Below are positions 1 through 64,000 of a stretch of DNA of 64,000 nt, piece after piece. Position 1 is the first letter of the stretch. The number at the start of each line of letters is the position of its first letter. The position numbers and the translations under genes were made by a program. This DNA comes from Desulfatiglandales bacterium (GTDB lineage Bacteria; Desulfobacterota; DSM-4660; Desulfatiglandales; Desulfatiglandaceae). Under the pieces are notes generated by a model. It had not been told where the DNA came from. It saw only the letters and a program-made list of their open reading frames with translations, and did no database searches. The stretch spans positions 3,200,001 to 3,264,000 of the forward strand of contig OY759599.1 in assembly GCA_963662465.1 (NCBI GenBank). Reading direction: 5' to 3'.

Positions 1-51
1 AGAGAAAAAGCCGGACATTAACAATTCTCATTTTGGAATTACAACCTCCTC

Positions 52-203
52 ATCCTGGTTCACACGCTCTATGTTGGAACCCGCCTCTGGAAGATCTGTG
101 TTCAAAATCATGAATATACCCAATTTAAACCAGTGTTTTTCAAGTTTTCCGCAGGACGCGGAGCATCCCAAAACTATTCCCACATTAGAACGTATAAATG
201 AGA
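52..203. repeat. Degenerate REP/REPIN-like palindromic element
   Basis: ctggttcacacgctctatgttggaac ... gacgcggagcatccc ... attcccacattagaacgtataaatgag resembles the GTTCCCACGCTCNGCGTGGGAA-type REP doublet, heavily mutated. Confidence 0.35.
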
Positions 204-328
204 GCGAAAGCCAAGTCCCTAATGAGAATCGCTAATTAAATATTTCGCAGAAAATAAAAACATTGCCCTTGCATTTTTCCATCGAATAATTTACAGAATA
301 TAGATTTCAGGGGGAGATTGGTTCGATT

Positions 329-667
329 TTGTCGGATAACATGCGGAAACGGATATTTGATGACAAAAAAAACCGTATAATCACTGGTTCGCGTGCGACG
401 TTGACCCCAAACCCCACTGCTCGCAGCACCTTCATTGTCCCACGCCTGGTCCGGCAAGGTGGTGCATGTGTGCATGTGGTTGATGGCGATACCATCGATG
501 TTGAAAAAGACGGCAGGCAGGTCAGAGTCCGTCTTTACGGCATTGATACCCCTGAAAGCAAACAATGGTACGGTCAGAACGCTACGGCCTTCACATCGGC
601 CCAGGTAATTGACCGACGTCACAACCGGGTTTGTGAGGGGATGAAAGTTGCAATGAAGATTCTTTAA
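329..667 (+). pseudogene. Truncated thermonuclease (SNase) fragment
   Basis: VVDGDTIDV..VRVRLYGIDTPE..Q.YG..A motifs; the C-terminal half is absent. Confidence 0.7.
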
Positions 668-713
668 CAACGTCTCTGCATTACTAAGGGCTATTTAGGA
701 TTAGGGGCTTGGT

Positions 714-1241
714 ATGAGAAAAAAGGGAGGAAGAAAAGGCCATTGGCAACAAATACAGAGTGGCGAGTATCCCGAAACAAAAACTGATTATGGCGACTCA
801 AGCGCTCTAAACTGGAGACCTGAGAATGATAAACCCCTCCCTGATGAGAAGGGACGAGCAGAGTCAACTTATTCTAAGCTAAAGAGAAAATCTTTATCCC
901 AAAGGGTTGTTAAGAACAAACCTCTGCCACCACCTAAAAAACGGGATTTTTCTTCTCTGGAAAAGACCGAAAATAAAAACAAAAGGCGATACAACAGAAA
1001 AAAGACGTGGTCTACCAAAAGTTTATATTTCCAAAGCGCCCCTTCCACGGAGAAAGAAAAAAATGATTTTTATACAGATCGTGGACCACGGCGAGAGGCT
1101 TCTGCAATTAGCGTGTATAAGAGTACGGCCAAAACAAAAATATACCCGACATTTAAGGAAGCAAGCGAATACGCAAAAGAAAATCCCGGATTCAAATTAT
1201 CACGCACGAATAGCGGGTTATGGAAGGTGGTAGGCTACTAA
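714..1241 (+). CDS. Hypothetical Lys/Arg-rich protein (probable cassette gene)
   Basis: 175 aa ORF upstream of the attC at 1504; no family recognised. Confidence 0.5.
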   Translation: MRKKGGRKGHWQQIQSGEYPETKTDYGDSSALNWRPENDKPLPDEKGRAESTYSKLKRKSLSQRVVKNKPLPPPKKRDFSSLEKTENKNKRRYNRKKTWSTKSLYFQSAPSTEKEKNDFYTDRGPRREASAISVYKSTAKTKIYPTFKEASEYAKENPGFKLSRTNSGLWKVVGY

Positions 1242-1503
1242 TTAGCGTGGGGAGTTGGGGTCGGATCACAAAAATACTTATGAATACAGCGGCTTGAGTC
1301 ATAAAGAATGGTGTTTTTGACTCCTAGAAGCGCATTTTGGCCCCCAAAAACATGCTTTTAAGGAATCATAGTATCGAAGCAGTCGGGCGTACACTTGTGG
1401 CGTACAGGAGATGACTGGCGCAGGCCACTCCCCTCTCCGGTTTATAACACGATTTTGGCGTGAAATGATGAGTCCGGTAACTACGCAAGCAACACATTGG
1501 AGT

Positions 1504-1589
1504 CGCGAACCAAGCGCTGCACCAGACGCCTGATACTTGGGTAGTTCCAGCGGGGGCCTGTGCAGGCGCTGGTGAGCTAAACGTTCGCA
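1504..1589 (+). other. attC site (integron recombination site)
   Basis: CGCGAAC-caagcgctgcaccagacgcc...ggcgctggtgagctaaac-GTTCGCA; imperfect palindrome with R'' and R' boxes; same family as 8336, 14475, 21162. Confidence 0.9.
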
Positions 1590-1661
1590 AAAAATCGACC
1601 TTTTCCCAAAGATCTGGATTAGGGGATAGAGTGCTGTCAACTTGCGGAGGGGAACTGGAAG

Positions 1662-3812
1662 ATGAAAAAGTCACGTTTCGTATCCTATCTTGTTGTTATC
1701 CAACTCATTTTTTTCATTTCGGGCTGTAAATGGACTATTCTGAGTGTAAACGGGCCGAAATGCGCCAGTACTGGAGAAACTGTCACAATCTATGTTGAAG
1801 GGACGAGTGAGAGCGAAGAGAATTCACCTACCCAATACGGTTTGATCCTCCAGATACCTGATAGTTGGCTTGTTTTGTCGGCAACCGCTGAAGTTTCTGG
1901 GGGTTCTTATAATCTGACGGAAAATGCGGAATATGCATCGCTCTATACTGCTGAATCCGGACAAAAGGTCTGGGTGGGAACTGCGACACAAACTTCCAAT
2001 GTTACTACAAACGGAATCGCAACGGTCGTGCTTATGATTGGTGATACTAGTGGACAGGTGAAAGTCGCTGCTGGCTCTTATCGAAACGGGGCTTGGACAA
2101 CCGATGACCCTGCCGGTCAATTTGATTTTGCAAATATAACTGAACAAAAATATATTCATTCAATTTCGACCGCCGACACCTGTATTCCGGCTTCACCTCC
2201 AACGCCAACATCAGTTAACCCTGCTTCAGGTTTCACCGACGCTGTTACGGAAATAACTGTTTATGGTTCCAACTTCCTCAAGGGCGGCGTCGCTGGGGTT
2301 ACGATCGGTGGCAATTGGATTTCATATACTAGTATTGCTTACGCTGCGGATGGGAGCTGGCTCCGTTTCAACGCCCCTGAACATTCAGCAGGAACTGTTG
2401 ATATCACGGTCCGTAATCCTGACAGTCAGGAAGGAACACTGGCAGACGGCTATACCTATATAGTTGACCCTTCTGCTCCCACCATAACTTCTATAGACCC
2501 GGTGTCAGGCCCAAGTGACGGTGGGACAACAGTTACGATCAAGGGTTCAAATTTTGACAATAATATCTATGTCTCAGTTTGCTCTTTTTCCGGGGTTGAT
2601 GTTTCCGATGATGGCACTTCCCTTACTTGCGTAACGGGTTCACACCCGGCCGGTGTCGTGGACGTTATGGTTCAGAACCCCGATTATCAAAGCGCTACAC
2701 TTGAAGACGCTTTCACTTATTATAATGTCTCACCTGCTCCCACCATAACTTCTATAGACCCGGTGTCAGGCCCAAGTGACGGTGGGACAACAGTTACGAT
2801 CAAGGGTTCAAATTTTGACAATAATATCTATGTCTCAGTTTGCTCTTTTTCCGGGGTTGATGTTTCCGATGATGGCACTTCCCTTACTTGCGTGACGGGT
2901 TCACACCCGGCCGGTGTCGTGGACGTTATGGTTCAGAACCCCGATTATCAAAGCGCTATACTTGGAGACGCTTTCACTTATTATAATGTCTCACCTGCTC
3001 CCACCATAACTTCTATAGACCCGGTGTCAGGCCCAAGTGACGGTGGGACAACAGTTACGATCAAGGGTTCAAATTTTGACAATAATATCTATGTCTCAGT
3101 TTGCTCTTTTTCCGGGGTTGATGTTTCCGATGATGGCACTTCCCTTACTTGCGTGACGGGTTCACACCCGGCCGGTGTCGTGGACGTTATGGTTCAGAAC
3201 CCCGATTATCAAAGCGCTATACTTGGAGACGCTTTCACTTATTATAATGTCTCACCTGCTCCCACCATAACTTCTATAGACCCGGTGTCAGGCCCAAGTG
3301 ACGGTGGGACAACAGTTACGATCAAGGGTTCAAATTTTGACAATAATATCTATGTCTCAGTTTGCTCTTTTTCCGGGGTTGATGTTTCCGATGATGGCAC
3401 TTCCCTTACTTGCGTGACGGGTTCACACCCGGCCGGTGTCGTGGACGTTATGGTTCAGAACCCCGATTATCAAAGCGCTACACTTGGAGACGCTTTCACT
3501 TATTATAACACTCCTTCGGTAATCTATATAAATGCTGAAGACTCTACCTGTTCAGGTAACAGCCCATGCTTCACTTCAATACAAGAGGGCATAGAAGCCG
3601 CAAAAAGTGAGACCCTCATTAAGGTGACTGCAGGCTATTATAATGAATCGCCATATCTCAATGAGACCAAAGTTTTGACTATCCAAGGTGGTTGGAATAC
3701 ATCTTATGTAATCCAGACTCCCGGTTCGACCGTGATCAGGATACCGAGCCAAACGTCTATTAAAGCGAACAAAGGGTCTCTCAAATTTGAAAACTTGAGC
3801 ATGAGGCCCTAA
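1662..3812 (+). CDS. Lipoprotein with five IPT/TIG domains
   Basis: Signal peptide with lipobox ISG-C; APTITSIDPVSGPSDGGTTVTIKGSNF IPT repeats. Confidence 0.85.
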   Translation: MKKSRFVSYLVVIQLIFFISGCKWTILSVNGPKCASTGETVTIYVEGTSESEENSPTQYGLILQIPDSWLVLSATAEVSGGSYNLTENAEYASLYTAESGQKVWVGTATQTSNVTTNGIATVVLMIGDTSGQVKVAAGSYRNGAWTTDDPAGQFDFANITEQKYIHSISTADTCIPASPPTPTSVNPASGFTDAVTEITVYGSNFLKGGVAGVTIGGNWISYTSIAYAADGSWLRFNAPEHSAGTVDITVRNPDSQEGTLADGYTYIVDPSAPTITSIDPVSGPSDGGTTVTIKGSNFDNNIYVSVCSFSGVDVSDDGTSLTCVTGSHPAGVVDVMVQNPDYQSATLEDAFTYYNVSPAPTITSIDPVSGPSDGGTTVTIKGSNFDNNIYVSVCSFSGVDVSDDGTSLTCVTGSHPAGVVDVMVQNPDYQSAILGDAFTYYNVSPAPTITSIDPVSGPSDGGTTVTIKGSNFDNNIYVSVCSFSGVDVSDDGTSLTCVTGSHPAGVVDVMVQNPDYQSAILGDAFTYYNVSPAPTITSIDPVSGPSDGGTTVTIKGSNFDNNIYVSVCSFSGVDVSDDGTSLTCVTGSHPAGVVDVMVQNPDYQSATLGDAFTYYNTPSVIYINAEDSTCSGNSPCFTSIQEGIEAAKSETLIKVTAGYYNESPYLNETKVLTIQGGWNTSYVIQTPGSTVIRIPSQTSIKANKGSLKFENLSMRP
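2473..3508 (+). repeat. Four near-identical 261-bp tandem repeats (87-aa IPT units)
   Basis: Units start at 2473, 2734, 2995 and 3256 and differ by only a few SNPs. Confidence 0.95.
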
Positions 3813-3865
3813 TATGGATTTATGCGCAATTCTTAAATGATGTGTTTCTATCAAAATCTCAGAAT

Positions 3866-3952
3866 CGCGAACCAAACGCTTCACCGGACCCCTGGACGCG
3901 GCGGGGTAAATGGGACGTCCGGTGCAGGGGGCCGGTGAGCTTGTCGTTGGAC
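3866..3952 (+). other. attC site
   Basis: CGCGAAC-caaacgcttcaccggacccc...gggggccggtgagcttgtc-GTTGGAC; R'' pairs 6/7 with cassette start GTTCGCA (1583). Confidence 0.9.
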
Positions 3953-5448
3953 AGACCCGCTGGACAGCGGGGGATACCTAAACAAAACAATTGTTTAAGT
4001 CAAATATCCATGGGTGTGACCATTCAGTCAATTTTTCTTATGGGGTACGCTCTGTATGACCAGGCGCACCTTTTACCGGCGCATATTCGTGAGGCGGCCC
4101 ACTGTATCATGAGCTGCCGCACCGCCGCGCTGGGTGGGCATGTACAGGCCTGCCCGGATGGGCATTTTCAGCGGGTGTGGTATAATTCATGTAAACACCG
4201 CATGTGTCCTCTTTGCGCCTTTACCCAGGTGCAACGCTGGCTTTTGCAGCAAAAGTCCAGGCTGCTGAATACCCCTCATTTTCACGTGGTCTTCACCATT
4301 AGTGATGAACTGCATGATTTGTGGCGGTTGAACGTCAGACTCATGGGCAATATTCTGTTTAAGAGCGCCACCGAGACGCTTACGGAACTTCTTGGGGATC
4401 CGAAATACTTGGGCGCCAAAGTGGGGATCATTGCCTCTCTGCATACATGGACCCGCAAACTGGCGCTTCACCCGCACTTACACTGTCTGGTGACCGCCGG
4501 GGGACTGTCCCGGGGGCAATGGGTGGCTTCATCAAAAAAGTTCCTGCTGCCTTTCGGCATCGTCAGAGCCGTTTTCAGAGGCAAGTATCTTTATTACCTG
4601 AAAACGGCTCTTTCCCGCCGGGAACTGCTACTGCCCGAAGGCATGGGCCCCCAGCAGGCCCTGAACCTTATAAACAAGCTTGGCCGACGCAAAAAATGGA
4701 ATGTCAAGCTCAAGGAGACCTACTCCTATGGAGAAGGCGTACTGACGTACCTGGCGCGCTACCTTAGAGGCGGGCCCATATCAAACAAACGCATAGACCG
4801 CATCGAGGACGGAAAGGTGTTTTTCAACCATGGCCGAAAGAAACGCCGACTTACGTCACTGCCCATTCAAACCTTTATCGGGCTCTATCTTCAGCACGTA
4901 CCGCCGCCGCATACCATTATGGTCCGTTCATACGGACTTTATCACCACAGCGCGAAAGACGAACTCATGACGTGCCGGGAAACCCTTGGGCAGCCGCCGG
5001 TACAAATCCCGGAATTCCAGGATTGGCAGACGCTCTGGCAGGATCGAAGCGACGAGCACCCGGATCGCTGTCCGGTTTGCGGAAAACAACTGATCACTTT
5101 GGAAAAACTGCCGCCTGTAGCACAATCGGAAATGCCTTTAACCCAGAACGAAGACTCAGGGGAAATCTATGATCTTGCGGCATAAACAAATCCTTGGTCA
5201 GTCGATGTTTTTCCGGGTGGACAGGTCTATATACCGATGCTGCAAACCCGCATCACGAAACGATTTTGAGCCATTGAACAGGATGAAGCGCTCTAAAAAA
5301 GGAATTCTTTTTATTTTAATGGCGAAAACGATTGACCCCAAACGGATCTGGGCCGCTTTTACGGGCCGCAAACCCTGTACAATCTCCATAGGCCAGGCTA
5401 TCGTGCATATGGCTACCTGAGGGGGAATTACCCGCGGGTCTGTCCAAC
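3946..5448 (+). mobile_element. IS91-like element occupying one cassette slot, with a 15-bp perfect terminal IR overlapping the attC boxes
   Basis: gttggacagacccgc (3946-3960) is the exact reverse complement of gcgggtctgtccaac (5434-5448). Confidence 0.75.
4010..5185 (+). CDS. IS91-family (Y2/HUH) rolling-circle transposase
   Basis: Zn finger CRT..LGGH..C...NSCKHRMCPLC, HVVFT, HTW....HPHLHC (HUH), YLARY (Y2); ATG at 4010 chosen because the longer ORF crosses an attC. Confidence 0.92.
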   Translation: MGVTIQSIFLMGYALYDQAHLLPAHIREAAHCIMSCRTAALGGHVQACPDGHFQRVWYNSCKHRMCPLCAFTQVQRWLLQQKSRLLNTPHFHVVFTISDELHDLWRLNVRLMGNILFKSATETLTELLGDPKYLGAKVGIIASLHTWTRKLALHPHLHCLVTAGGLSRGQWVASSKKFLLPFGIVRAVFRGKYLYYLKTALSRRELLLPEGMGPQQALNLINKLGRRKKWNVKLKETYSYGEGVLTYLARYLRGGPISNKRIDRIEDGKVFFNHGRKKRRLTSLPIQTFIGLYLQHVPPPHTIMVRSYGLYHHSAKDELMTCRETLGQPPVQIPEFQDWQTLWQDRSDEHPDRCPVCGKQLITLEKLPPVAQSEMPLTQNEDSGEIYDLAA

Positions 5449-5570
5449 CAGGCGTTGAACCGGCAAACTGGTCTTTAGAGGTAAATTGAACTGATTCCTT
5501 CATATAATCTCAGTACCCGGGTTTCGATTCTGTGCGCGCAACCCGTTTGCCGGTTAACTAAACGTTGGCG
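5442..5570 (+). other. attC site
   Basis: GTCCAAC-caggcgttgaaccggcaaac...gtttgccggttaactaaac-GTTGGCG. Confidence 0.85.
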
Positions 5571-6490
5571 TGCCAATATCGGCAAATGCCTTTGAATACA
5601 TATTTTTTACTTCTGGGGTTACAGTGACAAACGAATCAAAGAGAATTACGAATTTTCGAATGTGGATAACCAAAGTAGTGCCAAGGTTTCCAAACAACAA
5701 ATCGACTTTGGCTTTATTCAAAGAAAAACACTTGATTGACATGCTCATAATTTATTTGAACTGGCGTGTCCGCTTCGTCGCTCCTCGCCAAAGAACAGTT
5801 CTTATTGAAAAATCTGCTATTAATGCCCCCAGATGGATTACACTCTCAGCAAGAATTGACGCCTTTTTAGAAAAAGTCCAAAATGGCGATGACTTGACAC
5901 CTTATCTTTCTAGAAAAGCCATTTCTAAAGGTTTTTTTCCGATAGCAGAAAAACCTGATTCTGACACAGACCATTGGGCCGACAAAGACTTTTTGTTAAA
6001 CGTCATGGGCCTCCATCATTTCCACCTGGTCCCTTGTGGTGGGCCTCATGGGCGTGACGCCCACAATGATGTACTCTTTGCCTTTGTTTCACGAGAAAAG
6101 TTTGAGGTAATTGGGATTTTTAATCACAATGTTTTTAAAAGCAGCGACTCCGGTTCTATGGCCGCAGAACGTTCACAGCTTTGGACTATTTACGAAAAGC
6201 GTGAACAAAGAGGTGCTTTTCCAGGGCAACTATTTTTGGGTGGCATGGGAGGGCTTGGTATAACGACGTCCGGACATTCAGTATCTCTTGTTCGTGCTGC
6301 TCAAAGATATTATCAACGAATCCGCGATGTAGAACAACAATTAGACGATCAATCATTTATAAATGAAATGTATTTATCTTCTTTGATTCCTGCCAAACCG
6401 AAACTCCGGTGGAGGCTAAATTTTCTGGATTTAGGAGTGCTTGACGAATCAACTAATACATTCTTCATATATGAGAAGGGACCAAACTAA
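5570..6490 (+). CDS. Hypothetical cassette protein (DFLLNVMGLHHFHL motif)
   Basis: 306 aa ORF directly after attC; true start probably downstream. Confidence 0.65.
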   Translation: MPISANAFEYIFFTSGVTVTNESKRITNFRMWITKVVPRFPNNKSTLALFKEKHLIDMLIIYLNWRVRFVAPRQRTVLIEKSAINAPRWITLSARIDAFLEKVQNGDDLTPYLSRKAISKGFFPIAEKPDSDTDHWADKDFLLNVMGLHHFHLVPCGGPHGRDAHNDVLFAFVSREKFEVIGIFNHNVFKSSDSGSMAAERSQLWTIYEKREQRGAFPGQLFLGGMGGLGITTSGHSVSLVRAAQRYYQRIRDVEQQLDDQSFINEMYLSSLIPAKPKLRWRLNFLDLGVLDESTNTFFIYEKGPN

Positions 6491-6598
6491 ATATCTCCAT
6501 GAGTTATGGCACTACCATTGCGATATATGCATGAATATTTGTAATAATAAAATGTAAAAAATCGACCAAGCACTTTAAAAAAACATCAAGGTACAATT

Positions 6599-7747
6599 AT
6601 GCAATATAGCGAATTCATTCCAAAATTTAGTGAATATAAATCTTTATTGGAAGAGTTAGATGGGATGCAAGTAACGTTAGTTAAGTTACTCGCCCTAGAT
6701 GTTCAGAAAATAGAAAGCAATTTTAATCATCAACAACCCACCAAAAATAAACTATTGGAGAAATACAATTTTCGTGAAAATAGAGCAGATGCTTTTATGA
6801 AAATATACAACTCATCTAATGTTTTTATCACAACCAAATATTTACAATTTGCTGATCGATACGGGCTCCTCGAATCCGTACCTGAACCAACTAATAAGCT
6901 GCTTCATCGATATAAGCTTACAAAAAGGGGGCAATCTTTTACAAACGAAGACTTAATTGTATTTGCTGAAATAGATTTATCTGAAATGCTGCTATTGATG
7001 CTAGATGATATTAAAGAGTCTGAAGAATCTGATGGTTTCAATTTTGATAAATTATACCCACTATTTGACAGCCGTGTTTCTCTTGAATTTGAAGAATCAA
7101 GAGTATCTAATTTGCTTGATCGAGGGTTGATTTCAAAACGATTTGATAATCAAGAGGAAGTTAATTGGTACAGGATATCAAAAAAAGGGAAGAAATATTT
7201 AAAAATGTTTCAAGGATTGTCCGACGGCAAGGACTTGCTGGAAAAAGTTTTTTTGGCAAGGAATGGTATAGAAAAACTGAAGTTGTTTAAGTACCTCTCA
7301 TCGATGGAAGCATACAAATTTGAATATTTCATAAGTAGAATTCTAAAAGAAATGGGATATCAAGATATTACAGTTACAGATAGGGGAGGTGATGGAGGAA
7401 TTGATATAAAGGCCAAGATAAAAGCTGGTACATCAACAATTAATGAGATAATTCAAGTAAAAAGGTGGAATAGTAATATCCAGCGTCCTACAGTCGATCA
7501 ACTGAGAGGGGTACTTTCAGTATCAGAGGCAACTAGGGGGAGCATTTTCACTATAAGTGACTTTAGCAGAGGTTGTTACGAAAGCGTAAGAAATGATAAC
7601 TCAATAAGTCTTATAAATGGAGAACAATTGCTAGGTCTCGTATTTAAATATGGTATTGGTGTAAGATCTAAGAGTTATAATGTATATCGATTTATGCCTA
7701 GTCATATCGATGAGCAGTTGAAAGACATAAAAATACCCAAAAATTAG
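6599..7747 (+). CDS. mrr: Mrr-family (type IV) restriction endonuclease with N-terminal wHTH-like regions
   Basis: FE..I..IL..MGY....T..GGDGGID...IQVKRW...LING Mrr_cat signature. Confidence 0.85.
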   Translation: MQYSEFIPKFSEYKSLLEELDGMQVTLVKLLALDVQKIESNFNHQQPTKNKLLEKYNFRENRADAFMKIYNSSNVFITTKYLQFADRYGLLESVPEPTNKLLHRYKLTKRGQSFTNEDLIVFAEIDLSEMLLLMLDDIKESEESDGFNFDKLYPLFDSRVSLEFEESRVSNLLDRGLISKRFDNQEEVNWYRISKKGKKYLKMFQGLSDGKDLLEKVFLARNGIEKLKLFKYLSSMEAYKFEYFISRILKEMGYQDITVTDRGGDGGIDIKAKIKAGTSTINEIIQVKRWNSNIQRPTVDQLRGVLSVSEATRGSIFTISDFSRGCYESVRNDNSISLINGEQLLGLVFKYGIGVRSKSYNVYRFMPSHIDEQLKDIKIPKN

Positions 7748-7888
7748 GATAAGAAAAAGATTTTGGGGTTACACTTCTCAAAATCCTCGCCAGCAAAAGG
7801 ACACTACGAGGGATTACCCCAAAAAATTTATCTTAGACACTATATCAAAGCTCCGCCGCTGACATCGATATGACGTAATGGAAATAGT

Positions 7889-8188
7889 ATGCAGGAACCT
7901 TTAGTTTTGGTGACAAGACTTGATGAATTAACTTTATTGGCTGATACAGAAGATTCTCTAGCGCGGGCTTCAATATATTCAGCAGTGAAAACAATTCAAG
8001 CTGAATTTAAGAAGTCTAAAATTTGCAAATTTAATAAGATTATTGAAATATTAGATAATTACTGCTTTTATATCTGTGCATCCATAGGGTACGAATTGAT
8101 TGTCAAAAAGACGAAACATGAGTGTTTGACTATCGCCAAAGCAAAACTTGAAGAACTACGATGTCAGATCAATCAAACTTTCTACTAG
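7889..8188 (+). CDS. Hypothetical protein
   Basis: 99 aa ORF within the same cassette. Confidence 0.5.
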   Translation: MQEPLVLVTRLDELTLLADTEDSLARASIYSAVKTIQAEFKKSKICKFNKIIEILDNYCFYICASIGYELIVKKTKHECLTIAKAKLEELRCQINQTFY

Positions 8189-8335
8189 CGGCCATGGCAG
8201 GGGATTTGCTACAAAGAAACATGAAAGAGCTTTTTGGTCAGACCAATCATAAGGCAAGGAAGTAGGGTGTTATTTATGAGGCAAGGTGGTCGCTATTTAC
8301 CATGAAATTCCGTGCAATTAAAAAGATCTTGATGC

Positions 8336-8421
8336 GGCCAACCAAGCGCTGCACCAGACGCCTGAAAGTTCTGCGTCCCGGCGGGGGCCCGGAGGAGGCG
8401 CTGGTGAGCTTATCGTTGAAC
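8336..8421 (+). other. attC site
   Basis: GGCCAAC-caagcgctgcaccagacgcctga...ggcgctggtgagcttatc-GTTGAAC; R'' pairs 6/7 with GTTGGCG (5564). Confidence 0.9.
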
Positions 8422-8570
8422 GAAGCTTCGCAAACGGCCAATTTGGTAAAAAGTTTCGTACTAACAAACCAGTTAAGTTGTTGCGGTTATTAGTATTATG
8501 TTGCTAAATCCAAAAAAAACAGCGGAGAGCAATCTCTAATAGCAAGTAGTGTGCCAAAACGACAAACCAT

Positions 8571-8699
8571 GTTCAACCAATGGTTCAAGTCTGATATTTT
8601 TCGTCCCAAAAATTGCATTTGAAATTTTATCGCCATTTTTCACGTTGGGAGGGCGGCAATTTTTGGGCCGAAAAATTACAGCTTAACTCAATGTTGTGG
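8571..8699 (+). other. attC site
   Basis: GTTCAAC-caatggttcaagtctga-tttttcgtcccaaaaattgc...gcaatttttgggccgaaaaa-ttacagcttaactcaat-GTTGTGG; R'' is the exact complement of GTTGAAC (8415). Confidence 0.85.
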
Positions 8700-8741
8700 A
8701 GCGATGAATAATTCCGTTTTGAAAAAAGAGGGAAATAGAAT

Positions 8742-11159
8742 ATGAGCATTCCACTATCTAGTATGGTTAATCGGATTGAGCCTCATAACACAGTTTTGTT
8801 CTTTGGAGCTGGTTCATCCATACCATCAGGTGCCCCAAGCGTGGATAATATAATTTCCCATATTTCTAATGAGTTCCAAATTGAGTCTAACAATTATTCT
8901 CTTAGCGAGATAGCAAGTCTTGCTGAGGAAAAGAGTGGGCGAAAAAGCCTAATCAATTGCCTCAGATCGCTTTTTAAGCTCCCTAGTGTGACAGGGAGTC
9001 TATTAAATTTACCATTGTATAATTGGAAAAATATATATACCACAAATTACGATCAACTTGTCGAACAATCTTATTCAAGAAAAAATACTCCTCTTACGGT
9101 TTATTCATCTAATTTTGACTTTACTGTGCAGTCAGTGCCAGAAGCAACGAAGCTATTTAAGCTTCATGGCACAATTGAGAAAGATGTTAGTGATGGCCAT
9201 AATAGCAGAATTATTATAAGTGAGTCTGATTATGACAATACTATTGATTACAGAGAGGCATTATTTGATGCTTTTAAAAATGATTTATCAGGTGCCAACT
9301 TAATAATTATCGGGTACTCACTTTCAGACCCACATATCAAAGATATCGTCAATAGATCTATTGATATAAATAATAAAATACAGAATCCATTTGCTATAAA
9401 CTTATTACTTTATACTGGAGATGAAAATCGTGCGATATTGTATGAAAAAAGAGGCATAAAAGTATCCTTTGGCGGACTTGATGACTTCTTTATTGAGTTG
9501 GCCAGAAAGTGTGACCCAATTGAAATTATTTATTCTTTTGCTGATAATCCATTAGATTTGGCTCCTGCTCTAAATGCAATCACGATAGATGTGGGCCACG
9601 AGGTTAAGTGCGCTCAAAAAAATGTAAGTGCGATGTATCAGGGGTGGCCAGCAAGTTATCCAGATATTCAAGCTCAAATTACATTCGAAAGAACATTATT
9701 AAAAGAAGTTGAAGCAGCACTTGAAAATGAAAAGCTTTGCACGACAATTTTAGGTGCAAGTGGTATAGGAAAAACAACTTTAGCTCGCCAGATTATTTTA
9801 GGTTTTCACAAAAAAAACTATTTTTGCTGGGAACACAAAAATGACCATACTTTGCAATATCAAATGTGGAGAAATGTCGCACGTGAAATGCAGTCAAAAG
9901 GTAAAAATGGAATTTTATTCATTGATGACGCTCACTCTCATCTATTTGAACTGAATAACTTAATAGATTTATTAATTTCTGACGGTTCTACAAGTTTAAA
10001 ACTTTTATTCACATCCGCCAGAAATCAATGGTATCCCCGTATTAAAACACCAAATATTTTTAAAAATGGTCAACAATTTATATTAAAAAAACTAGATGAA
10101 TCTGAAGTTGAAAATTTGCTAAACTTAGTTGAGACTTCTCCAGACATACGCCCATTGGTAGAAAACAGTTTCATCGGATTCTCACGAATCGAACGAAAAA
10201 GAAGGCTAACAGCTAAATGTGAATCCGACACTTTTGTGTGCTTAAAAAACATATTTGCTTCTGAAAAATTTGATGACATCGTACTGCGTGAATATGCGGA
10301 GTTGGAAACAAAATATAGGGATATTTATAGAATTGTTTCAGCAATGGAAAGTGCCGGAATTAGAGTTCACAGACAGCTTATCATTCGACTGTTAGGGGTG
10401 CCTGCTGCTGAGGTCCAAGCATCACTTACAAATTTGGTTGATATTATACATGAGTATACAGTGAGTGAAAGAGAAGGGATATATGGGTGGAAAGGTAGAC
10501 ATCCAGTTATTACTGACATTATAACTAAATACAAAATGGCAGATGAAAATGAATTTTATAAACTCATAGAGACTGTTATCGAGAATATCATACCAACTTA
10601 TGATATTGAAATAAGGACAATAAGGCAGCTATGTGGCTTCCATACTGGAATTGGTAGGTTTCCAGATAAACAAAGAAGAAATAAACTCTTTAGAAAATTG
10701 ATTTCCATAGCACCCGGTGAGAGGATCCCTCGTCATAGGTTGATCCGAAATTTAATTGAACTAAATGAATTTGATAAGGCCGAAACAGAAATCAGACTAT
10801 TTGCAAATGATTTTAAAATAGATGGCCCTGTTAGACGCTATAAAATAATACTTATGCTTGCACGAGCTCAAAATGCACCAGGTATACTCAAAGAAGATAG
10901 GATAGCAATATTGGATGAGGCGAGGGATAAAACTTTAATCGCAATTGAACTTCACCCTGATAACAAAAATATTATTAGAACATATTGTGACGTTGGCTTT
11001 GAATACTTTAAAATGACAGGGAATTTCGAATATTTTGATGAAGCTATGAAGTATTTAAGAGAAGCTGAAGAACGAATAGGTGATCCTGAAATCACGAGCT
11101 TGTTAATTATGTATGAAAGAAAATTAGCAGGCATTGAGTTCTATGAAGATAGTGAATAA
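8742..11159 (+). CDS. SIR2-like NADase + STAND-type P-loop NTPase + helical/TPR C-terminus (Avs5-like defence protein)
   Basis: LFFGAGSSIPSG, YTTNYD, KLHG (SIR2_2); Walker A GASGIGKT, Walker B FIDD; helical C-terminus. Confidence 0.8.
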   Translation: MSIPLSSMVNRIEPHNTVLFFGAGSSIPSGAPSVDNIISHISNEFQIESNNYSLSEIASLAEEKSGRKSLINCLRSLFKLPSVTGSLLNLPLYNWKNIYTTNYDQLVEQSYSRKNTPLTVYSSNFDFTVQSVPEATKLFKLHGTIEKDVSDGHNSRIIISESDYDNTIDYREALFDAFKNDLSGANLIIIGYSLSDPHIKDIVNRSIDINNKIQNPFAINLLLYTGDENRAILYEKRGIKVSFGGLDDFFIELARKCDPIEIIYSFADNPLDLAPALNAITIDVGHEVKCAQKNVSAMYQGWPASYPDIQAQITFERTLLKEVEAALENEKLCTTILGASGIGKTTLARQIILGFHKKNYFCWEHKNDHTLQYQMWRNVAREMQSKGKNGILFIDDAHSHLFELNNLIDLLISDGSTSLKLLFTSARNQWYPRIKTPNIFKNGQQFILKKLDESEVENLLNLVETSPDIRPLVENSFIGFSRIERKRRLTAKCESDTFVCLKNIFASEKFDDIVLREYAELETKYRDIYRIVSAMESAGIRVHRQLIIRLLGVPAAEVQASLTNLVDIIHEYTVSEREGIYGWKGRHPVITDIITKYKMADENEFYKLIETVIENIIPTYDIEIRTIRQLCGFHTGIGRFPDKQRRNKLFRKLISIAPGERIPRHRLIRNLIELNEFDKAETEIRLFANDFKIDGPVRRYKIILMLARAQNAPGILKEDRIAILDEARDKTLIAIELHPDNKNIIRTYCDVGFEYFKMTGNFEYFDEAMKYLREAEERIGDPEITSLLIMYERKLAGIEFYEDSE

Positions 11160-11194
11160 AAGGCAATAACAAAATGTCGTAGTTTTAAAGTAAA

Positions 11195-11254
11195 TAAATA
11201 AGCTGATCACTGGTGCGGACGCAAAGGGCGGCGCGGCACAGTTTGTTGTTGTGT
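11195..11254 (+). other. Degenerate attC site
   Basis: ctggtgcggacgc...gcgcggcacag hairpin ending in GTTGTGT, whose complement CACACAAC closes the next cassette at 14474-14481; R'' is decayed. Confidence 0.6.
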
Positions 11255-11306
11255 GTGCAGGGGAATGGACTCCAAATCCAACAAAATCTGATTGGGGATA
11301 AAATAA

Positions 11307-14300
11307 ATGTCGCTCTTTCAAAAATCGGTAATCAAGAAATATCTGGCCAACATTCCCCAAGAGGAAATTGCAGCTTCTTACGGAACATTCAAAGAAAAAT
11401 ACTCACCTGCTAAAATTGACGAGATAAAACGAATAAAAGAGGAAGAGTATCAAGATGGTTTCCTTAGAGATATTTTTGTCAGCGTCCTCGGCTACACTCT
11501 TAAGCCTGATGATGGCTATGATCTATCTCGTGAATTCAAAAACCAATCTGACAGCAAGAAGGCTGATGGAGCTATTTTAAAAAATGGGAAAGCCATTGCT
11601 GTAATAGAGCTGAAATCGAACAAAACAAAAAGCTTAAAAAGTATTACAGAACAAGCATTCAACTACAAAAACAATCAGCCTGAATGTAAATACGTTGTCA
11701 CGTCAAATTTCCGGAAATTACGGTTTTATATAGATTATGCTGGTGAATATGAAGAATTCAACTTGTTCAATATAGGAATAGAAGATTTTCAGTTGTTGTA
11801 TTTGATTTTGAACAAAAACAATCTTCTTGCCGATATCCCGATCAAACTCAAAAAAGAAAGCATTTACCATGAACAAGACGTATCAAACCGACTTTACAAA
11901 GAATATTCTGTTTTCAAAAAGGACCTTTTCCAGAATCTAACAAATAATAACCCCGAAAACGACAAGCTCACCCTATTTAAAAAATCACAAAAATTGATTG
12001 ACCGTTTTTTATTTATCTTTTTCGCAGAAGATAGAGGCTTACTTCCGCCTAATTCCATTGACCGTATTATCGAAAGATTTAACATTTTGAAAGACGAAGA
12101 TTCTTACAAGCCACTTTATGATATCTATAAACAATATTTTGGTTACATGAATATTGGACGTAAGGGGAAAATGCCAAATGATGATATCCCGGAATACAAT
12201 GGGGGTTTATTTGCTCCTGATGTAGTATTGGATGCTCTTATAATTGACGATTCTGTTTTGATTAACGACTTACAAAAATTTTCTGCTTATGATTTTAATA
12301 CAGAAGTTGACGTTAATGTACTTGGTCACATATTCGAACACTCCCTATCTGAAATTGAAGAAATTACGTCAAAGTTAGAAGGAAAAACAACCAACAAGAA
12401 TAGGAGTAAACGCAAAAAGGATGGCGTTTTTTATACTCCCAGTTACATTACACAGTACATTGTTGAAAATACGGTGGGGACACTTTGTGAAGAAAAACGC
12501 AAAGCGCTTGATCTTCTTGAGATTGAAATTCATGAAAGTCATCATAATAAATCTGGAAAATTATCAGCAAAGGGAAAGGACCTACAACAGAAACTTGAAA
12601 ACTATAAACAATGGTTGTTGTCATTAAGAATTCTTGACCCGGCTTGCGGTAGCGGCGCGTTTCTGAATCAGGCACTTAGTTTTCTTATAGATGAACATAA
12701 ACTGATTACAGAGTTTCAAACTGACTTGCAAAAAGGGCAAATTTCTCTTTTTAATATTGAGAACCACATTTTGGAAAACAACTTATACGGAGTTGATATT
12801 AATGAAGAAAGCGTTGAGATTACCAAGCTTTCACTTTGGTTACGTACAGCAAACAGAAAACGAAAACTTTCAAACTTGAGCAGCAATATTAGATGCGGAA
12901 ATTCATTGATAGATGATCCTAAAATTGCCGGAAAGAATGCTTTTAAATGGGATGGTGATTTTCCTGATATTATGAAAGAAGGGGGGTTTGATGTTATTAT
13001 TGGAAATCCCCCATATGTTCGCCAGGAATTGTTGGCACCTTATAAAACATACTTTGAAAAAAATTATCAATGCTATTCAGGAACAGCCGATCTCTTTTCA
13101 TATTTCTATGAAAAATCTTTGGTTCTGCTAAAAGAGTCAGGATATTTTGGTTTTATTTCAAATACATTTGCAAAAACAACTGGAGCAGCTGCAAAACTTC
13201 GTCATTTCTTAAAAAATAACAGCAGATTTATTTCTATTGCAGATTTTTCAGGTCAGAAAATATTTGAAGGAATTACCACCTATCCGATCATTCCGATATT
13301 AAAAAAAGAAAAATCATTTGGCAGATTCAATTACCTAAAAGTAAAAGAAAAAGATTTGCTGACGCTTAGTTATGCTATAGTACAAAATTCAATAGTTGTT
13401 GAGCAGTCTTTGTTAAAGGACGAATCTTGGAGTTTTGAATCTCAAACAAAACAAAACTTAAAAGAGAAAATTAAGGCAAATAAAACAGTCCGAGAAATTT
13501 TCGGAAAGAGCTATTACGGTATAAAAACCGGCTTAAATGTAGCATTTATTATTTCAGGTGATAAACGGAATGAAATAATTGCAAAGAATCCAAAAGAATC
13601 TGACATTATTAAACCGTTTATTGAAGGTAAGGACTTGAATAAGTGGACATGCCATGATGTTGGTAAATGGCTTATACTGTTTCCAAAAGGTTGGACTTCA
13701 ACTATTTCTGGTTGCAAAAATGAGCAAGAAGCATGGAAATATATTGAAAATGAATTTCCTGGGGTTGCAGGACATTTGTTAGATTATAAAGAAAAAGCAG
13801 TTCGACGGTATGACAAAGGAGAATTTTGGTGGGAACTGAGAGCTTGTAATTACTATGATTACTTTAATTCGAAAAAAATTACTTGGCCTAATTTACAATT
13901 TTCCAACAAATTTTCCTATGATGATAATGGATTTTACATCAATGCCCCATCTGTGATTCTTCCGACAGGCAGCAAAGTTTTACTCTGCATTATTAATTCA
14001 AAACTGGCATGGTTCTTTTTTAAAGATGTATGTGTAATGAGAAGCGGAGGATATGTTGAAGTAAAACCCCAATATTTTGAACAATTCCCTGTACACCTTC
14101 CTATTGATGAAAAGCCATTAAATGAAAAAGCAGACATCATACTCATGAAAAGTAAAGAACTTTATGAACTGAAAACTGATTTCCTCAATTTTTTTAAAAG
14201 CGAATTAGAGCCTGAAAAAATTACCAACAAACTGGAAAATTGGTATGAGCTTGATTGGGATCCGTTTAAGAAAGAAATGATAAAATGCAAAGTCAAAGAG

Positions 14301-14471
14301 TTAAGTCTGAAAGAACGCAAAGAATGGCAAGACTATTTTATCGAGCATAAGGAAAAAGCTAATAAACTTAAATCAATAATTACTGCTACCGACAAACAAA
14401 TAGACCAACTGGTTTACAAACTATACAACCTGAACGACGACGAAATCAAAATCGTAAATGGAGAAACATGA
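11307..14471 (+). CDS. Type IIG restriction-modification enzyme (fused REase/N6-MTase/TRD)
   Basis: N-terminal KADG...IELK nuclease, DPACGSG (motif I), NPPY (motif IV), TaqI_C-like TRD; stop 3 bp before the attC. Confidence 0.9.
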   Translation: MSLFQKSVIKKYLANIPQEEIAASYGTFKEKYSPAKIDEIKRIKEEEYQDGFLRDIFVSVLGYTLKPDDGYDLSREFKNQSDSKKADGAILKNGKAIAVIELKSNKTKSLKSITEQAFNYKNNQPECKYVVTSNFRKLRFYIDYAGEYEEFNLFNIGIEDFQLLYLILNKNNLLADIPIKLKKESIYHEQDVSNRLYKEYSVFKKDLFQNLTNNNPENDKLTLFKKSQKLIDRFLFIFFAEDRGLLPPNSIDRIIERFNILKDEDSYKPLYDIYKQYFGYMNIGRKGKMPNDDIPEYNGGLFAPDVVLDALIIDDSVLINDLQKFSAYDFNTEVDVNVLGHIFEHSLSEIEEITSKLEGKTTNKNRSKRKKDGVFYTPSYITQYIVENTVGTLCEEKRKALDLLEIEIHESHHNKSGKLSAKGKDLQQKLENYKQWLLSLRILDPACGSGAFLNQALSFLIDEHKLITEFQTDLQKGQISLFNIENHILENNLYGVDINEESVEITKLSLWLRTANRKRKLSNLSSNIRCGNSLIDDPKIAGKNAFKWDGDFPDIMKEGGFDVIIGNPPYVRQELLAPYKTYFEKNYQCYSGTADLFSYFYEKSLVLLKESGYFGFISNTFAKTTGAAAKLRHFLKNNSRFISIADFSGQKIFEGITTYPIIPILKKEKSFGRFNYLKVKEKDLLTLSYAIVQNSIVVEQSLLKDESWSFESQTKQNLKEKIKANKTVREIFGKSYYGIKTGLNVAFIISGDKRNEIIAKNPKESDIIKPFIEGKDLNKWTCHDVGKWLILFPKGWTSTISGCKNEQEAWKYIENEFPGVAGHLLDYKEKAVRRYDKGEFWWELRACNYYDYFNSKKITWPNLQFSNKFSYDDNGFYINAPSVILPTGSKVLLCIINSKLAWFFFKDVCVMRSGGYVEVKPQYFEQFPVHLPIDEKPLNEKADIILMKSKELYELKTDFLNFFKSELEPEKITNKLENWYELDWDPFKKEMIKCKVKELSLKERKEWQDYFIEHKEKANKLKSIITATDKQIDQLVYKLYNLNDDEIKIVNGET

Positions 14472-14474
14472 GTC

Positions 14475-14560
14475 ACACAACCAAACGCTCCACCAGACGC
14501 CTGAAAGTCTTGCGGTCCCAGCGGGGGCCGGTGGAGGCGCTGGTGAGCTTGTCGTTGTCG
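14475..14560 (+). other. attC site
   Basis: ACACAAC-caaacgctccaccagacgcctga...ggcgctggtgagcttgtc-GTTGTCG. Confidence 0.9.
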
Positions 14561-15069
14561 CGCCGAGGAAAGCTCGGCGTATCTTGCAAGGTGAAAGTCC
14601 CTGTCGGGAGGAAATTCAGTAATGGCTTTCTGTAAGGGTTAGCCACCCACCCGTATCGAGCCTTGGACCCATGGCGGAGTTGTTCAGTCTGTCAGGTGTA
14701 GGACACCGGCATTCATACGCCGGTTGGAAACGAGCCGCGCTCAGTGAGGCGGGGCATAAGTCGGAGGACTCACCCCGCCGAACGGCTTGAACAGCGAACA
14801 AGATGGGTTAAGCGTAGGCAGAGTATCCTGTAGGCCGCAGGGGTGATCGCGCACCCTGAAGAGCTGGTACAGCTTCGAAATAGCAATTGCGGACGCCGAG
14901 GGTTTCAACGTTCACCGAAGGCAACACAGAAGCATCCGTTATGGCGAGGATGTGGAGGTCCGCCGGAGTCCTCAGGCCGTGGCATGCAGGAAGAGATACG
15001 CCGTAGAACTCGGGAAGCCCCAAAGGCTCCAGGAAGTTTATTTCACACTGACGGTAAGGTAAAGGAACA

Positions 15070-16899
15070 GTGGTTCACTACACAACCGAAATGCTGAAAG
15101 GAACAACCGGGTGGGAGGTAAATCGGACATCCGATGGCCCTCTATACGCCGACGGGGTGTCTTATCAGGCATACTACTCAGCGGTGGGGAAAGCCCACTA
15201 CATGGGGAAGGACCTGACGGAAGTACGCAGCCTGCAAAGGAAACTCGTACCGGACAATGTAGGGCTGGAACAATATGAGCCAACCTCACTGCAGGGAATA
15301 GCCATTAAGGCAGAAGTTGATGGAAAACACCGTTTTCAAGACCTTTACCGGTGTCTGAATGCCGGATTCCTCCATGCTTGCTGGAAAGACCTGAATAAGG
15401 ACGCAGGCAGTGGTGTGGACAAAGTGACGGCCGAGGCCTACGAAGAAAATCTGGGGGCCAACATCGCGTCACTGGCGGAGCGATTGAAAACCAAACGTTA
15501 CCGTGCCAAATTGGTACGCAGAAGTTACATCCCCAAAGAAAACGGTAAACAACGCCCCTTGGGCATTCCGGCCCTTGAAGACCGGTTGGTTCAACTGGCA
15601 TGCGCCAAACTCCTGACAGCCATATATGAAGCCGACTTTCTGGATATCAGCTATGGTTACAGGCCCAACCGAAGCGCAAAGGATGCAGTCAATGACTTGC
15701 GCTTTGAACTTCAGTTTGGGACATATGGTTACGTCGTCGAGGCCGACATCAAAGGCTTTTTCGATCATATGGACCATGACTGGCTCTTGCGAATGCTCAA
15801 GGAAAGAATTGATGATGCGCCGTTTTTAAACCTGATCCAAAAATGGCTCAAAGCCGGCATTCTGGACACGGACGGTAAGATTATCCATCCGGAAAGCGGC
15901 ACTCCCCAAGGCGGGTTATGCAAAGCTTTGCATAAGCCTCCTTATGCCAAGTTGCCGATTATGCAAAGTAAACCGCTAAAGCTACCAGATTTCCAACACC
16001 TTCACTGAGTTTACTTTGCATAATATCACGGGTATCTCAAACTTGAAATCCAATTAAACGATGCAGCATCCTTGGTTTATTTTGGATAAAATGATCTGGT
16101 TTTTTTCCGACAAATGATTTTGTGAGCTTTTCGCTCAGTCATCATTAGCAAAGATTATGCTAAGTAAATCAAAAAGAAACCCTTGAATTCCAATGCGTTT
16201 TATGGCTTACTTTGCATAATTACTTTCTTTGCATAAGGGGGTATCGTATCGCCGGTTTTGGCAAATGTTTACCTGCATTTTGCCCTAGACTTATGGTTTG
16301 AAAAGATGGTGAAGCCCCACTGTAAAGGGGCCGCCATGATCATCCGGTACGCAGACGATTTTGTCTGCGCTTTTCAGTACAAGGTAGAGGCGAAAGGGTT
16401 TTTCGACGTACTGCCTGTAAGGCTGGAGAAGTTCGGTCTCAGTGTAGCGCCTGAGAAAACCGCCATGATGCGGTTCAGCCGCTTTGATCCGACCATGCGC
16501 AGGCGAATTGTCTTTTTGGGTTTTGAGACCTACTGGACCTATGACAAACAGGGAAAGGTGAGAGTCATGCAGCGCACCGCTCGCAAAAAGTTACAAGGTG
16601 CATGCAGGCGCATCAAGGAATGGGTGAAGGAAAACCGTCATTTGAAGGGGATCGCGTACATAAAGGCGCTCAACCGCAAACTGCGCGGACATTACAATTA
16701 TTACAGCGTGGTGGGAAACGCCAATTCGTTATGGCGTTTTTACCGATGGGCGGTAGATTGTTCGTTTAAGTGGCTGAACCGAAGAGGGGGAAAGCGTAAA
16801 AGCTTCACTTGGAAGGTGTTCCACCGGGCCTTAGATCGCCTGGGGATTGTTAAACCGAAGCTGCCGACGGCCCCACAGCCACGGAAAGTGTTTTGCTGA
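15070..16899 (+). pseudogene. ltrA: Group II intron RT/maturase, interrupted at GTPQGG by the insertion at 15916-16236
   Basis: RPLGIP, DIKGFFD, GTPQGG | IVSPVLAN, RYADDF, domain X LRGHYNYY; no HNH domain; start codon uncertain. Confidence 0.9.
15916..16236. mobile_element. Non-autonomous RIT-like miniature element (TTATGC/GCATAA site array)
   Basis: Terminal IR ttatgcaaag/ctttgcataa; TTATGC pairs spaced 17 bp at both ends (15942/15959; 16214/16231); internal inverted partners at 16009-16024 and 16154-16168. Confidence 0.75.
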
Positions 16900-17162
16900 T
16901 GCGGATGCTTTGCGCGAAAGCGAGTACAACCGAGGAACCGGATGCGGGAAAACCGCACGTCCGGGTCTGCGCGGGGGCGCTGGGTAACCGGCGTTCCTAC
17001 CGTGAGAGCGTGCATTTCACATAGAGCTAATGTCGGAAACAATAAGAACACATAAAGCTATTCCCGAGAATGAAGGATACATTTATATCGTAGCAAATCG
17101 ATATATCCCCCTATCTTGTGAAAATCGGAAAAACAAAAAAGCCTGATGCAAGAATAGACGAA

Positions 17163-17619
17163 TTATCTAATCATGAAGGTGTCCCAGGTAGGTTTCGATA
17201 CATTTTTTGTGAAAAAGTTTTTAACTGACCCGGCTTTGCTTTCCAGCTCTAAACTGATTTCACCGGAAGCCATTGGTGGCAATTCAATAAAAGCCGCCCG
17301 ATTGGGCTCTTCTGAAGACATCATGCGGTGGGCTTCTACACGATCCTTGAGGGCAGTGTAGTTCAGATGCAAATCCTTTGATATTTGGTAGACAGCATAG
17401 GACTCACTAAGGGATATGGCAACATCCCATAATTCTTCAGGGATGGGACCGCGCTTTTTCCGGGTTTTACGCCAATCAACAAACTGGCTTTGAGCTTTTT
17501 CGAGGCTGAGCTTCAGATTTGCTTTTTTATTGGTCATGGGCTATCCTTCTGAACGATTTTGGATAACCCATTCTACCACGATTTTCGGAGCAATTCATGC
17601 ATGCTTGCCGAAAGGACAC
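17163..17619 (-). mobile_element. IS66-like element remnant (TnpA-like HTH ORF 17163-17537 and left end)
   Basis: WRKTRKKRGPIPEELW..A......LHLNY..LK...FIEL motif; no transposase follows. Confidence 0.55.
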
Positions 17620-17790
17620 AAAACAACTGACACGGTTCAGTGCAACTCTCGACCACTTGCAACCTGTTTCGAAGGTGGGGATAACTCGTTTGACAACTTA
17701 GCGACTGCTTGTCTACACTGTAATTCGCAAAGAGGACGTCGGCCGGTAATGGAAATTATAACTGAAAAAAGCTCCCAACAAACGCATTAA
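17620..17790 (+). pseudogene. HNH endonuclease C-terminal fragment (5'-truncated, frameshifted)
   Basis: KQLTRFSATLDHLQPVSK / GGDNSFDNLATACLHCNSQRG split over two frames. Confidence 0.7.
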
Positions 17791-17927
17791 CTCTGAAACC
17801 CAAAGCGGGGTGTTTTCAGTAACATCACCGATTGGAAAATTTTCAATAATCACGAAGCATTCAAAGATCAGATCATTCAAACACATGGTCGCAAACGAAG
17901 CTTTTGGGCGAAATATGAGGTCAAAAA

Positions 17928-18518
17928 ATGAACCAGCGATTTTATCTGCTGAAAATACGACTACTTGATATCGAGCCTGCAATCTGGCGTCGTTTTGTGG
18001 TGCCCGCCAGCATTACATTGGACCGTATGCACGATGTCATCCAGATTGTCATGGGCTGGAACGACAGCCATCTGCACGAATTCACGATTGGAAAAAAACG
18101 CTATACCGAATATCCAGAATCCAAAGAAGACGGACTGGTATGCGGCAGATACCGGATCGGGGATCTGATCAAACAGAAAGGCCGCACCTTTCATTATCTG
18201 TATGACTTTGGTGACAGCTGGGAGCACGAACTTGTTCTTGAAGAAAGTCGCTATTTCAATCCGGAATTGAGAACTGAACTGGCCTGTCTTGAAGGCGAAC
18301 GTGCCTGTCCGCCAGAAGATGTAGGTGGTGCGCCCGGTTATTATGAATTCTGCAAAGCACTGAAGGACCCGAGTCATGAAGAGCATGAAAGCTATATGGA
18401 ATGGTCCGGTGGTGACTACGACAGTGCAGGTTTTGATGCCGATGCCGTTTACTGGGAGCTGATAAAATACCTCCGCTGGTCCCGAGACAGATATCAAAAC
18501 TGGGAAGTAACAGAATGA
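17928..18518 (+). CDS. Plasmid pRiA4b ORF-3 family protein
   Basis: IWRRFVVP..ITL..HDVIQ..MGW.DSHLHEF, YLYDFGDSWEH, CPPEDVGG. Confidence 0.9.
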   Translation: MNQRFYLLKIRLLDIEPAIWRRFVVPASITLDRMHDVIQIVMGWNDSHLHEFTIGKKRYTEYPESKEDGLVCGRYRIGDLIKQKGRTFHYLYDFGDSWEHELVLEESRYFNPELRTELACLEGERACPPEDVGGAPGYYEFCKALKDPSHEEHESYMEWSGGDYDSAGFDADAVYWELIKYLRWSRDRYQNWEVTE

Positions 18519-19582
18519 AAAAGGGTAAAGACAAAAGAATACAGAAGCCCGGAAAAAAAGAGACATCCATTGTCCGGTCCTCGGCTGCTGAGTACCTGAC
18601 ATTTGTCGCGGCATGCGGTAAAGGAGGCGTTGAGGCAGTTTATGCAGATGAAAATATCTGGCTGACCCAAAAAATGATGGGCGTTCTCTACGATGTCGAG
18701 ACGCATACCATTAACTATCACTTGAAAAAGGTGTTTACTGATAGTGAGTTGGAAGAGGATTCAGTTATTCGAAATTTTCGAATAACTGCCGCAGATGGTA
18801 AAAATTACAATACTAAACATTACAATCTTTCGGCTATCATCGCTGTAGGCTACAAGGTCAACTCAGAACGTGCCGTGCAGTTCCGTAAATGGGCGACAAC
18901 GATTATTCAGGAGTTCACCATCAAAGGCTACACAATGGATGATGAGCGTCTAAAGAATAACGGTTCTGTCCTTGGCAAACAATATTTTGAAGAGCAATTG
19001 CAACGTATCCGGGAAATTCGTCTGAGTGAGCGTAAGTTCTATCAGAAAATTACCGATATCTATGCCTCGTCCATTGATTATGATATATCGGCTCAAGCCA
19101 CGAAGCGTTTTTTTGCGACGGTACAAAACAAGCTGCATTGGGCAATCCATGGCCAGACGGCTGCGGAAATGATCGTAGACCGTGCGGACCACAAAAAAGA
19201 TAATATGGGGCTGACCACCTGGAAAGACGCTCCAAAAGGTAAAATTCAAAAGTTCGATGTCAGTGTGGCCAAAAACTATTTGACCGAAAATGAAATGGCG
19301 CAATTGCAGCGGTTGGTCTCTGCCTATCTGGACGTTGCGGAAGATATGGCGCTACGGCAGATCCCGATGACGATGCAAGATTGGGAAAAACGCCTCAACC
19401 GGTTCATCGAAGCGACAGACCGGAAAATTCTGCAGGACGCAGGAAAAGTCACAGCAGAAATTGCCAAGGCCCATGCCGAAAGTGAATTTGAAAGATACCG
19501 CATCATTCAGGATCGCCTCTTTGAAAGTGACTTCGACCGGATGATCAAGCAGTTGGAACAGAAAAATGAGGATAAAGAATAG
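18515..19582 (+). CDS. rhuM: RhuM/virulence-associated DNA-binding family protein
   Basis: IWLTQKMM, YNLSAIIAVGYKVNS.RA.QFRKWA, IREIRLSERKFYQKITDIY. Confidence 0.9.
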   Translation: MKKGKDKRIQKPGKKETSIVRSSAAEYLTFVAACGKGGVEAVYADENIWLTQKMMGVLYDVETHTINYHLKKVFTDSELEEDSVIRNFRITAADGKNYNTKHYNLSAIIAVGYKVNSERAVQFRKWATTIIQEFTIKGYTMDDERLKNNGSVLGKQYFEEQLQRIREIRLSERKFYQKITDIYASSIDYDISAQATKRFFATVQNKLHWAIHGQTAAEMIVDRADHKKDNMGLTTWKDAPKGKIQKFDVSVAKNYLTENEMAQLQRLVSAYLDVAEDMALRQIPMTMQDWEKRLNRFIEATDRKILQDAGKVTAEIAKAHAESEFERYRIIQDRLFESDFDRMIKQLEQKNEDKE

Positions 19583-19621
19583 AGACTTTCAGGTATGAAA
19601 TCGGGGGACATCCATACTTAA

Positions 19622-19671
19622 TTCCAACCAACCAAATGAACCGGTCGAGCCGGTTATTTGAGGTGTTATGC
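19622..19671 (+). other. Very short (50 bp) attC site
   Basis: TTCCAAC-caaccaaatgaaccgg-tcgag-ccggttatttgaggt-GTTATGC. Confidence 0.7.
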
Positions 19672-19702
19672 GTGATCTCAACAAAAGGGAGGCTGACATA
19701 AA

Positions 19703-20680
19703 ATGGAATACTTGATCTTTTTTGTTTTGTTATTATTAATTTTTGGCTGGCTGTTCAAGTCTAAAGGCAAAACCAAGACAAAAAGGGCTACCGTAAGGGA
19801 TAATTCTAAATCACCGCTTATCAACATTTCCCAAAAAAGAGAAGATGATAACGGGCTTACCGTATTCTTAACAGTTGATGTGTTTTATGAACTAAGATGT
19901 CAATTTCTCCGAAATGGATCACCTTGGGTTGATGTTTACGACACCAAAGATGGCTTTAGTCATTCCTACAATGTGAAAACCTCCCGTTGGAAAGATGGTG
20001 ATAATCCGGTTATTCCAGAATACCAACGACAGCTCACAACATTCATTAAAGAAGAGTGGCAAACAGCATGGGAGACTTTCGGAAAACCTGAATTTGATAC
20101 TGGGGAAAAAAAGCCAGCCCCTCCTCCTTCACACGTTGACTTTTCAAAAACGCCAATAACACTTGATTTTATGACTGAAAACCTTGCGAGTTTTACAAAA
20201 GAATATGACGCAGAAGGTTCGTCAGGTTCAAAATACAAAATCATATTGAAAGATTTACAATGCACCTGTCCTGACTTTACAAAGAGAAGGTCACATTACC
20301 CACCGACTGATATAAGAAGAGCTTGTAAACACATAGCTCGGCTAATAATGGACCTCAAAATAAACACAAAAATATCAGAAAACAGCATGACACAAGCGTT
20401 TATTAGAGTGGCTGCTGATAGCGGAAAGGTCGTGTATCTATTTGATAATTTTTATGAAATCAAGATTAGTGATGAAGTCAAAGGGCCAAACCCATTTTAC
20501 ATTTTGCTGCCAGCAGAAGAAAAAATCTGGGCAGAGGTGTTATTCTTTGGCAAGAGAAGCTATGAGAATCATGGATATCATCTCAAGGAAAAAAGATGGG
20601 GTAAACATAATAATCCTTTTCCACCAGGGTCGCGGCAAAAGGTCAATTGGGTCATGAGCAAAATAGCTGAGGAAGTATAA
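19703..20680 (+). CDS. Membrane-anchored SWIM zinc-finger protein
   Basis: N-terminal hydrophobic helix; CTCPDF...RACKHI SWIM motif; stop abuts the attC R''. Confidence 0.75.
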   Translation: MEYLIFFVLLLLIFGWLFKSKGKTKTKRATVRDNSKSPLINISQKREDDNGLTVFLTVDVFYELRCQFLRNGSPWVDVYDTKDGFSHSYNVKTSRWKDGDNPVIPEYQRQLTTFIKEEWQTAWETFGKPEFDTGEKKPAPPPSHVDFSKTPITLDFMTENLASFTKEYDAEGSSGSKYKIILKDLQCTCPDFTKRRSHYPPTDIRRACKHIARLIMDLKINTKISENSMTQAFIRVAADSGKVVYLFDNFYEIKISDEVKGPNPFYILLPAEEKIWAEVLFFGKRSYENHGYHLKEKRWGKHNNPFPPGSRQKVNWVMSKIAEEV

Positions 20681-20683
20681 CAT

Positions 20684-21161
20684 ATAGGGATAGGGAGGAG
20701 CCTCACAGCTCCCCCCTCCCACACCAATAGGCCGGGCTCGTCAGGGCTATGACTCGAAATGTTCCTGACGCCAGGGTTTTGTTTTACCGGTTTTCCCTTA
20801 TATTCCGGTAGATTTCAGTTGCAGTTCCCTACGAGGCGCAATGGGCCTCCCGGGGTAAACACGTGTCTTTCCGCACACGAGCGCCGACCACGTGCCTGGC
20901 CTGTAGTAGTTAGAGGACTTTGTTCTGTGTTGCGAACTCGTCCCACCAGACCCGCCTCACTCGATTTCTGTTCGTCGCCCCGTGCGTTTACGGTGCCCTG
21001 CCGCAGCAAGGCCACTGCCTCTCCAGGCCCGTTACCGGGTACCCGGTTGTGATACCGCTACACCCTTCGCCACTACCTGGCTGGGTCTGGGACTTGCGTA
21101 AAATATCGGAAGCATGGTACATTACGCGCACCCTTAAGAACATGTGCCGTGCCCGGCACAC
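20684..21161 (-). mobile_element. ORF-less, internally deleted group IIC-attC intron
   Basis: Minus strand begins GTGTGCCGGGCACGGCAC and ends tggtgtgggaggggggagctgtgaggctcctccctatccctat; removing it restores R'' ACAT|AAC. Confidence 0.85.
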
Positions 21162-21243
21162 AACCAAGCGCTGCACCAGACGCCTGATACTTGGGCAGTT
21201 CCAGCGGAAGCCGGAGAAGGCGCTGGTGAGCTTGTCGTTGGCC
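21162..21243 (+). other. attC site (R'' split by the intron)
   Basis: AAC-caagcgctgcaccagacgcctgatacttggg...ggcgctggtgagcttgtc-GTTGGCC. Confidence 0.9.
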
Positions 21244-21481
21244 GTGCGCCTTTATGAGGAACTATCCAAAGGGAAAGGGAAATGTTTCGTGCGTATTTAA
21301 CGGTAACGGAAACCACGATTAAGGAAGATGCTTTCTCTAAAAGAGCTTTACAAAATTTGTTTAAACTTATTGACTTATGCAACTGTGAGAAATTGAAACC
21401 GAGTTCGCACAAAATGAAGCGTGATCTATGCAGGAAAACGATGTCCCCTTTCCTCCATAAACGTACAAAAACAATTTACAG

Positions 21482-21718
21482 ATGACTTTTGAAATCATTG
21501 AAGAAATCACGGATATAGAACCCATTGCTGTTGGTAATTCCATACGGGACATCCACCGACTTAGCAAACAATATGGTCGTGGAAGATGGAGAAAACTCAA
21601 AGGAAAGACTACAGTGAAATTCTCAAATGGAGATATTTGTAAAGCTGAAATACATTGGTATGAGGCGCACGGAATTGGTAAGAAGAAGATGAAAGTTAAA
21701 TATATCATTGAGAGATAA
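21482..21718 (+). CDS. Small hypothetical protein (putative toxin of a two-gene module)
   Basis: 78 aa, RGRWRKLKG...AEIHWYEAHGIG. Confidence 0.7.
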   Translation: MTFEIIEEITDIEPIAVGNSIRDIHRLSKQYGRGRWRKLKGKTTVKFSNGDICKAEIHWYEAHGIGKKKMKVKYIIER

Positions 21719-21723
21719 AACAT

Positions 21724-21939
21724 ATGAATAATTCATTCTATTTATGCATATCTAATAAAAATTGCCCAGATTTAGAGGTAAAGAAGGTTTATTACGGAAT
21801 AGGCGATCCTGTTGCAAGTAAATATGGGCAAATAAGAATCATAGATGAATCTGGAGAAGATTACTTATATCCACAAGAATATTTTGTGGTAGTTCAGCTT
21901 CCCAAAGAAGCAGAAAGAGCCTTTGAATTAGTTGCATAG
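21724..21939 (+). CDS. Small hypothetical protein (putative partner/antitoxin)
   Basis: 71 aa, RIIDESGEDYLYP; 5 bp after the previous gene. Confidence 0.7.
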   Translation: MNNSFYLCISNKNCPDLEVKKVYYGIGDPVASKYGQIRIIDESGEDYLYPQEYFVVVQLPKEAERAFELVA

Positions 21940-22098
21940 CAAAGCGATGCCCTATTTTTTCTGTAACTCTACGTGATTCATATTGTTTCCGTGCGGTTGA
22001 TTTCATGGTCCGCCACACGCCTGATAGTTTCGTTGCTCTGGCAAGTTTTCGCGTGTGAGCGTAAGTAACTGGAGCTACGAATAAGGAAGAATATCATT

Positions 22099-22744
22099 TT
22101 GACCGAACCGGAGTTGCGACAACTCGTAGCCGAGTTACCCAATCGTCCCTTAATGGTTGGCAGGGATGGACTGCGACTCTCACTCGCAGGTGTACAGGAC
22201 AAATTGCCTGTTATCGTTCATCACAACAGAATATGTCTCCCCCTTGTCGGTACTCCCAGCACCCACATACTGAAACCAGAGCCAGATCGTTTTCCGGGAC
22301 TGGTCCACTGTACCAGCTCTTGATATTCCCAGCTTTATCAACGGCCTGATTTTCAATGTGTTGATCGGCAACGCAGATGCTCACGGCAAGAACTACTCGT
22401 TATTGTATTCTGGTGGCGAACGACGGCTATCTCCCTATTATGATCTTGTCTCCACTCTTACTTGGCCTGGCCTCTCTAAGAATCTCGCGATGAAAATTGG
22501 TGGCTGCAAATCAGTCAACGCATTCACGATTGGTGACTGGAAGAAGATGTCAAAGAAGGCTGGTCTTGGTTGGCCGATGATACGGCAACGAATGGCAAAA
22601 AGCTGCCACAGTGTTTTGAACAAGCTGGGCGAGGTCCAGACACAGACCAGAGAATACAGCAATTCCATGGTCACACTACTTCATGAAACCATAGGAGGTC
22701 GCGTGGTCAGAATGCTTGAAGCACTTTCCAAGCAAGATGACTAG
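22099..22744 (+). pseudogene. hipA: HipA toxin fragments
   Basis: LSLAGVQDKLP, THILKP, IGNADAHGKNYS, LSPYYDLV; internal deletion and stop. Confidence 0.85.
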
Positions 22745-22917
22745 CGCGAGGGTTTGTCGAGGGTTTGTTTCGGACCAAGGCAGCAAGTTGAAATATTAGA
22801 GAAAAGCAGGGAACCATTACCTTTAACCCGCCCCCCTCACTGGCATTGGGAGCAGGGGTCACGTTGATTGTCATGGGGGATGTCGCCAGTCTCAAAAAAG
22901 CCAAAAGGATCTGCTGA
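22745..22917 (+). pseudogene. TrkA-C (RCK-C) C-terminal fragment
   Basis: IREKQGTITFNPPPSLALGAGVTLIVMGD reading, no start. Confidence 0.5.
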
Positions 22918-22925
22918 CAAACGCC

Positions 22926-25372
<2,447 letters not shown>

Positions 25373-25400
25373 TCTGAACCTCCCTCAGAATTGCTAGATG

Positions 25401-25751
25401 TTACGAAATATCTTGAATGGATGCGGCAAAAGCCCATCGTCCATTTTCCTTTGAAGCGGAAATAAAGTGTCTGGCGGGCCTCTCCCGGCCATCCATGGAT
25501 ACAATATTGAGGTCCAGGGATTGTTCGAGGATCGTTGCCTTCCCCGTTGTCAAAAAGCGGGAAAATCCCATATTGTGAGCATCTCGAAGACGCTCGGGAA
25601 TAATGGTCGTCAACATGCTGCCCCTGAGCTTTTTTCCGGTCCACCCATATGCATCTTCAAAGGCGGCATTAATATCCTGAATAACGCCATCCTCATCAAC
25701 CATTACCACCGGTATTTTTTGATTCAACATGATCTCATGGAATTTAGACAT
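25401..25751 (-). CDS. Single PAS-domain protein
   Basis: INAAFEDAYGW...IIPERLRDAH. Confidence 0.8.
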   Translation of the reverse strand: MSKFHEIMLNQKIPVVMVDEDGVIQDINAAFEDAYGWTGKKLRGSMLTTIIPERLRDAHNMGFSRFLTTGKATILEQSLDLNIVSMDGRERPARHFISASKENGRWAFAASIQDIS

Positions 25752-28109
25752 TTAAAAATCCTTTCGAATAGATGATGCCGCATCTTCATATCGTGAGGTG
25801 TTCACCGGGAAAAAAACCGTGAAGGACGTGCCGCCGGAATTGATGCAGTCTTCCTTGGCTTGACACGCTTCGCATCGGCTGATGTTTCCCGGACATAACG
25901 TCCCTGGCTGTTCCAGAAAACGACATCGGGTACTGGTCATGCTCAACTGAAAACCGTAACGCTCGCCAAAAACCTTCATTCGCAGAAGATCCGCGCCCTT
26001 GCCGCCGGCGTTAAAATCAAAGGGATGTTTTGAAGAATAATCCATGGTCTCCTGGGTGGAAAAGAATCCCTCAAATATTCGCTTGCGATTCTCGGGAACT
26101 ATGCCGACCCCAAAATCCTGCACGATCAGCAAAACACCATTTTCTTGGTGCTCCACAAATAGGTCCACCCGGCCCCCGTCAGGGGTATTTTCGATGGCAT
26201 TTTTAATTAACCCGTCAATCACTTTCCCCATAACGTCCCGCGGCATGCAAATGAGAACATCTTTTTTCAGATGTTCAACGATTTCGACACTGCGATGGGA
26301 AAAATGCGGCGCTAATGCAGCCACTCTTTCCGCCACATAATGATTGAGCAAAAATTCTTCAATTTTGCTTTCCCTGGGTCCGAACTCCTTCTCAAGCCTG
26401 GCGCGCAACCATGTTACAATCTCTCCTTCACCCACCTTTTCCGCTACCAGGGATTCCAATTCATCCATGCATTGATCCACCATAAAAGAAAGTACGGGAT
26501 AAGACCTGTACTCCCGGCCTCTCATGATGTCCTCCACCTGATACTGGATTTCCAGGATTCGATCCACGTTCCGCCTAGCCCTTTGAAACGTAGTCGACCA
26601 CTCTTCCTCGGGAAGGGTTTCCAGCTTTTTGGCCAGGATAATCAAGGATCCCAACAGGATAGATGCGGGTGTTTTCAGTTCATGGGACAGGTGATTGATA
26701 ATCTTGTCCTTGGCACGGTTCAAGCTGGCCACTTCCTGGTACGCATCGGTCAATTCTTTCGAAAATCGGGCATTTTCGATGGACAACGCCACGGTTCCGG
26801 CAATCATGGTCAAGAGTTTCCGGTCTTTATCATCAAAAGTTTCAGTCTTTTTATTGGTCGCCATCAGGACCCCGATGATTCTCCCGCCCGCCTCAAGCGG
26901 AACAATCACCAGGCTGTGAGTCCGGGAACCGATGGCATCATCCAAACCATGATAAAAGTCCGGATCTTTCGCGGTATCCGTGATAACAGACGCCTCTCCG
27001 GTTCGCCAAACACGAGCGAGAACCCCTTTGTTCACCGGATGACGAACCGTCTTGATCCGGCGCTGGGCCGAAGAATCATCATAAGCGGCCCCCAGAAAAA
27101 AAACATACTTCAGATCCTCATGGAAAAGACCCACAACCGCCCCTTCCGTATTGAGAAGCCGTTTCACTTCGCAGGCAATGTAATCCAGCAACTCTTCCAG
27201 TACAGGGTATCTGGGCAACGCACGGCTGATCTGAAACAGGGTTTCATTGATGCGCTCCATTCGCCGTTCTTCCGTAACGTCCCGCAGAATAAAGAGTTCT
27301 CCCGGGTTATCAGCGGTGTTTTGCGAAGAAAGCTGCCCTCGAATGATCACGTCCAGAATACGACCATCCTTGGTCATTCGTTTGGTTTCAATGGTCGCAT
27401 TCGCATCTTCCTGAAAGCGTTTGAAGCTTTCCCCGGCTTCTTTCTCATTTCCGGGCGGAAAATAGGGGATTTTTCGACCGATCAGTTCCTCCAGGGTCCA
27501 GCCAAACACCTGGGTAAAGGCGGGGTTGATATAGGTTACATTTCCGGAAGACGAAAATACGACCATGGGATAAGGAACAAAATCGAAGAGGTTCCGGGTT
27601 CTCCGCCTGGCTTTTCTCTTGGCTTCGAATTCACGTTCGTAACGAACCCGTGCTTCCTTGAGAGCGCTGATGGTCTTGAATTTTTCGGTAACATCTCTGG
27701 CAATGCCTCGAAACCCCAGTTTTTTTCCTTCATGATTCTTGACCAGGTACGCGGAAAGTTCAATAACCCTGCGGTTCCCCCCCTCATCCCGGGTTTCCCA
27801 TATGAGATTGGAAAAACCCCGATGACTGACCCAGACCTTGTTGAATGCCGCCTGGAACTTCCTTGAATGCCTGGCATCCATAAATTTCCCCAGGTTTTCA
27901 TTAAGGATTTCTTCCCTTGGATAACCCAGCACATTGCAAAGGGAGTTGCTGAAATCGGTAAAATTGCCATGGTTATCCATTTCATAAACACAATCGCCCG
28001 AATCGTCAATCAAGTCCTTCAAATACCCGTCAGAGGTGTTTTCCGCCCGGCAAACCGCAAGCGAGCTCTCCTGTTCCGCAATCTCTTCCTTCTTAACGTC
28101 CCCTTCCAT
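25752..28109 (-). CDS. PAS-PAS-GAF histidine kinase with a Cys-rich insert in the ATPase domain
   Basis: HLSHELKTP, KNAIE, DFGVGI, IFEGFFST. Confidence 0.88.
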   Translation of the reverse strand: MEGDVKKEEIAEQESSLAVCRAENTSDGYLKDLIDDSGDCVYEMDNHGNFTDFSNSLCNVLGYPREEILNENLGKFMDARHSRKFQAAFNKVWVSHRGFSNLIWETRDEGGNRRVIELSAYLVKNHEGKKLGFRGIARDVTEKFKTISALKEARVRYEREFEAKRKARRRTRNLFDFVPYPMVVFSSSGNVTYINPAFTQVFGWTLEELIGRKIPYFPPGNEKEAGESFKRFQEDANATIETKRMTKDGRILDVIIRGQLSSQNTADNPGELFILRDVTEERRMERINETLFQISRALPRYPVLEELLDYIACEVKRLLNTEGAVVGLFHEDLKYVFFLGAAYDDSSAQRRIKTVRHPVNKGVLARVWRTGEASVITDTAKDPDFYHGLDDAIGSRTHSLVIVPLEAGGRIIGVLMATNKKTETFDDKDRKLLTMIAGTVALSIENARFSKELTDAYQEVASLNRAKDKIINHLSHELKTPASILLGSLIILAKKLETLPEEEWSTTFQRARRNVDRILEIQYQVEDIMRGREYRSYPVLSFMVDQCMDELESLVAEKVGEGEIVTWLRARLEKEFGPRESKIEEFLLNHYVAERVAALAPHFSHRSVEIVEHLKKDVLICMPRDVMGKVIDGLIKNAIENTPDGGRVDLFVEHQENGVLLIVQDFGVGIVPENRKRIFEGFFSTQETMDYSSKHPFDFNAGGKGADLLRMKVFGERYGFQLSMTSTRCRFLEQPGTLCPGNISRCEACQAKEDCINSGGTSFTVFFPVNTSRYEDAASSIRKDF

Positions 28110-28170
28110 CCCGGGACCTCCTGTTGCAATTTCGAATTTCTGATAACTGAGATTATTCCTTGTTTTTAAC

Positions 28171-28205
28171 TTAAAACTTAAAACTTAAAACTTAAATCTT
28201 AAAAC
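28171..28205. repeat. Heptamer tandem repeat (TTAAAAC)x5
   Basis: Directly visible; one unit is a variant. Confidence 0.8.
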
Positions 28206-28234
28206 CGTGTCTGAACGGGGCTTTCGTTCAGGCA

Positions 28235-29041
28235 CTAACGACCCTTTAACTCAAACTTCACAGGGACCTTAACCCACATCGTTACACGCTTTCCATCAAT
28301 ATTTCCCGGTTCAAACCGCCATTTGCCAACCGCCTTCACCGCCGAACGATCCAGAACATCATATCCGCTTGACGTCAATACCAGCAAATCATCCACCCGT
28401 CCCTCGCGGCTGACCAAAACCTTCAGCAGCACAATGCCTTGATAGCCTCTCTTTCGAGCGACCCGGGGATACCCGGGGATAGGGTTTTCGGCGTAGGCCG
28501 GAGAAGCCATGACCACCTTTGACGCGGAAGGGGCTGCATTTTCCAGTCCCGCCAAACCGCCCTTCGGCTGAAAATCATGGTGTTGTTCCGACGTCAACCC
28601 TTTATTGAACGTAGACGTCTCATTTGAGGCAACATCTTTCTGTTTTGGTTGCGGTGGTTTCGAGTTTAGGTTGACCGATTTTTTCTTGGGATTTACCGGA
28701 TTTTTCGATGGCAACCTGACTGTTTTCTTTTTTTTCTTCAGCAGAATCTTCTTTGATGGCGCCGGAATCTGCTTTTCCTTTGGTCGTGGCGCCGGTTTGG
28801 GAATCACTTTTTCAGCTTTCGGTGCGCATTCCTCCGGTGGCATTGTTTTTTCAGACTTTTTTTCCCGAACCACCGCCACAGCCTTTGTCTTTCCAACCCT
28901 GGGTTCGGTTGCAACCAGGGTGAAGGCAAGGGAGCGAGAACGCGGTTTAACAACCTTTTGATTAAAAAACCGGCCCCCAAACCCGAAAAGAAATCCGTGT
29001 ATCAACAGGGCCAGAATTGCCGCCCACAAAAACCGTTTCAC
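28235..29041 (-). CDS. tonB: TonB energy transducer
   Basis: N-terminal TM, Pro/Lys linker, YPRVARKRGYQG..SSG...LD..A....WRFEP. Confidence 0.9.
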   Translation of the reverse strand: MKRFLWAAILALLIHGFLFGFGGRFFNQKVVKPRSRSLAFTLVATEPRVGKTKAVAVVREKKSEKTMPPEECAPKAEKVIPKPAPRPKEKQIPAPSKKILLKKKKKTVRLPSKNPVNPKKKSVNLNSKPPQPKQKDVASNETSTFNKGLTSEQHHDFQPKGGLAGLENAAPSASKVVMASPAYAENPIPGYPRVARKRGYQGIVLLKVLVSREGRVDDLLVLTSSGYDVLDRSAVKAVGKWRFEPGNIDGKRVTMWVKVPVKFELKGR

Positions 29042-29448
29042 CTTTTTTTGACGCCCTCCGCCTCCAGGCTGATCTGACTGATGCCGGCGGTTTTAATCTG
29101 GTCCAGCACGCGAAATAACGCCTGGTAAGACAGATTTCGGTCGGCGAACAGAAGAACCCTGGGCTCCCTGCCCTTTTCGGTTTCTTTAACCAGAACCCCG
29201 GCAAGATCCTCGATAAGAATCGGCGCCTTGTTCAGGAAAATTGCGCCGTCGCTCTTTACCGTTACAGACAAAATAACCTGTTTGTCCATCTCCGCCGTGG
29301 ATGACGTGGGGAGCGCCACCGGCAGCGCCTTATGCACCGCCATGGAGAGCATGGCGTAGATAAAAAAAACAAGCAACAAAAATACGATATCAATCAGCGG
29401 GAGCATTTCAATGCGGGGTTTCCGGACATTTTTCAAATCAATCTTCAT
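29038..29448 (-). CDS. exbD: ExbD
   Basis: MLPLIDIVFLLLVFF. Confidence 0.92.
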   Translation of the reverse strand: MKIDLKNVRKPRIEMLPLIDIVFLLLVFFIYAMLSMAVHKALPVALPTSSTAEMDKQVILSVTVKSDGAIFLNKAPILIEDLAGVLVKETEKGREPRVLLFADRNLSYQALFRVLDQIKTAGISQISLEAEGVKKR

Positions 29449-30077
29449 GGCTTCTCCGCCCCTTTTATATTGGCGGCGCTCGAAATTTTTTCAAAGACGA
29501 TCTCAAGACTGGTGGCATATTTCTCAATGGCCAGAACGGCGTTTTCCACTCGCGCATTGAAATAATTATACGGAAAAACGGACAGAATGGCGATCCCAAG
29601 ACCAGCCGCCGTGGTGATGAGCGCTTGTGCGATCCCTCCGGTAACAGCCTGTGGATTTGCGATGCCGCTGGCGCCTAATAACTCAAAGGAACTGATGATG
29701 CCGAGAACCGTTCCGAAAATCCCCAGAAGCGGCGCCACGGTAATCATGGTGTCCAATATGGACATGTGCCGACGCATCCGCTTTACTTCATCGGCAGCCG
29801 CCGATTCCATTGCTTTGAGCATGGAAAAATCACGGTGAAGTATTCCCGACACCAGTATCCGGATCACATAGTCCTTTGATCCCTGGACCTTTTTCCTCAC
29901 GCCCTCCCAATCACCCATCCTGCATAACTCCAGCACCTCATCCACAAGGGGCCTGTTCCGCCGAATATCTTCCCGGGCCCAGAATATAAACCGATCAACA
30001 ATCACCGTAACCGCCAAAATGGAACAGAACAGAAGCGGATACATAACCGGTCCGCCTTTCATGAAAAAACTTATCAT
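29445..30077 (-). CDS. exbB: ExbB/MotA/TolQ proton channel
   Basis: APLLGIFGTVLGII, GIAQALITTAAGL. Confidence 0.92.
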   Translation of the reverse strand: MISFFMKGGPVMYPLLFCSILAVTVIVDRFIFWAREDIRRNRPLVDEVLELCRMGDWEGVRKKVQGSKDYVIRILVSGILHRDFSMLKAMESAAADEVKRMRRHMSILDTMITVAPLLGIFGTVLGIISSFELLGASGIANPQAVTGGIAQALITTAAGLGIAILSVFPYNYFNARVENAVLAIEKYATSLEIVFEKISSAANIKGAEKP

Positions 30078-30269
30078 ATTGAGTACCCTCTGTTAGGAAA
30101 CAATAGGTCAGAATTGAATCCATACCATATAATCAGCAAAAAATTGAGATTTTTCTTTACACCTTGAGATACCGGCCTCAAAATGCTAGAAAAAGAAAAA
30201 AGGCTTCATGGATTTTCCATTTCCTTTTGTACATCATCATAATCGATCATAAAGTCAGGGATTTGCCCG

Positions 30270-31271
30270 ATGTTGATAGAACAAGCCAAAGAAGTACTCC
30301 AAATTGAAGCACAGAGCATACTGGGGCTCATGGAACAGATCGGACCTGCATTTGAAGAAGCCGTTTCGCTCATTCTCAAGGCCAAGGGAAGGGTGATCCT
30401 TACGGGCATGGGAAAATCGGGTCTTGTGGCCAGAAAAATTTCGGCAACCCTCAACAGCACCGGCACCACCTCTTTCTTTCTTCATCCGGCGGAAGCCATC
30501 CACGGGGATCTTGGCATGGCCACGCCGGACGACGTACTCCTGGCCATCTCCAACAGCGGGCATACGGCCGAAATCAATAAAATTTTACCCATACTAAAGG
30601 AAATGGACGTTAAAATAATTTCTTTTACGGGCGGGCTGGATTCGCCCATGGCCCATCACAGCGACGTGGTCATCGATGTGGGCGTGGAAAGAGAAGCCTG
30701 TCCCTTGGGCCTGGCGCCCACAGCAAGCACAACGGCAGCCCTTGCCATGGGCGATGCGCTGGCAGTGGTGCTGCTGAAAAGCCGTCACTTCAGCAAAAAA
30801 GATTTCAGGCGGTTCCATCCCGGGGGGAGTCTAGGGGAAAGGATGACGTTCAAAGTCAAGGATGTCATGGTCACCGACGACCATGTGCCCATGGTAATCT
30901 TAGGCACGGGCATTCCTCAGGCACTCATTGAAATCAACAACAAAAAAATGGGCGCCGCCCTGGTTGTAGACCGGGATCAAAGGCTTATGGGCATCATCAG
31001 CGACGGGGACTTGCGAAGAGCGCTGACCCGGGGGGATGACATTTACCGAAAAAAGGTTGAGGATATCATGAGTGCCACACCCAAAACAATCGGTGAAAGC
31101 GAAACCTCGGCGGAAGCACTCGCATTGATGGAACTACACTCCATCACCCACCTCATTATTGTGGACGATCATCAAAAGGTCAAAGGGATGGTTCATCTTC
31201 ATGACCTGTTAGGAAGGGAGGGATTCAAAGTCAATGGAAAATTGCAGAGCGCCAAGGGGGCTCATCGTTGA
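30270..31271 (+). CDS. kdsD: Arabinose-5-phosphate isomerase KdsD/KpsF
   Basis: TGMGKSG, EAIHGDLG, APTASTT, FHPGG; SIS+CBS. Confidence 0.95.
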   Translation: MLIEQAKEVLQIEAQSILGLMEQIGPAFEEAVSLILKAKGRVILTGMGKSGLVARKISATLNSTGTTSFFLHPAEAIHGDLGMATPDDVLLAISNSGHTAEINKILPILKEMDVKIISFTGGLDSPMAHHSDVVIDVGVEREACPLGLAPTASTTAALAMGDALAVVLLKSRHFSKKDFRRFHPGGSLGERMTFKVKDVMVTDDHVPMVILGTGIPQALIEINNKKMGAALVVDRDQRLMGIISDGDLRRALTRGDDIYRKKVEDIMSATPKTIGESETSAEALALMELHSITHLIIVDDHQKVKGMVHLHDLLGREGFKVNGKLQSAKGAHR

Positions 31272-32187
31272 TCTCATAACCCCCCTTAAAAACGATGGCG
31301 CCATTGACGAGACAGGGCTGGAAAGGCTGATCGAGCGTGTGGCGCCGCATGCACAGGCCATACTTCTGGCTGGCCCCCGGCATGGTGAAGGCGAGGGCCT
31401 GGGAACGGACCTTCGGCATGAATTACTGATGAAAGCCATGGCTGCCATGGCCGACCGTCCCATATCACTGTTCATGTGGATCACCGGGAATACGGAAACG
31501 GAAACCAGGGAAAACATCCTGGCGTTGCAGAAAAGATTAGGGAACCATCGCCCAAAGGACGGCCTTTTCTGGGTGGATACGCCCCTGGCCTATCACAGCA
31601 ATCGCGGACTGCCCGATTTTTATCGCGAGCTGGAGACCATGGTAAAATATCCGCTGGTTCTCCACAACGACCCGGACTGTATTCACCCCTCCAGGCCTTT
31701 CAAGCGGCGCAATATCAGAACGGCGGTTTTAAAAGAACTGGTCCGGATTGAAGGGATCGTGGGCCTTATCTTTTCAGGGTCACTGGAAAGAGCCCATCAT
31801 TACCAGAAGGCCTGTCGGAAAAGGCCGCATTTCAGGCTCTACGATGGCGATGAAACCCGTTTTCTGGGGCACCCCAGCATGGGCGGCGTAACTTCCGTAG
31901 GTGCGAATCTGGCGCCCGGCGCCTGGGGGAAAATCACCCGGTCATCGCTTCAGCTGCATGCCCACCGGGAGAATTACCCCGACCGACTTCAGCAAATATG
32001 GGAATCGGGAGACTATTTGAGCAATCTGGTGACGCTTTACCATCAGACGCCCGTACCCATCATCAAAACAATTCTTTCGGACATGGGCATCATCGAAACG
32101 ACTGAAATCCTGCAGTCCGCGGCATTTGAACAAGAGGCCGTCACAACCCTGAAAAGACTGATGCGTGATTTTGGAGATTACACCTGA
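31234..32187 (+). CDS. DapA-like (class I aldolase fold) protein, probably catalytically divergent
   Basis: LITPL..DGAID...L, GEG..L, PLVLHN; Schiff-base Lys position reads IVGLIFSG. Confidence 0.7.
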   Translation: MENCRAPRGLIVDLITPLKNDGAIDETGLERLIERVAPHAQAILLAGPRHGEGEGLGTDLRHELLMKAMAAMADRPISLFMWITGNTETETRENILALQKRLGNHRPKDGLFWVDTPLAYHSNRGLPDFYRELETMVKYPLVLHNDPDCIHPSRPFKRRNIRTAVLKELVRIEGIVGLIFSGSLERAHHYQKACRKRPHFRLYDGDETRFLGHPSMGGVTSVGANLAPGAWGKITRSSLQLHAHRENYPDRLQQIWESGDYLSNLVTLYHQTPVPIIKTILSDMGIIETTEILQSAAFEQEAVTTLKRLMRDFGDYT

Positions 32188-32226
32188 AGCGGCGAACCGC
32201 GGTTTTGAGTTTTTAAGTTCGGCCTC

Positions 32227-33147
32227 TCACTTTTCGATCTGGTTCAGCCGGTATTGGTAATAAGCGTCCCGCATGGCCACATAGGGATCCAAAGCGGCGT
32301 CCTTCAGAGCCTCATACTCGCCGATACGAAGGGATGTCTTATTCACCATGTCGAAGGCCCGACCTCCCATATTGGGCCAGAAGTCCTCCACAATATAGTC
32401 CCATGGATTAAGATAGAGCCCTCCCACCCAACCCGCGGTATCGCGCAGGCTGCTAGCCCCCAGAAAGGGCAGATTCAGGTAAAACCCCGGTCCGATGCCG
32501 TAAAAAGCAAACACCTGCCCCAGATCCTCATCCTGCACCGGATAATCCAGTGCCACTTTAGCCACATCCTGGAATCCCAGAAATCCCGCGGACGAATTGA
32601 CCATAAACCGCACCAGGGTGATTCCCACGCCTTTGATCTTCCCTTGCAACAGGCAGCTGACGAGGCGAATGGGCATGCTTAGATTCATGAAAAAATTCCG
32701 CACGGAAAGCCGTAAGACTTCCGGCATCACAGTGCTGTATCCTTCGGCAACGGGTTTAAAAAACCAAAAATAGACCTTGTCGTTAAATTCAAAAAAGGCG
32801 CGATTCATCGGTTCAAGGGGGTCGGGGAACAGCGACTCTTCCGGCGCTTCATCCGCTGGCCAGTCTTCCGCTCCTTCCGGCGCTTCGGAAGATTTTCCCT
32901 CTGTTGACACTCCCCCCTCTGAGATGTTCGCCTTGGCGCGGTCCTGATCCAAACGGGTCATTCGAATCAACTCATGATTTTCCACACCGGCATCAAAGAA
33001 CAGGTTATTTTCCTGAAAAGGTGCGGCCGCGGCCCAGGTTGCGTCGCTCCAGCAAAGTATTCCAGTAAAAACCATTCCAAAAACCAAAATAAATGTCAAT
33101 CGATTGCGAAATCCCATGAATCGGTTCCTCTCATCAGAGCCCACCAT
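32227..33147 (-). CDS. mlaA: MlaA/VacJ lipid asymmetry protein
   Basis: DPLEPMNRAFFEFND, EDLGQ, DPYVAMRDAY. Confidence 0.92.
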   Translation of the reverse strand: MVGSDERNRFMGFRNRLTFILVFGMVFTGILCWSDATWAAAAPFQENNLFFDAGVENHELIRMTRLDQDRAKANISEGGVSTEGKSSEAPEGAEDWPADEAPEESLFPDPLEPMNRAFFEFNDKVYFWFFKPVAEGYSTVMPEVLRLSVRNFFMNLSMPIRLVSCLLQGKIKGVGITLVRFMVNSSAGFLGFQDVAKVALDYPVQDEDLGQVFAFYGIGPGFYLNLPFLGASSLRDTAGWVGGLYLNPWDYIVEDFWPNMGGRAFDMVNKTSLRIGEYEALKDAALDPYVAMRDAYYQYRLNQIEK

Positions 33148-33148
33148 T

Positions 33149-33769
33149 CTAATCCTTCTCCGCCACTTTTTCCCTTAGCTTTTTAACCAAACCATTATAA
33201 GAAGAACTCAATATGATACTATTAAACTGCTTTCGATAGTTGTTGACCAGGCTGACACCCTCGATAGAAATATCATACACCAGCCAACCCTTGTTTTCAT
33301 TTTTCACCCGGTACAGAACCAGCACATCCGTGTTGGAATGGGTGAGAATCTTTGCGGTAACGGTTCCATATTTTCCATCAATTGTCTCATCTACGTAAGA
33401 CACTTTTTCACCGGAATAACTGCCCACCTTGTTCAGGTAGGTACGCTCCAGCAATTTCCCGAAAAGTTCGATAAATTCCTTTCTTTCCCCTGTGGTCCTC
33501 TCTTTCCAATACCTGGCAAGGGATCTCTGGGTCATGGCCTCCCAGTCAAACCGCTCATCCACTGCCTGTCTGATTAATTGCCCCCGCTTTTTCTCATTTT
33601 CAGGACCCTTTAAGCCCGGATCAGTAACAATGGCGAGGATACGATCGGTTGTCTCTTTGATCCCATCGGTGGGGGCTCCGGCAAAACAGGGCACGGAAAG
33701 CACCATACTCAACAAAACACTCCGAAAAAAGAGAAGAAAGAAATATCGCATTCGGTGTTTTTCCATCAT
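33149..33769 (-). CDS. mlaC: MlaC phospholipid shuttle
   Basis: WLVYDISIEGVSLVNNYRKQF. Confidence 0.92.
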   Translation of the reverse strand: MMEKHRMRYFFLLFFRSVLLSMVLSVPCFAGAPTDGIKETTDRILAIVTDPGLKGPENEKKRGQLIRQAVDERFDWEAMTQRSLARYWKERTTGERKEFIELFGKLLERTYLNKVGSYSGEKVSYVDETIDGKYGTVTAKILTHSNTDVLVLYRVKNENKGWLVYDISIEGVSLVNNYRKQFNSIILSSSYNGLVKKLREKVAEKD

Positions 33770-33795
33770 AAAAGTCTCCCACTTTCGATCTATTG

Positions 33796-34236
33796 TTAAA
33801 GCTTGCCAAAAACATAATTGGAGATCAACTGCTCCAGATCAACGGCGGACTGGGTATCTCTGATTTTTCCGCCCGGGCCGATCATCTCTTCAGCGCCGCC
33901 CGGCGTGATCTCAATATATTTGTCGCCGATCAACCCCCGGGTTTTGATGGAAGCGATGGCATCCTCTTGAATCTTCACATTAAGGGGAAAATTCATTACC
34001 ACCCGGGCCTGATAATCATCCAGACCGACCTGTCTGACCCGGCCGATTTCCACCCCGGCAATCACCACGGATGAACCGGATTTGATACCGCCCCCGTTTG
34101 AAAAGACGGCCTCGACCTCATACCCCTGACTACCCAGGATCTCCAGTTTCCCCAACTTGATGGAAAGATACCCCAGGCAAACAATCCCCAAAATCATAAA
34201 GAGGCCCACGCTCAACTCAAGATCAAATTTCTTCAT
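33796..34236 (-). CDS. mlaD: MlaD MCE protein
   Basis: AGVEIGRV, IKTRGLIGDKYI. Confidence 0.92.
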   Translation of the reverse strand: MKKFDLELSVGLFMILGIVCLGYLSIKLGKLEILGSQGYEVEAVFSNGGGIKSGSSVVIAGVEIGRVRQVGLDDYQARVVMNFPLNVKIQEDAIASIKTRGLIGDKYIEITPGGAEEMIGPGGKIRDTQSAVDLEQLISNYVFGKL

Positions 34237-34306
34237 CTGTTTTCTTTCCCCTGTCAAAAAGCAATTCGCGTTTAGCCATTGGCTTTGCCCTCACTGAGCC
34301 TGAAGC

Positions 34307-35026
34307 CTAAACGCTCAGGAATGCGCGAATCAACGGATCCCGGCTCTCGATAAAGTCCGACGGCGTGCCCTCTGCCCGGACCACCCCCTCATGCAGCATG
34401 ACCACTCGATCCACAATGGCAAAAACCTTCGGAATTTCATGGGTAACAATAATGCCTGTAAACGAGAGTCGCCGGTGGCAGGCGTCGATGAGTTTTAAAA
34501 TCGACTGGCCGGTCACAGGATCCAGCCCGGTTGTGGGTTCATCAAAAAGCATGATTTCAGGATCCCCCACCAGTGCCCTGGCCAGTGCCGCCCGCTTCAC
34601 CATGCCCCCGCTGATTTGAGAGGGATAGCGATTTTCCGATCCGGAAAGCCCGACGTTTTCCAGCTCCTTTAAAACCCTTTCCCGAATGACGCCGCGGCTT
34701 AGTTTGCTTTTTTCTTTCAAAGGGAACGCGACATTTTCAAAAACATTCATGGAATCAAACAGTGCCCCTCCCTGGAAAAGAAAGCCTAATCGCTCCCTGA
34801 AAACACCCAGGGTTTTCCGTTTGGACCCGCTTATTTCCTTGCCATCCACCATCACGCGTCCACGATCCGGATTCATCAAGCCGGCCACATGTTTTAACAA
34901 CACGCTCTTACCGCCGCCGCTTCCCCCCACCAGAGCGAATACCTGTCCCTTGCGCACTTCAAAGGAGATGCCTTTGAGTACGTCATGCCCATCAAACGAT
35001 TTCCGTAAATCTTCAATTTTGATCAT
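34307..35026 (-). CDS. mlaF: MlaF ABC ATPase
   Basis: GGSGGGKS, ISGGMVKR, FDEPTTGLDP. Confidence 0.92.
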   Translation of the reverse strand: MIKIEDLRKSFDGHDVLKGISFEVRKGQVFALVGGSGGGKSVLLKHVAGLMNPDRGRVMVDGKEISGSKRKTLGVFRERLGFLFQGGALFDSMNVFENVAFPLKEKSKLSRGVIRERVLKELENVGLSGSENRYPSQISGGMVKRAALARALVGDPEIMLFDEPTTGLDPVTGQSILKLIDACHRRLSFTGIIVTHEIPKVFAIVDRVVMLHEGVVRAEGTPSDFIESRDPLIRAFLSV

Positions 35027-35082
35027 CAGGCGTTTACCTACCCTCTACCCGCCACGGGCAGGATCTATTATAAAACAAGGTG

Positions 35083-35853
35083 TCAAAACAGTATGGACGT
35101 CATAAAATAATCCCAGACCAGAATCAACACGGATGACTGCACCACGGCCTGGGTGGTGGCCTTGCTCACCCCTTCCGAGCCGAATCCCGTATATATCCCC
35201 GTATAATAACCTTTAAAACAACAGACCCAGGCAATGATCACACCGAAACTCAGGGATTTGTAAACGCCTTCCAGAACGTCCTGGATTTCCACATAATGGG
35301 CCATTTCTCCGAAGTAGGTGCCGGCGCCGACCCCCAGCAACTCACCCCCGATCAGGTATCCGCCAAAAATCCCCATCACATCAAAAATCGCGGTTAACAG
35401 CGGGACGGAAATGATGGCGGCAAACAGATTGGGGACCACCAAATAACGATAAGGATTCAGTCCCATCAGTTCCAGGGCGTCGATCTGCTCGCTGATGCGC
35501 ATAATTCCGATTTCAGCGGCAACAGCGGACCCCGCCCTTCCGGTCACCATGAGAGCGGCAATAACAGGCCCCAGTTCCTTGATCAGGGCCAGCCCCACCA
35601 TGGGGCCTAGGAAAGCATCGGAACCAAAACGACTTAAGCTGTAGAACCCCTGAAACCCTAACACCATGCCTGAAAATCCTCCGGTCAGCAGGATCAGCAG
35701 GATCGATTGAAATCCAATGAACCGGATCTGCTTGAGACATCTGGAAATTTTAAGGGGTGGAATAAGAGCGTACAAAAGGGTCTTTTGCAAAAAAATACCC
35801 ATGGCGCCCATTCTTCGAACATGTTCCAGTGTGAAAAAACCGATTTTCCGCAT
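35083..35853 (-). CDS. mlaE: MlaE ABC permease
   Basis: KELGPV..GRAGSA.AAEIG.MRISEQIDALE. Confidence 0.93.
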   Translation of the reverse strand: MRKIGFFTLEHVRRMGAMGIFLQKTLLYALIPPLKISRCLKQIRFIGFQSILLILLTGGFSGMVLGFQGFYSLSRFGSDAFLGPMVGLALIKELGPVIAALMVTGRAGSAVAAEIGIMRISEQIDALELMGLNPYRYLVVPNLFAAIISVPLLTAIFDVMGIFGGYLIGGELLGVGAGTYFGEMAHYVEIQDVLEGVYKSLSFGVIIAWVCCFKGYYTGIYTGFGSEGVSKATTQAVVQSSVLILVWDYFMTSILF

Positions 35854-36036
35854 AACCCTGGGAACAAATGGGATAAAACCCGCGTTATGTGTTAAAACTT
35901 TTCCGATGTTGAAATTCCCTTCGTTTTGTAATAGAAAAGAAGCTATTAGCTATTAGCTGTTAGCCTGGTTCCCATGCGCCTTGGGTAGAACGGGAAAGCC
36001 TGGGACCGTCAACCGAAGTTTCATACGGAAGTCTTC

Positions 36037-36507
36037 ATGCCGAAAATCAAAATTATTGTGGTCGGCAACACCAAATCGTCCTTCCTCAAAGAGGGGGAAT
36101 TATTTTATCTCAAACGCCTCAGGCAATACATTCCCATCGAGTGGATCGTAGTCAAACCCGAGAAAATTTCAAAGGGAGCCCGAAAGGAAGGATTGCTGGC
36201 CTTGGAAGGTCGCTCCATCCTGAAGAAACTCCATTCCAGGGATCATATCATCACCCTCGACATCGCAGGGAAAGAATACTCTTCTGAAGCGCTTTCCCGC
36301 CGAATTGATCGGTTATCATGGAAGGGAGATCCCCTGTGTTTTATTATCGGAGGCCCTTTAGGGATTTCAAAAGAAATCCTGCGCGGCGCCCATGAAACGC
36401 TATCGCTTTCAAGACTGACCCTCACCCATGAAATGAGCCGCACGCTTCTCCTGGAGCAGCTCTATAGAGCGTTTACCATCATGAGAGGTGAAAAATACCA
36501 CAAGTAA
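36037..36507 (+). CDS. rlmH: 23S rRNA pseudouridine-1915 methyltransferase
   Basis: FIIGGPLG, LLEQLYRAFTI..GEKYHK. Confidence 0.95.
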   Translation: MPKIKIIVVGNTKSSFLKEGELFYLKRLRQYIPIEWIVVKPEKISKGARKEGLLALEGRSILKKLHSRDHIITLDIAGKEYSSEALSRRIDRLSWKGDPLCFIIGGPLGISKEILRGAHETLSLSRLTLTHEMSRTLLLEQLYRAFTIMRGEKYHK

Positions 36508-36541
36508 AACCCCGGCGCCCTGCCGCCGATCGATTCAGGGC

Positions 36542-36904
36542 CTATTCCTTGGAAGCTTCAAGGGCCATGGCGATCTTGTTCTTCAGCTCCGACAGATCAA
36601 ACGATTTGATGACATAGAAATCTGCGGCGATGGATTTCATGTTCTCCTTGAAAGTATCGTAGGCAGTACATAACACCACCGGCAAATCATAAAATTTATT
36701 TCGGATATCCTGCAAAAGATCGAGGCCGTTATAATCCACCATTTTGATGTCAAGAACCACCAGATCAGGTTTCTCTTTCTCGATCTTTTCCAATAACATA
36801 TAACCATTCTCCGCCGTAATGACCTCGTAGCCGGCATCACTCAATTCCTCGGAGTACAGATATCGAATATGTTCTTCATCGTCTACAATCAGGATTTTGG
36901 CCAT
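36542..36904 (-). CDS. Single-domain response regulator
   Basis: ILIVDDE, VLDIKM. Confidence 0.9.
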   Translation of the reverse strand: MAKILIVDDEEHIRYLYSEELSDAGYEVITAENGYMLLEKIEKEKPDLVVLDIKMVDYNGLDLLQDIRNKFYDLPVVLCTAYDTFKENMKSIAADFYVIKSFDLSELKNKIAMALEASKE

Positions 36905-37580
36905 AATTTTTCTCCACAAATTTTAAAAATTACACCGAACACGCGCTATTATTTTCCGTCCGGCGGATGAACCCGATTATTTAACAGTATATTATATCAA
37001 AAGCAAATGGCGTTTGCAAATCAACCCTAAAACTTTTTTGAGTTTCTCTCAAAAAAAAGCCCCCAATCATCCGGGGGTCTTTTTTTTGAGAGCATTTCAT
37101 ATTGGATGGCAAAACCGGCTACCACTCCTGATCCAAATCAACCTCGTCCCTTTCGTACTGAGCGTTTCTCAACGCATTGGCCTTTTTGATCTCTTTATGA
37201 TCAGCGGTTCCATCAAATTAACCTCCTCCATTCACCTTCCAGCCTATTATCCGCATTATATTAGTCACATATTTCTAGGACCTTCCGGGATAAATGTCAA
37301 TCAGGAAATAAAAAAACCGCGGGGATGCTCGAAACAGGTTCGGGAAATCACTCAAAAAATCACTTTGGCCATAGCTATATTGTGAATAAACCTGTTGCCA
37401 ATTTTATTTTCATACGGTAAGAGATACACACTTCAAGGTGGTTGGCTGGAAGTTGGCAGGAAACCTTCGTGGCGTCAAGAAATTATTGAATATTTAAGAC
37501 ATATCATATTCATATAGGCTGCTGCTTTCTGCAATCAATTTAACATTAATACAGTTTATTTAGGAAAAGGAGATTATTTT

Positions 37581-38747
37581 ATGGATTTTGGGTTAAGCGA
37601 AGAATTGCAGATGCTCCGCGATATGGCACGTGATTTTGCCGCTGAAAAAATCGCTCCATTTGCGGACGAATGGGATGAAAAGCATTATTTCCCCTATGAA
37701 GAAGTTGTCAAGCCCATGGGAGAACTGGGTTTTTTCGGCACCGTCATCCCCGAGGAATACGGCGGAAATGAAATGGGCTGGCTGGCGGCCATCATTTTAA
37801 CCGAAGAAATTGCCAGGGCGTCCAGTTCCCTTCGGGTTCAAATCAACATGTTGACCCTCGGCTGCGCATTTACCATCTACCGTTACAGCACCAGTGATGA
37901 AGTCAAGAAAAAATACATTCCGAAACTGGTCAGCGCCGAATACATGGGCGGCTTCGGCATTACCGAACCGAATGCCGGTTCAGACGTGATGGCCATGAAA
38001 TCCACGGCACAGGACAAAGGGGACCACTGGCTGTTGAATGGCTCAAAAACCTGGATATCGAATACCAGAGTGGCTGACGCCCTCATATTTTATGCCTATA
38101 CGGACAGGGAAGCCAGGGGCAGAGGCCTGTCCGCATTCGTGATTGAGCCCAAAAATTTCAACGGCATTTCCACCACGGATCTGGACAAAATGGGATCCAG
38201 ATCATCGCCAACCGGTGAAATCATTCTCGAGGACACCAAGGTTCCCAAAGAAAATCTGCTGGGAAAACCGGGCGACGGCGCCAAAATCGTCTTCGGCTCC
38301 CTGAACCAGACCCGACTTTCCGCCGCTGCCGGCGGCATCGGCCTGGCACAGGCCTGTCTGGACGCGGCCACAGCCTATTGTCAGGAAAGAGAGCAGTTCG
38401 GAAAACCCATCGGCCAGTTCCAAATGAACCAGGATCTGATAGCACAAATTACCACGGAGATCGAAGCAGCCCGACTGATCGTTTACAAGGCGGCCTGGCA
38501 GAAAGACCAGGGCAATTTGGGGAACACCCTTGAGGTGGCTCAGGCCAAATATCTGGCAGGAGAAATTGCGGTCAAAGCAAGTCATGTAGCCCTGAAAATT
38601 CTCGGCGCCTACGGCTACTCAACGGAATACCCGGTAGCGCGGTATTACCGGGACGCCCCCACTTATCAAATGGTGGAAGGCTCCAGCAATATCTGTAAGT
38701 GGATCATTGCCCTGGATCAGTTGGGCATTCGAAAAGCGAACCGATAA
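37581..38747 (+). CDS. acd: Acyl-CoA dehydrogenase, probably non-decarboxylating glutaryl-CoA dehydrogenase
   Basis: ACAD motifs (ITEPNAGSD, NGSKTWIS, REQFG, VEGSSNI) adjacent to glutaconyl-CoA decarboxylase. Confidence 0.85.
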   Translation: MDFGLSEELQMLRDMARDFAAEKIAPFADEWDEKHYFPYEEVVKPMGELGFFGTVIPEEYGGNEMGWLAAIILTEEIARASSSLRVQINMLTLGCAFTIYRYSTSDEVKKKYIPKLVSAEYMGGFGITEPNAGSDVMAMKSTAQDKGDHWLLNGSKTWISNTRVADALIFYAYTDREARGRGLSAFVIEPKNFNGISTTDLDKMGSRSSPTGEIILEDTKVPKENLLGKPGDGAKIVFGSLNQTRLSAAAGGIGLAQACLDAATAYCQEREQFGKPIGQFQMNQDLIAQITTEIEAARLIVYKAAWQKDQGNLGNTLEVAQAKYLAGEIAVKASHVALKILGAYGYSTEYPVARYYRDAPTYQMVEGSSNICKWIIALDQLGIRKANR

Positions 38748-38769
38748 AGGATGTTAAACGGAGGAAGCA

Positions 38770-40503
38770 ATGAAACCATATTTTGAAAAAATGACCCCTT
38801 TCGGCAAACCGCTCACTGATAAACAAATTGAAGCGGCCAAAGAAAACGTAGCGGATATCAAAGGGGTTGAAAAGCAAGTGGCAGAGGCGGTCGAAACCGT
38901 CAAAAATGCGGGTCTCCCTGAAAAGATTCTCAAAAAACGCGGACAACTGAATGTCTGGGAACGCATCGACTACCTCATTGATCCAGGCACCTGGTGTCCC
39001 CTTCACACCCTTTATGATCCCCAGTTCAATGAAGAAGGCACCACCGGGGTCATCGACGGACTGGCCAAAATCAACGGCAAATGGGCCGTTGTGATCGGTT
39101 TCAACAATAAAGTCATGGCTGGCGCATGGATTTCCGGACAGGCGGACAACCAGCTTCGGGTCACGGATATGGCCAAACGACTGCACGTCCCCCTGGTGTG
39201 GATCGTGAACTGCAGCGGCGTAAAACTGCCGGAGCAACAGGAAGTCTATGCCAACCGACGCGGCAACGGCACCACCTTCTACCGCCATGCGGAACTGGAA
39301 AAACTGGGCGTGCCCATCCTGGCCGGCATCTACGGCACCAACCCCGCGGGCGGCGGATACCAGGGGATCAGTCCCACCATCCTGTTGGCCCACAAAGACG
39401 CCAATATCGCGGTAGGAGGCGGCGGCATTGTCAGCGGCATGAGCCCCAAGGGTTCTTTTGACGAAGACGGCGCCGAGCAACTGATCGAATCCACGCGTCA
39501 CTTTAAAGAAGTTCCTCCGGGCAGCGTCCCCATCCATTTCAATGAAACGGGCTTCTTCAAAGAGGTTTATGAAACCGAAGAAGGCGTCCTGGACGCCCTC
39601 AAGAAGTATGTGGACATGTGCCCGGCCTATGATCCTAACTTTTTCAGGGTTGCCGAACCCAAAGAACCCAAGTTTTCAGGGGAAGACATTAACAGCATCA
39701 TCGCCTTCAACCAGAAACGAAGCTACAGCCTGGACGAAATGATGGCCCGCATCTTCGACAACAGCGAGCATATGGAATTCAGACCCGGCTACGGCCCCGA
39801 GGTCTACACGGGATTGGCCAAAATCGACGGATTGCTGATGGCCTTTATCGGAAATCGGCAGGGGTTCCTCGGCGCTAAATATCCTGAATATGCACCTTAC
39901 CCGGGGATCGGCGGAAAGTTGTACCGTCAGGGCCTGATCAAAATGAATGAATTTGTCACCCTTTGCGGTCGCGACCGGGTGCCCATCGTATGGTTCCAGG
40001 ACACCAGCGGCATCGATGTGGGAGATATTGCGGAAAAAGCGGAACTCCTGGGGCTGGGTCAGTCGCTCATTTATTCCATTGAGCAAACGGACGTCCCCCA
40101 GATCTGTATCGTTCTTCGGAAGGGAACCGCGGCGGCCCATTACATCATGGGAGGCCCCACCAGCAACAACCACAATGCCTTTACCCTGGGGACCCCCACC
40201 ACGGAAATTTACGTGATGCATGGTGAAACAGCAGCTGCCGCTTCCTTTGCGCGACGGCTGGTCAAGGAAAAGGATGCCGGTCGCCCATTAGGGCCCGTCA
40301 TTGAGAAAATGAATGATTTGGCCCAGCAGTATCATGATAATTCCAGACCCATATACTGCGCCAACAGGGGCTATGTGGACGAAATCGTCTCATATCCCAT
40401 GCTGAGAAAATACATTGCCGCCTTTGCCGGTTGTGCGTACCAGAATCCCACCTCCATCTGCCCGCACCACCACATGATGCTTCCCAGAATTATCAAGGGA
40501 TAA
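38770..40503 (+). CDS. gcdA: Glutaconyl-CoA decarboxylase alpha (carboxyltransferase) subunit
   Basis: GTNPAGGGY, QDTSGIDVGDIAEKAELLGLGQSLIYSI, RKGTAAAHY, VMHGETAA. Confidence 0.9.
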   Translation: MKPYFEKMTPFGKPLTDKQIEAAKENVADIKGVEKQVAEAVETVKNAGLPEKILKKRGQLNVWERIDYLIDPGTWCPLHTLYDPQFNEEGTTGVIDGLAKINGKWAVVIGFNNKVMAGAWISGQADNQLRVTDMAKRLHVPLVWIVNCSGVKLPEQQEVYANRRGNGTTFYRHAELEKLGVPILAGIYGTNPAGGGYQGISPTILLAHKDANIAVGGGGIVSGMSPKGSFDEDGAEQLIESTRHFKEVPPGSVPIHFNETGFFKEVYETEEGVLDALKKYVDMCPAYDPNFFRVAEPKEPKFSGEDINSIIAFNQKRSYSLDEMMARIFDNSEHMEFRPGYGPEVYTGLAKIDGLLMAFIGNRQGFLGAKYPEYAPYPGIGGKLYRQGLIKMNEFVTLCGRDRVPIVWFQDTSGIDVGDIAEKAELLGLGQSLIYSIEQTDVPQICIVLRKGTAAAHYIMGGPTSNNHNAFTLGTPTTEIYVMHGETAAAASFARRLVKEKDAGRPLGPVIEKMNDLAQQYHDNSRPIYCANRGYVDEIVSYPMLRKYIAAFAGCAYQNPTSICPHHHMMLPRIIKG

Positions 40504-40515
40504 CACGCCTCAAAC

Positions 40516-40554
40516 AAAAAAGAGCGGGTTCCGTTGAAGGAACCCGCTCTTTTT
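40516..40554. terminator. Bidirectional intrinsic terminator
   Basis: aaaaaagagcgggttcc-gttgaa-ggaacccgctcttttt between convergent genes. Confidence 0.85.
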
Positions 40555-40662
40555 AATAGACTTCCAGGCCGGAAACCATTTGCCACGATATTTAAACCCC
40601 ATGATGGACATGGCTCGCGCTGTCCACAATTACCGGGAAACAACAGTCGTCATCCAAATACC

Positions 40663-42585
40663 CTAGAATTTTGATAATTCATCATCCTCAAGGGGAAAGA
40701 CTTGTTCAGGTCTCAATTCGCCGCTCTCCCTTAACATCGGTTTTTTTGCGTTCCTTTTCTTACGATCATGACCCATGGGATTTTCAACTAATCCATGGCT
40801 TGTATCGGGTGTGGTTTTTACCCTACGGGTTCCGTCATTGGCGCCGCCGATAACATAGACGAGATCGCCCACGATACTGCGCATCTGTTCCGCCTGGGCG
40901 TTCATCTCCTCCGAGGCAGCGGCCGATTCCTCAGCATTGGCCGCATTCTGCTGGGTAACCTTGTCCATTTCCATGATGGCCTGGTTGATCTGTTCAACCC
41001 CTTTAGCCTGCTCGGATGAGGCGGCAGCAATTTCATTCACCAATTCCCCGACTTTTCTAACCCTGGTAACGGTTTCACCAAAAGCCTCGCTGGTTCCGGT
41101 CACCACCTGCGAACCAGCGTTAATTTTTTTCACAGTATCATCTATAAGCCCCGCCGTGTTTTTGGCGGCATCCGCGGCCCTCAAGGCCAGGTTTCTCACT
41201 TCATCGGCGACCACGGCAAATCCTGCCCCCGCCTCCCCTGCCCTTGCCGCCTCAACGGCCGCATTGAGGGCCAGAAGATTGGTCTGGAAAGCAATCTCAT
41301 CAATGGTTTTGATGATTTTCTGCGTCTCTTCGCTGGCTCTGGAAATATCTTCCATGGATTGGGTCAGATGGGTCATGGATTCATCCGCGCGGGTAACGAC
41401 CTGGTTGGTTTCCTTCATCAGGCTATCCGCCTCATTGGCATTGTTCGCGTTCTGCCGGGTCATGGAAGACATCTCTTCCAGAGAAGAAGATGTCTCTTCC
41501 AAAGCGGCGGCCGATTCAGCAGCGCCTTCGGCCAGGGATTGGCTGGAAGCAGATACTTGAGTCGATGCGGCCGCCACCTGCTCAGACCCGTCATTGAGCC
41601 CGTGTGCCGCGCGCATGATGGGCCGGGTGATACTGCGTGCAAACAGAAAGACCGCCAGGATCGTCAAGACCAGGAAAATCCCCCCCACAAGCAGGATGAC
41701 ATTTCTGATGGCATGGGCGGCGACCATGAATTCATCCGTTGGCTGTGTAACGCCGATGCTCCACCCCGTAAAAGCCACCGGCGCATATCCCGCGATTTTA
41801 TCGATCCCTTCAAAGATATAGGAATCAACCCCGCGCTTGTGGGCCAACATGTTCCCCATAATGGATTCCATCCCCTTGACCTTTGCCAGGTTTGTTTCAA
41901 GAATATGTTTTTTGTTGGGGTGTGCAACGGTCAGACCGGTCTTGTCCACCATAAACGGATAACCGGTTTCTCCCACCTTCACGGAAATGATATTATCCGT
42001 CAAAAATTCAATTTTCAGAACCGTTGCGACAGTCCCCAGAAATTTTCCGTCACTGGAAAACACCGGCGCACATACCGGGACAACAGGGAGACCTGACATT
42101 TTGGATTTTACCACCGTGCCCACATTGGCTTTGCCGCTTTTGGCCACATGAAAATAGTCGCGGTCCGCTAAAGATATCCCCTTTAACGTTCCCCCGTTGC
42201 CATCGGCGATGACAGTTCCGGATGCATCGCTCACAACAATTGTTTCATAGTCGTCCCCCACCTTTTTCATGGTATTGGCCAACCTGCTATTAAGATGATC
42301 AATCTCTGAAGCGGCATCTTTCATACCGGCTTCGGCAACGGTTTTGACGGTACTTCTCAATTGACGTCCCACCGCCAATTCTTCAACGAGCTTGACCTCC
42401 TCCATAAGCACAAACTGCGTCATGGCAGCCAGGTTGCCGGCAATATTCATGGCCTGTTCTTTTGCAAGCGCCTCAAGTGATTTCGATGCTTTGTTGACCG
42501 AAAAAAAACCCACCACCACCAGTGGGATTAATACCGCGGCAATACCGCCTGTAACGAGTTTAAAACCGAGTGATCTTCTTTTCAT
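40663..42585 (-). CDS. Methyl-accepting chemotaxis protein (Cache sensor)
   Basis: Two TMs, [34 protein letters not shown]. Confidence 0.95.
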
Positions 42586-42639
42586 TTCTTTGCCCCTTAT
42601 GTTATGATTATTGGATTCGGCATGGCCCCTTCAATTTTT

Positions 42640-43038
42640 TCACATTTTTTGCGGGGACGCTCCCCAGTCTTTTGATGCTCCCCTCTTTCTTGAAATGTGG
42701 TACAGAATGTCTTTTAGAATTTCCACATCAAATGGCTTGATCATATAATAGACAATCCCCTCTTTTCGAACCTTTGCTTCCAATTCCAGAGAGTTATGCC
42801 CCGTCATCGTCACAATTCCCACTTCAGGCTGCAGAACCTTAAAGCGGGGAATCAGTTCACAGCCTTGAATGTCGGGGAGAGAAATATCCAAAAGGATCAG
42901 GTCAAAGCGAATCCGCCGCACTTTTGCAAGAGCGTCGCGGCCCGTAATCGCCCACTGGATGTGATGTCCCAATGCCTCCATGATCTCAGACAGAGTCCGC
43001 CCCGTGGGCTCACTATCCTCTACCAGTAAGATGTTCAT
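42640..43038 (-). CDS. Single-domain response regulator
   Basis: MNILLVEDS, LLDISLPD, IKPF; RBS ggagg before ATG 43038. Confidence 0.85.
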   Translation of the reverse strand: MNILLVEDSEPTGRTLSEIMEALGHHIQWAITGRDALAKVRRIRFDLILLDISLPDIQGCELIPRFKVLQPEVGIVTMTGHNSLELEAKVRKEGIVYYMIKPFDVEILKDILYHISRKRGASKDWGASPQKM

Positions 43039-43086
43039 GAAACCTCCTGTTTGATTTTGATCCCCCAGCGAATCAAAGGATCTTAT

Positions 43087-43103
43087 AGCAAGGGAAATGC
43101 CAA
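43087..43103 (-). promoter_or_regulatory. Sigma54 (-24/-12) promoter
   Basis: TTGGCATTTCCCTTGCT (GG-N10-GC) upstream of the RR-MCP genes. Confidence 0.75.
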
Positions 43104-43295
43104 GGAAGCGATGCAGATATTTAACTATATGAAATAATAAAGATAATATGATTCTGAAACAAATTTTGACAAGGAAAGAACCCAAGGCCTACCGGGACAA
43201 CCATGGCACCCCTAAACGACTTAATATTGGATAATTACTTGAAATTAAAAGGCAATGCAGAGATGCGACAGATATGGCCCAAAATGGGACTAGGA

Positions 43296-45080
43296 TCAGA
43301 CCAAATTTTTGATCTTTCGAAAAAGAGTCCTTCTGGAAATGCCAAGATGCGCCGCCGCCTTTGCCTTGTGCCACTGATGCTGTTGAAGGGCACTGACCAC
43401 CATATTTTTTTCAAAGCGCTCAACCGCTGCCGCCAGACTCATCCCGTTCCATTCAAAGGCTTTTATGGGGGCGTTCTCCCACTCATTGGCTGGATCGAAA
43501 CCGATTCCCGGAAAATCGAGATGACCGATAGCCAGATATCGGCGCAACATATTCTCAAGCTCTCGGACATTTCCGGGCCAATCATAACTGAAAAGCGCCT
43601 CCAGAATTTTTTCCGGCAAGATAATTTTTTTTTCACCCTTATCATATGTTTTGAGAAAATGGTCCACCAACAAGGGAAGATCCTCCTTTCGATCTCTTAA
43701 AGGCGGAATTTGAACCGGAATTACGTGCATTCTATAAAAAAAATCTTCACGCATCAGGCCGCTGTGGACCAACTCTTTGAGATCCTTATTGGTAGCGGCC
43801 ACAATCCGAAAGTCCGACATTTCGGTCCGATTGCTTCCAACCGGCGTATAACCTCGACCTTCGACAACGCGAAGCAATTTTACCTGCATATTCAAGGGAA
43901 GATCCCCAATCTCGTCTAAGAAAAGAACCCCCCCATGAGCAAGCGCCAGATACCCATGGGTATCCACGACGGCGCCTGTGAAAGCGCCTCTTTTGTGCCC
44001 AAAGAACTCGCTTTCAATAAGCGACCCAGGAATAGCACCGCAGTTCACCGGCACAAATGCATCCTTTTTCCGATCGCTCATCTCGTGTATCGCTCTGGCC
44101 ACAAGCTCTTTCCCCGTCCCGGACTCTCCGTAGACAATAACATTCTCATCTGTCGCGGCTGCCTTCAGAATAACGTCATAAACCTCCTGCATCACACGGC
44201 TTTTACCCACAATATTCCCAAACCGGTAGCGATCTCTGGCCGCATATTTCAGCAGTTTGTTTTCTTTTCGAAGCAACGCCGCTTCAGCTTGTACGGCTAT
44301 CTCATGAATTCTGCTTTCGGTGATGTCCCGAAGAGTGGACAGAATAGCCAGCTTTCCCTCCCATTCTATACATTCATTGTGCGCTTCCAACCAGATTTCC
44401 CGACCATCGGCCTTGAGACACTTCATTTTAACAACTTTTTCACGGAACTCCCCGGCATAAAAACCCTGACTCATGATCCTATGAGCCTCTCTGGAATCCT
44501 CGGCAATGAAATTCACGGTCTTTTGCCCAATCAGTTCATCAGGGCCATCGTATCCAAGCATTTCGGCGGATACGCTGTTTGCAAACATCAGACGCCTGTC
44601 CTGAATAAGTATAATCCCATCCGCCACTTTTTCAGTCAGCATTCGATACCGTTGTTCGCTGACCTTCAAAGCCCTTTCAGCTTTAACCCAATGGGTAATA
44701 TCCTGAAGGGTTTCCACGGCGCCAACAATCTTGCCGTCGAGATCAACAGCGGGCGCTGCCACGGAAAAGATATGCCGAGGCTCACCGCCAAGATTCTCAA
44801 AATAATCGGTAGCCTGCCAGGCGAACGGAATGACATCTGATTTCGACACCCCTTTCCCTTGATAAAATTCTTCAAATTTTCCAAGCTCACCGACCACGAT
44901 AAGATCCGCCAAAACCGGACGTTTATAGGGATAAAAAGGGACCCATTGGCGGTCCGTTCCGATCATTTCGGATGATGAATATCCTGTCAACAGTTCACAT
45001 GTTCGATTCCAATGTGTCACTTTATGATCCAAGCCGATGGCAAATTGAGCAATCGGCGTACATTCTAAAACATTCAGCAT
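43296..45080 (-). CDS. PAS-PAS sigma54-dependent enhancer-binding protein
   Basis: GESGTGKE, GAFTGA, WPGNVREL, Fis HTH. Confidence 0.95.
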   Translation of the reverse strand: MLNVLECTPIAQFAIGLDHKVTHWNRTCELLTGYSSSEMIGTDRQWVPFYPYKRPVLADLIVVGELGKFEEFYQGKGVSKSDVIPFAWQATDYFENLGGEPRHIFSVAAPAVDLDGKIVGAVETLQDITHWVKAERALKVSEQRYRMLTEKVADGIILIQDRRLMFANSVSAEMLGYDGPDELIGQKTVNFIAEDSREAHRIMSQGFYAGEFREKVVKMKCLKADGREIWLEAHNECIEWEGKLAILSTLRDITESRIHEIAVQAEAALLRKENKLLKYAARDRYRFGNIVGKSRVMQEVYDVILKAAATDENVIVYGESGTGKELVARAIHEMSDRKKDAFVPVNCGAIPGSLIESEFFGHKRGAFTGAVVDTHGYLALAHGGVLFLDEIGDLPLNMQVKLLRVVEGRGYTPVGSNRTEMSDFRIVAATNKDLKELVHSGLMREDFFYRMHVIPVQIPPLRDRKEDLPLLVDHFLKTYDKGEKKIILPEKILEALFSYDWPGNVRELENMLRRYLAIGHLDFPGIGFDPANEWENAPIKAFEWNGMSLAAAVERFEKNMVVSALQQHQWHKAKAAAHLGISRRTLFRKIKNLV

Positions 45081-45430
45081 GCCTATCTCACCTGTTCCAA
45101 CCCCTTGCAGTAATCATTTTCCCTATAGAAGTAGCGTTTCGATGCAACCAAACAGAGACTAATTGATAATTGAATTTTATGCATATTACAATTATAATCT
45201 ATATTCCGCTGACCGTAAAATAGAATTTCGCCTGTCTGTCAAGCCATTTTCAGTGCCTATTGGCGGATGACTGAAAACTCCTTGCCGCAACTTTGTGAAA
45301 AGTTTATAAGATGAATGGTTAACGAACAGAGCGCATGGCGCTTGATAATTGGAGGGTTGTTTCCATAAAAAAACAATCGCCTCAAAGAAACGCCATCAAA
45401 CCCTGGAAACCCCATTTGACGGAATAAGCC

Positions 45431-46789
45431 ATGAAAGTTATTAAAAAGATTGAAGATGCCGTAAATACTCAGAACATCCCCGGCGGCGCTGTTATTTATA
45501 CCGCGGGAAATTCAGCCACGCCCGTCATGCTCCTGCGGCAACTGGCACACGATGATGCCATCAAAGACGTATCGCTACTGAGTGTTTTGTTATTGGGGGA
45601 TATTCAAGATCTTTTTTCAGAAGACGCGTGCGAAAGAATTGAACACCGCGTCATTTTCAACGGACCTCACTCCAGAGACGCCATGAATACGGGGAGAGCC
45701 AGCTATCAAATGCTGCATCTCTCGGACATTCCCCGCCAGGTAAGACAATACATAAAACCCAATATTGTTCTCCTGAGCGTTGCAGGTCCTGATCACGGCG
45801 GCAACTTCAGCTATGGCACGAGTTTGGAGGGGTGTCTGGCCGCCGTTAAATCAGCAAAGGCCCAGGGTGGTCTCGTCATCGCCGAAAGAAACGCACAAAT
45901 GCCATTTGTTTTGGGAACCACCCTGCATGAGAGTGAAATTGATTTTCTGGTGGACACGGACTATCCCATTCCGGCCAGCCCGGTTTCCAAACCGGGTGAA
46001 CGCGCTAAAAAAATTGCCCATATCATCACCGAGCGTTACATCCATGAGGGCTGCACCCTTCAATTCGGCCTCGGAGGCGTGCCGGAGGCCCTCACGGACG
46101 CCATTATTGAAAAAGGGGTGAAGAATCTCGGCATTCACACGGAATTGTTCGCCGATGCCATGCGGACGCTGGTTGAACGGGGGATTGTAACCCGGCATGC
46201 CATGGAATTCACCTTTTCCGTAGCCACCATTTTTCTATCCTCCGAGGCAGCCGGTTACGACTGGCTGAATTTCAACAGTTCCGTTCAGAGCCGTCCCTCG
46301 GATTTCACAAACCACATTCCCATCATCGCCCAAATACCCAAAATGGTCTCCATCAACGGCGCCATCGGCGCGGACCTTCACGGAAACATATGGGCGGATT
46401 CCTTGAACGCCACCCGAATTTACAGCGGCATTGGAGGTCAGGCCGACTTTATTCGAGGCGCCTATCTTTCAGAAGGAGGCGTTCCCATCATTGCCATGAA
46501 ATCAACAACATCCGATGGCCAATCGAAGGTGTTGTTAAGAGGCCCCAAAGGAATTACCGTAACCGCCATCGCCGCCGATCCCGTAGTTATCGTCACAGAA
46601 CACGGCGCCTTTGATCCCCGTGGATTAAACCTCGCCGAACATGTTGTGGCCATCGCTCATCTGGCAGCCCCGGAATATCGAGAAGAGCTTCTAAGGCATA
46701 TTTACGACAGCAAAGAGTACTACAAACCACAAAGGCTCATTGGGGACAGGCCTCCGAAAGGATTCACACCCTATGACGCATTGAAATAA
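45431..46789 (+). CDS. Acetyl-CoA hydrolase/CoA-transferase family protein
   Basis: LQFGLGGVP, GIHTELF, SGIGGQADF.RGA, VTEHG. Confidence 0.85.
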   Translation: MKVIKKIEDAVNTQNIPGGAVIYTAGNSATPVMLLRQLAHDDAIKDVSLLSVLLLGDIQDLFSEDACERIEHRVIFNGPHSRDAMNTGRASYQMLHLSDIPRQVRQYIKPNIVLLSVAGPDHGGNFSYGTSLEGCLAAVKSAKAQGGLVIAERNAQMPFVLGTTLHESEIDFLVDTDYPIPASPVSKPGERAKKIAHIITERYIHEGCTLQFGLGGVPEALTDAIIEKGVKNLGIHTELFADAMRTLVERGIVTRHAMEFTFSVATIFLSSEAAGYDWLNFNSSVQSRPSDFTNHIPIIAQIPKMVSINGAIGADLHGNIWADSLNATRIYSGIGGQADFIRGAYLSEGGVPIIAMKSTTSDGQSKVLLRGPKGITVTAIAADPVVIVTEHGAFDPRGLNLAEHVVAIAHLAAPEYREELLRHIYDSKEYYKPQRLIGDRPPKGFTPYDALK

Positions 46790-46798
46790 GCATAGGCC

Positions 46799-47087
46799 AT
46801 GGGGACACCCATGCATTTATATTCGGATTCAACACCAACGCCTCGGCAATAACCCGACCCCTTTGGACCGCTCTACTTGTAGCCGACTGACTTAGCCCCA
46901 GCTTCAGACCCACAGCGGTCGCTGACATGTCCAACACATGAACAGCCCAGAATGACAATACGCTACGGGCTGGTACCCGGCGAGGTTGTTTGCCGGGGGT
47001 CATCACATCGGAATGAGACAAATCAAATAGTTCAGCAACCCTCTTGCCAACCGGAAAAGAAATGCATAAACGCATGGGCGTCCCCAT
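46799..47087 (-). mobile_element. Internally deleted RAYT-like element with terminal IRs; encodes only a C-terminal HTH
   Basis: IR atggggacacccatgcattta / taaacgcatgggcgtccccat; ARSVLSFWAV..L.MSATAVG..LGLSQSATSRAVQRG. Confidence 0.6.
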
Positions 47088-47105
47088 CGCCGTTTAATAC
47101 ACCTG

Positions 47106-47134
47106 TTGACACAAGACCCCCTGCTTGTTAAACT
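47106..47134 (+). promoter_or_regulatory. Sigma70 promoter of the TA operon
   Basis: TTGACA-N17-TAAACT. Confidence 0.75.
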
Positions 47135-47172
47135 CAAGATGAACTTTTCAAGTTTTATCCGGAGGTATCGAA

Positions 47173-47430
47173 ATGAAAACGATCATCAATACGAAAGAGC
47201 TTAGGGCCACGCTTCCGAAAATTGTGGAGAGTGTCCGCCGGGGAGAACAGTTCACTGTGCTTTACAGGAGCCGGCCGGCCTTTCGAATCGTACCCATCGA
47301 CGAAGTGGATTACCCGACGACTCAACTGGAGAAAGATCCCTTGTATCATGCCGGGGCACTGGGAGAATCGTCCGACGGACTGAGATCGGAAGACCACGAT
47401 GCCATCCTTTATGGCGATGGTGAACCATGA
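47173..47430 (+). CDS. Phd/YefM-family antitoxin
   Basis: ELRATLPKIVESVRRGE..TV...RP. Confidence 0.85.
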   Translation: MKTIINTKELRATLPKIVESVRRGEQFTVLYRSRPAFRIVPIDEVDYPTTQLEKDPLYHAGALGESSDGLRSEDHDAILYGDGEP

Positions 47431-47840
47431 AACGGTTGTTTGTGGATACGGCCGGTTGGATGGCCATGGCCGATGCCAAGGACCCCATGCACACCTCCTT
47501 TCGGACCGCTCGGGACCAGTGGCTGGAGGCTGGTGGGCTGCTGGTTGTCTCCAATTATGTTGTGGATGAAACCCTGACCCTGATCCGTATGCGCCTCGGT
47601 CTGAATGCCGCCGAACGGTGGTGGGAGCAAGTGTCGGAAAGCCGGCGGTGCCGAACGGAATGGGTGACACCTGACAGGGCGGGACGCGCCGTGCATTGGT
47701 TTTTCAGGTGGAAAGACCAATCCTTTTCTTTTACCGACTGCACGAGCTTTGTCCTCATGAAGGAATTGCATATTGAAAAGGCGTTGACCGCAGACCATCA
47801 TTTCCTAACGGCCGGATTTGAAATTTTTCCATCTTCTTAG
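47427..47840 (+). CDS. vapC: PIN-domain (VapC) toxin
   Basis: FVDT, DETLTL, SFTDCTSF, TADHHF; 4-bp overlap with the antitoxin. Confidence 0.9.
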   Translation: MKRLFVDTAGWMAMADAKDPMHTSFRTARDQWLEAGGLLVVSNYVVDETLTLIRMRLGLNAAERWWEQVSESRRCRTEWVTPDRAGRAVHWFFRWKDQSFSFTDCTSFVLMKELHIEKALTADHHFLTAGFEIFPSS

Positions 47841-48170
47841 AAAACGTAGAAAATGGGAACGCCCATGCATCTATGCGTTTCTAATCATATTCGGATTCAG
47901 CTGTTTTTTGAATATCGAATGTCGAACAAGGAATGTTGAATAATGAAATTAAAACAGAGCATTATGCTTCGACATGCGATATTCCTTGTTCAACATTCTG
48001 CGGTTCTCTTTTAACAGTGGGCGAAGTTAGGACCAAACCCCCAATTCCCATTAGCCTTTCCCGACTTATTTAGATCCTGTTTTGTGGGCCAGCGTTTTAG
48101 TCACCAGAAACATTACATCAGTTTAGAACAATTCTTACGATAATATGAAGACCTGCCTAGCGTGCATTGA

Positions 48171-50894
48171 TTACCCCAGGACCTTTTTCAAAACACTCTC
48201 AAGATCGGCCTTTTGATAAGGCTTGGCCATGGCGCCTCGAAAACCATGTTCCTCATAATTGGCCAACACCGGGTCATTGAAATAGCCGCTGCATACGATG
48301 GCCTTTACATCCGGATCGATCTTGATCAGTTCCTTGATGGCCTGATCACCGCCCATGCCGCCCTTGATGGTCAGATCAAGAATAACCGCGTCAAAGGGCT
48401 CTCCTGAGTTCATATGTTTTTTGTAAGTTTCGATGGCTTCCACGCCGTCCTTTACAGTCTCAACTTTATACCCCAACCGCTCCAACATCTTTTGACCTAG
48501 ATCTCTCAGCATTTCCTCATCGTCCATGACCAAAATACTTTGGATTGTTGATTGTTGATTGCCGATTGTTGATTGTTCTGATTCCCGTTCCGCCTGGACG
48601 GGACCGCGCTCCGCATTCCGCATTCCGCGTTCCGCAATCCCCATGGCCGGCAGGTAGATGGTTACGGTGGTTCCCACGGCGGTTGTAGAGTTGACCATGA
48701 TATGACCGTCATGTTTTTCAACAACCGCATAGGCAGTGGTCAGGCCCAGTCCCATTCCCTTTTGGACCCCTCTTTCCTTTGTAGAAAAATAGGGATCGAA
48801 GATTCTGGTCATGTCTTCCTCCGGAATGCCTCTCCCCTCATCTTTAATGGAAATCCTCACATACTTCCCTTCGTTGAGAGGCAATGTGGCGTCTTTGTCT
48901 TTGTTCTCGATGACTTGGTTTTCCGCCTGAATGGTAATGGCTCCCCCCTGGGGCGTAGCCTCCACGGCGTTTTTAAGCACATTGCTTATGGCGAAATGCA
49001 TTTGCTTTGAATCATATCCCACGGACCAGAGATCATCTTGAATGGCAAAGGTCGTCGATGCCTCATGCGCCTGGAACTGTCCCCTGATCTCCTCAAGCAG
49101 ATTCTTTATAGACCCCAGTTCTTTTCTAGGATACCCTCCCTTGGAAAGGGTGAGAAATTGATAGGTTAGGTCCCTTGCCTTGCAGGATGCCTGTTCAATT
49201 TCATGGAGGAATCCCGCCATGGCTGAATAAGGCTCAGTTTCCTCCTGGGCTATTGAGACGTTCCCCATGATAACGGCGAGGAGATTGTTGTAGTCATGGG
49301 CAATGCCGCCTGCAAGGGTGGCAATGCTCTCGGCTTTTTGGGACTTCATGAGTTGGGCTTGAAGACGCCTTTTTTCAGTGATGTCTTGAAAGAAACCATA
49401 GACCCTGTGGTGTTTTAGATCCGTTTTTCCTATGGCATGAACAGACCGAAGATTGCCTTTGGCGGTGATGATTTCCAGCTCCAAGTCAAATGGCTCGCCA
49501 TGATTGATGGCCCGCTGCACTGCCTGTTCAATAATTGGCCTGGAAGCGGGGGTGTAGAAATCGATTCCTTTTCTCATTGTCGGCTCGTAGGTGAGATCCA
49601 ATTCGTGGATTCTATAGACCTCTTCCGTCCATGTTTGTTTTTCGGTATCGATGTTGAATTCCCAGCCGCCAACCTTTCCGATCTTTTCCGTTTCCGTGAG
49701 TAAACGCTGGGCCTTTTTAAGGGCCTCCTCGGCGTGCTTGCGCTCGGAAATATCCCGGAAAACGTTTACAATTCCCAAAGGTGTCCCCTGCGAATCCTTC
49801 ATGAGAGTCACAGTGTGCTCGGTGGGGAAAACTTCCCCGCTTTTCCTTTTGAGCATGAACTCCGCATGTAACGATTGGCCTCTGTTGAAAGCCTCGTTTA
49901 TTCGATTCACGAAGTCGACGAAATGCTCGTGGTCCACGTGAAAAAGCTCGGGAGAAAGTCCGGCAACTTCCTCCTGCGAGTACCCGAGAATCTTTGTGGT
50001 GCTATGGTTGATCTTGAGGATTATTTTGTCCGGAGAAACCACCAAAACGGCTTCTTCCAGAGCATTGAAGATGTTCTGGAGCCAAATTTCAGATCCCCGT
50101 AAGGCATCTTCTGCTTTTTTTCGTTCCGTGATGTCCGTGGCAATGTGAATGATCTTTTCGATGCGGCCGCTCTCGTCCAGCATGGGGGTACAGGAAACCA
50201 GGAATGCCCCTTCAAGAGCTTGAATCTCCATCTCAACGGTTTCCAGGTGCCCGGAGGCCATCACTTTTTCAAAGGGGCATCCTTCGGGGGGCTGATCGGT
50301 CCTGTGGAAGATTTCATGGCATTTTTTTCCTATGAGGTCTTTTTCGGGAATCCCGGTAGCCTTCTCGGTAGCCTCATTGGCATGAAGCACCCGGTGTTCC
50401 TTATCAATAATAAGCGTGGCGTGTCCCACGGCCTGAAAAATATTCTCCCATTCCCTCCGTGCTTTTCGAATGTCTTCTTCCGCACGCTTGCGATCGGTGA
50501 TATCACTTATCGCGGCCCTGATCTCCATGAGGTCGCCGTTGCTTTCTCGAAAAACCGCACATTCCATTTGAGCGTAGAATTCATGGCCTTCCTCTTTCAA
50601 CATCCTCAAGCTGAAGGATATGGATTCCCCTGTGGTTTTATTGAGACGCTGTTGATATGAATACCAACGATCTTGATCGTCTCCGTGAATGAAACGAGGG
50701 AAATGCTTGCCAATTAACCGCCCTCTTTCAATCCCCATCATGGCCGCCCCGGTCAGGTTGACCTTCTCGATCATCCCCTTTTCACCAATGGAAAAATAAC
50801 CGACCGGTGAAAAATCGTAGAGATGCGAATACATATCCCTTGACGATTGAAGTTCGGATTGAATGGTGCGAAGCTTCTCATTCTGCATTTCCAA
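48171..50894 (-). CDS. Multi-PAS hybrid histidine kinase
   Basis: GIAHDYNN, GMGLGL, REC ILVMDDE..ILDLT; the 5' end appears truncated. Confidence 0.9.
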   Translation of the reverse strand: MEMQNEKLRTIQSELQSSRDMYSHLYDFSPVGYFSIGEKGMIEKVNLTGAAMMGIERGRLIGKHFPRFIHGDDQDRWYSYQQRLNKTTGESISFSLRMLKEEGHEFYAQMECAVFRESNGDLMEIRAAISDITDRKRAEEDIRKARREWENIFQAVGHATLIIDKEHRVLHANEATEKATGIPEKDLIGKKCHEIFHRTDQPPEGCPFEKVMASGHLETVEMEIQALEGAFLVSCTPMLDESGRIEKIIHIATDITERKKAEDALRGSEIWLQNIFNALEEAVLVVSPDKIILKINHSTTKILGYSQEEVAGLSPELFHVDHEHFVDFVNRINEAFNRGQSLHAEFMLKRKSGEVFPTEHTVTLMKDSQGTPLGIVNVFRDISERKHAEEALKKAQRLLTETEKIGKVGGWEFNIDTEKQTWTEEVYRIHELDLTYEPTMRKGIDFYTPASRPIIEQAVQRAINHGEPFDLELEIITAKGNLRSVHAIGKTDLKHHRVYGFFQDITEKRRLQAQLMKSQKAESIATLAGGIAHDYNNLLAVIMGNVSIAQEETEPYSAMAGFLHEIEQASCKARDLTYQFLTLSKGGYPRKELGSIKNLLEEIRGQFQAHEASTTFAIQDDLWSVGYDSKQMHFAISNVLKNAVEATPQGGAITIQAENQVIENKDKDATLPLNEGKYVRISIKDEGRGIPEEDMTRIFDPYFSTKERGVQKGMGLGLTTAYAVVEKHDGHIMVNSTTAVGTTVTIYLPAMGIAERGMRNAERGPVQAERESEQSTIGNQQSTIQSILVMDDEEMLRDLGQKMLERLGYKVETVKDGVEAIETYKKHMNSGEPFDAVILDLTIKGGMGGDQAIKELIKIDPDVKAIVCSGYFNDPVLANYEEHGFRGAMAKPYQKADLESVLKKVLG

Positions 50895-50935
50895 TTCGAT
50901 TTGATGCGCGATCAGTTCGTCTTTCAGCCTGTTGT

Positions 50936-51685
50936 TCAGCAGAATTGATCAACCCATTTAACCTTGCCCGACTTTGTGATGATCCGGTATGAATAATGGG
51001 TGACCACATCTTCGACCCCTTCCTGCTTTTTTTGAACCTGTTCCATGACGAATGCCAGATCGTCCGGGTGAAATAGCCTGCCAAATCCGTTTATTCCCCA
51101 ATTAAGGGCTTCCTTGATTGAATATTCAGTGAGATCAGAGGCCGCTTGGTTCACATATTTAACAAAACCGCCCTGAACAATAATGACTCCCAATAGATTT
51201 TGCTCGGTAAGCAACCGGAATTTTTCCTCGCTCTCCTTCAGCAACGCCTCCGTCCGTTTACGCTCGGTGATGTCACGACCCAGAAGCGCCAACCCTGTTA
51301 TTTTTCCTTGCTCATCAAAGACAGGGTAGAAAACATTGTCGAACCATGTTCCCTTGCTTTTGTCTTCGAAACGGACGGGTTCCCCCGACTTAATCACCTC
51401 GGCAAAGTATGATTTTCTACTGATTAACATCTCTTGTGGTACTAAATCCCAGCAATTCATGCCTTTTAAATCGTCAACACTCAGTCCGAACCTCTGAGCC
51501 AATGCTTCATTGGCATCAATCATAATGCCTTCTGTATCCACCAACCCAAAAACATCATCAAAGGTATTCATAAGCGCACTCGACGTTGCCTTGTTCTTTT
51601 CCTCAAACCACTTGAATTTAGCGATTTCTTCTTCTAATTTCTGAACCCGTTGTTCCAATTCCTGGTAGGTTGGCTTTTTGGCCAT
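50936..51685 (-). pseudogene. PAS-domain protein truncated in its second PAS
   Basis: KPTYQELEQRV..., ends KWVDQFC at an out-of-frame junction. Confidence 0.6.
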
Positions 51686-51903
51686 CAGAAGATCCTCCAG
51701 ATACCCTCAAAATGGTGGAAAAATTCGGTATCACATCGATATTTCGCAGCTTGAGTTGCTCGCCGATCATCAAAAAGGAATCCGATGTACTCTGAACCTT
51801 TAAAACCGGGAAACGGTGTCCGGGCAAAAAAAAGCCCCGGTGCCTTCACGGGCATCGGAGCAATATTAAATGTTCTTATGTGATCGTCTCCTAAAAATGG
51901 AAG

Positions 51904-51951
<48 letters not shown>

Positions 51952-52215
51952 CAAGGCTTGTGCCATCGATTTATGGAACATGGTTGACTCCTAATAAAGC
52001 ACCCTTTTGGGTCAGGATACCTATGTTCAATTATGTATTCTCTCCGTAAACTTGTTTTTTTGTCAACAATAAAGCGATTTATCTGCTGGTAAAAAGATTC
52101 AATCTGGATGGACAGGTAAATAAAAAAAACCTTGACATCCCGAGAATATTTCTGTAGGCAGTACTCATCATTGTCAGTTAGAATATAAAAAAACCATCAA
52201 TTTGGGAAGACTTCA

Positions 52216-52293
52216 GTGACACATCATTTTGCAGACGGGTTTCTTTATTATTGGTATTATTTTTATGCCACCTGTCTGCCTATGGTCCGCTGA
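52216..52293 (+). CDS. Aromatic amino-acid attenuator leader peptide MTHHFADGFLYYWYYFYATCLPMVR
   Basis: GTG start after gggaag; F/Y/W run; upstream of aroF. Confidence 0.85.
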   Translation: MTHHFADGFLYYWYYFYATCLPMVR

Positions 52294-52314
52294 AAGATTT
52301 TAATACAACAAGTC

Positions 52315-52349
52315 AAAAGCCGCCGGCAGACAAGCCTGCGGCTTTTTTT
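52315..52349 (+). terminator. Attenuator terminator
   Basis: aaaagccgccggc-agacaa-gcctgcggc followed by T7; overlaps antiterminator arm ggcagaca. Confidence 0.85.
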
Positions 52350-52417
52350 GGTTTTATGGGCCGCGGGAAGCAATGCTTCTCCCGGCCCTTTTGCTTCTAA
52401 AATAAGGAGCGTTTACC

Positions 52418-53530
52418 ATGAAAAAGACTTACGATGTCAACATCGAATCATTCAACCCCTTGATTGCCCCCGATGCCTTGAAGGATGAATTCCCCATCTC
52501 CGAGCGCGCCGGTGAAACGGTCTTGAAGAGCCGGGAAGAAATCCAGCGTATCTTGAAAAAAGAGGACAAACGATTGCTGGTGGTGGCAGGCCCCTGTTCC
52601 ATCCATGATGAAACCGCGGCATTGGACTACGCAAAACGTCTGAACCGGCTGAGGAAAGAGGTTGAAGACACCCTGGTGGTAGTCATGCGGGTCTATTTCG
52701 AAAAACCCCGGACAACAGTCGGTTGGAAGGGCTTGATCAATGATCCCCATCTGGACGACACCTATGATATGTTGACCGGCATCCGGAAGGCCCGCAAGCT
52801 GCTCATCGACATTACGGAAATGGGACTGCCCACGGGAACGGAGATGCTGGATCCCTTTACGCCGCAGTACATTGCCGGATTGGTCTCCTGGGCCGCCATC
52901 GGGGCACGAACCACCGAAAGCCAGATACACCGTGAAATGGCATCGGGCCTCTCCATGCCCGTGGGGTTCAAGAACTGCACGGACGGCGGTCTCGCCAATG
53001 CCGTCAATGCCATCATCGCGGCGGGGTCTTCCCAAAGTTTTGTGGGGATCGATCCCAACGGACGGGCCAGCATCGTCAATACCAAGGGTAATCCCTATAC
53101 CCACATGGTTTTACGGGGAGGCGCCCGACCCAATTACGATTCCGTCAGCATTCGCCAGGCCATCGATCAACTGCATGCCAAGGGCTTGTCCGATGCCATC
53201 GTGGTGGATTGCTCCCACGCCAATTCGTGGAAAAAATATGACAACCAGGCCGTTGTCTGGCAGGATGTCATTAATCAGAAGCTGGACGGCAACGATGCGG
53301 TGGTGGGCATGATGCTCGAAAGCAATATTCATGAAGGAAACCAGAAGAATACCGGCGATTTGAAAACCATGACATACGGGGTGTCCATCACCGATGAGTG
53401 CATTTCGTGGGAAACCACTGAAAACCTGTTGCGAACGGCCCATGAGCAGTTGATGCGAAACGGCCTTTCCCGGTCGGGGGCGCCGCTTCAGAACGGAAAC
53501 GGAAGATACTCCGTTGCCGCCGCGGCTTGA
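52418..53530 (+). CDS. aroF: DAHP synthase class I-alpha
   Basis: GPCSIHD, YFEKPRT.VGWKG, AIGARTTESQ.HRE, DCSHANS. Confidence 0.95.
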   Translation: MKKTYDVNIESFNPLIAPDALKDEFPISERAGETVLKSREEIQRILKKEDKRLLVVAGPCSIHDETAALDYAKRLNRLRKEVEDTLVVVMRVYFEKPRTTVGWKGLINDPHLDDTYDMLTGIRKARKLLIDITEMGLPTGTEMLDPFTPQYIAGLVSWAAIGARTTESQIHREMASGLSMPVGFKNCTDGGLANAVNAIIAAGSSQSFVGIDPNGRASIVNTKGNPYTHMVLRGGARPNYDSVSIRQAIDQLHAKGLSDAIVVDCSHANSWKKYDNQAVVWQDVINQKLDGNDAVVGMMLESNIHEGNQKNTGDLKTMTYGVSITDECISWETTENLLRTAHEQLMRNGLSRSGAPLQNGNGRYSVAAAA

Positions 53531-53571
53531 TTACTTTATCGATCAACAATCATTCAATGGGAGCGATACGG

Positions 53572-54597
53572 ATGAATACCCTTGAAATACACGGCAGCAC
53601 CGGAAAATCAACCCTCCTGGTGGGTGAAAAACTAGGAAATCTCGGCGCCTGTTTACCTCCCTCGCGAACGGTCATCATCACCGACGGAAACGTCCGGCAT
53701 CTTTACGGAGATCAGTTTCCCGAAGCGCAAGTCATCGAGATCGGCATGGGTGAAGAAATCAAAACCCTTGAGACGATCAAGGATATTTTTCAGGAACTGG
53801 TGGACCATGAAGCGGATCGAACCGTTTTCATCGTGGGGATCGGCGGCGGCATTGTCTGCGATATTTCGGGCTTCGTAGCCTCTACCTACATGAGGGGCGT
53901 CCGGTTCGGGTTTGTGGCAACCACGTTGCTGGCCCAGGTGGATGCCGGTGTGGGGGGGAAAAACGGCGTCAATTTTTCCGGGTACAAAAACATGGTGGGC
54001 GTGTTCAATCAGCCCGAGTTTGTCATTTGTGATCCCGAGGTCCTCAAAACACTCTCGGAGCGGGACCGGGGATGCGGCCTGGCGGAGATCGTCAAACATG
54101 CCGCCATCGCGGATGATCGCCTTTTCGCCTATCTGGAGGAAAACGTGGCGGCGGTATCGGCCATGGACCCGGCAGCCGTACGGAGAATGGTATACGACTC
54201 GGCGGTGATTAAATCGGGAATCGTCAACCGGGACGAAAAGGAAACCGGGGAACGCCGCAAACTCAATTTCGGGCATACCGTTGGGCATGCCGTGGAAAAG
54301 GTCCACAAACTACCCCATGGCGAAGCGGTTAGTATCGGTATGATGGCGGCGGCGAAACTCTCCGCTCGAAGGGGCTATCTGACCGAGCCCCAGGTGGCAC
54401 GCCTGGCGAAATTGCTCGAATCCCTCAAGCTTCCCACACGGTTGGCAATTGACAGAGCAAAAATTATTGACGCGCTGCGCCACGATAAGAAACGGGAAAA
54501 CGATACGGTCCATTTTGTACTCCTTCGCCGCATGGGTGAAGCCGTGGTGGAACCCATCCCACTATCGACGCTGGAAGCGGTGATCGGGGAACTGTAA
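53572..54597 (+). CDS. aroB: 3-dehydroquinate synthase
   Basis: GGGIVCD, TTLLAQVDA.VGGK, LNFGHT. Confidence 0.95.
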   Translation: MNTLEIHGSTGKSTLLVGEKLGNLGACLPPSRTVIITDGNVRHLYGDQFPEAQVIEIGMGEEIKTLETIKDIFQELVDHEADRTVFIVGIGGGIVCDISGFVASTYMRGVRFGFVATTLLAQVDAGVGGKNGVNFSGYKNMVGVFNQPEFVICDPEVLKTLSERDRGCGLAEIVKHAAIADDRLFAYLEENVAAVSAMDPAAVRRMVYDSAVIKSGIVNRDEKETGERRKLNFGHTVGHAVEKVHKLPHGEAVSIGMMAAAKLSARRGYLTEPQVARLAKLLESLKLPTRLAIDRAKIIDALRHDKKRENDTVHFVLLRRMGEAVVEPIPLSTLEAVIGEL

Positions 54598-54613
54598 TGG
54601 AGATAAAAATCCT

Positions 54614-55771
54614 ATGAAACAGCTATCGGAGCGTATACGACAGGTATCCACATCCAGAACCGTTCATTTGAGCGGTGTGATTGACACCCTTCGGCGGCAA
54701 GGGCGCCATATCATCAATCTCGGTATCGGTGAGCCGGACGCCCCCCCCTCACCCCATGTTCTTTCCGGAACAAGTGCCGCCATCACAGGAGGAAAAACCC
54801 GCTATGGCCCCGTATCGGGCATTCCGGAACTGCGCGAAGCGGTGGCCGGGCGGTTCGAGGGGTATGACCATGAAAACATCATCATTACCAACGGGAGCAA
54901 GCAAGCCCTGTACATGGCGCTGCAAGTGCTTTGTAACCCGGGCGACGAGGTAATCATCCCCCGCCCCTGCTGGGTCAGCTTCCGCGAACAAATCAAATTG
55001 GCCGGCGCGAGACCCGTGCTGGTGGATACGACAAGCCATCAGCTTGATTGCAATGCCATTGAAGGGGCCGTCAATGCCCACACCAAGGCCGTCATCATCA
55101 ACAGCCCCAATAACCCGACGGGTGCGGTCTACCCTAAGGAAGACCTCAGGAAAGTCGCCGATCTGGCCCGGGCCCATGATCTTTATCTCATATCCGATGA
55201 GGCCTATGAGGCCTTTGTCTATGACGGATGGCCGAAAGCCCGGCTCTTTGATTTTCCTTACGTCCGGGACCGCCTGATTGTCGCCGGAAGCTTCTCGAAA
55301 ACCTATTGCATGACCGGGTTCAGAATCGGGTATGCCGCGGCCCCCAAAGACATCATCACGGCCATGGCGCGCTTACAGAGTCATTTAACGGGCAATGTGT
55401 GTACCTTTGCGCAACATGGGGCCCTTGGCGCTACCCGAATCGATCCATCCGGTTTTGACCGCTGGCTGAACACGTTGCAAAAAAGGCGGGACATGACCCT
55501 GGAAATACTGAGAGATTTACCGTGCCACATCCCCCGGGGCGCGTTTTATGTGTTTCCCGACATCACTCGTTGCTTGAAAAACGGTGAAGGCGCTGAGGAC
55601 CTGGCAACGGAGATATTGCAACACGCAAACGTGGCCGTGACGCCGGGCGAGGCATTCGGCGGAGAGGGGCATATTCGCATCTGTTACGCCATCGCGGAAA
55701 AACCGCTGACGGAAGGGCTTAAGAGATTGGCGCAGGTACTCAATAAAAGGATGGGAGCAACCACAACATGA
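54614..55771 (+). CDS. Class I aminotransferase (aspartate/prephenate aminotransferase-like)
   Basis: GIGEPD, NSPNNPTG, SDEAY, SFSKTYCMTGFRIG; operon context. Confidence 0.88.
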   Translation: MKQLSERIRQVSTSRTVHLSGVIDTLRRQGRHIINLGIGEPDAPPSPHVLSGTSAAITGGKTRYGPVSGIPELREAVAGRFEGYDHENIIITNGSKQALYMALQVLCNPGDEVIIPRPCWVSFREQIKLAGARPVLVDTTSHQLDCNAIEGAVNAHTKAVIINSPNNPTGAVYPKEDLRKVADLARAHDLYLISDEAYEAFVYDGWPKARLFDFPYVRDRLIVAGSFSKTYCMTGFRIGYAAAPKDIITAMARLQSHLTGNVCTFAQHGALGATRIDPSGFDRWLNTLQKRRDMTLEILRDLPCHIPRGAFYVFPDITRCLKNGEGAEDLATEILQHANVAVTPGEAFGGEGHIRICYAIAEKPLTEGLKRLAQVLNKRMGATTT

Positions 55772-56487
55772 TCGGAATTATCGGTTTCGGCAGATTCGGC
55801 CGGCTAATGGCCGGATATCTGGCCAAGGATTTCACGGTTAAGGTCTTCAACCGGAGCGACAAATCAACGGAAATCGCCGAAGCGGGCGCCATGCCGGCGA
55901 CCCTGGCGGAGGCATGCGGGCAAAAGATCGTTATCTTGAGCGTCCCCATTTCCACCATGCGGGAGATGCTCGAACAGATGGCGCCGCTGGTGGGCCCGGA
56001 AACACTGGTAGTCGATGTCTGCTCCGTGAAGGTTTATCCGGTAGCGTGGATGACGGCGGCCCTTCCACCTTCGGTTTCGTTGTTGGCCACGCACCCCATG
56101 TTCGGCCCCGACAGCGCGGCCGAGTCCCTCCATGACCGGAAAATCGTTCTCTGCAACGTGCGGATCGACAACGACCGGTATCAAAAGGTGAAAAGCTACC
56201 TGACCGGAAAAGGGCTCAACGTGATCGAGGCAACCCCCGAAGAACATGACCGCCAGATCGCCATCAGCCTCTCCCTGACCCATTTCATCGGCAGGGCCCT
56301 GGACGAATTCGGCGCACGGGAACTCATGATTGATACGGAGGGGTATAAACGGCTGCTTCATATCCTGGGGGTGGTAACCCATGATACCTGGCAGCTTTTC
56401 ACGGACATGCATCGATACAATCCCTATGCACGGGAAAACCGGCGCGCATTCATGGCAGCCATCGCGCAACTGGAGGAAAAACTGTAA
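55768..56487 (+). CDS. tyrA: Prephenate/arogenate dehydrogenase
   Basis: GFGRFG, DVCSVK, HPMFGP, EEHD. Confidence 0.9.
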   Translation: MIGIIGFGRFGRLMAGYLAKDFTVKVFNRSDKSTEIAEAGAMPATLAEACGQKIVILSVPISTMREMLEQMAPLVGPETLVVDVCSVKVYPVAWMTAALPPSVSLLATHPMFGPDSAAESLHDRKIVLCNVRIDNDRYQKVKSYLTGKGLNVIEATPEEHDRQIAISLSLTHFIGRALDEFGARELMIDTEGYKRLLHILGVVTHDTWQLFTDMHRYNPYARENRRAFMAAIAQLEEKL

Positions 56488-56612
56488 AATCGTCCTCTCC
56501 CTTACCCTGACCTCTGTATGCTCTAAAATTTATTGACCCTCAACATGATTTCCACTATACAGTTTCTAGAAAGGAACTGTTTTTTGTCAGCCCATCTTTG
56601 AAAGGGATTGTC

Positions 56613-57650
56613 ATGCCGAGAAAAATTGCCATCTGCAGTCAGAAGGGTGGCGTTGGAAAAACCACCACCGCCGTAAATCTGGCAGCCGCGCTGGCCGGAA
56701 ATGGCAACAGGGTGCTGCTGGTTGACACTGACTCCCAATGCAGCGCCACCATTTCCTGTGGCTATGATAAGAAAAGCGTGGGTCTTTCCGTCTATGACCT
56801 GCTGGTAAATCCCGGTCAAAGTCCGGCCCCTATTGTGCGTAAATGCGATACCGACTTGTTGTGGCTGTTGCCCGGCTCGCCTTCACTGGTTTCCGCTGAA
56901 ATAGAGCTGGTGAAGGAGATGGGAAGAGAATTCATTTTTAAAGAAAAGATGGAAGAAATCGTCGATGATTATGACTTTATCATTGTAGATTGCACACCGG
57001 GCGTCAGTTTGCTGGTATTGAACGCCCTGTTTTTCTGCGATGAAGTGATCCTTCCCGTTCAGAGTCAGTTTCTGGCCCTGGAAGGCATGGATCAAATGCT
57101 CCATGCCCTGTTGGTCATCACTCAGCGGATGCGTCATCCCATCAAACTGGCGGGGGTCCTCTGCACCATGTATGACAGAAGAACGAATTTGAGCATCTAC
57201 ATTTTGGAGCAGTTGGCACAGTTGTTCTCCAAGGGTTTGTTGTCCACGATCATCAAAATCAATACCAAACTGGCGGAAGCACCGGTACAGGGCAAAAACA
57301 TCTTTGAACATGCCCCATCCTGCAATGGCGCCGACGACTACATTCGGCTTGCAAAAGAAGTTATTGACCGCGGTGATCCGTCCTGGCAGGATCGATATAA
57401 ATCTCCGGGAGAAATACGGCAGACCGGAGGCGCCGGCGGCATTACGGTCCCGGAACTGGGTCCTTTCAGCCAAACCATAGAAGAACTGAAATCCGTGGTG
57501 AATCAAATATTGTCCGCGGAGGGTTTGCGGGCGGATCAGGAGAAAACCGCGGCGACAGAAAGCCCTTCGCCCCAACCGGCTGAAGACAAGACCACCGGCG
57601 AATCATCCGTTTCGGTCAGCCTGACGGAAGAAGACGCGCTGTTCGGATAA
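56613..57650 (+). CDS. ParA/Soj ATPase with an acidic C-terminal extension
   Basis: QKGGVGKTT, VDTDSQ, TMYD.RT. Confidence 0.9.
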   Translation: MPRKIAICSQKGGVGKTTTAVNLAAALAGNGNRVLLVDTDSQCSATISCGYDKKSVGLSVYDLLVNPGQSPAPIVRKCDTDLLWLLPGSPSLVSAEIELVKEMGREFIFKEKMEEIVDDYDFIIVDCTPGVSLLVLNALFFCDEVILPVQSQFLALEGMDQMLHALLVITQRMRHPIKLAGVLCTMYDRRTNLSIYILEQLAQLFSKGLLSTIIKINTKLAEAPVQGKNIFEHAPSCNGADDYIRLAKEVIDRGDPSWQDRYKSPGEIRQTGGAGGITVPELGPFSQTIEELKSVVNQILSAEGLRADQEKTAATESPSPQPAEDKTTGESSVSVSLTEEDALFG

Positions 57651-57730
57651 CAGGACAGTCCCAGACATTGCGGGATGCTTTCCTTCGGGATGGCATCAAA
57701 CCAAAAAATGCATAAGGAGAGGGAGATACC

Positions 57731-58510
57731 ATGAACCCTGGAAAAGTCATCGCCATTACATCTCTGAAAGGGGGCGTCGGCAAAACAACCTCCGCCGTCA
57801 ATATCGCCGCATGCTTCGCCGGAATGGGGAAAAACACACTCTTGCTGGATCTGGATCCCCACACGGGCGCCACCCTGCACCTGGGACTCGATTTCAAGGA
57901 TCTGGAACTAACGGCTTATGATCTGTTGATGGAACCGGATATTGTCCTCAGGGATGTGGTGTGCGGCACCCGCTGGGAAAAGTTGTCTATCATCCCTTCT
58001 TCCGGGGACCTGATCCAGTGCGATGCCGGGATGGAGAGCCGCGTGGGCAGGGAAAACCTCTTGTACGAAAAATTTGACGACCACCTCGATCAGTACGATT
58101 TTTTGATTATCGATGTGCCCCCCGTGGTATCGCTGCTGCTGTTCAATGCCCTCAGGGCTGCGGATTTTGTTCTGAGTCCTTTCCGAACAAACTACATGAG
58201 CGTTGTCACCATGGATGAACTGAACCATCTCATCACAAAGGTGTCTTCCAGACTTAACCCGGGAATTGAGATCCTGGGTTATTTTGGAACCATGTATGAC
58301 AGGCGCACAAAGGAATCGGAACAGTCCCTGAGCGACATGCGGGAAAAATATGGCGACAAAGTCTTCAACACCGTGATTCCCGCCAATGTAGCCCTTGCGA
58401 GAGCCGCTCGCGACGGCGTTCCCATAACCGAATATGCCAAAACCTCCGTCGGTGCGACATCATACCAGACACTGTCTGAAGAGATTTTAGCCAAAATCAC
58501 ACACGACTGA
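57731..58510 (+). CDS. ParA/Soj ATPase
   Basis: LKGGVGKTT, DLDPH, IDVPP. Confidence 0.9.
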   Translation: MNPGKVIAITSLKGGVGKTTSAVNIAACFAGMGKNTLLLDLDPHTGATLHLGLDFKDLELTAYDLLMEPDIVLRDVVCGTRWEKLSIIPSSGDLIQCDAGMESRVGRENLLYEKFDDHLDQYDFLIIDVPPVVSLLLFNALRAADFVLSPFRTNYMSVVTMDELNHLITKVSSRLNPGIEILGYFGTMYDRRTKESEQSLSDMREKYGDKVFNTVIPANVALARAARDGVPITEYAKTSVGATSYQTLSEEILAKITHD

Positions 58511-58535
58511 AAAGACATCTCAAGGCGGCGACGAA

Positions 58536-59420
58536 TTGACCGTTGCCCCATCAATGCCGACATCCAACCATGGGAATTTGGGTTTTCAACCGATGAAGCT
58601 GGATTATCTGAAAGACTTTGTTCCTGATTCGGGAAAACGAAACGGCTTATTCACCATCGGCATCGCCAGCGGCAAAGGCGGAGTCGGGAAGTCCTCCGTG
58701 GCCGTAAATCTTGCACTTGCGCTTGCTCAGTTGAAACAGAAGGTTATCCTGTTCGATGGAGATCTGGGACTGGGAAATATCGCTTTCATGCTGCGCCTGA
58801 AGGGACCTTATTCGACCCTCGAACATGTTGTTTCGGGCGCCAAGACATTGAAAGAAGTCCTGATAGAGGGACCGAAAGGCGTTCTGGTGATTCCCGCCGG
58901 ATCGGGCGTTGAAAAGCTGGCCAATCTGACTTCGGAGGAAATCCGGCATCTCAGGGATCAATTTCAAACCATTGAGCAATACGGCGATTTCATGATCATT
59001 GATCTCAGTGCCGGGATATCGAGACCGACCATCGAGTTTTTACTGACGTCCTCCGCCATAATGATCGTGACAACCCCCAAAGGGAGCGCTCTTCTGGATG
59101 CCTATGCATTGATAAAAGTGCTTGCCGGAAAGTCGCCTGGCTGCGACGTGGGCATCTTAATCAATCAATATGCCGATCTGACCGAAAAGGCCCAGGTAGC
59201 CGCCAGGCTCAAGACGGTCTGTAAAAAATTTCTGGATCTTGACGTCAAAGAAGTGGGAGGAGTTAAAAAAGACTGGCGCGTGGAAAAGGCGCTCAACACA
59301 CAGCTGCCATTTATACTCCAATTCCCCAATGCCCTCATCAGCAAGTCAATTCTGGACCTGGGGCGTTACTACATCAATTCACAAACGGATTGCCGAGGAA
59401 ACCGAAAAAATGGCGGATAA
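58536..59420 (+). CDS. MinD/FlhG-like ATPase
   Basis: SGKGGVGKS, DGDLGLGN, DAYALIK; start may be 58593. Confidence 0.88.
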   Translation: MTVAPSMPTSNHGNLGFQPMKLDYLKDFVPDSGKRNGLFTIGIASGKGGVGKSSVAVNLALALAQLKQKVILFDGDLGLGNIAFMLRLKGPYSTLEHVVSGAKTLKEVLIEGPKGVLVIPAGSGVEKLANLTSEEIRHLRDQFQTIEQYGDFMIIDLSAGISRPTIEFLLTSSAIMIVTTPKGSALLDAYALIKVLAGKSPGCDVGILINQYADLTEKAQVAARLKTVCKKFLDLDVKEVGGVKKDWRVEKALNTQLPFILQFPNALISKSILDLGRYYINSQTDCRGNRKNGG

Positions 59421-59488
59421 AACACCCATAGCGCTACATCATATTTGAGGAGGACAACATCATCTATTACACGAAAGAACGGTCTGGA

Positions 59489-60016
59489 TTGATCAAACAC
59501 ATCAGTCTCGGACTCATTCATATCTATTACGGGGAGGGGGTCGGCAAAACCACCCGTGCGGTGGGTCTAGCCGTCAGGGCCGCCGGAGTGGGACTCAAGG
59601 TCAATTTCGTTCAATTTATGAAATCGGGCACCTCGGGAGAAATCCTCATCTTTGCCAATATTCCCAATATTCAATACCAATGCCCGGGGAAACACCCTTT
59701 TATTCTGTCCCGGGGGCCCGAAGCCATTCACTACGAACATGCCGCCGAAGCGTTTCGTTACGCCGTTGAGGCCGTGAAAGACAAAACGCAATTGCTCATC
59801 TGCGATGAAATTCTGAATACCCTCATTTTCGGAACCTTGGAAAAAAAGCAGATCCTTAATTTGATGAGCATGTGCCGGGGCAAAACCGAACTGGTTATGA
59901 CCGGTGTCAGCGCGCCGGAAAATCTCATTGAACAAGCAGATTACGTCACCGAACTCAGGCAGATCAAACACCCCTACTATTCTGGCGCCAAGGCGCGACG
60001 GGGCATTGAATTTTAG
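59489..60016 (+). CDS. cobO: Cob(I)yrinate adenosyltransferase CobO/BtuR family
   Basis: YYGEGVGKTT.A.G, VQFMK, DEI, ADYVTE...KHPY..G..ARRGIEF. Confidence 0.88.
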   Translation: MIKHISLGLIHIYYGEGVGKTTRAVGLAVRAAGVGLKVNFVQFMKSGTSGEILIFANIPNIQYQCPGKHPFILSRGPEAIHYEHAAEAFRYAVEAVKDKTQLLICDEILNTLIFGTLEKKQILNLMSMCRGKTELVMTGVSAPENLIEQADYVTELRQIKHPYYSGAKARRGIEF

Positions 60017-60026
60017 GTTGCACAAA

Positions 60027-60066
60027 GATCTGTCGGATCGGTCTAATCAGACCGATCCGACAGATC
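60027..60066. repeat. Perfect 18-bp stem hairpin built of 9-mer (gaccgatcc-like) units
   Basis: gatctgtcggatcggtct-aatc-agaccgatccgacagatc. Confidence 0.8.
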
Positions 60067-60152
60067 CGACCGAGTCCCCCTACACCCCGGATAGCCGCTA
60101 CAACCCCAAAACCGAGACCCCGCATTTTTTCCCCGCTGTGCGGTTCGCTGGA

Positions 60153-60653
60153 TCATGGGCTTGCCACACCGCGAACAAGACAGGGTTTTGATCTGATCGG
60201 GAGATCTTCCACTCCTTCGCGCCCGCTCGGCGAGACGGGCCGCCGTAAGCAGGCTTCGGGAGTATCCTTAGTCCACTGAGGACGCTTCCCCTGGCGGAGA
60301 TAGTCCTTAAAGTCCAAAAGCAGTTCATCCAGGCTGGCGCGCGCCACATTGGTCAAGAAAGTTTCCGACTTGCTGCTCGTCGCACCTGCTCGACTACCCT
60401 CCGCGATGTTCTGACGCCCACTCCGTGCCGCCTGTACCATCTGGTCATGGGTGCGGGAGCGAGGGTTGACAAATCGCCCGCAGAACAAAACCGTGCCGTC
60501 ATAAATGATTGTGGTCGTCTGGAAACTCCGCAGCTGCCGGTATCCACCGCTCGGCCTCAGACGCCGTTTTGTCGAATCCGTCCGATCCGTCTGAGCTACC
60601 CGATCAGACTTCCACCGCTCATCCGGCGGCTCTCGAAACGCCCCCTTCTTCAT
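60153..60653 (-). CDS. Four-helix-bundle (23S IVP/Avd-like) protein, C-terminus probably degenerate
   Basis: GGYRQL.SFQ....YD.T..FC..F...SRT.DQMVQAARSGRQNIAEGS, NVARASLDELL.D..DYLRQ. Confidence 0.8.
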   Translation of the reverse strand: MKKGAFREPPDERWKSDRVAQTDRTDSTKRRLRPSGGYRQLRSFQTTTIIYDGTVLFCGRFVNPRSRTHDQMVQAARSGRQNIAEGSRAGATSSKSETFLTNVARASLDELLLDFKDYLRQGKRPQWTKDTPEACLRRPVSPSGREGVEDLPIRSKPCLVRGVASP

Positions 60654-60694
60654 ATCAGATGTATCCTTTCAGCACCCTTTTAAAACTGAAAATC

Positions 60695-63499
60695 CTATTC
60701 CTCATCCAAAATATCTCTCAATTTTTCGGATAATTGCTTAATCTTGAAGGGCTTCTGAATAAAACCATCGCAGCCTCGACCCAATATCTCGGTCGCTTGA
60801 CCCCTAACACTATATCCACTTGAAAGAAGGACCTTCACTCCGGGGTTCATCTCTTTCATTCTATCATAAGCATCCCCCCCATTCATATCCGGCATGATCA
60901 TATCTAGAACCACGATGTCAATCCTCTCCCTGTTCTCCCGGTATATCTCAATGGCTTCTTTTCCGCTTCTGGCTGTCAAGACCGTATAACCCAGTTGCTC
61001 CAGAATTTCCTCGGCAACCTCAATGATCATCTCCTCATCGTCTACGAAAAGGATGGTTTCAGATCCGCTTAATGCGTCCCCCTTTGGCTTCGGTTTCTCA
61101 TCGACCGCTTCTTTATGAGAAACAGGCAGATACACACTGAAGGTTGCACCATTTCCCTTTTCACTGTAAACATTGATGAATCCACCGTGATTTTTGATAA
61201 TCCCATATACCGAAGCCAAACCCAAGCCGGTTCCTCTACCCATCTCCTTGGTGGTGAAGAAAGGGTCAAAGATCCTTTCCCGGGTTGCCTTATCCATTCC
61301 GACGCCCGTGTCGGTAATGGATATTTTCACATAAGGTCCGGGTTCAACGAAAAAAGTTTTGACATAGCTCTCGTCAAGGGTCACATTCTCAGTTTTCACA
61401 TAGAGCGTACCACCCCCCGGCATGGCCTGCCAAGCATTGACATAAAGATTCAACAGTACCTGCTCAATTTGGCCCCGATCGACTTCCACGGGCCAAATAT
61501 CCGTCTGGTATCTGTCTTTAAGAATGATCTCTTTCCTGGTTCGACCAAACATTCGATTTTGTTTTTGGATAAGTTCATTCAAATCCGTTGGCTTGACCTC
61601 ATATTTTCCACCTCTGGCAAAGCTTAAGAGTTGCCCCGTCAGTTCGGCGGCGCTTTCAACATGCCCCACAATACCACGCAAATGTTCAAAATCCCTATGG
61701 GAAGACTCTTTATTCATCAGCATAATAGAGGCACGTCCCTGGATTGCCATGAGCAGGTTGTTGAAGTCATGGGCGATACCGCCGGCCAGGGTTCCAATGG
61801 CCTCCATCTTTTGGGCCTGCTGAAGTTGAGTTTCAAGCATTTTTTGAGCCGTAATGTCCCTCAGAAAATTGAGAGTGGCCGGCTGACCCTCCCAGCTTAT
61901 GAGAACGGCATTAAGTTCGACCGATAGGACTTCTCCGGACCTGTTGAAGATCCTGAAAAAATAAATACCGGGAAAGTCCTCCCCTTTCAGTCTGTTGAGG
62001 TGTCTTTCAAGGGCTATATCCCTGTCTTCAGGATGAATCATGTCAATAAAAGGGATACGGGCCAACTCTTTTGCTGAATACCCCGTCACCGCTTCGGTTT
62101 TGGGATTGACAAATTTGATTACCGCATCCTGGGCAATAAAGATAGCATCCGTGGCGTTTTCTATCAAAAGACGATATTTTTTCTCACTCTCTCGTAATTC
62201 CTCCCGCGCATGCTTCGCCGCGGAAATATCTCGAATAATGCCATGGTATTCCAAGATGCCGCCATCTTCGTCCCGACGACACGCCACATCCAGAATGCAG
62301 TCCATTTCACGGTCCTTTTTCCCGCGCATCTTGATTTCAAAATCCTGTACGGAGTCCTTTTCTTTCATCTCTTTCTGAAATTCATGGTTATTATTGGGAT
62401 CAACGCATAAGTTCCGGAAATTCATTTTTAATATTTCATTTTTAGTGTAACCAAAGAGTTCCGACGCTGCGGAATTGGCATCAGTGAATTCGCCGCGCTG
62501 CGTGGCAATCATAATGGGAACTCTGGACTTCTCAAAAAGGGAACGATATCTCGCCTCGGAGGCTTTTAGTATTCGCTCTGCCCGGATGCGTTTATAGATT
62601 TCTTCTTGCAGTTTTTGATTGGTCTCCGCAAGCGCAATGGTACGCTCCGTTACCCGCCGCTCCAGCTCTTCCTGTTCCCTTCTGAGAATTTCCTCCGCAT
62701 GAACAGCTTCGGTAACATCTCTCAAAACCAGCATGACCGAGGAACTTGCAGCGTCCTTGACCGGCAAAATACTGGGGGAGATATGCCTTCGGTTTATGAG
62801 TATGGGGTTTCCAAAATCCACCTTCCGGGAACCTTCGTCTATTCTGATGAGGAACGCCTTAAGTCTTTCACGATGACGCTCATCGATCTCATTGATCCGT
62901 TCTATAAAATTAGCACCTAATAACGCTTCCTCGGCGAAACCCATAATGGAAACAGCCGCGGGATTGGCAAAGATGATCCTTCCGTCAAGCGAAAGTTCCA
63001 AAATGGCATCGGAGATATTGTTCAAAATTGTTTCAAGATGCCCTTTGGCGGATATGAGTTCCCTGGTAATCTCCCGCTTAAAAACGCCTTTAAACCCCAT
63101 TATTTCTTCAGGAGCACCCTGTGAAATATCGTGGTCCGATTGCTCAATGGCGGCAAGGACATGGGTTTTCATCTTGTTAAACGGTCCCTTCACAATAAAG
63201 GCATCGGCGCCCAATTCAGCAAAATCTCTCGATTCCTCGACAATTGTCGCCGATAGAACCACTGCATAGGTATCCTTTAAAGCAGGTATCTTCCGGATAA
63301 TCCGGCATAATTGTTCCCCGTTGATATTGGGCATTACCAGATCGATGAACATCACATCAGGGATATAGGTCATTAAAATTTTAAGCGCGGAAAGACCGTC
63401 TTCCGCTGTCTTTACCTGATGCCCTTCTTTTCCAAGCAAGTTGCTCATGAACTTCAAAATGACCGGATGATTATCAACGACCAGGATCTTTTTTTTCAT
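60695..63499 (-). CDS. REC-PAS3-HK-REC hybrid histidine kinase
   Basis: GIAHDFNN, GRGTGLGL, two receivers. Confidence 0.93.
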   Translation of the reverse strand: MKKKILVVDNHPVILKFMSNLLGKEGHQVKTAEDGLSALKILMTYIPDVMFIDLVMPNINGEQLCRIIRKIPALKDTYAVVLSATIVEESRDFAELGADAFIVKGPFNKMKTHVLAAIEQSDHDISQGAPEEIMGFKGVFKREITRELISAKGHLETILNNISDAILELSLDGRIIFANPAAVSIMGFAEEALLGANFIERINEIDERHRERLKAFLIRIDEGSRKVDFGNPILINRRHISPSILPVKDAASSSVMLVLRDVTEAVHAEEILRREQEELERRVTERTIALAETNQKLQEEIYKRIRAERILKASEARYRSLFEKSRVPIMIATQRGEFTDANSAASELFGYTKNEILKMNFRNLCVDPNNNHEFQKEMKEKDSVQDFEIKMRGKKDREMDCILDVACRRDEDGGILEYHGIIRDISAAKHAREELRESEKKYRLLIENATDAIFIAQDAVIKFVNPKTEAVTGYSAKELARIPFIDMIHPEDRDIALERHLNRLKGEDFPGIYFFRIFNRSGEVLSVELNAVLISWEGQPATLNFLRDITAQKMLETQLQQAQKMEAIGTLAGGIAHDFNNLLMAIQGRASIMLMNKESSHRDFEHLRGIVGHVESAAELTGQLLSFARGGKYEVKPTDLNELIQKQNRMFGRTRKEIILKDRYQTDIWPVEVDRGQIEQVLLNLYVNAWQAMPGGGTLYVKTENVTLDESYVKTFFVEPGPYVKISITDTGVGMDKATRERIFDPFFTTKEMGRGTGLGLASVYGIIKNHGGFINVYSEKGNGATFSVYLPVSHKEAVDEKPKPKGDALSGSETILFVDDEEMIIEVAEEILEQLGYTVLTARSGKEAIEIYRENRERIDIVVLDMIMPDMNGGDAYDRMKEMNPGVKVLLSSGYSVRGQATEILGRGCDGFIQKPFKIKQLSEKLRDILDEE

Positions 63500-63586
63500 A
63501 TCGGCACCTTAGCTAGAATGGAAAATTTTCACGGTTCAATCCACGAAAGGCCTATACGGCTATGTTGATTGGGCCTGTTGGGTGGG

Positions 63587-64000
63587 TTACACTCTGTTCA
63601 CAGGCAAATTCACAGTCGAAATATATTCCTTCAAAAGCTTTCGGAAAGCAATGGGATAACCATTAATACCCTTGACCAGGGTCGGCAACAGGTGTTTCAG
63701 GACCAACCGGCTTACATCCAATTGATCCCAACCCAGAAGCCTCATATATTCCACCACAAACACATCCGGTAACCCCCTATCGGATTTTTCCTCGAAAAAC
63801 TTCAGGCAAAGATGCGCCAAATAGAGAATCGCAACATTATTTCGAATTTCCAAGGGGATCGTATCCGGAGGCAAAAACGCCGGATAGGACTGAAATTCGA
63901 GACTGCGAACCAGGATATCCGGCATCCCCCATTCCTTCAGTAAAAGAGCACCCAACCGGGCGTGATCCAGGGAATCAATGAGGATGGTTAAAGAAGGATT
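63587..64000 (-). CDS. HDOD-like domain protein, C-terminal part (runs off the window)
   Basis: DHARLGALLLKEWGMP..L...L..Q..P motif. Confidence 0.6.
   Translation of the reverse strand, partial: NPSLTILIDSLDHARLGALLLKEWGMPDILVRSLEFQSYPAFLPPDTIPLEIRNNVAILYLAHLCLKFFEEKSDRGLPDVFVVEYMRLLGWDQLDVSRLVLKHLLPTLVKGINGYPIAFRKLLKEYISTVNLPVNRV

Follow-up and report, generated by a model that had tools for sequence, protein, structure and literature searches.

The gene cassettes of integrons are commonly viewed as passive cargo that is moved by the integrase, an enzyme that recombines the folded bottom strand of attC. In the established integron literature the boxes of this site read R''(RYYYAAC)-L''(GTTRRRY)...L'(RYYYAAC)-R'(GTTRRRY), and one or more extrahelical bases on the R''-L'' arm mark the strand that is recombined. 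IS1111-attC elements and group IIC-attC introns also live in cassette arrays; they interrupt attC and are not cassettes themselves.

For a cassette that carries an IS91-type transposase, the closest named precedent appears to be gcISKpn22. According to the available part of PMC6262049, it is the last cassette of the class 1 integron In722 (intI1, aacA4'-3, blaIMP-6, aadA2, gcISKpn22). IncN plasmids, among them pMRY16-398_2 and pKPI-6, carry In722. In the record NZ_AP018758.1 the cassette starts at G|TTGAAC after the aadA2 attC, has an R'' box GTTCAAC and an R' box GTTAGAT, and ends before qacEdelta1. The literature that we covered, which included few subscription journals, gives cassettes of this type the name gcISKpn22 and no further analysis.

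The canonical elements IS91, IS801, IS1294 and IS1294b have the same transposase domains and catalytic motifs as the element described here. The general layout is also shared: as described in the accessible part of PMC13181058, the IS91 family has a tetranucleotide and a subterminal palindrome upstream of tnpA and, downstream, a palindromic region by a GTT-type tetranucleotide. The same part of that article lists CTTG, GTTC and GTCC as targets and reports a bottom-strand single-stranded circle as the functional intermediate. Canonical members, however, lack terminal inverted repeats and attC, insert at a tetranucleotide anywhere and cause no target duplication, whereas our element has a 15-bp terminal repeat throughout its family, has a full attC and occurs in integrons only. 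Another group of IS91-type elements, for example on Clostridium estertheticum plasmids, likewise combines a Y2 transposase with an integron-like recombinase, since an IntI-like tyrosine recombinase lies upstream of the transposase gene. The closest homologues of IntI are recombinases in IS91 and IS3 transposons, according to the part of 10.1101/542381 that was available. In the Clostridium estertheticum type the genes for recombinase and transposase form a single operon within the element and overlap; in the family described here, in contrast, the transposase gene is a cassette and the integrase is that of the integron, encoded in divergent orientation.

The window, by which we mean the whole analysed stretch of 64,000 nucleotides from a Desulfatiglandales bacterium, contains the following features (window coordinates).

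3866..3952, + strand: attC of the preceding cassette, host type, with R'' CGCGAAC (3866-3872) and R' GTTGGAC (3946-3952)
3946..3963, + strand: left repeat arm including the R' box, 15 bp perfect, 18 bp with one mismatch
3947..5564, + strand: transposase gene cassette, 1618 bp, running from the TT that follows the G in the upstream R' as far as the G in its own R'
3956..3971, + strand: left subterminal GC hairpin CCCGCTG-GA-CAGCGGG, read from the sequence
4010..5185, + strand: tnpA, encoding an IS91-clade transposase of 391 aa in which Pfam recognises a zinc-binding domain at the N-terminus and a Y2 HUH domain
5381..5391, + strand: conserved box AATCTCCATAG in an otherwise variable 3' untranslated stretch, invariant in four subfamilies
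5430..5448, + strand: right end, with the palindrome ACCCGCGGGT (5430-5439) and the right repeat arm (5434-5448), which holds R'' GTCCAAC (5442-5448)
5442..5570, + strand: the cassette's own attC, 129 nt: R'' GTCCAAC, spacer CAGGC, L'' GTTGAACCGGCAAAC (5454-5468), variable loop, L' GTTTGCCGGTTAAC (5545-5558), spacer TAAAC, R' GTTGGCG (5564-5570)

We regard this element, with good confidence, as a gene cassette of an integron, its cargo being an intact IS91-clade transposase of the Y2/HUH type. Its status as a cassette is shown by its anatomy: it starts with TT, ends with G, carries a canonical attC and is co-oriented in an array whose attCs lie at 1508, 3870, 8340, 14479 and 21162. The boundaries were established from 17 genomic copies with differing flanks and from copies in metagenomes, where TTGGAC is preceded by varying bases; the flanks of the 17 copies place the borders at G|TT, and the first six bases are complementary to the unit's own R''. 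An earlier note on this DNA had placed an intact Y2/HUH gene in a single cassette slot. The gene and the slot stand, with Pfam domains and motifs now added, but the limits that the note gave to the slot, 3866-5570, are too wide because they include the whole upstream attC, which is a property of the preceding cassette; only the last six bases of that site, TTGGAC, already belong to the transposase cassette. The arms of the preceding attC (3881-3897 and 3922-3938) are 88% complementary, and its type is that of the host, with five near-identical sites in the window and 56 nhmmer matches genome-wide. An intI remnant about 0.8 kb to the left of the window is the only trace of intI for this array.

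The transposase matches Zn_Tnp_IS91 (PF14319, E 5.5e-26) and Y2_Tnp (PF04986, E 8.2e-47), and its HPHLH and YLARY motifs are intact. An alignment of eight relatives, down to 47% identity, shows no change at H154, P155, H156, H158, Y247 and Y251 or in the Cys clusters. The window copy lacks the strong ribosome-binding site that is present in other subfamilies. A small ORF at 5169-5420 was considered as a further gene and rejected, since the 3' stretch that contains it is poorly conserved and its product matches no Pfam family.

The perfect inverted repeat of 15 bp that the earlier note had reported is indeed there: GTTGGACAGACCCGC occupies 3946-3960, and 5434-5448 read exactly as its reverse complement; the repeat extends to 18 bp if one mismatch is allowed. 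Its arms include the R' box of the upstream attC (GTTGGAC, 3946-3952) and the R'' box of the downstream one (GTCCAAC, 5442-5448). With up to two mismatches the 15-mer occurs in the window at these two sites only, against a chance expectation of 0.07, and two or more matches were seen in 0 of 100 shuffles. The ends of the three other window cassettes that can be delimited pair over 6, 6 and 8 bp, within the range of 6-8 bp stated before. We estimate that the 8 extra matching bases would arise by chance with a probability of about 1.5e-5. The right-hand motif GCGGGTCTGTC had been described as followed by an attC; in fact the motif and the R'' box of the attC that the cassette itself carries share bases.

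Conservation is higher at the ends than the adjacent DNA would suggest. The first 29 nt of the cassette are the same in all four subfamilies found in this genome, although elsewhere these share 66-83% identity; of the adjacent untranslated DNA, only 18-26% is invariant among the four. Hairpins had been noticed just inside both ends, and here the two sides differ. The left GC stem is kept in relatives as CC(C)GC-loop-GCGG(G) with a loop of 3-6 nt (CCTGC...GCAGG in one of them, L062), but the right palindrome ACCCGCGGGT is kept in close relatives only and has different letters in soil relatives. The latter have CTCCATAG or CCCCATAG at the position of the AATCTCCATAG box, which may be what is left of an oriIS or a part of one that still works.

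The core boxes of the cassette's own attC are GTCCAAC / GTTGAAC ... GGTTAAC / GTTGGCG, where the R' box becomes GTTGGAC once the cassette is circular; positions 5564 and 5565 flank the crossover point. The site folds into an imperfect hairpin at -20.1 kcal/mol. One unpaired G follows the GTT of L'' in the 5' arm of the fold, and it is the only such base that is clear in the window copy; the corresponding pattern '(((.((((((' recurs in the folds of relatives. Between subfamilies, changes in one L arm are compensated in the other. In the linear context of the window the fold has a z of -1.95, and the natural tandem junction folds with a lengthened basal stem at -32 kcal/mol (z -4.7, equalled by 0 of 200 shuffles).

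The genome encodes this protein at 17 sites with 76-100% identity (16 full-length, one truncated); the remaining 14 of 31 protein matches are unrelated IS91-like genes with 24-32% identity. A genome search for the 15-mer, which had been proposed as a check, yielded 30 occurrences with at most one mismatch, all at the ends of transposase copies, and none for a reversed control; no gene-less repeat pair, which would indicate a non-autonomous derivative, was found among these 30. All 17 copies are located within cassette arrays. On the left, four copies (the window copy, c14, c15 and #17) are flanked by an attC of host or other type and four (c2, t8, c5 and c16) by a repeat-rich attI-like sequence; seven tandem junctions have the unit's own attC there, and in two copies a group II intron is inserted six bases into the unit. 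Right flanks diverge immediately past ...ACGTT. Every junction is thus the GTT of an attI or attC, the unit's own attC, or lies behind an intron at such a site. Three copies are the first cassette at attI, with intI genes (above the TIGR02249 cut-off) at distances of 178, 178 and 237 bp, and one of them leads an array of eight identical units in tandem. The unit's own type of attC gave 15 genomic hits, all 15 directly behind a transposase copy and none alone, and the clusters of host-type attC coincide with transposase copies.

Some of the copies seem to have moved recently. Copy c2 is identical to the tandem units over all 1608 shared positions (1608/1610 aligned columns) while their attI regions differ, and c5 is identical to c14 (1629/1629) in a different context. 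The window copy is a lone divergent variant, with 66-68% DNA identity to the others and no near-identical twin, and the evidence for recent movement therefore comes from the other copies.

Homologues in other genomes and metagenomes do lie next to attC sites and do conserve the end motif. Their common plan is TTGGAC, GC hairpin, gene, conserved box, GTCCAAC box and attC. Both ends were found at 61 of 90 loci (two of them probably spurious), and their pairing amounts to 96-100% at positions 2-7 and to 89-93% at positions 11-12. At positions 5, 8 and 9 both sides have changed with complementarity kept; L062 retains a perfect 15-bp repeat through two compensated changes. An exact search for 8-bp L boxes failed at 50 of 65 loci because of unpaired bases, so that constrained folding was used instead, and it gave an R''...GTT hairpin behind the gene at 50 of 90 loci; 32 of the 40 loci without one had less than 420 nt of downstream sequence. 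Clear upstream attCs, for example at L057 and L087, fall below the energy threshold used for classifying these sites. Conventional relatives from the same phylum are 31-41% identical and lack the GTT...AAC repeat, except L049 with an 8-bp GTTGAACT. The clade of our element is old, widespread and cassette-borne, and the family is barely described.

How, then, would such a cassette move? Insertion is most likely carried out by the integron integrase at the G|TT of attI or attC, as for any cassette, and excision probably by the same enzyme. The 15-bp repeat could be understood as the R'/R'' pair plus 8 extra bases that would lengthen the basal stem of attC in tandem copies and whenever the cassette is circular or single-stranded; we propose that a longer basal stem should favour folding and therefore recombination. 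The left hairpin, the AATCTCCATAG box and the right end resemble retained signals of the terIS/oriIS type for the transposase, and in our opinion the transposase probably still acts on these ends. Of the two possibilities raised in the earlier note, a transposase packaged as an IntI-mobile cassette agrees with all junction evidence, namely the G|TT borders, the unit's own attC and the arrays, and the docking of a HUH element into attC hairpins is not supported in the form proposed, as every copy is within an integron and leaves the attC sites uninterrupted.

An account by the integrase alone leaves the invariant left end of 29 nt, the internal box and the intact HUH enzyme unexplained. A plain cassette would also be unusual in two respects: 17 copies with an eightfold tandem array are out of the ordinary, and a base other than G precedes TTGGAC in 10 of 56 distinct end pairs, which is atypical of integrase targets, since these by consensus have G at that position. 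The latter observation also means that the conserved unit begins at TT.

It is therefore worth asking whether two enzymes cooperate. The transposase would nick the ends and make bottom-strand single-stranded circles, and IntI would insert these at attI; the cassette would copy itself and the integron would supply the landing step. We consider this possible, though we would not bet on it. The invariant HUH and two-tyrosine catalytic motifs agree with it. So does the left end, a tetranucleotide with one palindrome upstream of tnpA like the terIS in the accessible part of PMC13181058, and so does the palindromic region downstream that adjoins GTT. A bottom-strand circle would be at once the IS91 intermediate reported in that part of the article and the strand of attC on which the integrase acts. 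The presence of 17 copies, with identical ones at the attI of two different integrons and an array of eight identical tandem units, points in the same direction, as do the relatives L062, L092, L088 and L104, which also adjoin intI, and the operons in which IS91-type transposases accompany IntI-like tyrosine recombinases (available part of 10.1101/542381). All of this is circumstantial, however. Unequal crossing-over can yield tandem arrays, and replicative resolution of integrase-mediated excision can yield duplicates. Moreover, the nick sites of a rolling-circle ori and ter should be direct, whereas the ends here are inverted and only the GTT at both cassette boundaries is direct. Eight sequencing runs, none of them of RNA, are listed as containing this DNA; the contigs of four of them, which would miss rare circles, contain no precise empty site and no clean circle junction. 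A joint leading from 5573 back to 3862 (side 33; runs X1 and X2) was considered as a circle and rejected, because it is not at G|TT. Run X3 holds a variant that lacks 5046-5554.

It is improbable, in our view, that the HUH transposase alone inserts the element at the GTT/AAC boxes of folded attC as an autonomous insertion sequence. The enzyme is intact, the conservation of the ends exceeds what an attC needs, and the part of PMC13181058 available to us gives GTT/CTT-type tetranucleotides as targets of the family; the non-G base before TTGGAC in 10 of 56 end pairs and three relatives (L024, L026 and L051) with other attC types behind the same right end could be read in the same way. On the contrary, no attC is split, those upstream and downstream being both complete; the unit always carries a whole attC of its own; none of the 17 copies lies outside a cassette array; and in three integrons the insertion is exactly at attI, which is not a hairpin. 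The change of attC type can be explained by fusion with the next cassette, as in copy #4. Still less credible is a dead or domesticated transposase trapped in a cassette with a long repeat that is neutral or due to chance: it would suit the window copy, which has neither a close twin nor a strong ribosome-binding site, but the catalytic residues remain invariant down to 47% identity, the ends are conserved beside variable untranslated DNA, paired changes preserve their complementarity, identical copies occupy different sites and the estimated chance of the extra matches is minute.

Returning to the precedents with the cassette reading as our preferred one, gcISKpn22 is alike in that an IS91-family transposase is the sole gene of one cassette with its own attC and an R-box repeat. 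It differs in several ways: the proteins share 36% amino-acid identity, the repeat has 9 bp instead of 15, neither a CC(C)GC hairpin of matching sequence nor a CTCCATAG box is present, and it is a single copy on a clinical plasmid, whereas a multicopy chromosomal family is found here. In a quick tree, a strongly supported branch has gcISKpn22 and the window clade together on one side, although the long branch of gcISKpn22 (2.11) makes its placement unsure. The Clostridium estertheticum example, which is 37% identical to the protein of the window, is placed with the conventional elements in that tree. In comparison with IS1111-attC and group IIC-attC introns, both sorts of element use attC, but ours interrupts none and brings its own.

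The cargo of this cassette is an enzyme for single-stranded DNA with end signals kept over hundreds of millions of base changes, and it has multiplied far past normal cassettes, to 17 copies, to the first position in three integrons and to an eightfold tandem array. If the transposase does feed single-stranded circles to the integrase, this would be a new route for the spread of mobile DNA and would naturally supply the integrase with single-stranded attC, a substrate whose cellular origin is a standing question. The element would then be a transposon that has outsourced its integration to the integron, and might be a living link between integrons and the IS91 elements that carry IntI-like recombinases. 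The family also bears on the origins of attC sites and of integron integrases, and a distant member is already present in a clinical class 1 integron.

The cassette is itself a target of other mobile DNA. At gathering scores, Rfam gave two group II intron matches and nothing else in positions 1-24000 of the window, and in copies #3, #4, c14 and c15 group II introns target the extreme ends of the cassette.

The first ~23 kb of the window is an integron array of co-oriented cassettes. A pattern search finds five near-identical attC sites of one type, called host-type here, in the window (starts 1508, 3870, 8340, 14479 and 21162). The transposase gene occupies one slot of this array:

3866-3952, upstream attC of the host type, 5' of the transposase gene
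4010-5185, transposase ORF, the sole ORF between the two attCs, with Pfam Zn_Tnp_IS91 and Y2_Tnp
5442-5570, downstream attC of a different type, 129 nt, 3' of the transposase gene

Both attCs are complete, hence no attC has been interrupted. The exact 15-bp inverted repeat claimed in the earlier note is indeed there (arms 3946-3960 and 5434-5448), and reaches 18 bp if one mismatch is allowed; 0.07 matches would be expected in the window by chance, and none of 100 shuffles had two. It does include, as the note said, R' from the upstream attC and R'' from the downstream one; eight further bases on each side make up the rest. The three other cassettes that can be delimited in the window pair over 6, 6 and 8 bp.

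The cassettes following the transposase (5570-14471) are large and look like defence genes: a Mrr-type restriction endonuclease (6599-7747), a SIR2-STAND NTPase (8742-11159) and an Eco57I/MmeI-type restriction-modification enzyme (11307-14471). No attC was seen within 5565-8415, a stretch with three ORFs. A RhuM-family protein lies farther along the array (18515-19582), and the product of the cassette preceding the transposase (1662-3812, +) resembles a lipoprotein, is 716 aa long and has five IPT/TIG domains, including four near-identical tandem repeats of ~90 aa each.

The genome, a single 8.16 Mb contig, encodes the transposase in 17 places at 76-100% protein identity; 14 more IS91-like genes (24-32%) are unrelated. 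With at most one mismatch there are 30 occurrences of the 15-mer, each at an end of a transposase copy, and none of a reversed control pattern. When the copies are aligned with their flanks, each starts with TTGGACAGACCCGC..., preceded by G, spans the gene and the right-hand arm of the repeat, and passes into one characteristic attC type ending ...TTAACTAAA(A)CG, beyond which the flanks diverge. This attC type has 15 genomic hits, 15 of 15 directly behind a transposase copy and none alone. Two copies are without it: #17 has a truncated gene, and in #4 the attC is cut at the L'' box and fused to the following cassette. The attC of copy #4 (genome 3355686-3355720) ends at L'' GTTGAAC and there joins the cassette that in the window follows attC 8340-8421 (window 8415-8500). 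Recombination seems here to have used the L'' box as a secondary GTT site, a route by which the transposase can gain a different attC.

The copies have the following left neighbours:

c1 (the window copy), c14, c15 and #17: host-type or other attC
seven junctions within an 8x tandem array of 1609-bp units: the unit's own attC
#3 and #4: a group II intron, inserted six bases into the unit
c2, t8, c5 and c16: repeat-rich attI-like sequence

Opposite-strand integron integrase genes, above the TIGR02249 cut-off, lie 178, 178 and 237 bp from c2, t8 and c16, so that the transposase cassette is the first cassette of three integrons. Copy c5 has an attI-like flank, but no intI was found nearby, and left of the window there is a C-terminal intI remnant only. 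There are two attI types (genome 3288644-3288821, 4425230-4425407 and 6792518-6792754): in the first the motif CAATAGATGGAAAA is repeated and a palindrome AATAGGTGGAAAATTTTCCACCTATT is present, in the second the palindrome TATCAGGGCAAAATGACCTGATAAT is repeated, and this second type is also seen without an intI gene, at c5 and at the MAG locus L025. All copy locations coincide with host-type attC clusters, and none of the 17 copies was found outside cassette arrays.

Relatives help to place the left boundary. Among their 56 distinct end pairs are 10 with A, C or T ahead of TTGGAC, so the boundary falls between that base and TT, where the integrase crosses over; for a tetranucleotide end of the IS91 type it would have to lie one base earlier. 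The unit has canonical cassette anatomy, with the GTT of attI and attC as insertion points. Of the two readings offered in the earlier note, the second, a transposase packaged as an integron cassette, is thus the one supported, by the unit's own attC, the G|TT register and the confinement of copies to arrays. In our opinion it is quite probable that the integron integrase inserts the cassette, at the GTT of attI or attC, given that the cassette has landed at attI in three integrons here and adjoins intI elsewhere, that it keeps the G|TT register and that no copy was found outside arrays.

The substrate of the integrase is the folded bottom strand of attC. In the linear array 1.5 kb separates the two sides of the eight-base extension; in a circular cassette and in tandem copies they come to lie side by side. 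In a bottom-strand fold of a natural tandem junction the R-box stem gains some ten pairs (-32 kcal/mol, z -4.7), whereas in the window's linear context just five R-box pairs form (z -1.95). A longer basal stem would be expected to favour attC folding, and hence recombination.

What the transposase itself does is less certain. It looks active: HPHLH, YLARY and the cysteine clusters are retained in 8 of 8 aligned relatives, down to 47% identity. Further, the unit's ends hold more conserved signal than an attC requires. Among the four subfamilies of this genome the first 29 nt of the unit are invariant, against only 18% of the remaining 5' leader; the 3' untranslated stretch is 26% invariant, apart from an 11-nt box AATCTCCATAG (5381-5391) and the right end GACCCGCGG.TCTGTCCAAC. 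Compensatory changes (CCGG/CCGG, CTGG/CCAG, CAGG/CCTG) preserve the attC arms, and the loop varies freely. A right-hand palindrome, ACCCGCGGGT, is present in the window as had been noted, but is retained among close relatives only.

A two-enzyme cycle, in which the transposase copies the cassette as a bottom-strand circle and the integrase pastes it, is therefore plausible, though in our view less likely than not, since the ends have an IS91-like layout and such a circle would offer precisely the folded strand that the integrase uses. In the passages of PMC13181058 on this family, IS91 elements have a cleavage tetranucleotide (GTTC in IS801 and IS1294) beside one palindrome 5' of tnpA, palindromes beside a target tetranucleotide (CTTG, GTTC, GTCC) downstream, and a bottom-strand single-stranded circle as functional intermediate. 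The cassette likewise has GTTG and one GC hairpin upstream; downstream come its conserved box, the attC as a large palindrome, and GTT. The cycle would account for the copy number, the tandem array and the identical copies at two attI sites: c2 and the tandem units are identical at all 1608 common positions (1608 of 1610 aligned columns) although their attI regions differ. The eight tandem units are mutually identical, and c5 equals c14 over 1629/1629 in differing contexts. Against the cycle, the conserved ends are inverted, unlike the needs of a rolling-circle origin and terminator. The window copy is an outlier (66-68% DNA identity to the other three subfamilies) and the least active-looking member. 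A fully autonomous attC-targeting insertion sequence we regard as very unlikely, with no attC split and no copy found outside arrays; an inert passenger is more unlikely still beside the retained motifs and the excess of conserved signal. The cassette is, in any case, a real and unusual union of two single-strand DNA mobility systems, whose mechanism is testable.

Relatives keep the same design. Two loci (75-76% identity) come from a scan of reference genomes and 80 (49-77%) from a metagenome scan. A phylum sample gave matches in 32 of 401 genomes: three loci at 47-60% have the same kind of ends, the partial L051 (54%) has the right end alone, and matches at 31-41% have no such ends, save one 8-bp GTTGAACT repeat in L049. 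In a compiled set of 90 loci (86 foreign, 4 own representatives) both ends are found in 61, and the other 29 mostly stop too early; the end pairings of L051 and L063 are probably spurious. Over the 56 distinct end pairs the repeat pairs in 96-100% at positions 2-7, 52-75% at 8-10 and 89-93% at 11-12, and irregularly past position 15 (23% to 75%). Both sides have changed at positions 5 (G-C / A-T), 8 (A-T / T-A) and 9, and in L062 the 15-bp repeat is still perfect through two compensated changes, with CCTGC...GCAGG as left hairpin. An R''...GTT structure, a long imperfect hairpin of -0.09 to -0.32 kcal/mol per nt, follows the gene in 50 of the 90 loci. Of the 40 without it, 32 have <420 nt downstream; by eye, five of the other eight have variant boxes and then a hairpin, two are ambiguous, and in one the box is the insertion site of another element. 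An intI gene adjoins L062 and L092, and a partial one L088 and L104. The earlier note had said that homologues seldom adjacent to an attC, together with an end motif that is not conserved, would count against its proposal; neither is the case.

A, C or T before TTGGAC marks a soil subgroup (L077, L083, L096, L110, L114, L119, L123, L125; in one of two comparisons also L127 and L128) in whose attC the stem is near-perfect over 21 bp and a 3' spacer of 10 nt (ATCCTAATGT) precedes GTT. Either the integrase uses non-canonical sites in this subgroup, or such ends point to a different route of insertion.

No paper on this architecture turned up in the literature searched. The passage of PMC6262049 on In722 lists intI1, aacA4'-3, blaIMP-6, aadA2 and gcISKpn22. 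In NZ_AP018758.1 the latter, an IS91-family transposase gene (7233-8348), starts at G|TTGAAC behind the aadA2 attC and has its own attC ahead of qacEdelta1; its repeat is 9 bp instead of 15 and its protein is 36% identical to ours. In a quick tree of 100 proteins (rows <330 aa left out) a branch of SH-aLRT 100 sets gcISKpn22, itself on a long branch, and 77 cassette-type sequences apart from 22 conventional transposases. Only the gcISKpn22 placement is informative, because the 77 were chosen by likeness to the query. The 22 include a Clostridium element whose tnp overlaps an IntI-like recombinase gene; a passage of a preprint (10.1101/542381) names recombinases of IS91 and IS3 transposons as the closest IntI homologues. 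With its long repeat, the window element represents a new form within a kind named in a database yet without description.

One contig of sequencing run X3, from a related sample, lacks 5046-5554 and with it the tnpA 3' end, the cassette's right end and the larger part of the attC; it is a deletion derivative rather than a precise excision. Two group II introns lie in the window. One (14555-~17010, +, the cassette direction; Rfam group-II-D1D4-6 at 14620-14978) begins six bases into the R' box of attC 14479-14560 (GTTGTC|GCGCC), its RT frame split into two ORFs (15070-16008 and 16258-16899) by an AT-rich, internally repetitive stretch of ~250 bp. A second, short one (20686-~21100, -; Rfam group-II-D1D4-3 at 20859-21041) lies just left of attC 21162-21239, on the opposite strand, and its end GGGATAGGGAGGAGCC... 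is found too at the R'' box of a related transposase cassette (metagenome locus L067). In copies #3 (3339768) and #4 (3354150) introns sit inside the cassette's left end, between GTTGGA and CAGACCCGC, and in c14 and c15 directly behind its attC (GTTCTC|GCGCCGAGG); the cassette's boxes thus double as intron homing sites.

Follow-up and report, generated by a model that had tools for sequence, protein, structure and literature searches.

RIT (recombinase in trio) elements are ritA-ritB-ritC tyrosine-recombinase transposons, as the available parts of the published accounts describe them (Van Houdt 2009/2012, PMC3414803; Smyshlyaev 2021, PMC8138268). In the accessible portions of this literature, RIT elements are defined by three genes and 34-bp inverted repeats, imperfect palindromes of 47-51 bp are placed at their ends, and circles were not found (PMC3414803, PMC8138268, PMC10214605, PMC5737581). 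Target specificity, movement, intermediates and the role of the three recombinases are given as untested in the available parts of the same sources (PMC10214605 Table 1; PMC3414803; PMC5737581). Here we describe a 321-bp insert at positions 15916-16236 of a 64-kb window, the whole stretch of bacterial DNA analysed, which splits the reverse transcriptase (RT) gene of a group II intron at the Gly-Gly codons of its PQGG motif. We hold with considerable confidence that this insert is a miniature, gene-less RIT derivative, and that its lineage integrates by conservative tyrosine-recombinase exchange within the Gly-Gly hexamer (GGNGGN) of PQGG. What is new is a miniature, RT-homing variant of the known RIT kind. 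We found neither the RT target, nor the palindrome with its three hexamers, nor miniature RITs in the available parts of the literature; parts of the picture may be in print (Ricker 2013).

The insert and its surroundings read flank-h1-[20-bp palindrome]-h2-[295-bp body with six TTATGCNAAG sites]-h3-flank, where h1, h2 and h3 are hexamers (Table 1). The coordinates, the palindrome (PAL), the hexamers and the site arrays had all been given exactly in the initial annotation. PAL consists of two back-to-back arms, TTATGCAAAG / CTTTGCATAA, which are predicted to bind recombinase, and h2 with the arms on either side of it forms a core of the form GCATAA-6-TTATGC, which we take to resemble the dif core. 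The motif TTATGCNAAG occurs eight times in the 64-kb window, every time within the insert (15916+, 15926-, 15942+, 15959+, 16014-, 16155+, 16210-, 16227-); shuffled versions of the window contained a mean of 0.56 occurrences and 0 of 100 shuffles reached eight. Each end of the body has the same arrangement: a direct pair of sites 17 bp apart (15942 and 15959 on the left, 16210 and 16227 on the right) and an inverted partner (16014 and 16155, respectively) about 55 bp further in. The 321 bp contain no complete ORF of at least 40 aa, and several in-frame stops interrupt the body in both orientations. The miniature element appears to keep only the two non-coding parental ends, each with three putative TTATGCNAAG binding sites, together with PAL.

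Table 1. Features of the interrupted intron RT gene and of the insert, in window positions
Feature	Position	Strand	Evidence or remark
Group II intron ribozyme, D1-D4	14620..14978	+	Rfam RF02005, 96.8 bits, E 2.7e-27; host element of the insert
Intron RT ORF, N-terminal half, ending ...GTPQGG	15070..15915	+	Pfam RVT_1, profile 1-123
h1 = GGCGGG, left crossover hexamer, Gly-Gly codons	15910..15915	+	left flank ...ggc act ccc caa GGCGGG
PAL = TTATGCAAAGCTTTGCATAA, 20-bp perfect palindrome	15916..15935	.	present in all 7 full copies
h2 = GCCTCC (reverse complement GGAGGC), inner crossover hexamer, inverted	15936..15941	-	sole difference between copies A and B
Gene-less body, 295 bp	15942..16236	.	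TTATGCNAAG site positions; alignment to L129
h3 = GGGGGT, right crossover hexamer	16237..16242	+	right flank GGGGGT atc gta tcg ccg
Intron RT ORF, C-terminal half and maturase domain	16237..16899	+	Pfam RVT_1, profile 122-204; GIIM

The host is a group II intron by both of its components, with ribozyme domains (RF02005) and an RT with a maturase domain (RVT_1 and GIIM), and domains V/VI stayed below the Rfam gathering score in a scan of 14000-17600. The N-terminal RT ORF continues past the break at 15915 into the insert and stops at 16008; the RT reading resumes at 16237 as GGIVSPVLAN. In uninterrupted paralogues GTPQGG IVSPVLAN is encoded over a single hexamer, so that removing the 321 bp together with one hexamer (327 bp) would restore the frame, as had been proposed for an excision that keeps one flank. 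Two intact paralogues, with about 92% protein identity to the window RT, have the site caa GGGGGG att gta. The window RT is inactivated by the insert, and the two intact paralogues could supply RT in trans.

It had also been proposed to look for the excised circle and a restored RT allele, but Logan contigs showed neither a circle junction nor an excised allele of this locus. Contigs of the isolate runs that skip 327 bp (in X1, X2 and X4) were considered as excision products and turned out to be 9%-diverged paralogues. A metagenome contig of X3 bridges a near-identical empty site, with mismatches at 1 of 230 and 3 of 73 letters; it belongs to another population and, like the paralogue contigs, has the right-hand hexamer after 'caagg'. 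A related intron in another genome (L052) was rejected as a guide to the ancestral state of the locus, being 73-76% identical in DNA and not syntenic.

A BLAST search of the insert against the complete 8.16-Mb genome returned eight loci, comprising seven full copies (A-E, G and H, with A in the window) and one truncated copy (F). Locus F was considered as a longer element and rejected: a deletion truncated this copy and removed part of the RT with it. The search for other RT genes split at PQGG, suggested at the outset, was answered within this genome: all eight copies sit at the same RT codon pair, and the occupied RT genes fall into three families with 24-40% protein identity to the window RT. 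About 20 further RT copies are uninterrupted and have a single hexamer there. In all seven full copies PAL faces the N-terminal half of the RT. The bodies of A and B, which lie in unrelated RT genes, are 100% identical over 295 bp, and within the whole 321 bp the two copies differ at only two positions, both in h2 (GCCTCC in A, CCCGCC in B). Copy E is likewise 100% identical to G and H over a 293-bp body, in inverted order, the body of G and H being inverted relative to A-E. E, G and H each lengthen the gene by 325 bp, a number not divisible by three. Such identical copies evidently reflect recent moves. The flanking hexamers are unequal in four of the seven full copies and identical in D, E and H; those of copy A differ at two of six positions.

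The initial annotation likened the hexamers to the 6-bp coupling sequences of tyrosine-recombinase transposons such as Tn916. The unequal flanks, and the fact that A and B differ in h2 and nowhere else, fit spacers. Full elements in other genomes follow the same pattern, with different flanking hexamers in six of eight (a body-less double-palindrome locus, L017, was left out). We compared the hexamers of the 32 RT-type relatives among the matches listed. There, h1 and h2 are exact reverse complements of each other in 11 of the 32, and h2, when reverse-complemented, fits GGNGGN, the form that had been expected of the flanks, in 28. The same relatives, among the matches listed, have 41 mismatches in all between h1 and the reverse complement of h2; 33 of these fall at hexamer positions 3 or 6 and none at positions 1 or 2, a third-position bias with a binomial P of about 8e-10 for loci that are not independent. 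The inner hexamer thus varies as codon third positions do, as expected if it had been copied from earlier RT targets, which lends indirect support to the idea that the element keeps a record of previous targets. These patterns support a reading of the hexamers as exchangeable 6-bp crossover spacers and not as a target duplication. The Gly-Ser hexamers GGGTCG and GGTTCA are found paired with an inner hexamer of the GGCGGG type, pairings that, at the level of sequence, show three to four spacer mismatches to be tolerated.

The origin of the three hexamers of the window copy can be proposed from the same comparisons. GGCGGG, the sequence of h1, is the hexamer at the other occupied RT families of the genome, whereas the intact paralogues of the window RT have GGGGGG in this place, and h1 was probably imported by the element. 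No RT hexamer of the genome equals GGAGGC, the reverse complement of h2; this sequence flanks the element in relatives L052, L076 and L114, and h2 too would have been imported. The paralogues have GGGGGG att gta and the empty-site contigs agree with the right-hand hexamer once past 'caagg', so that h3 (GGGGGT) is most simply, and probably, the target's own pair of Gly-Gly codons.

The exact 20-bp PAL is present in at least 117 stretches of other genomes (one per species) from many phyla. Of at least 119 occurrences listed, at least 32 follow Pro-Gln codons and a GGNGGN-like hexamer; the other occurrences among the matches listed comprise 54 with other flanks and 33 that could not be oriented, seven of which also have the RT signature. 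Together with the eight of eight copies in this genome, these numbers support a specificity for the PQGG hexamer of group II intron RT genes. In five relatives (L008, L034, L047, L066 and L080) the two RT halves stand 3.5-3.7 kb apart at the same hexamer, L047 and L080 being classed as full-length by size alone. Pfam identified three tyrosine-recombinase genes (Phage_integrase) in L034 and L066 and also in L129, a metagenome contig with an autonomous element. The proteins of L034 and L066 have about 411-414, 334-338 and 342-352 aa, their genes overlap slightly, and NCBIfam places these Rit proteins among Xer-like families with scores below the cut-offs. L008 has three ORFs of matching size in the opposite orientation. 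Miniature elements of 321-334 bp, counted from h1 to h3, occupy the RT site in L006, L025 and L052.

These autonomous relatives point to the insert's derivation. The left end of L129 matches that of the window copy exactly over 27 bases; positions 1-159 of the insert align to L129 306-464 with 83.8% identity and positions 159-321 to L129 3621-3772 with 81.6%. The insert is thus collinear with both ends of L129 around one breakpoint, with the three recombinase genes cleanly missing. Its similarity extends to the two ends of L066 (83% and 86%), there in inverted order. As the insert has no ritA-ritB-ritC genes of its own and relatives L034, L066 and L129 do, it is a derivative and not a complete RIT, in line with the proposal of a non-autonomous RIT descendant. 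The initial annotation had set beforehand what would speak against it, namely that no recombinase-encoding relatives share these ends and that other copies have ordinary identical duplications at unrelated sites; on both counts we found the reverse, with recombinase-encoding relatives that share the ends and other copies at the same site.

A search for autonomous elements with the same ends had been suggested as well, and its outcome was divided: they exist at the same RT hexamer in L008, L034 and L066, and in L129 too, but not in this genome. A scan of the complete genome for autonomous elements with TTATGCNAAG clusters gave only the eight known loci, a hexamer-density scan for a partner added only RIT1-type ends, and no close Rit homologues were found, the best tblastn matches to RitABC of L034 being 27-38% identical. 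Integrase domains are matched 58 times in the genome, and several of these matches form trios. One trio, at 3491460-3493841, showed no RIT-type inverted repeats and was set aside. Judged by its sequence, the insert is an orphan in this genome, without cognate recombinases. It was not found in 30 other genomes searched, all relatives (10 of the same genus, several incomplete).

The genome does house two true RIT families, and both have the insert's layout with other site sequences. RIT1 (1582172-1585590; four copies and one short derivative) reads flank-TATCTG-[TTATGCCGCGAGCGGCATAA]-CAGATA-TAATGCCGAC..(17 bp)..TTATGCC ... -hexamer-flank, and its body is found in both orientations between copies. 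The second family (T3; L003 3933-7426) has the hexamer CGCAGC, then PAL = AAATCCAAACGTTTGGATTT, then the reverse-complement hexamer, with [AT][AT]ATCCAAAC sites 17 bp apart. The arm sequences, T[AT]ATGCCG in RIT1 and [AT][AT]ATCCAAAC in T3, are both unlike those of the insert, and no resident RIT uses the TTATGCNAAG site. A search for the pattern flank-h-PAL-h'-body-h returned 12 genome sites, seven of the insert's family and five of RIT1. Since the resident RITs share it, the junction layout of the insert is a generic one for RITs. T(T/A)ATGC cores at 17-bp spacing had been put forward as a known feature of RIT ends; we did not find them described in the available parts of the literature, but they are a true feature of a resident RIT.

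The anatomy, the site specificity, the homology to autonomous elements, the identical bodies at different sites and in different orientations and the hexamer statistics are direct observations; from these we infer protein-to-site binding, cleavage positions, a circular intermediate and an order of events as follows. The inserted element would present three core sites, S1 (target arm-h1-arm), S2 (arm-h2-arm, of inverted polarity) and S3 (arm-h3-target arm). The target arms have little similarity to the element arms. RitA, RitB and RitC, acting in trans, would cut at the hexamer borders, and S1 x S3 exchange would release a circle, at whose junction two core sites would stand back to back in inverted orientation. 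A new RT hexamer could cross over with either one, both routes placing PAL beside the N-terminal flank with opposite body orientations. Use of either circle site would thus leave PAL always on the N-terminal side and the body in either orientation. The unused core site would become the inner site and keep the donor hexamer. Mismatched spacers would be tolerated, replication then yielding one donor-type and one target-type flank. The body could also be inverted without leaving its site, through exchange between S2 and S3 or between S1 and S2; the products expected of such in-place inversion and of re-integration are identical, and both routes would fit the data. In L008 and L034, from a single metagenome-assembled genome, the bodies are inverted and the hexamers lie where the model would put them. 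Copy A itself fits a donor in a GGAGGC-type RT with the inner hexamer CCCGCC, which would have integrated via its inner site into GGGGGT.

Other origins of the insert can be weighed against these data. Were it an ordinary MITE of a DDE transposon, its arms TTATGCAAAG / CTTTGCATAA would be 10-bp terminal inverted repeats and GGCGGG a 6-bp target duplication arrived at by chance, and such repeats are indeed present, with identical flanking hexamers in three of the seven full copies (D, E and H). The flanks are unequal in the other four, however, and in copy A they differ at two of six positions even though its body is 100% identical to that of B. Neither the confinement of all eight copies to one codon pair nor the inversion of the body between fixed flanks is in keeping with this origin, and the full-length relatives encode tyrosine recombinases only, three of them. 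A DDE origin is already disfavoured and, in our judgement, highly improbable. Mobilisation by the host XerC/D or by the resident RIT families, in the manner of an IMEX-like hitch-hiker and not by a cognate RIT, deserves more weight and is still unlikely. The apparent likeness of GCATAA-6-TTATGC to the dif core points towards it, as do the Xer-like scores of the Rit proteins (below cut-offs) and the 58 integrase-domain matches with their several RIT trios, and the genome has no cognate RIT although its identical copies imply recent moves. Yet integration is not at dif but, in every copy, inside an RT gene, and scanning for CATAA-N6-TTATG turned up no clear dif candidate and none near the skew extremes. 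The resident RITs, moreover, use other arms (T[AT]ATGCCG and [AT][AT]ATCCAAAC), and in the autonomous relatives the same ends enclose a trio of their own.

The initial annotation went further and suggested a reversible off-switch for the intron. As a domesticated switch, the insert would govern expression of the intron RT through phase variation by inversion or excision; S1 x S3 excision would restore the ORF exactly and the body does invert, but each orientation of the body has several in-frame stops, and the 325 bp added by E, G and H are no multiple of three. The recombinase partner is missing from the genome, contigs showed no excised allele of the locus, and three unrelated RT families and many phyla are occupied, as expected of a selfish element. 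We could not sustain the off-switch and regard domestication as highly improbable. A gene-less RIT derivative that integrates by tyrosine-recombinase exchange at the RT hexamer is the reading that we retain.

The insert is a parasite of a parasite. We give an even chance to a broader proposition, in which RIT elements as a whole are site-specific hyperparasites, each lineage directed to one codon pair, within a conserved motif, in a key gene of another mobile element by way of its double back-to-back site. The cases behind this proposition are PQGG in the group II intron RT, 'KNWLF' in IS66, '...RYYG' in the Y2 protein of IS91, a Mu-type transposase and 'HNHPSG' in RadC. PAL would lie between two inverted 6-bp spacers, the circle would integrate either way with tolerance of mismatches, and the earlier hexamer would be stored. 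If true, this would give the RIT family, which is widespread, its first concrete transposition model and would point to natural recombinases without a fixed spacer.

The main value of the locus is that it makes the RIT mechanism testable. The miniature copy and its relatives form a natural experiment that places the crossover in a 6-bp spacer which may differ between partners, and that also reveals an extra inverted core site, an invertible body and a target suited to cloning into a plasmid. Together with three small recombinases, a mini-element of about 320 bp would make a convenient system for biochemistry. The arrangement is one of layered parasitism as well, a transposon that disables the RT of retro-elements, and it bears on the control of group II intron copy number.

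Among known systems, MITEs share with the insert a short, gene-less, multi-copy form in which both parental ends are kept and the enzymes are needed in trans; the insert differs in that it descends from a tyrosine-recombinase element and not from a DDE transposon, and in that it makes no true target duplication. The core form GCATAA-6 bp-TTATG and recombinases of the simple Xer-like class recall Xer/dif and the IMEX, whereas the insert is not at dif and its element carries, or derives from a carrier of, its own recombinases. Tn554 and SE appear to resemble it in 6-bp flanks that are no duplication, one apparently brought from an earlier site, and in their tolerance of mismatched spacers, as the available part of the comparison describes them (PMC10214605). 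Unlike in Tn916, Tn554 and SE, the target is one codon pair, so that any two spacers mostly share the G's at positions 1, 2, 4 and 5; the insert's element also has an extra inverted inner site (PAL and h2) and an invertible body, and the RIT lineage uses three Xer-like recombinases and lacks any Xis or TnpC-type gene. The RIT elements remain the closest match. Each end of the insert consists of two sites spaced by 17 bp, equal to the '34 bp terminal inverted repeats' in the available part of the published description (PMC10214605 Table 1). RIT1 and T3 have the same 17-bp spacing and layout, the insert's ends are homologous to full elements with three tyrosine-recombinase genes (about 411, 334 and 342 aa, with short overlaps), and multiple identical copies occur in one genome. 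What sets the insert apart from described RITs is that it is gene-less, measures only 321 bp and goes to a defined target in the group II intron RT, the PQGG hexamer.

The 20-bp palindrome at the left edge of the element also occurs, with different arm sequences (the recombinase-binding sites), in elements that split conserved motifs in other mobile-element genes, namely those for IS66, IS91-type and Mu-type transposases and for RadC. In these elements too, the inner hexamer between palindrome and body varies in the way that codons of the target do. Four loci (L030, L033, L053 and L108) carry a solo palindrome, and three (L017, L093 and L129) carry two, with a body between the palindromes in some and none in others. 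At the solo-palindrome loci, the same target half lies on both sides of the palindrome, in inverted orientation. Inversions, through recombination of one element copy with another, may have given rise to the solo- and double-palindrome loci; alternatively, these loci may be artefacts of MAG assembly.

Features around the intron, resident RITs and palindrome-bearing elements in other target genes (G000:C1, complete source genome; L-numbers other than L003, loci in other genomes)
Feature	Location	Strand	Domains	Interrupted motif or arms
Fused restriction-modification protein, 1054 aa, Eco57I/MmeI type	window 11307-14471	+	PF07669, PF20473, TaqI_C	
pRiA4b ORF-3-like protein	window 17928-18518	+	PF07929, E 9e-63	
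RhuM-family protein	window 18515-19582	+	PF13310, E 8e-110	
RIT1	G000:C1:1582172-1585590 and three further copies			T[AT]ATGCCG
Second resident RIT	L003 2724-9140 = G000:C1:280723-287139			[AT][AT]ATCCAAAC
IS66 target	L051, L070, L011		PF13817	C-terminal 'KKNWLFAGS'
IS91-type target	L068, L077		PF04986 (Y2_Tnp)	'...VMVRYYG'
RadC target	L013, L016		PF04002 (JAB)	'HNHPSG'
Mu-type transposase target	L075		PF09299	

Because the pRiA4b ORF-3-like and RhuM-family genes lie immediately downstream of the intron, their position suggests that it is located in a mobile or island-like region. Upstream, about 150 bp separate the end of the fused restriction-modification gene from the intron D1-D4 match. 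Elsewhere in the source genome (3.29-3.35 Mb), one intron family is densely clustered, with interrupted and intact copies together; element copies G and H in this cluster are tandem duplicates 3.7 kb apart.

Among the resident RITs, RIT1 is hosted by an IS66-like transposase gene, is found in both orientations and has a short miniature derivative of its own near position 5169985. The second resident RIT is flanked on both sides by reverse-strand tyrosine-recombinase genes, an arrangement that may represent one RIT inserted into another, and is duplicated near 7.044-7.053 Mb.
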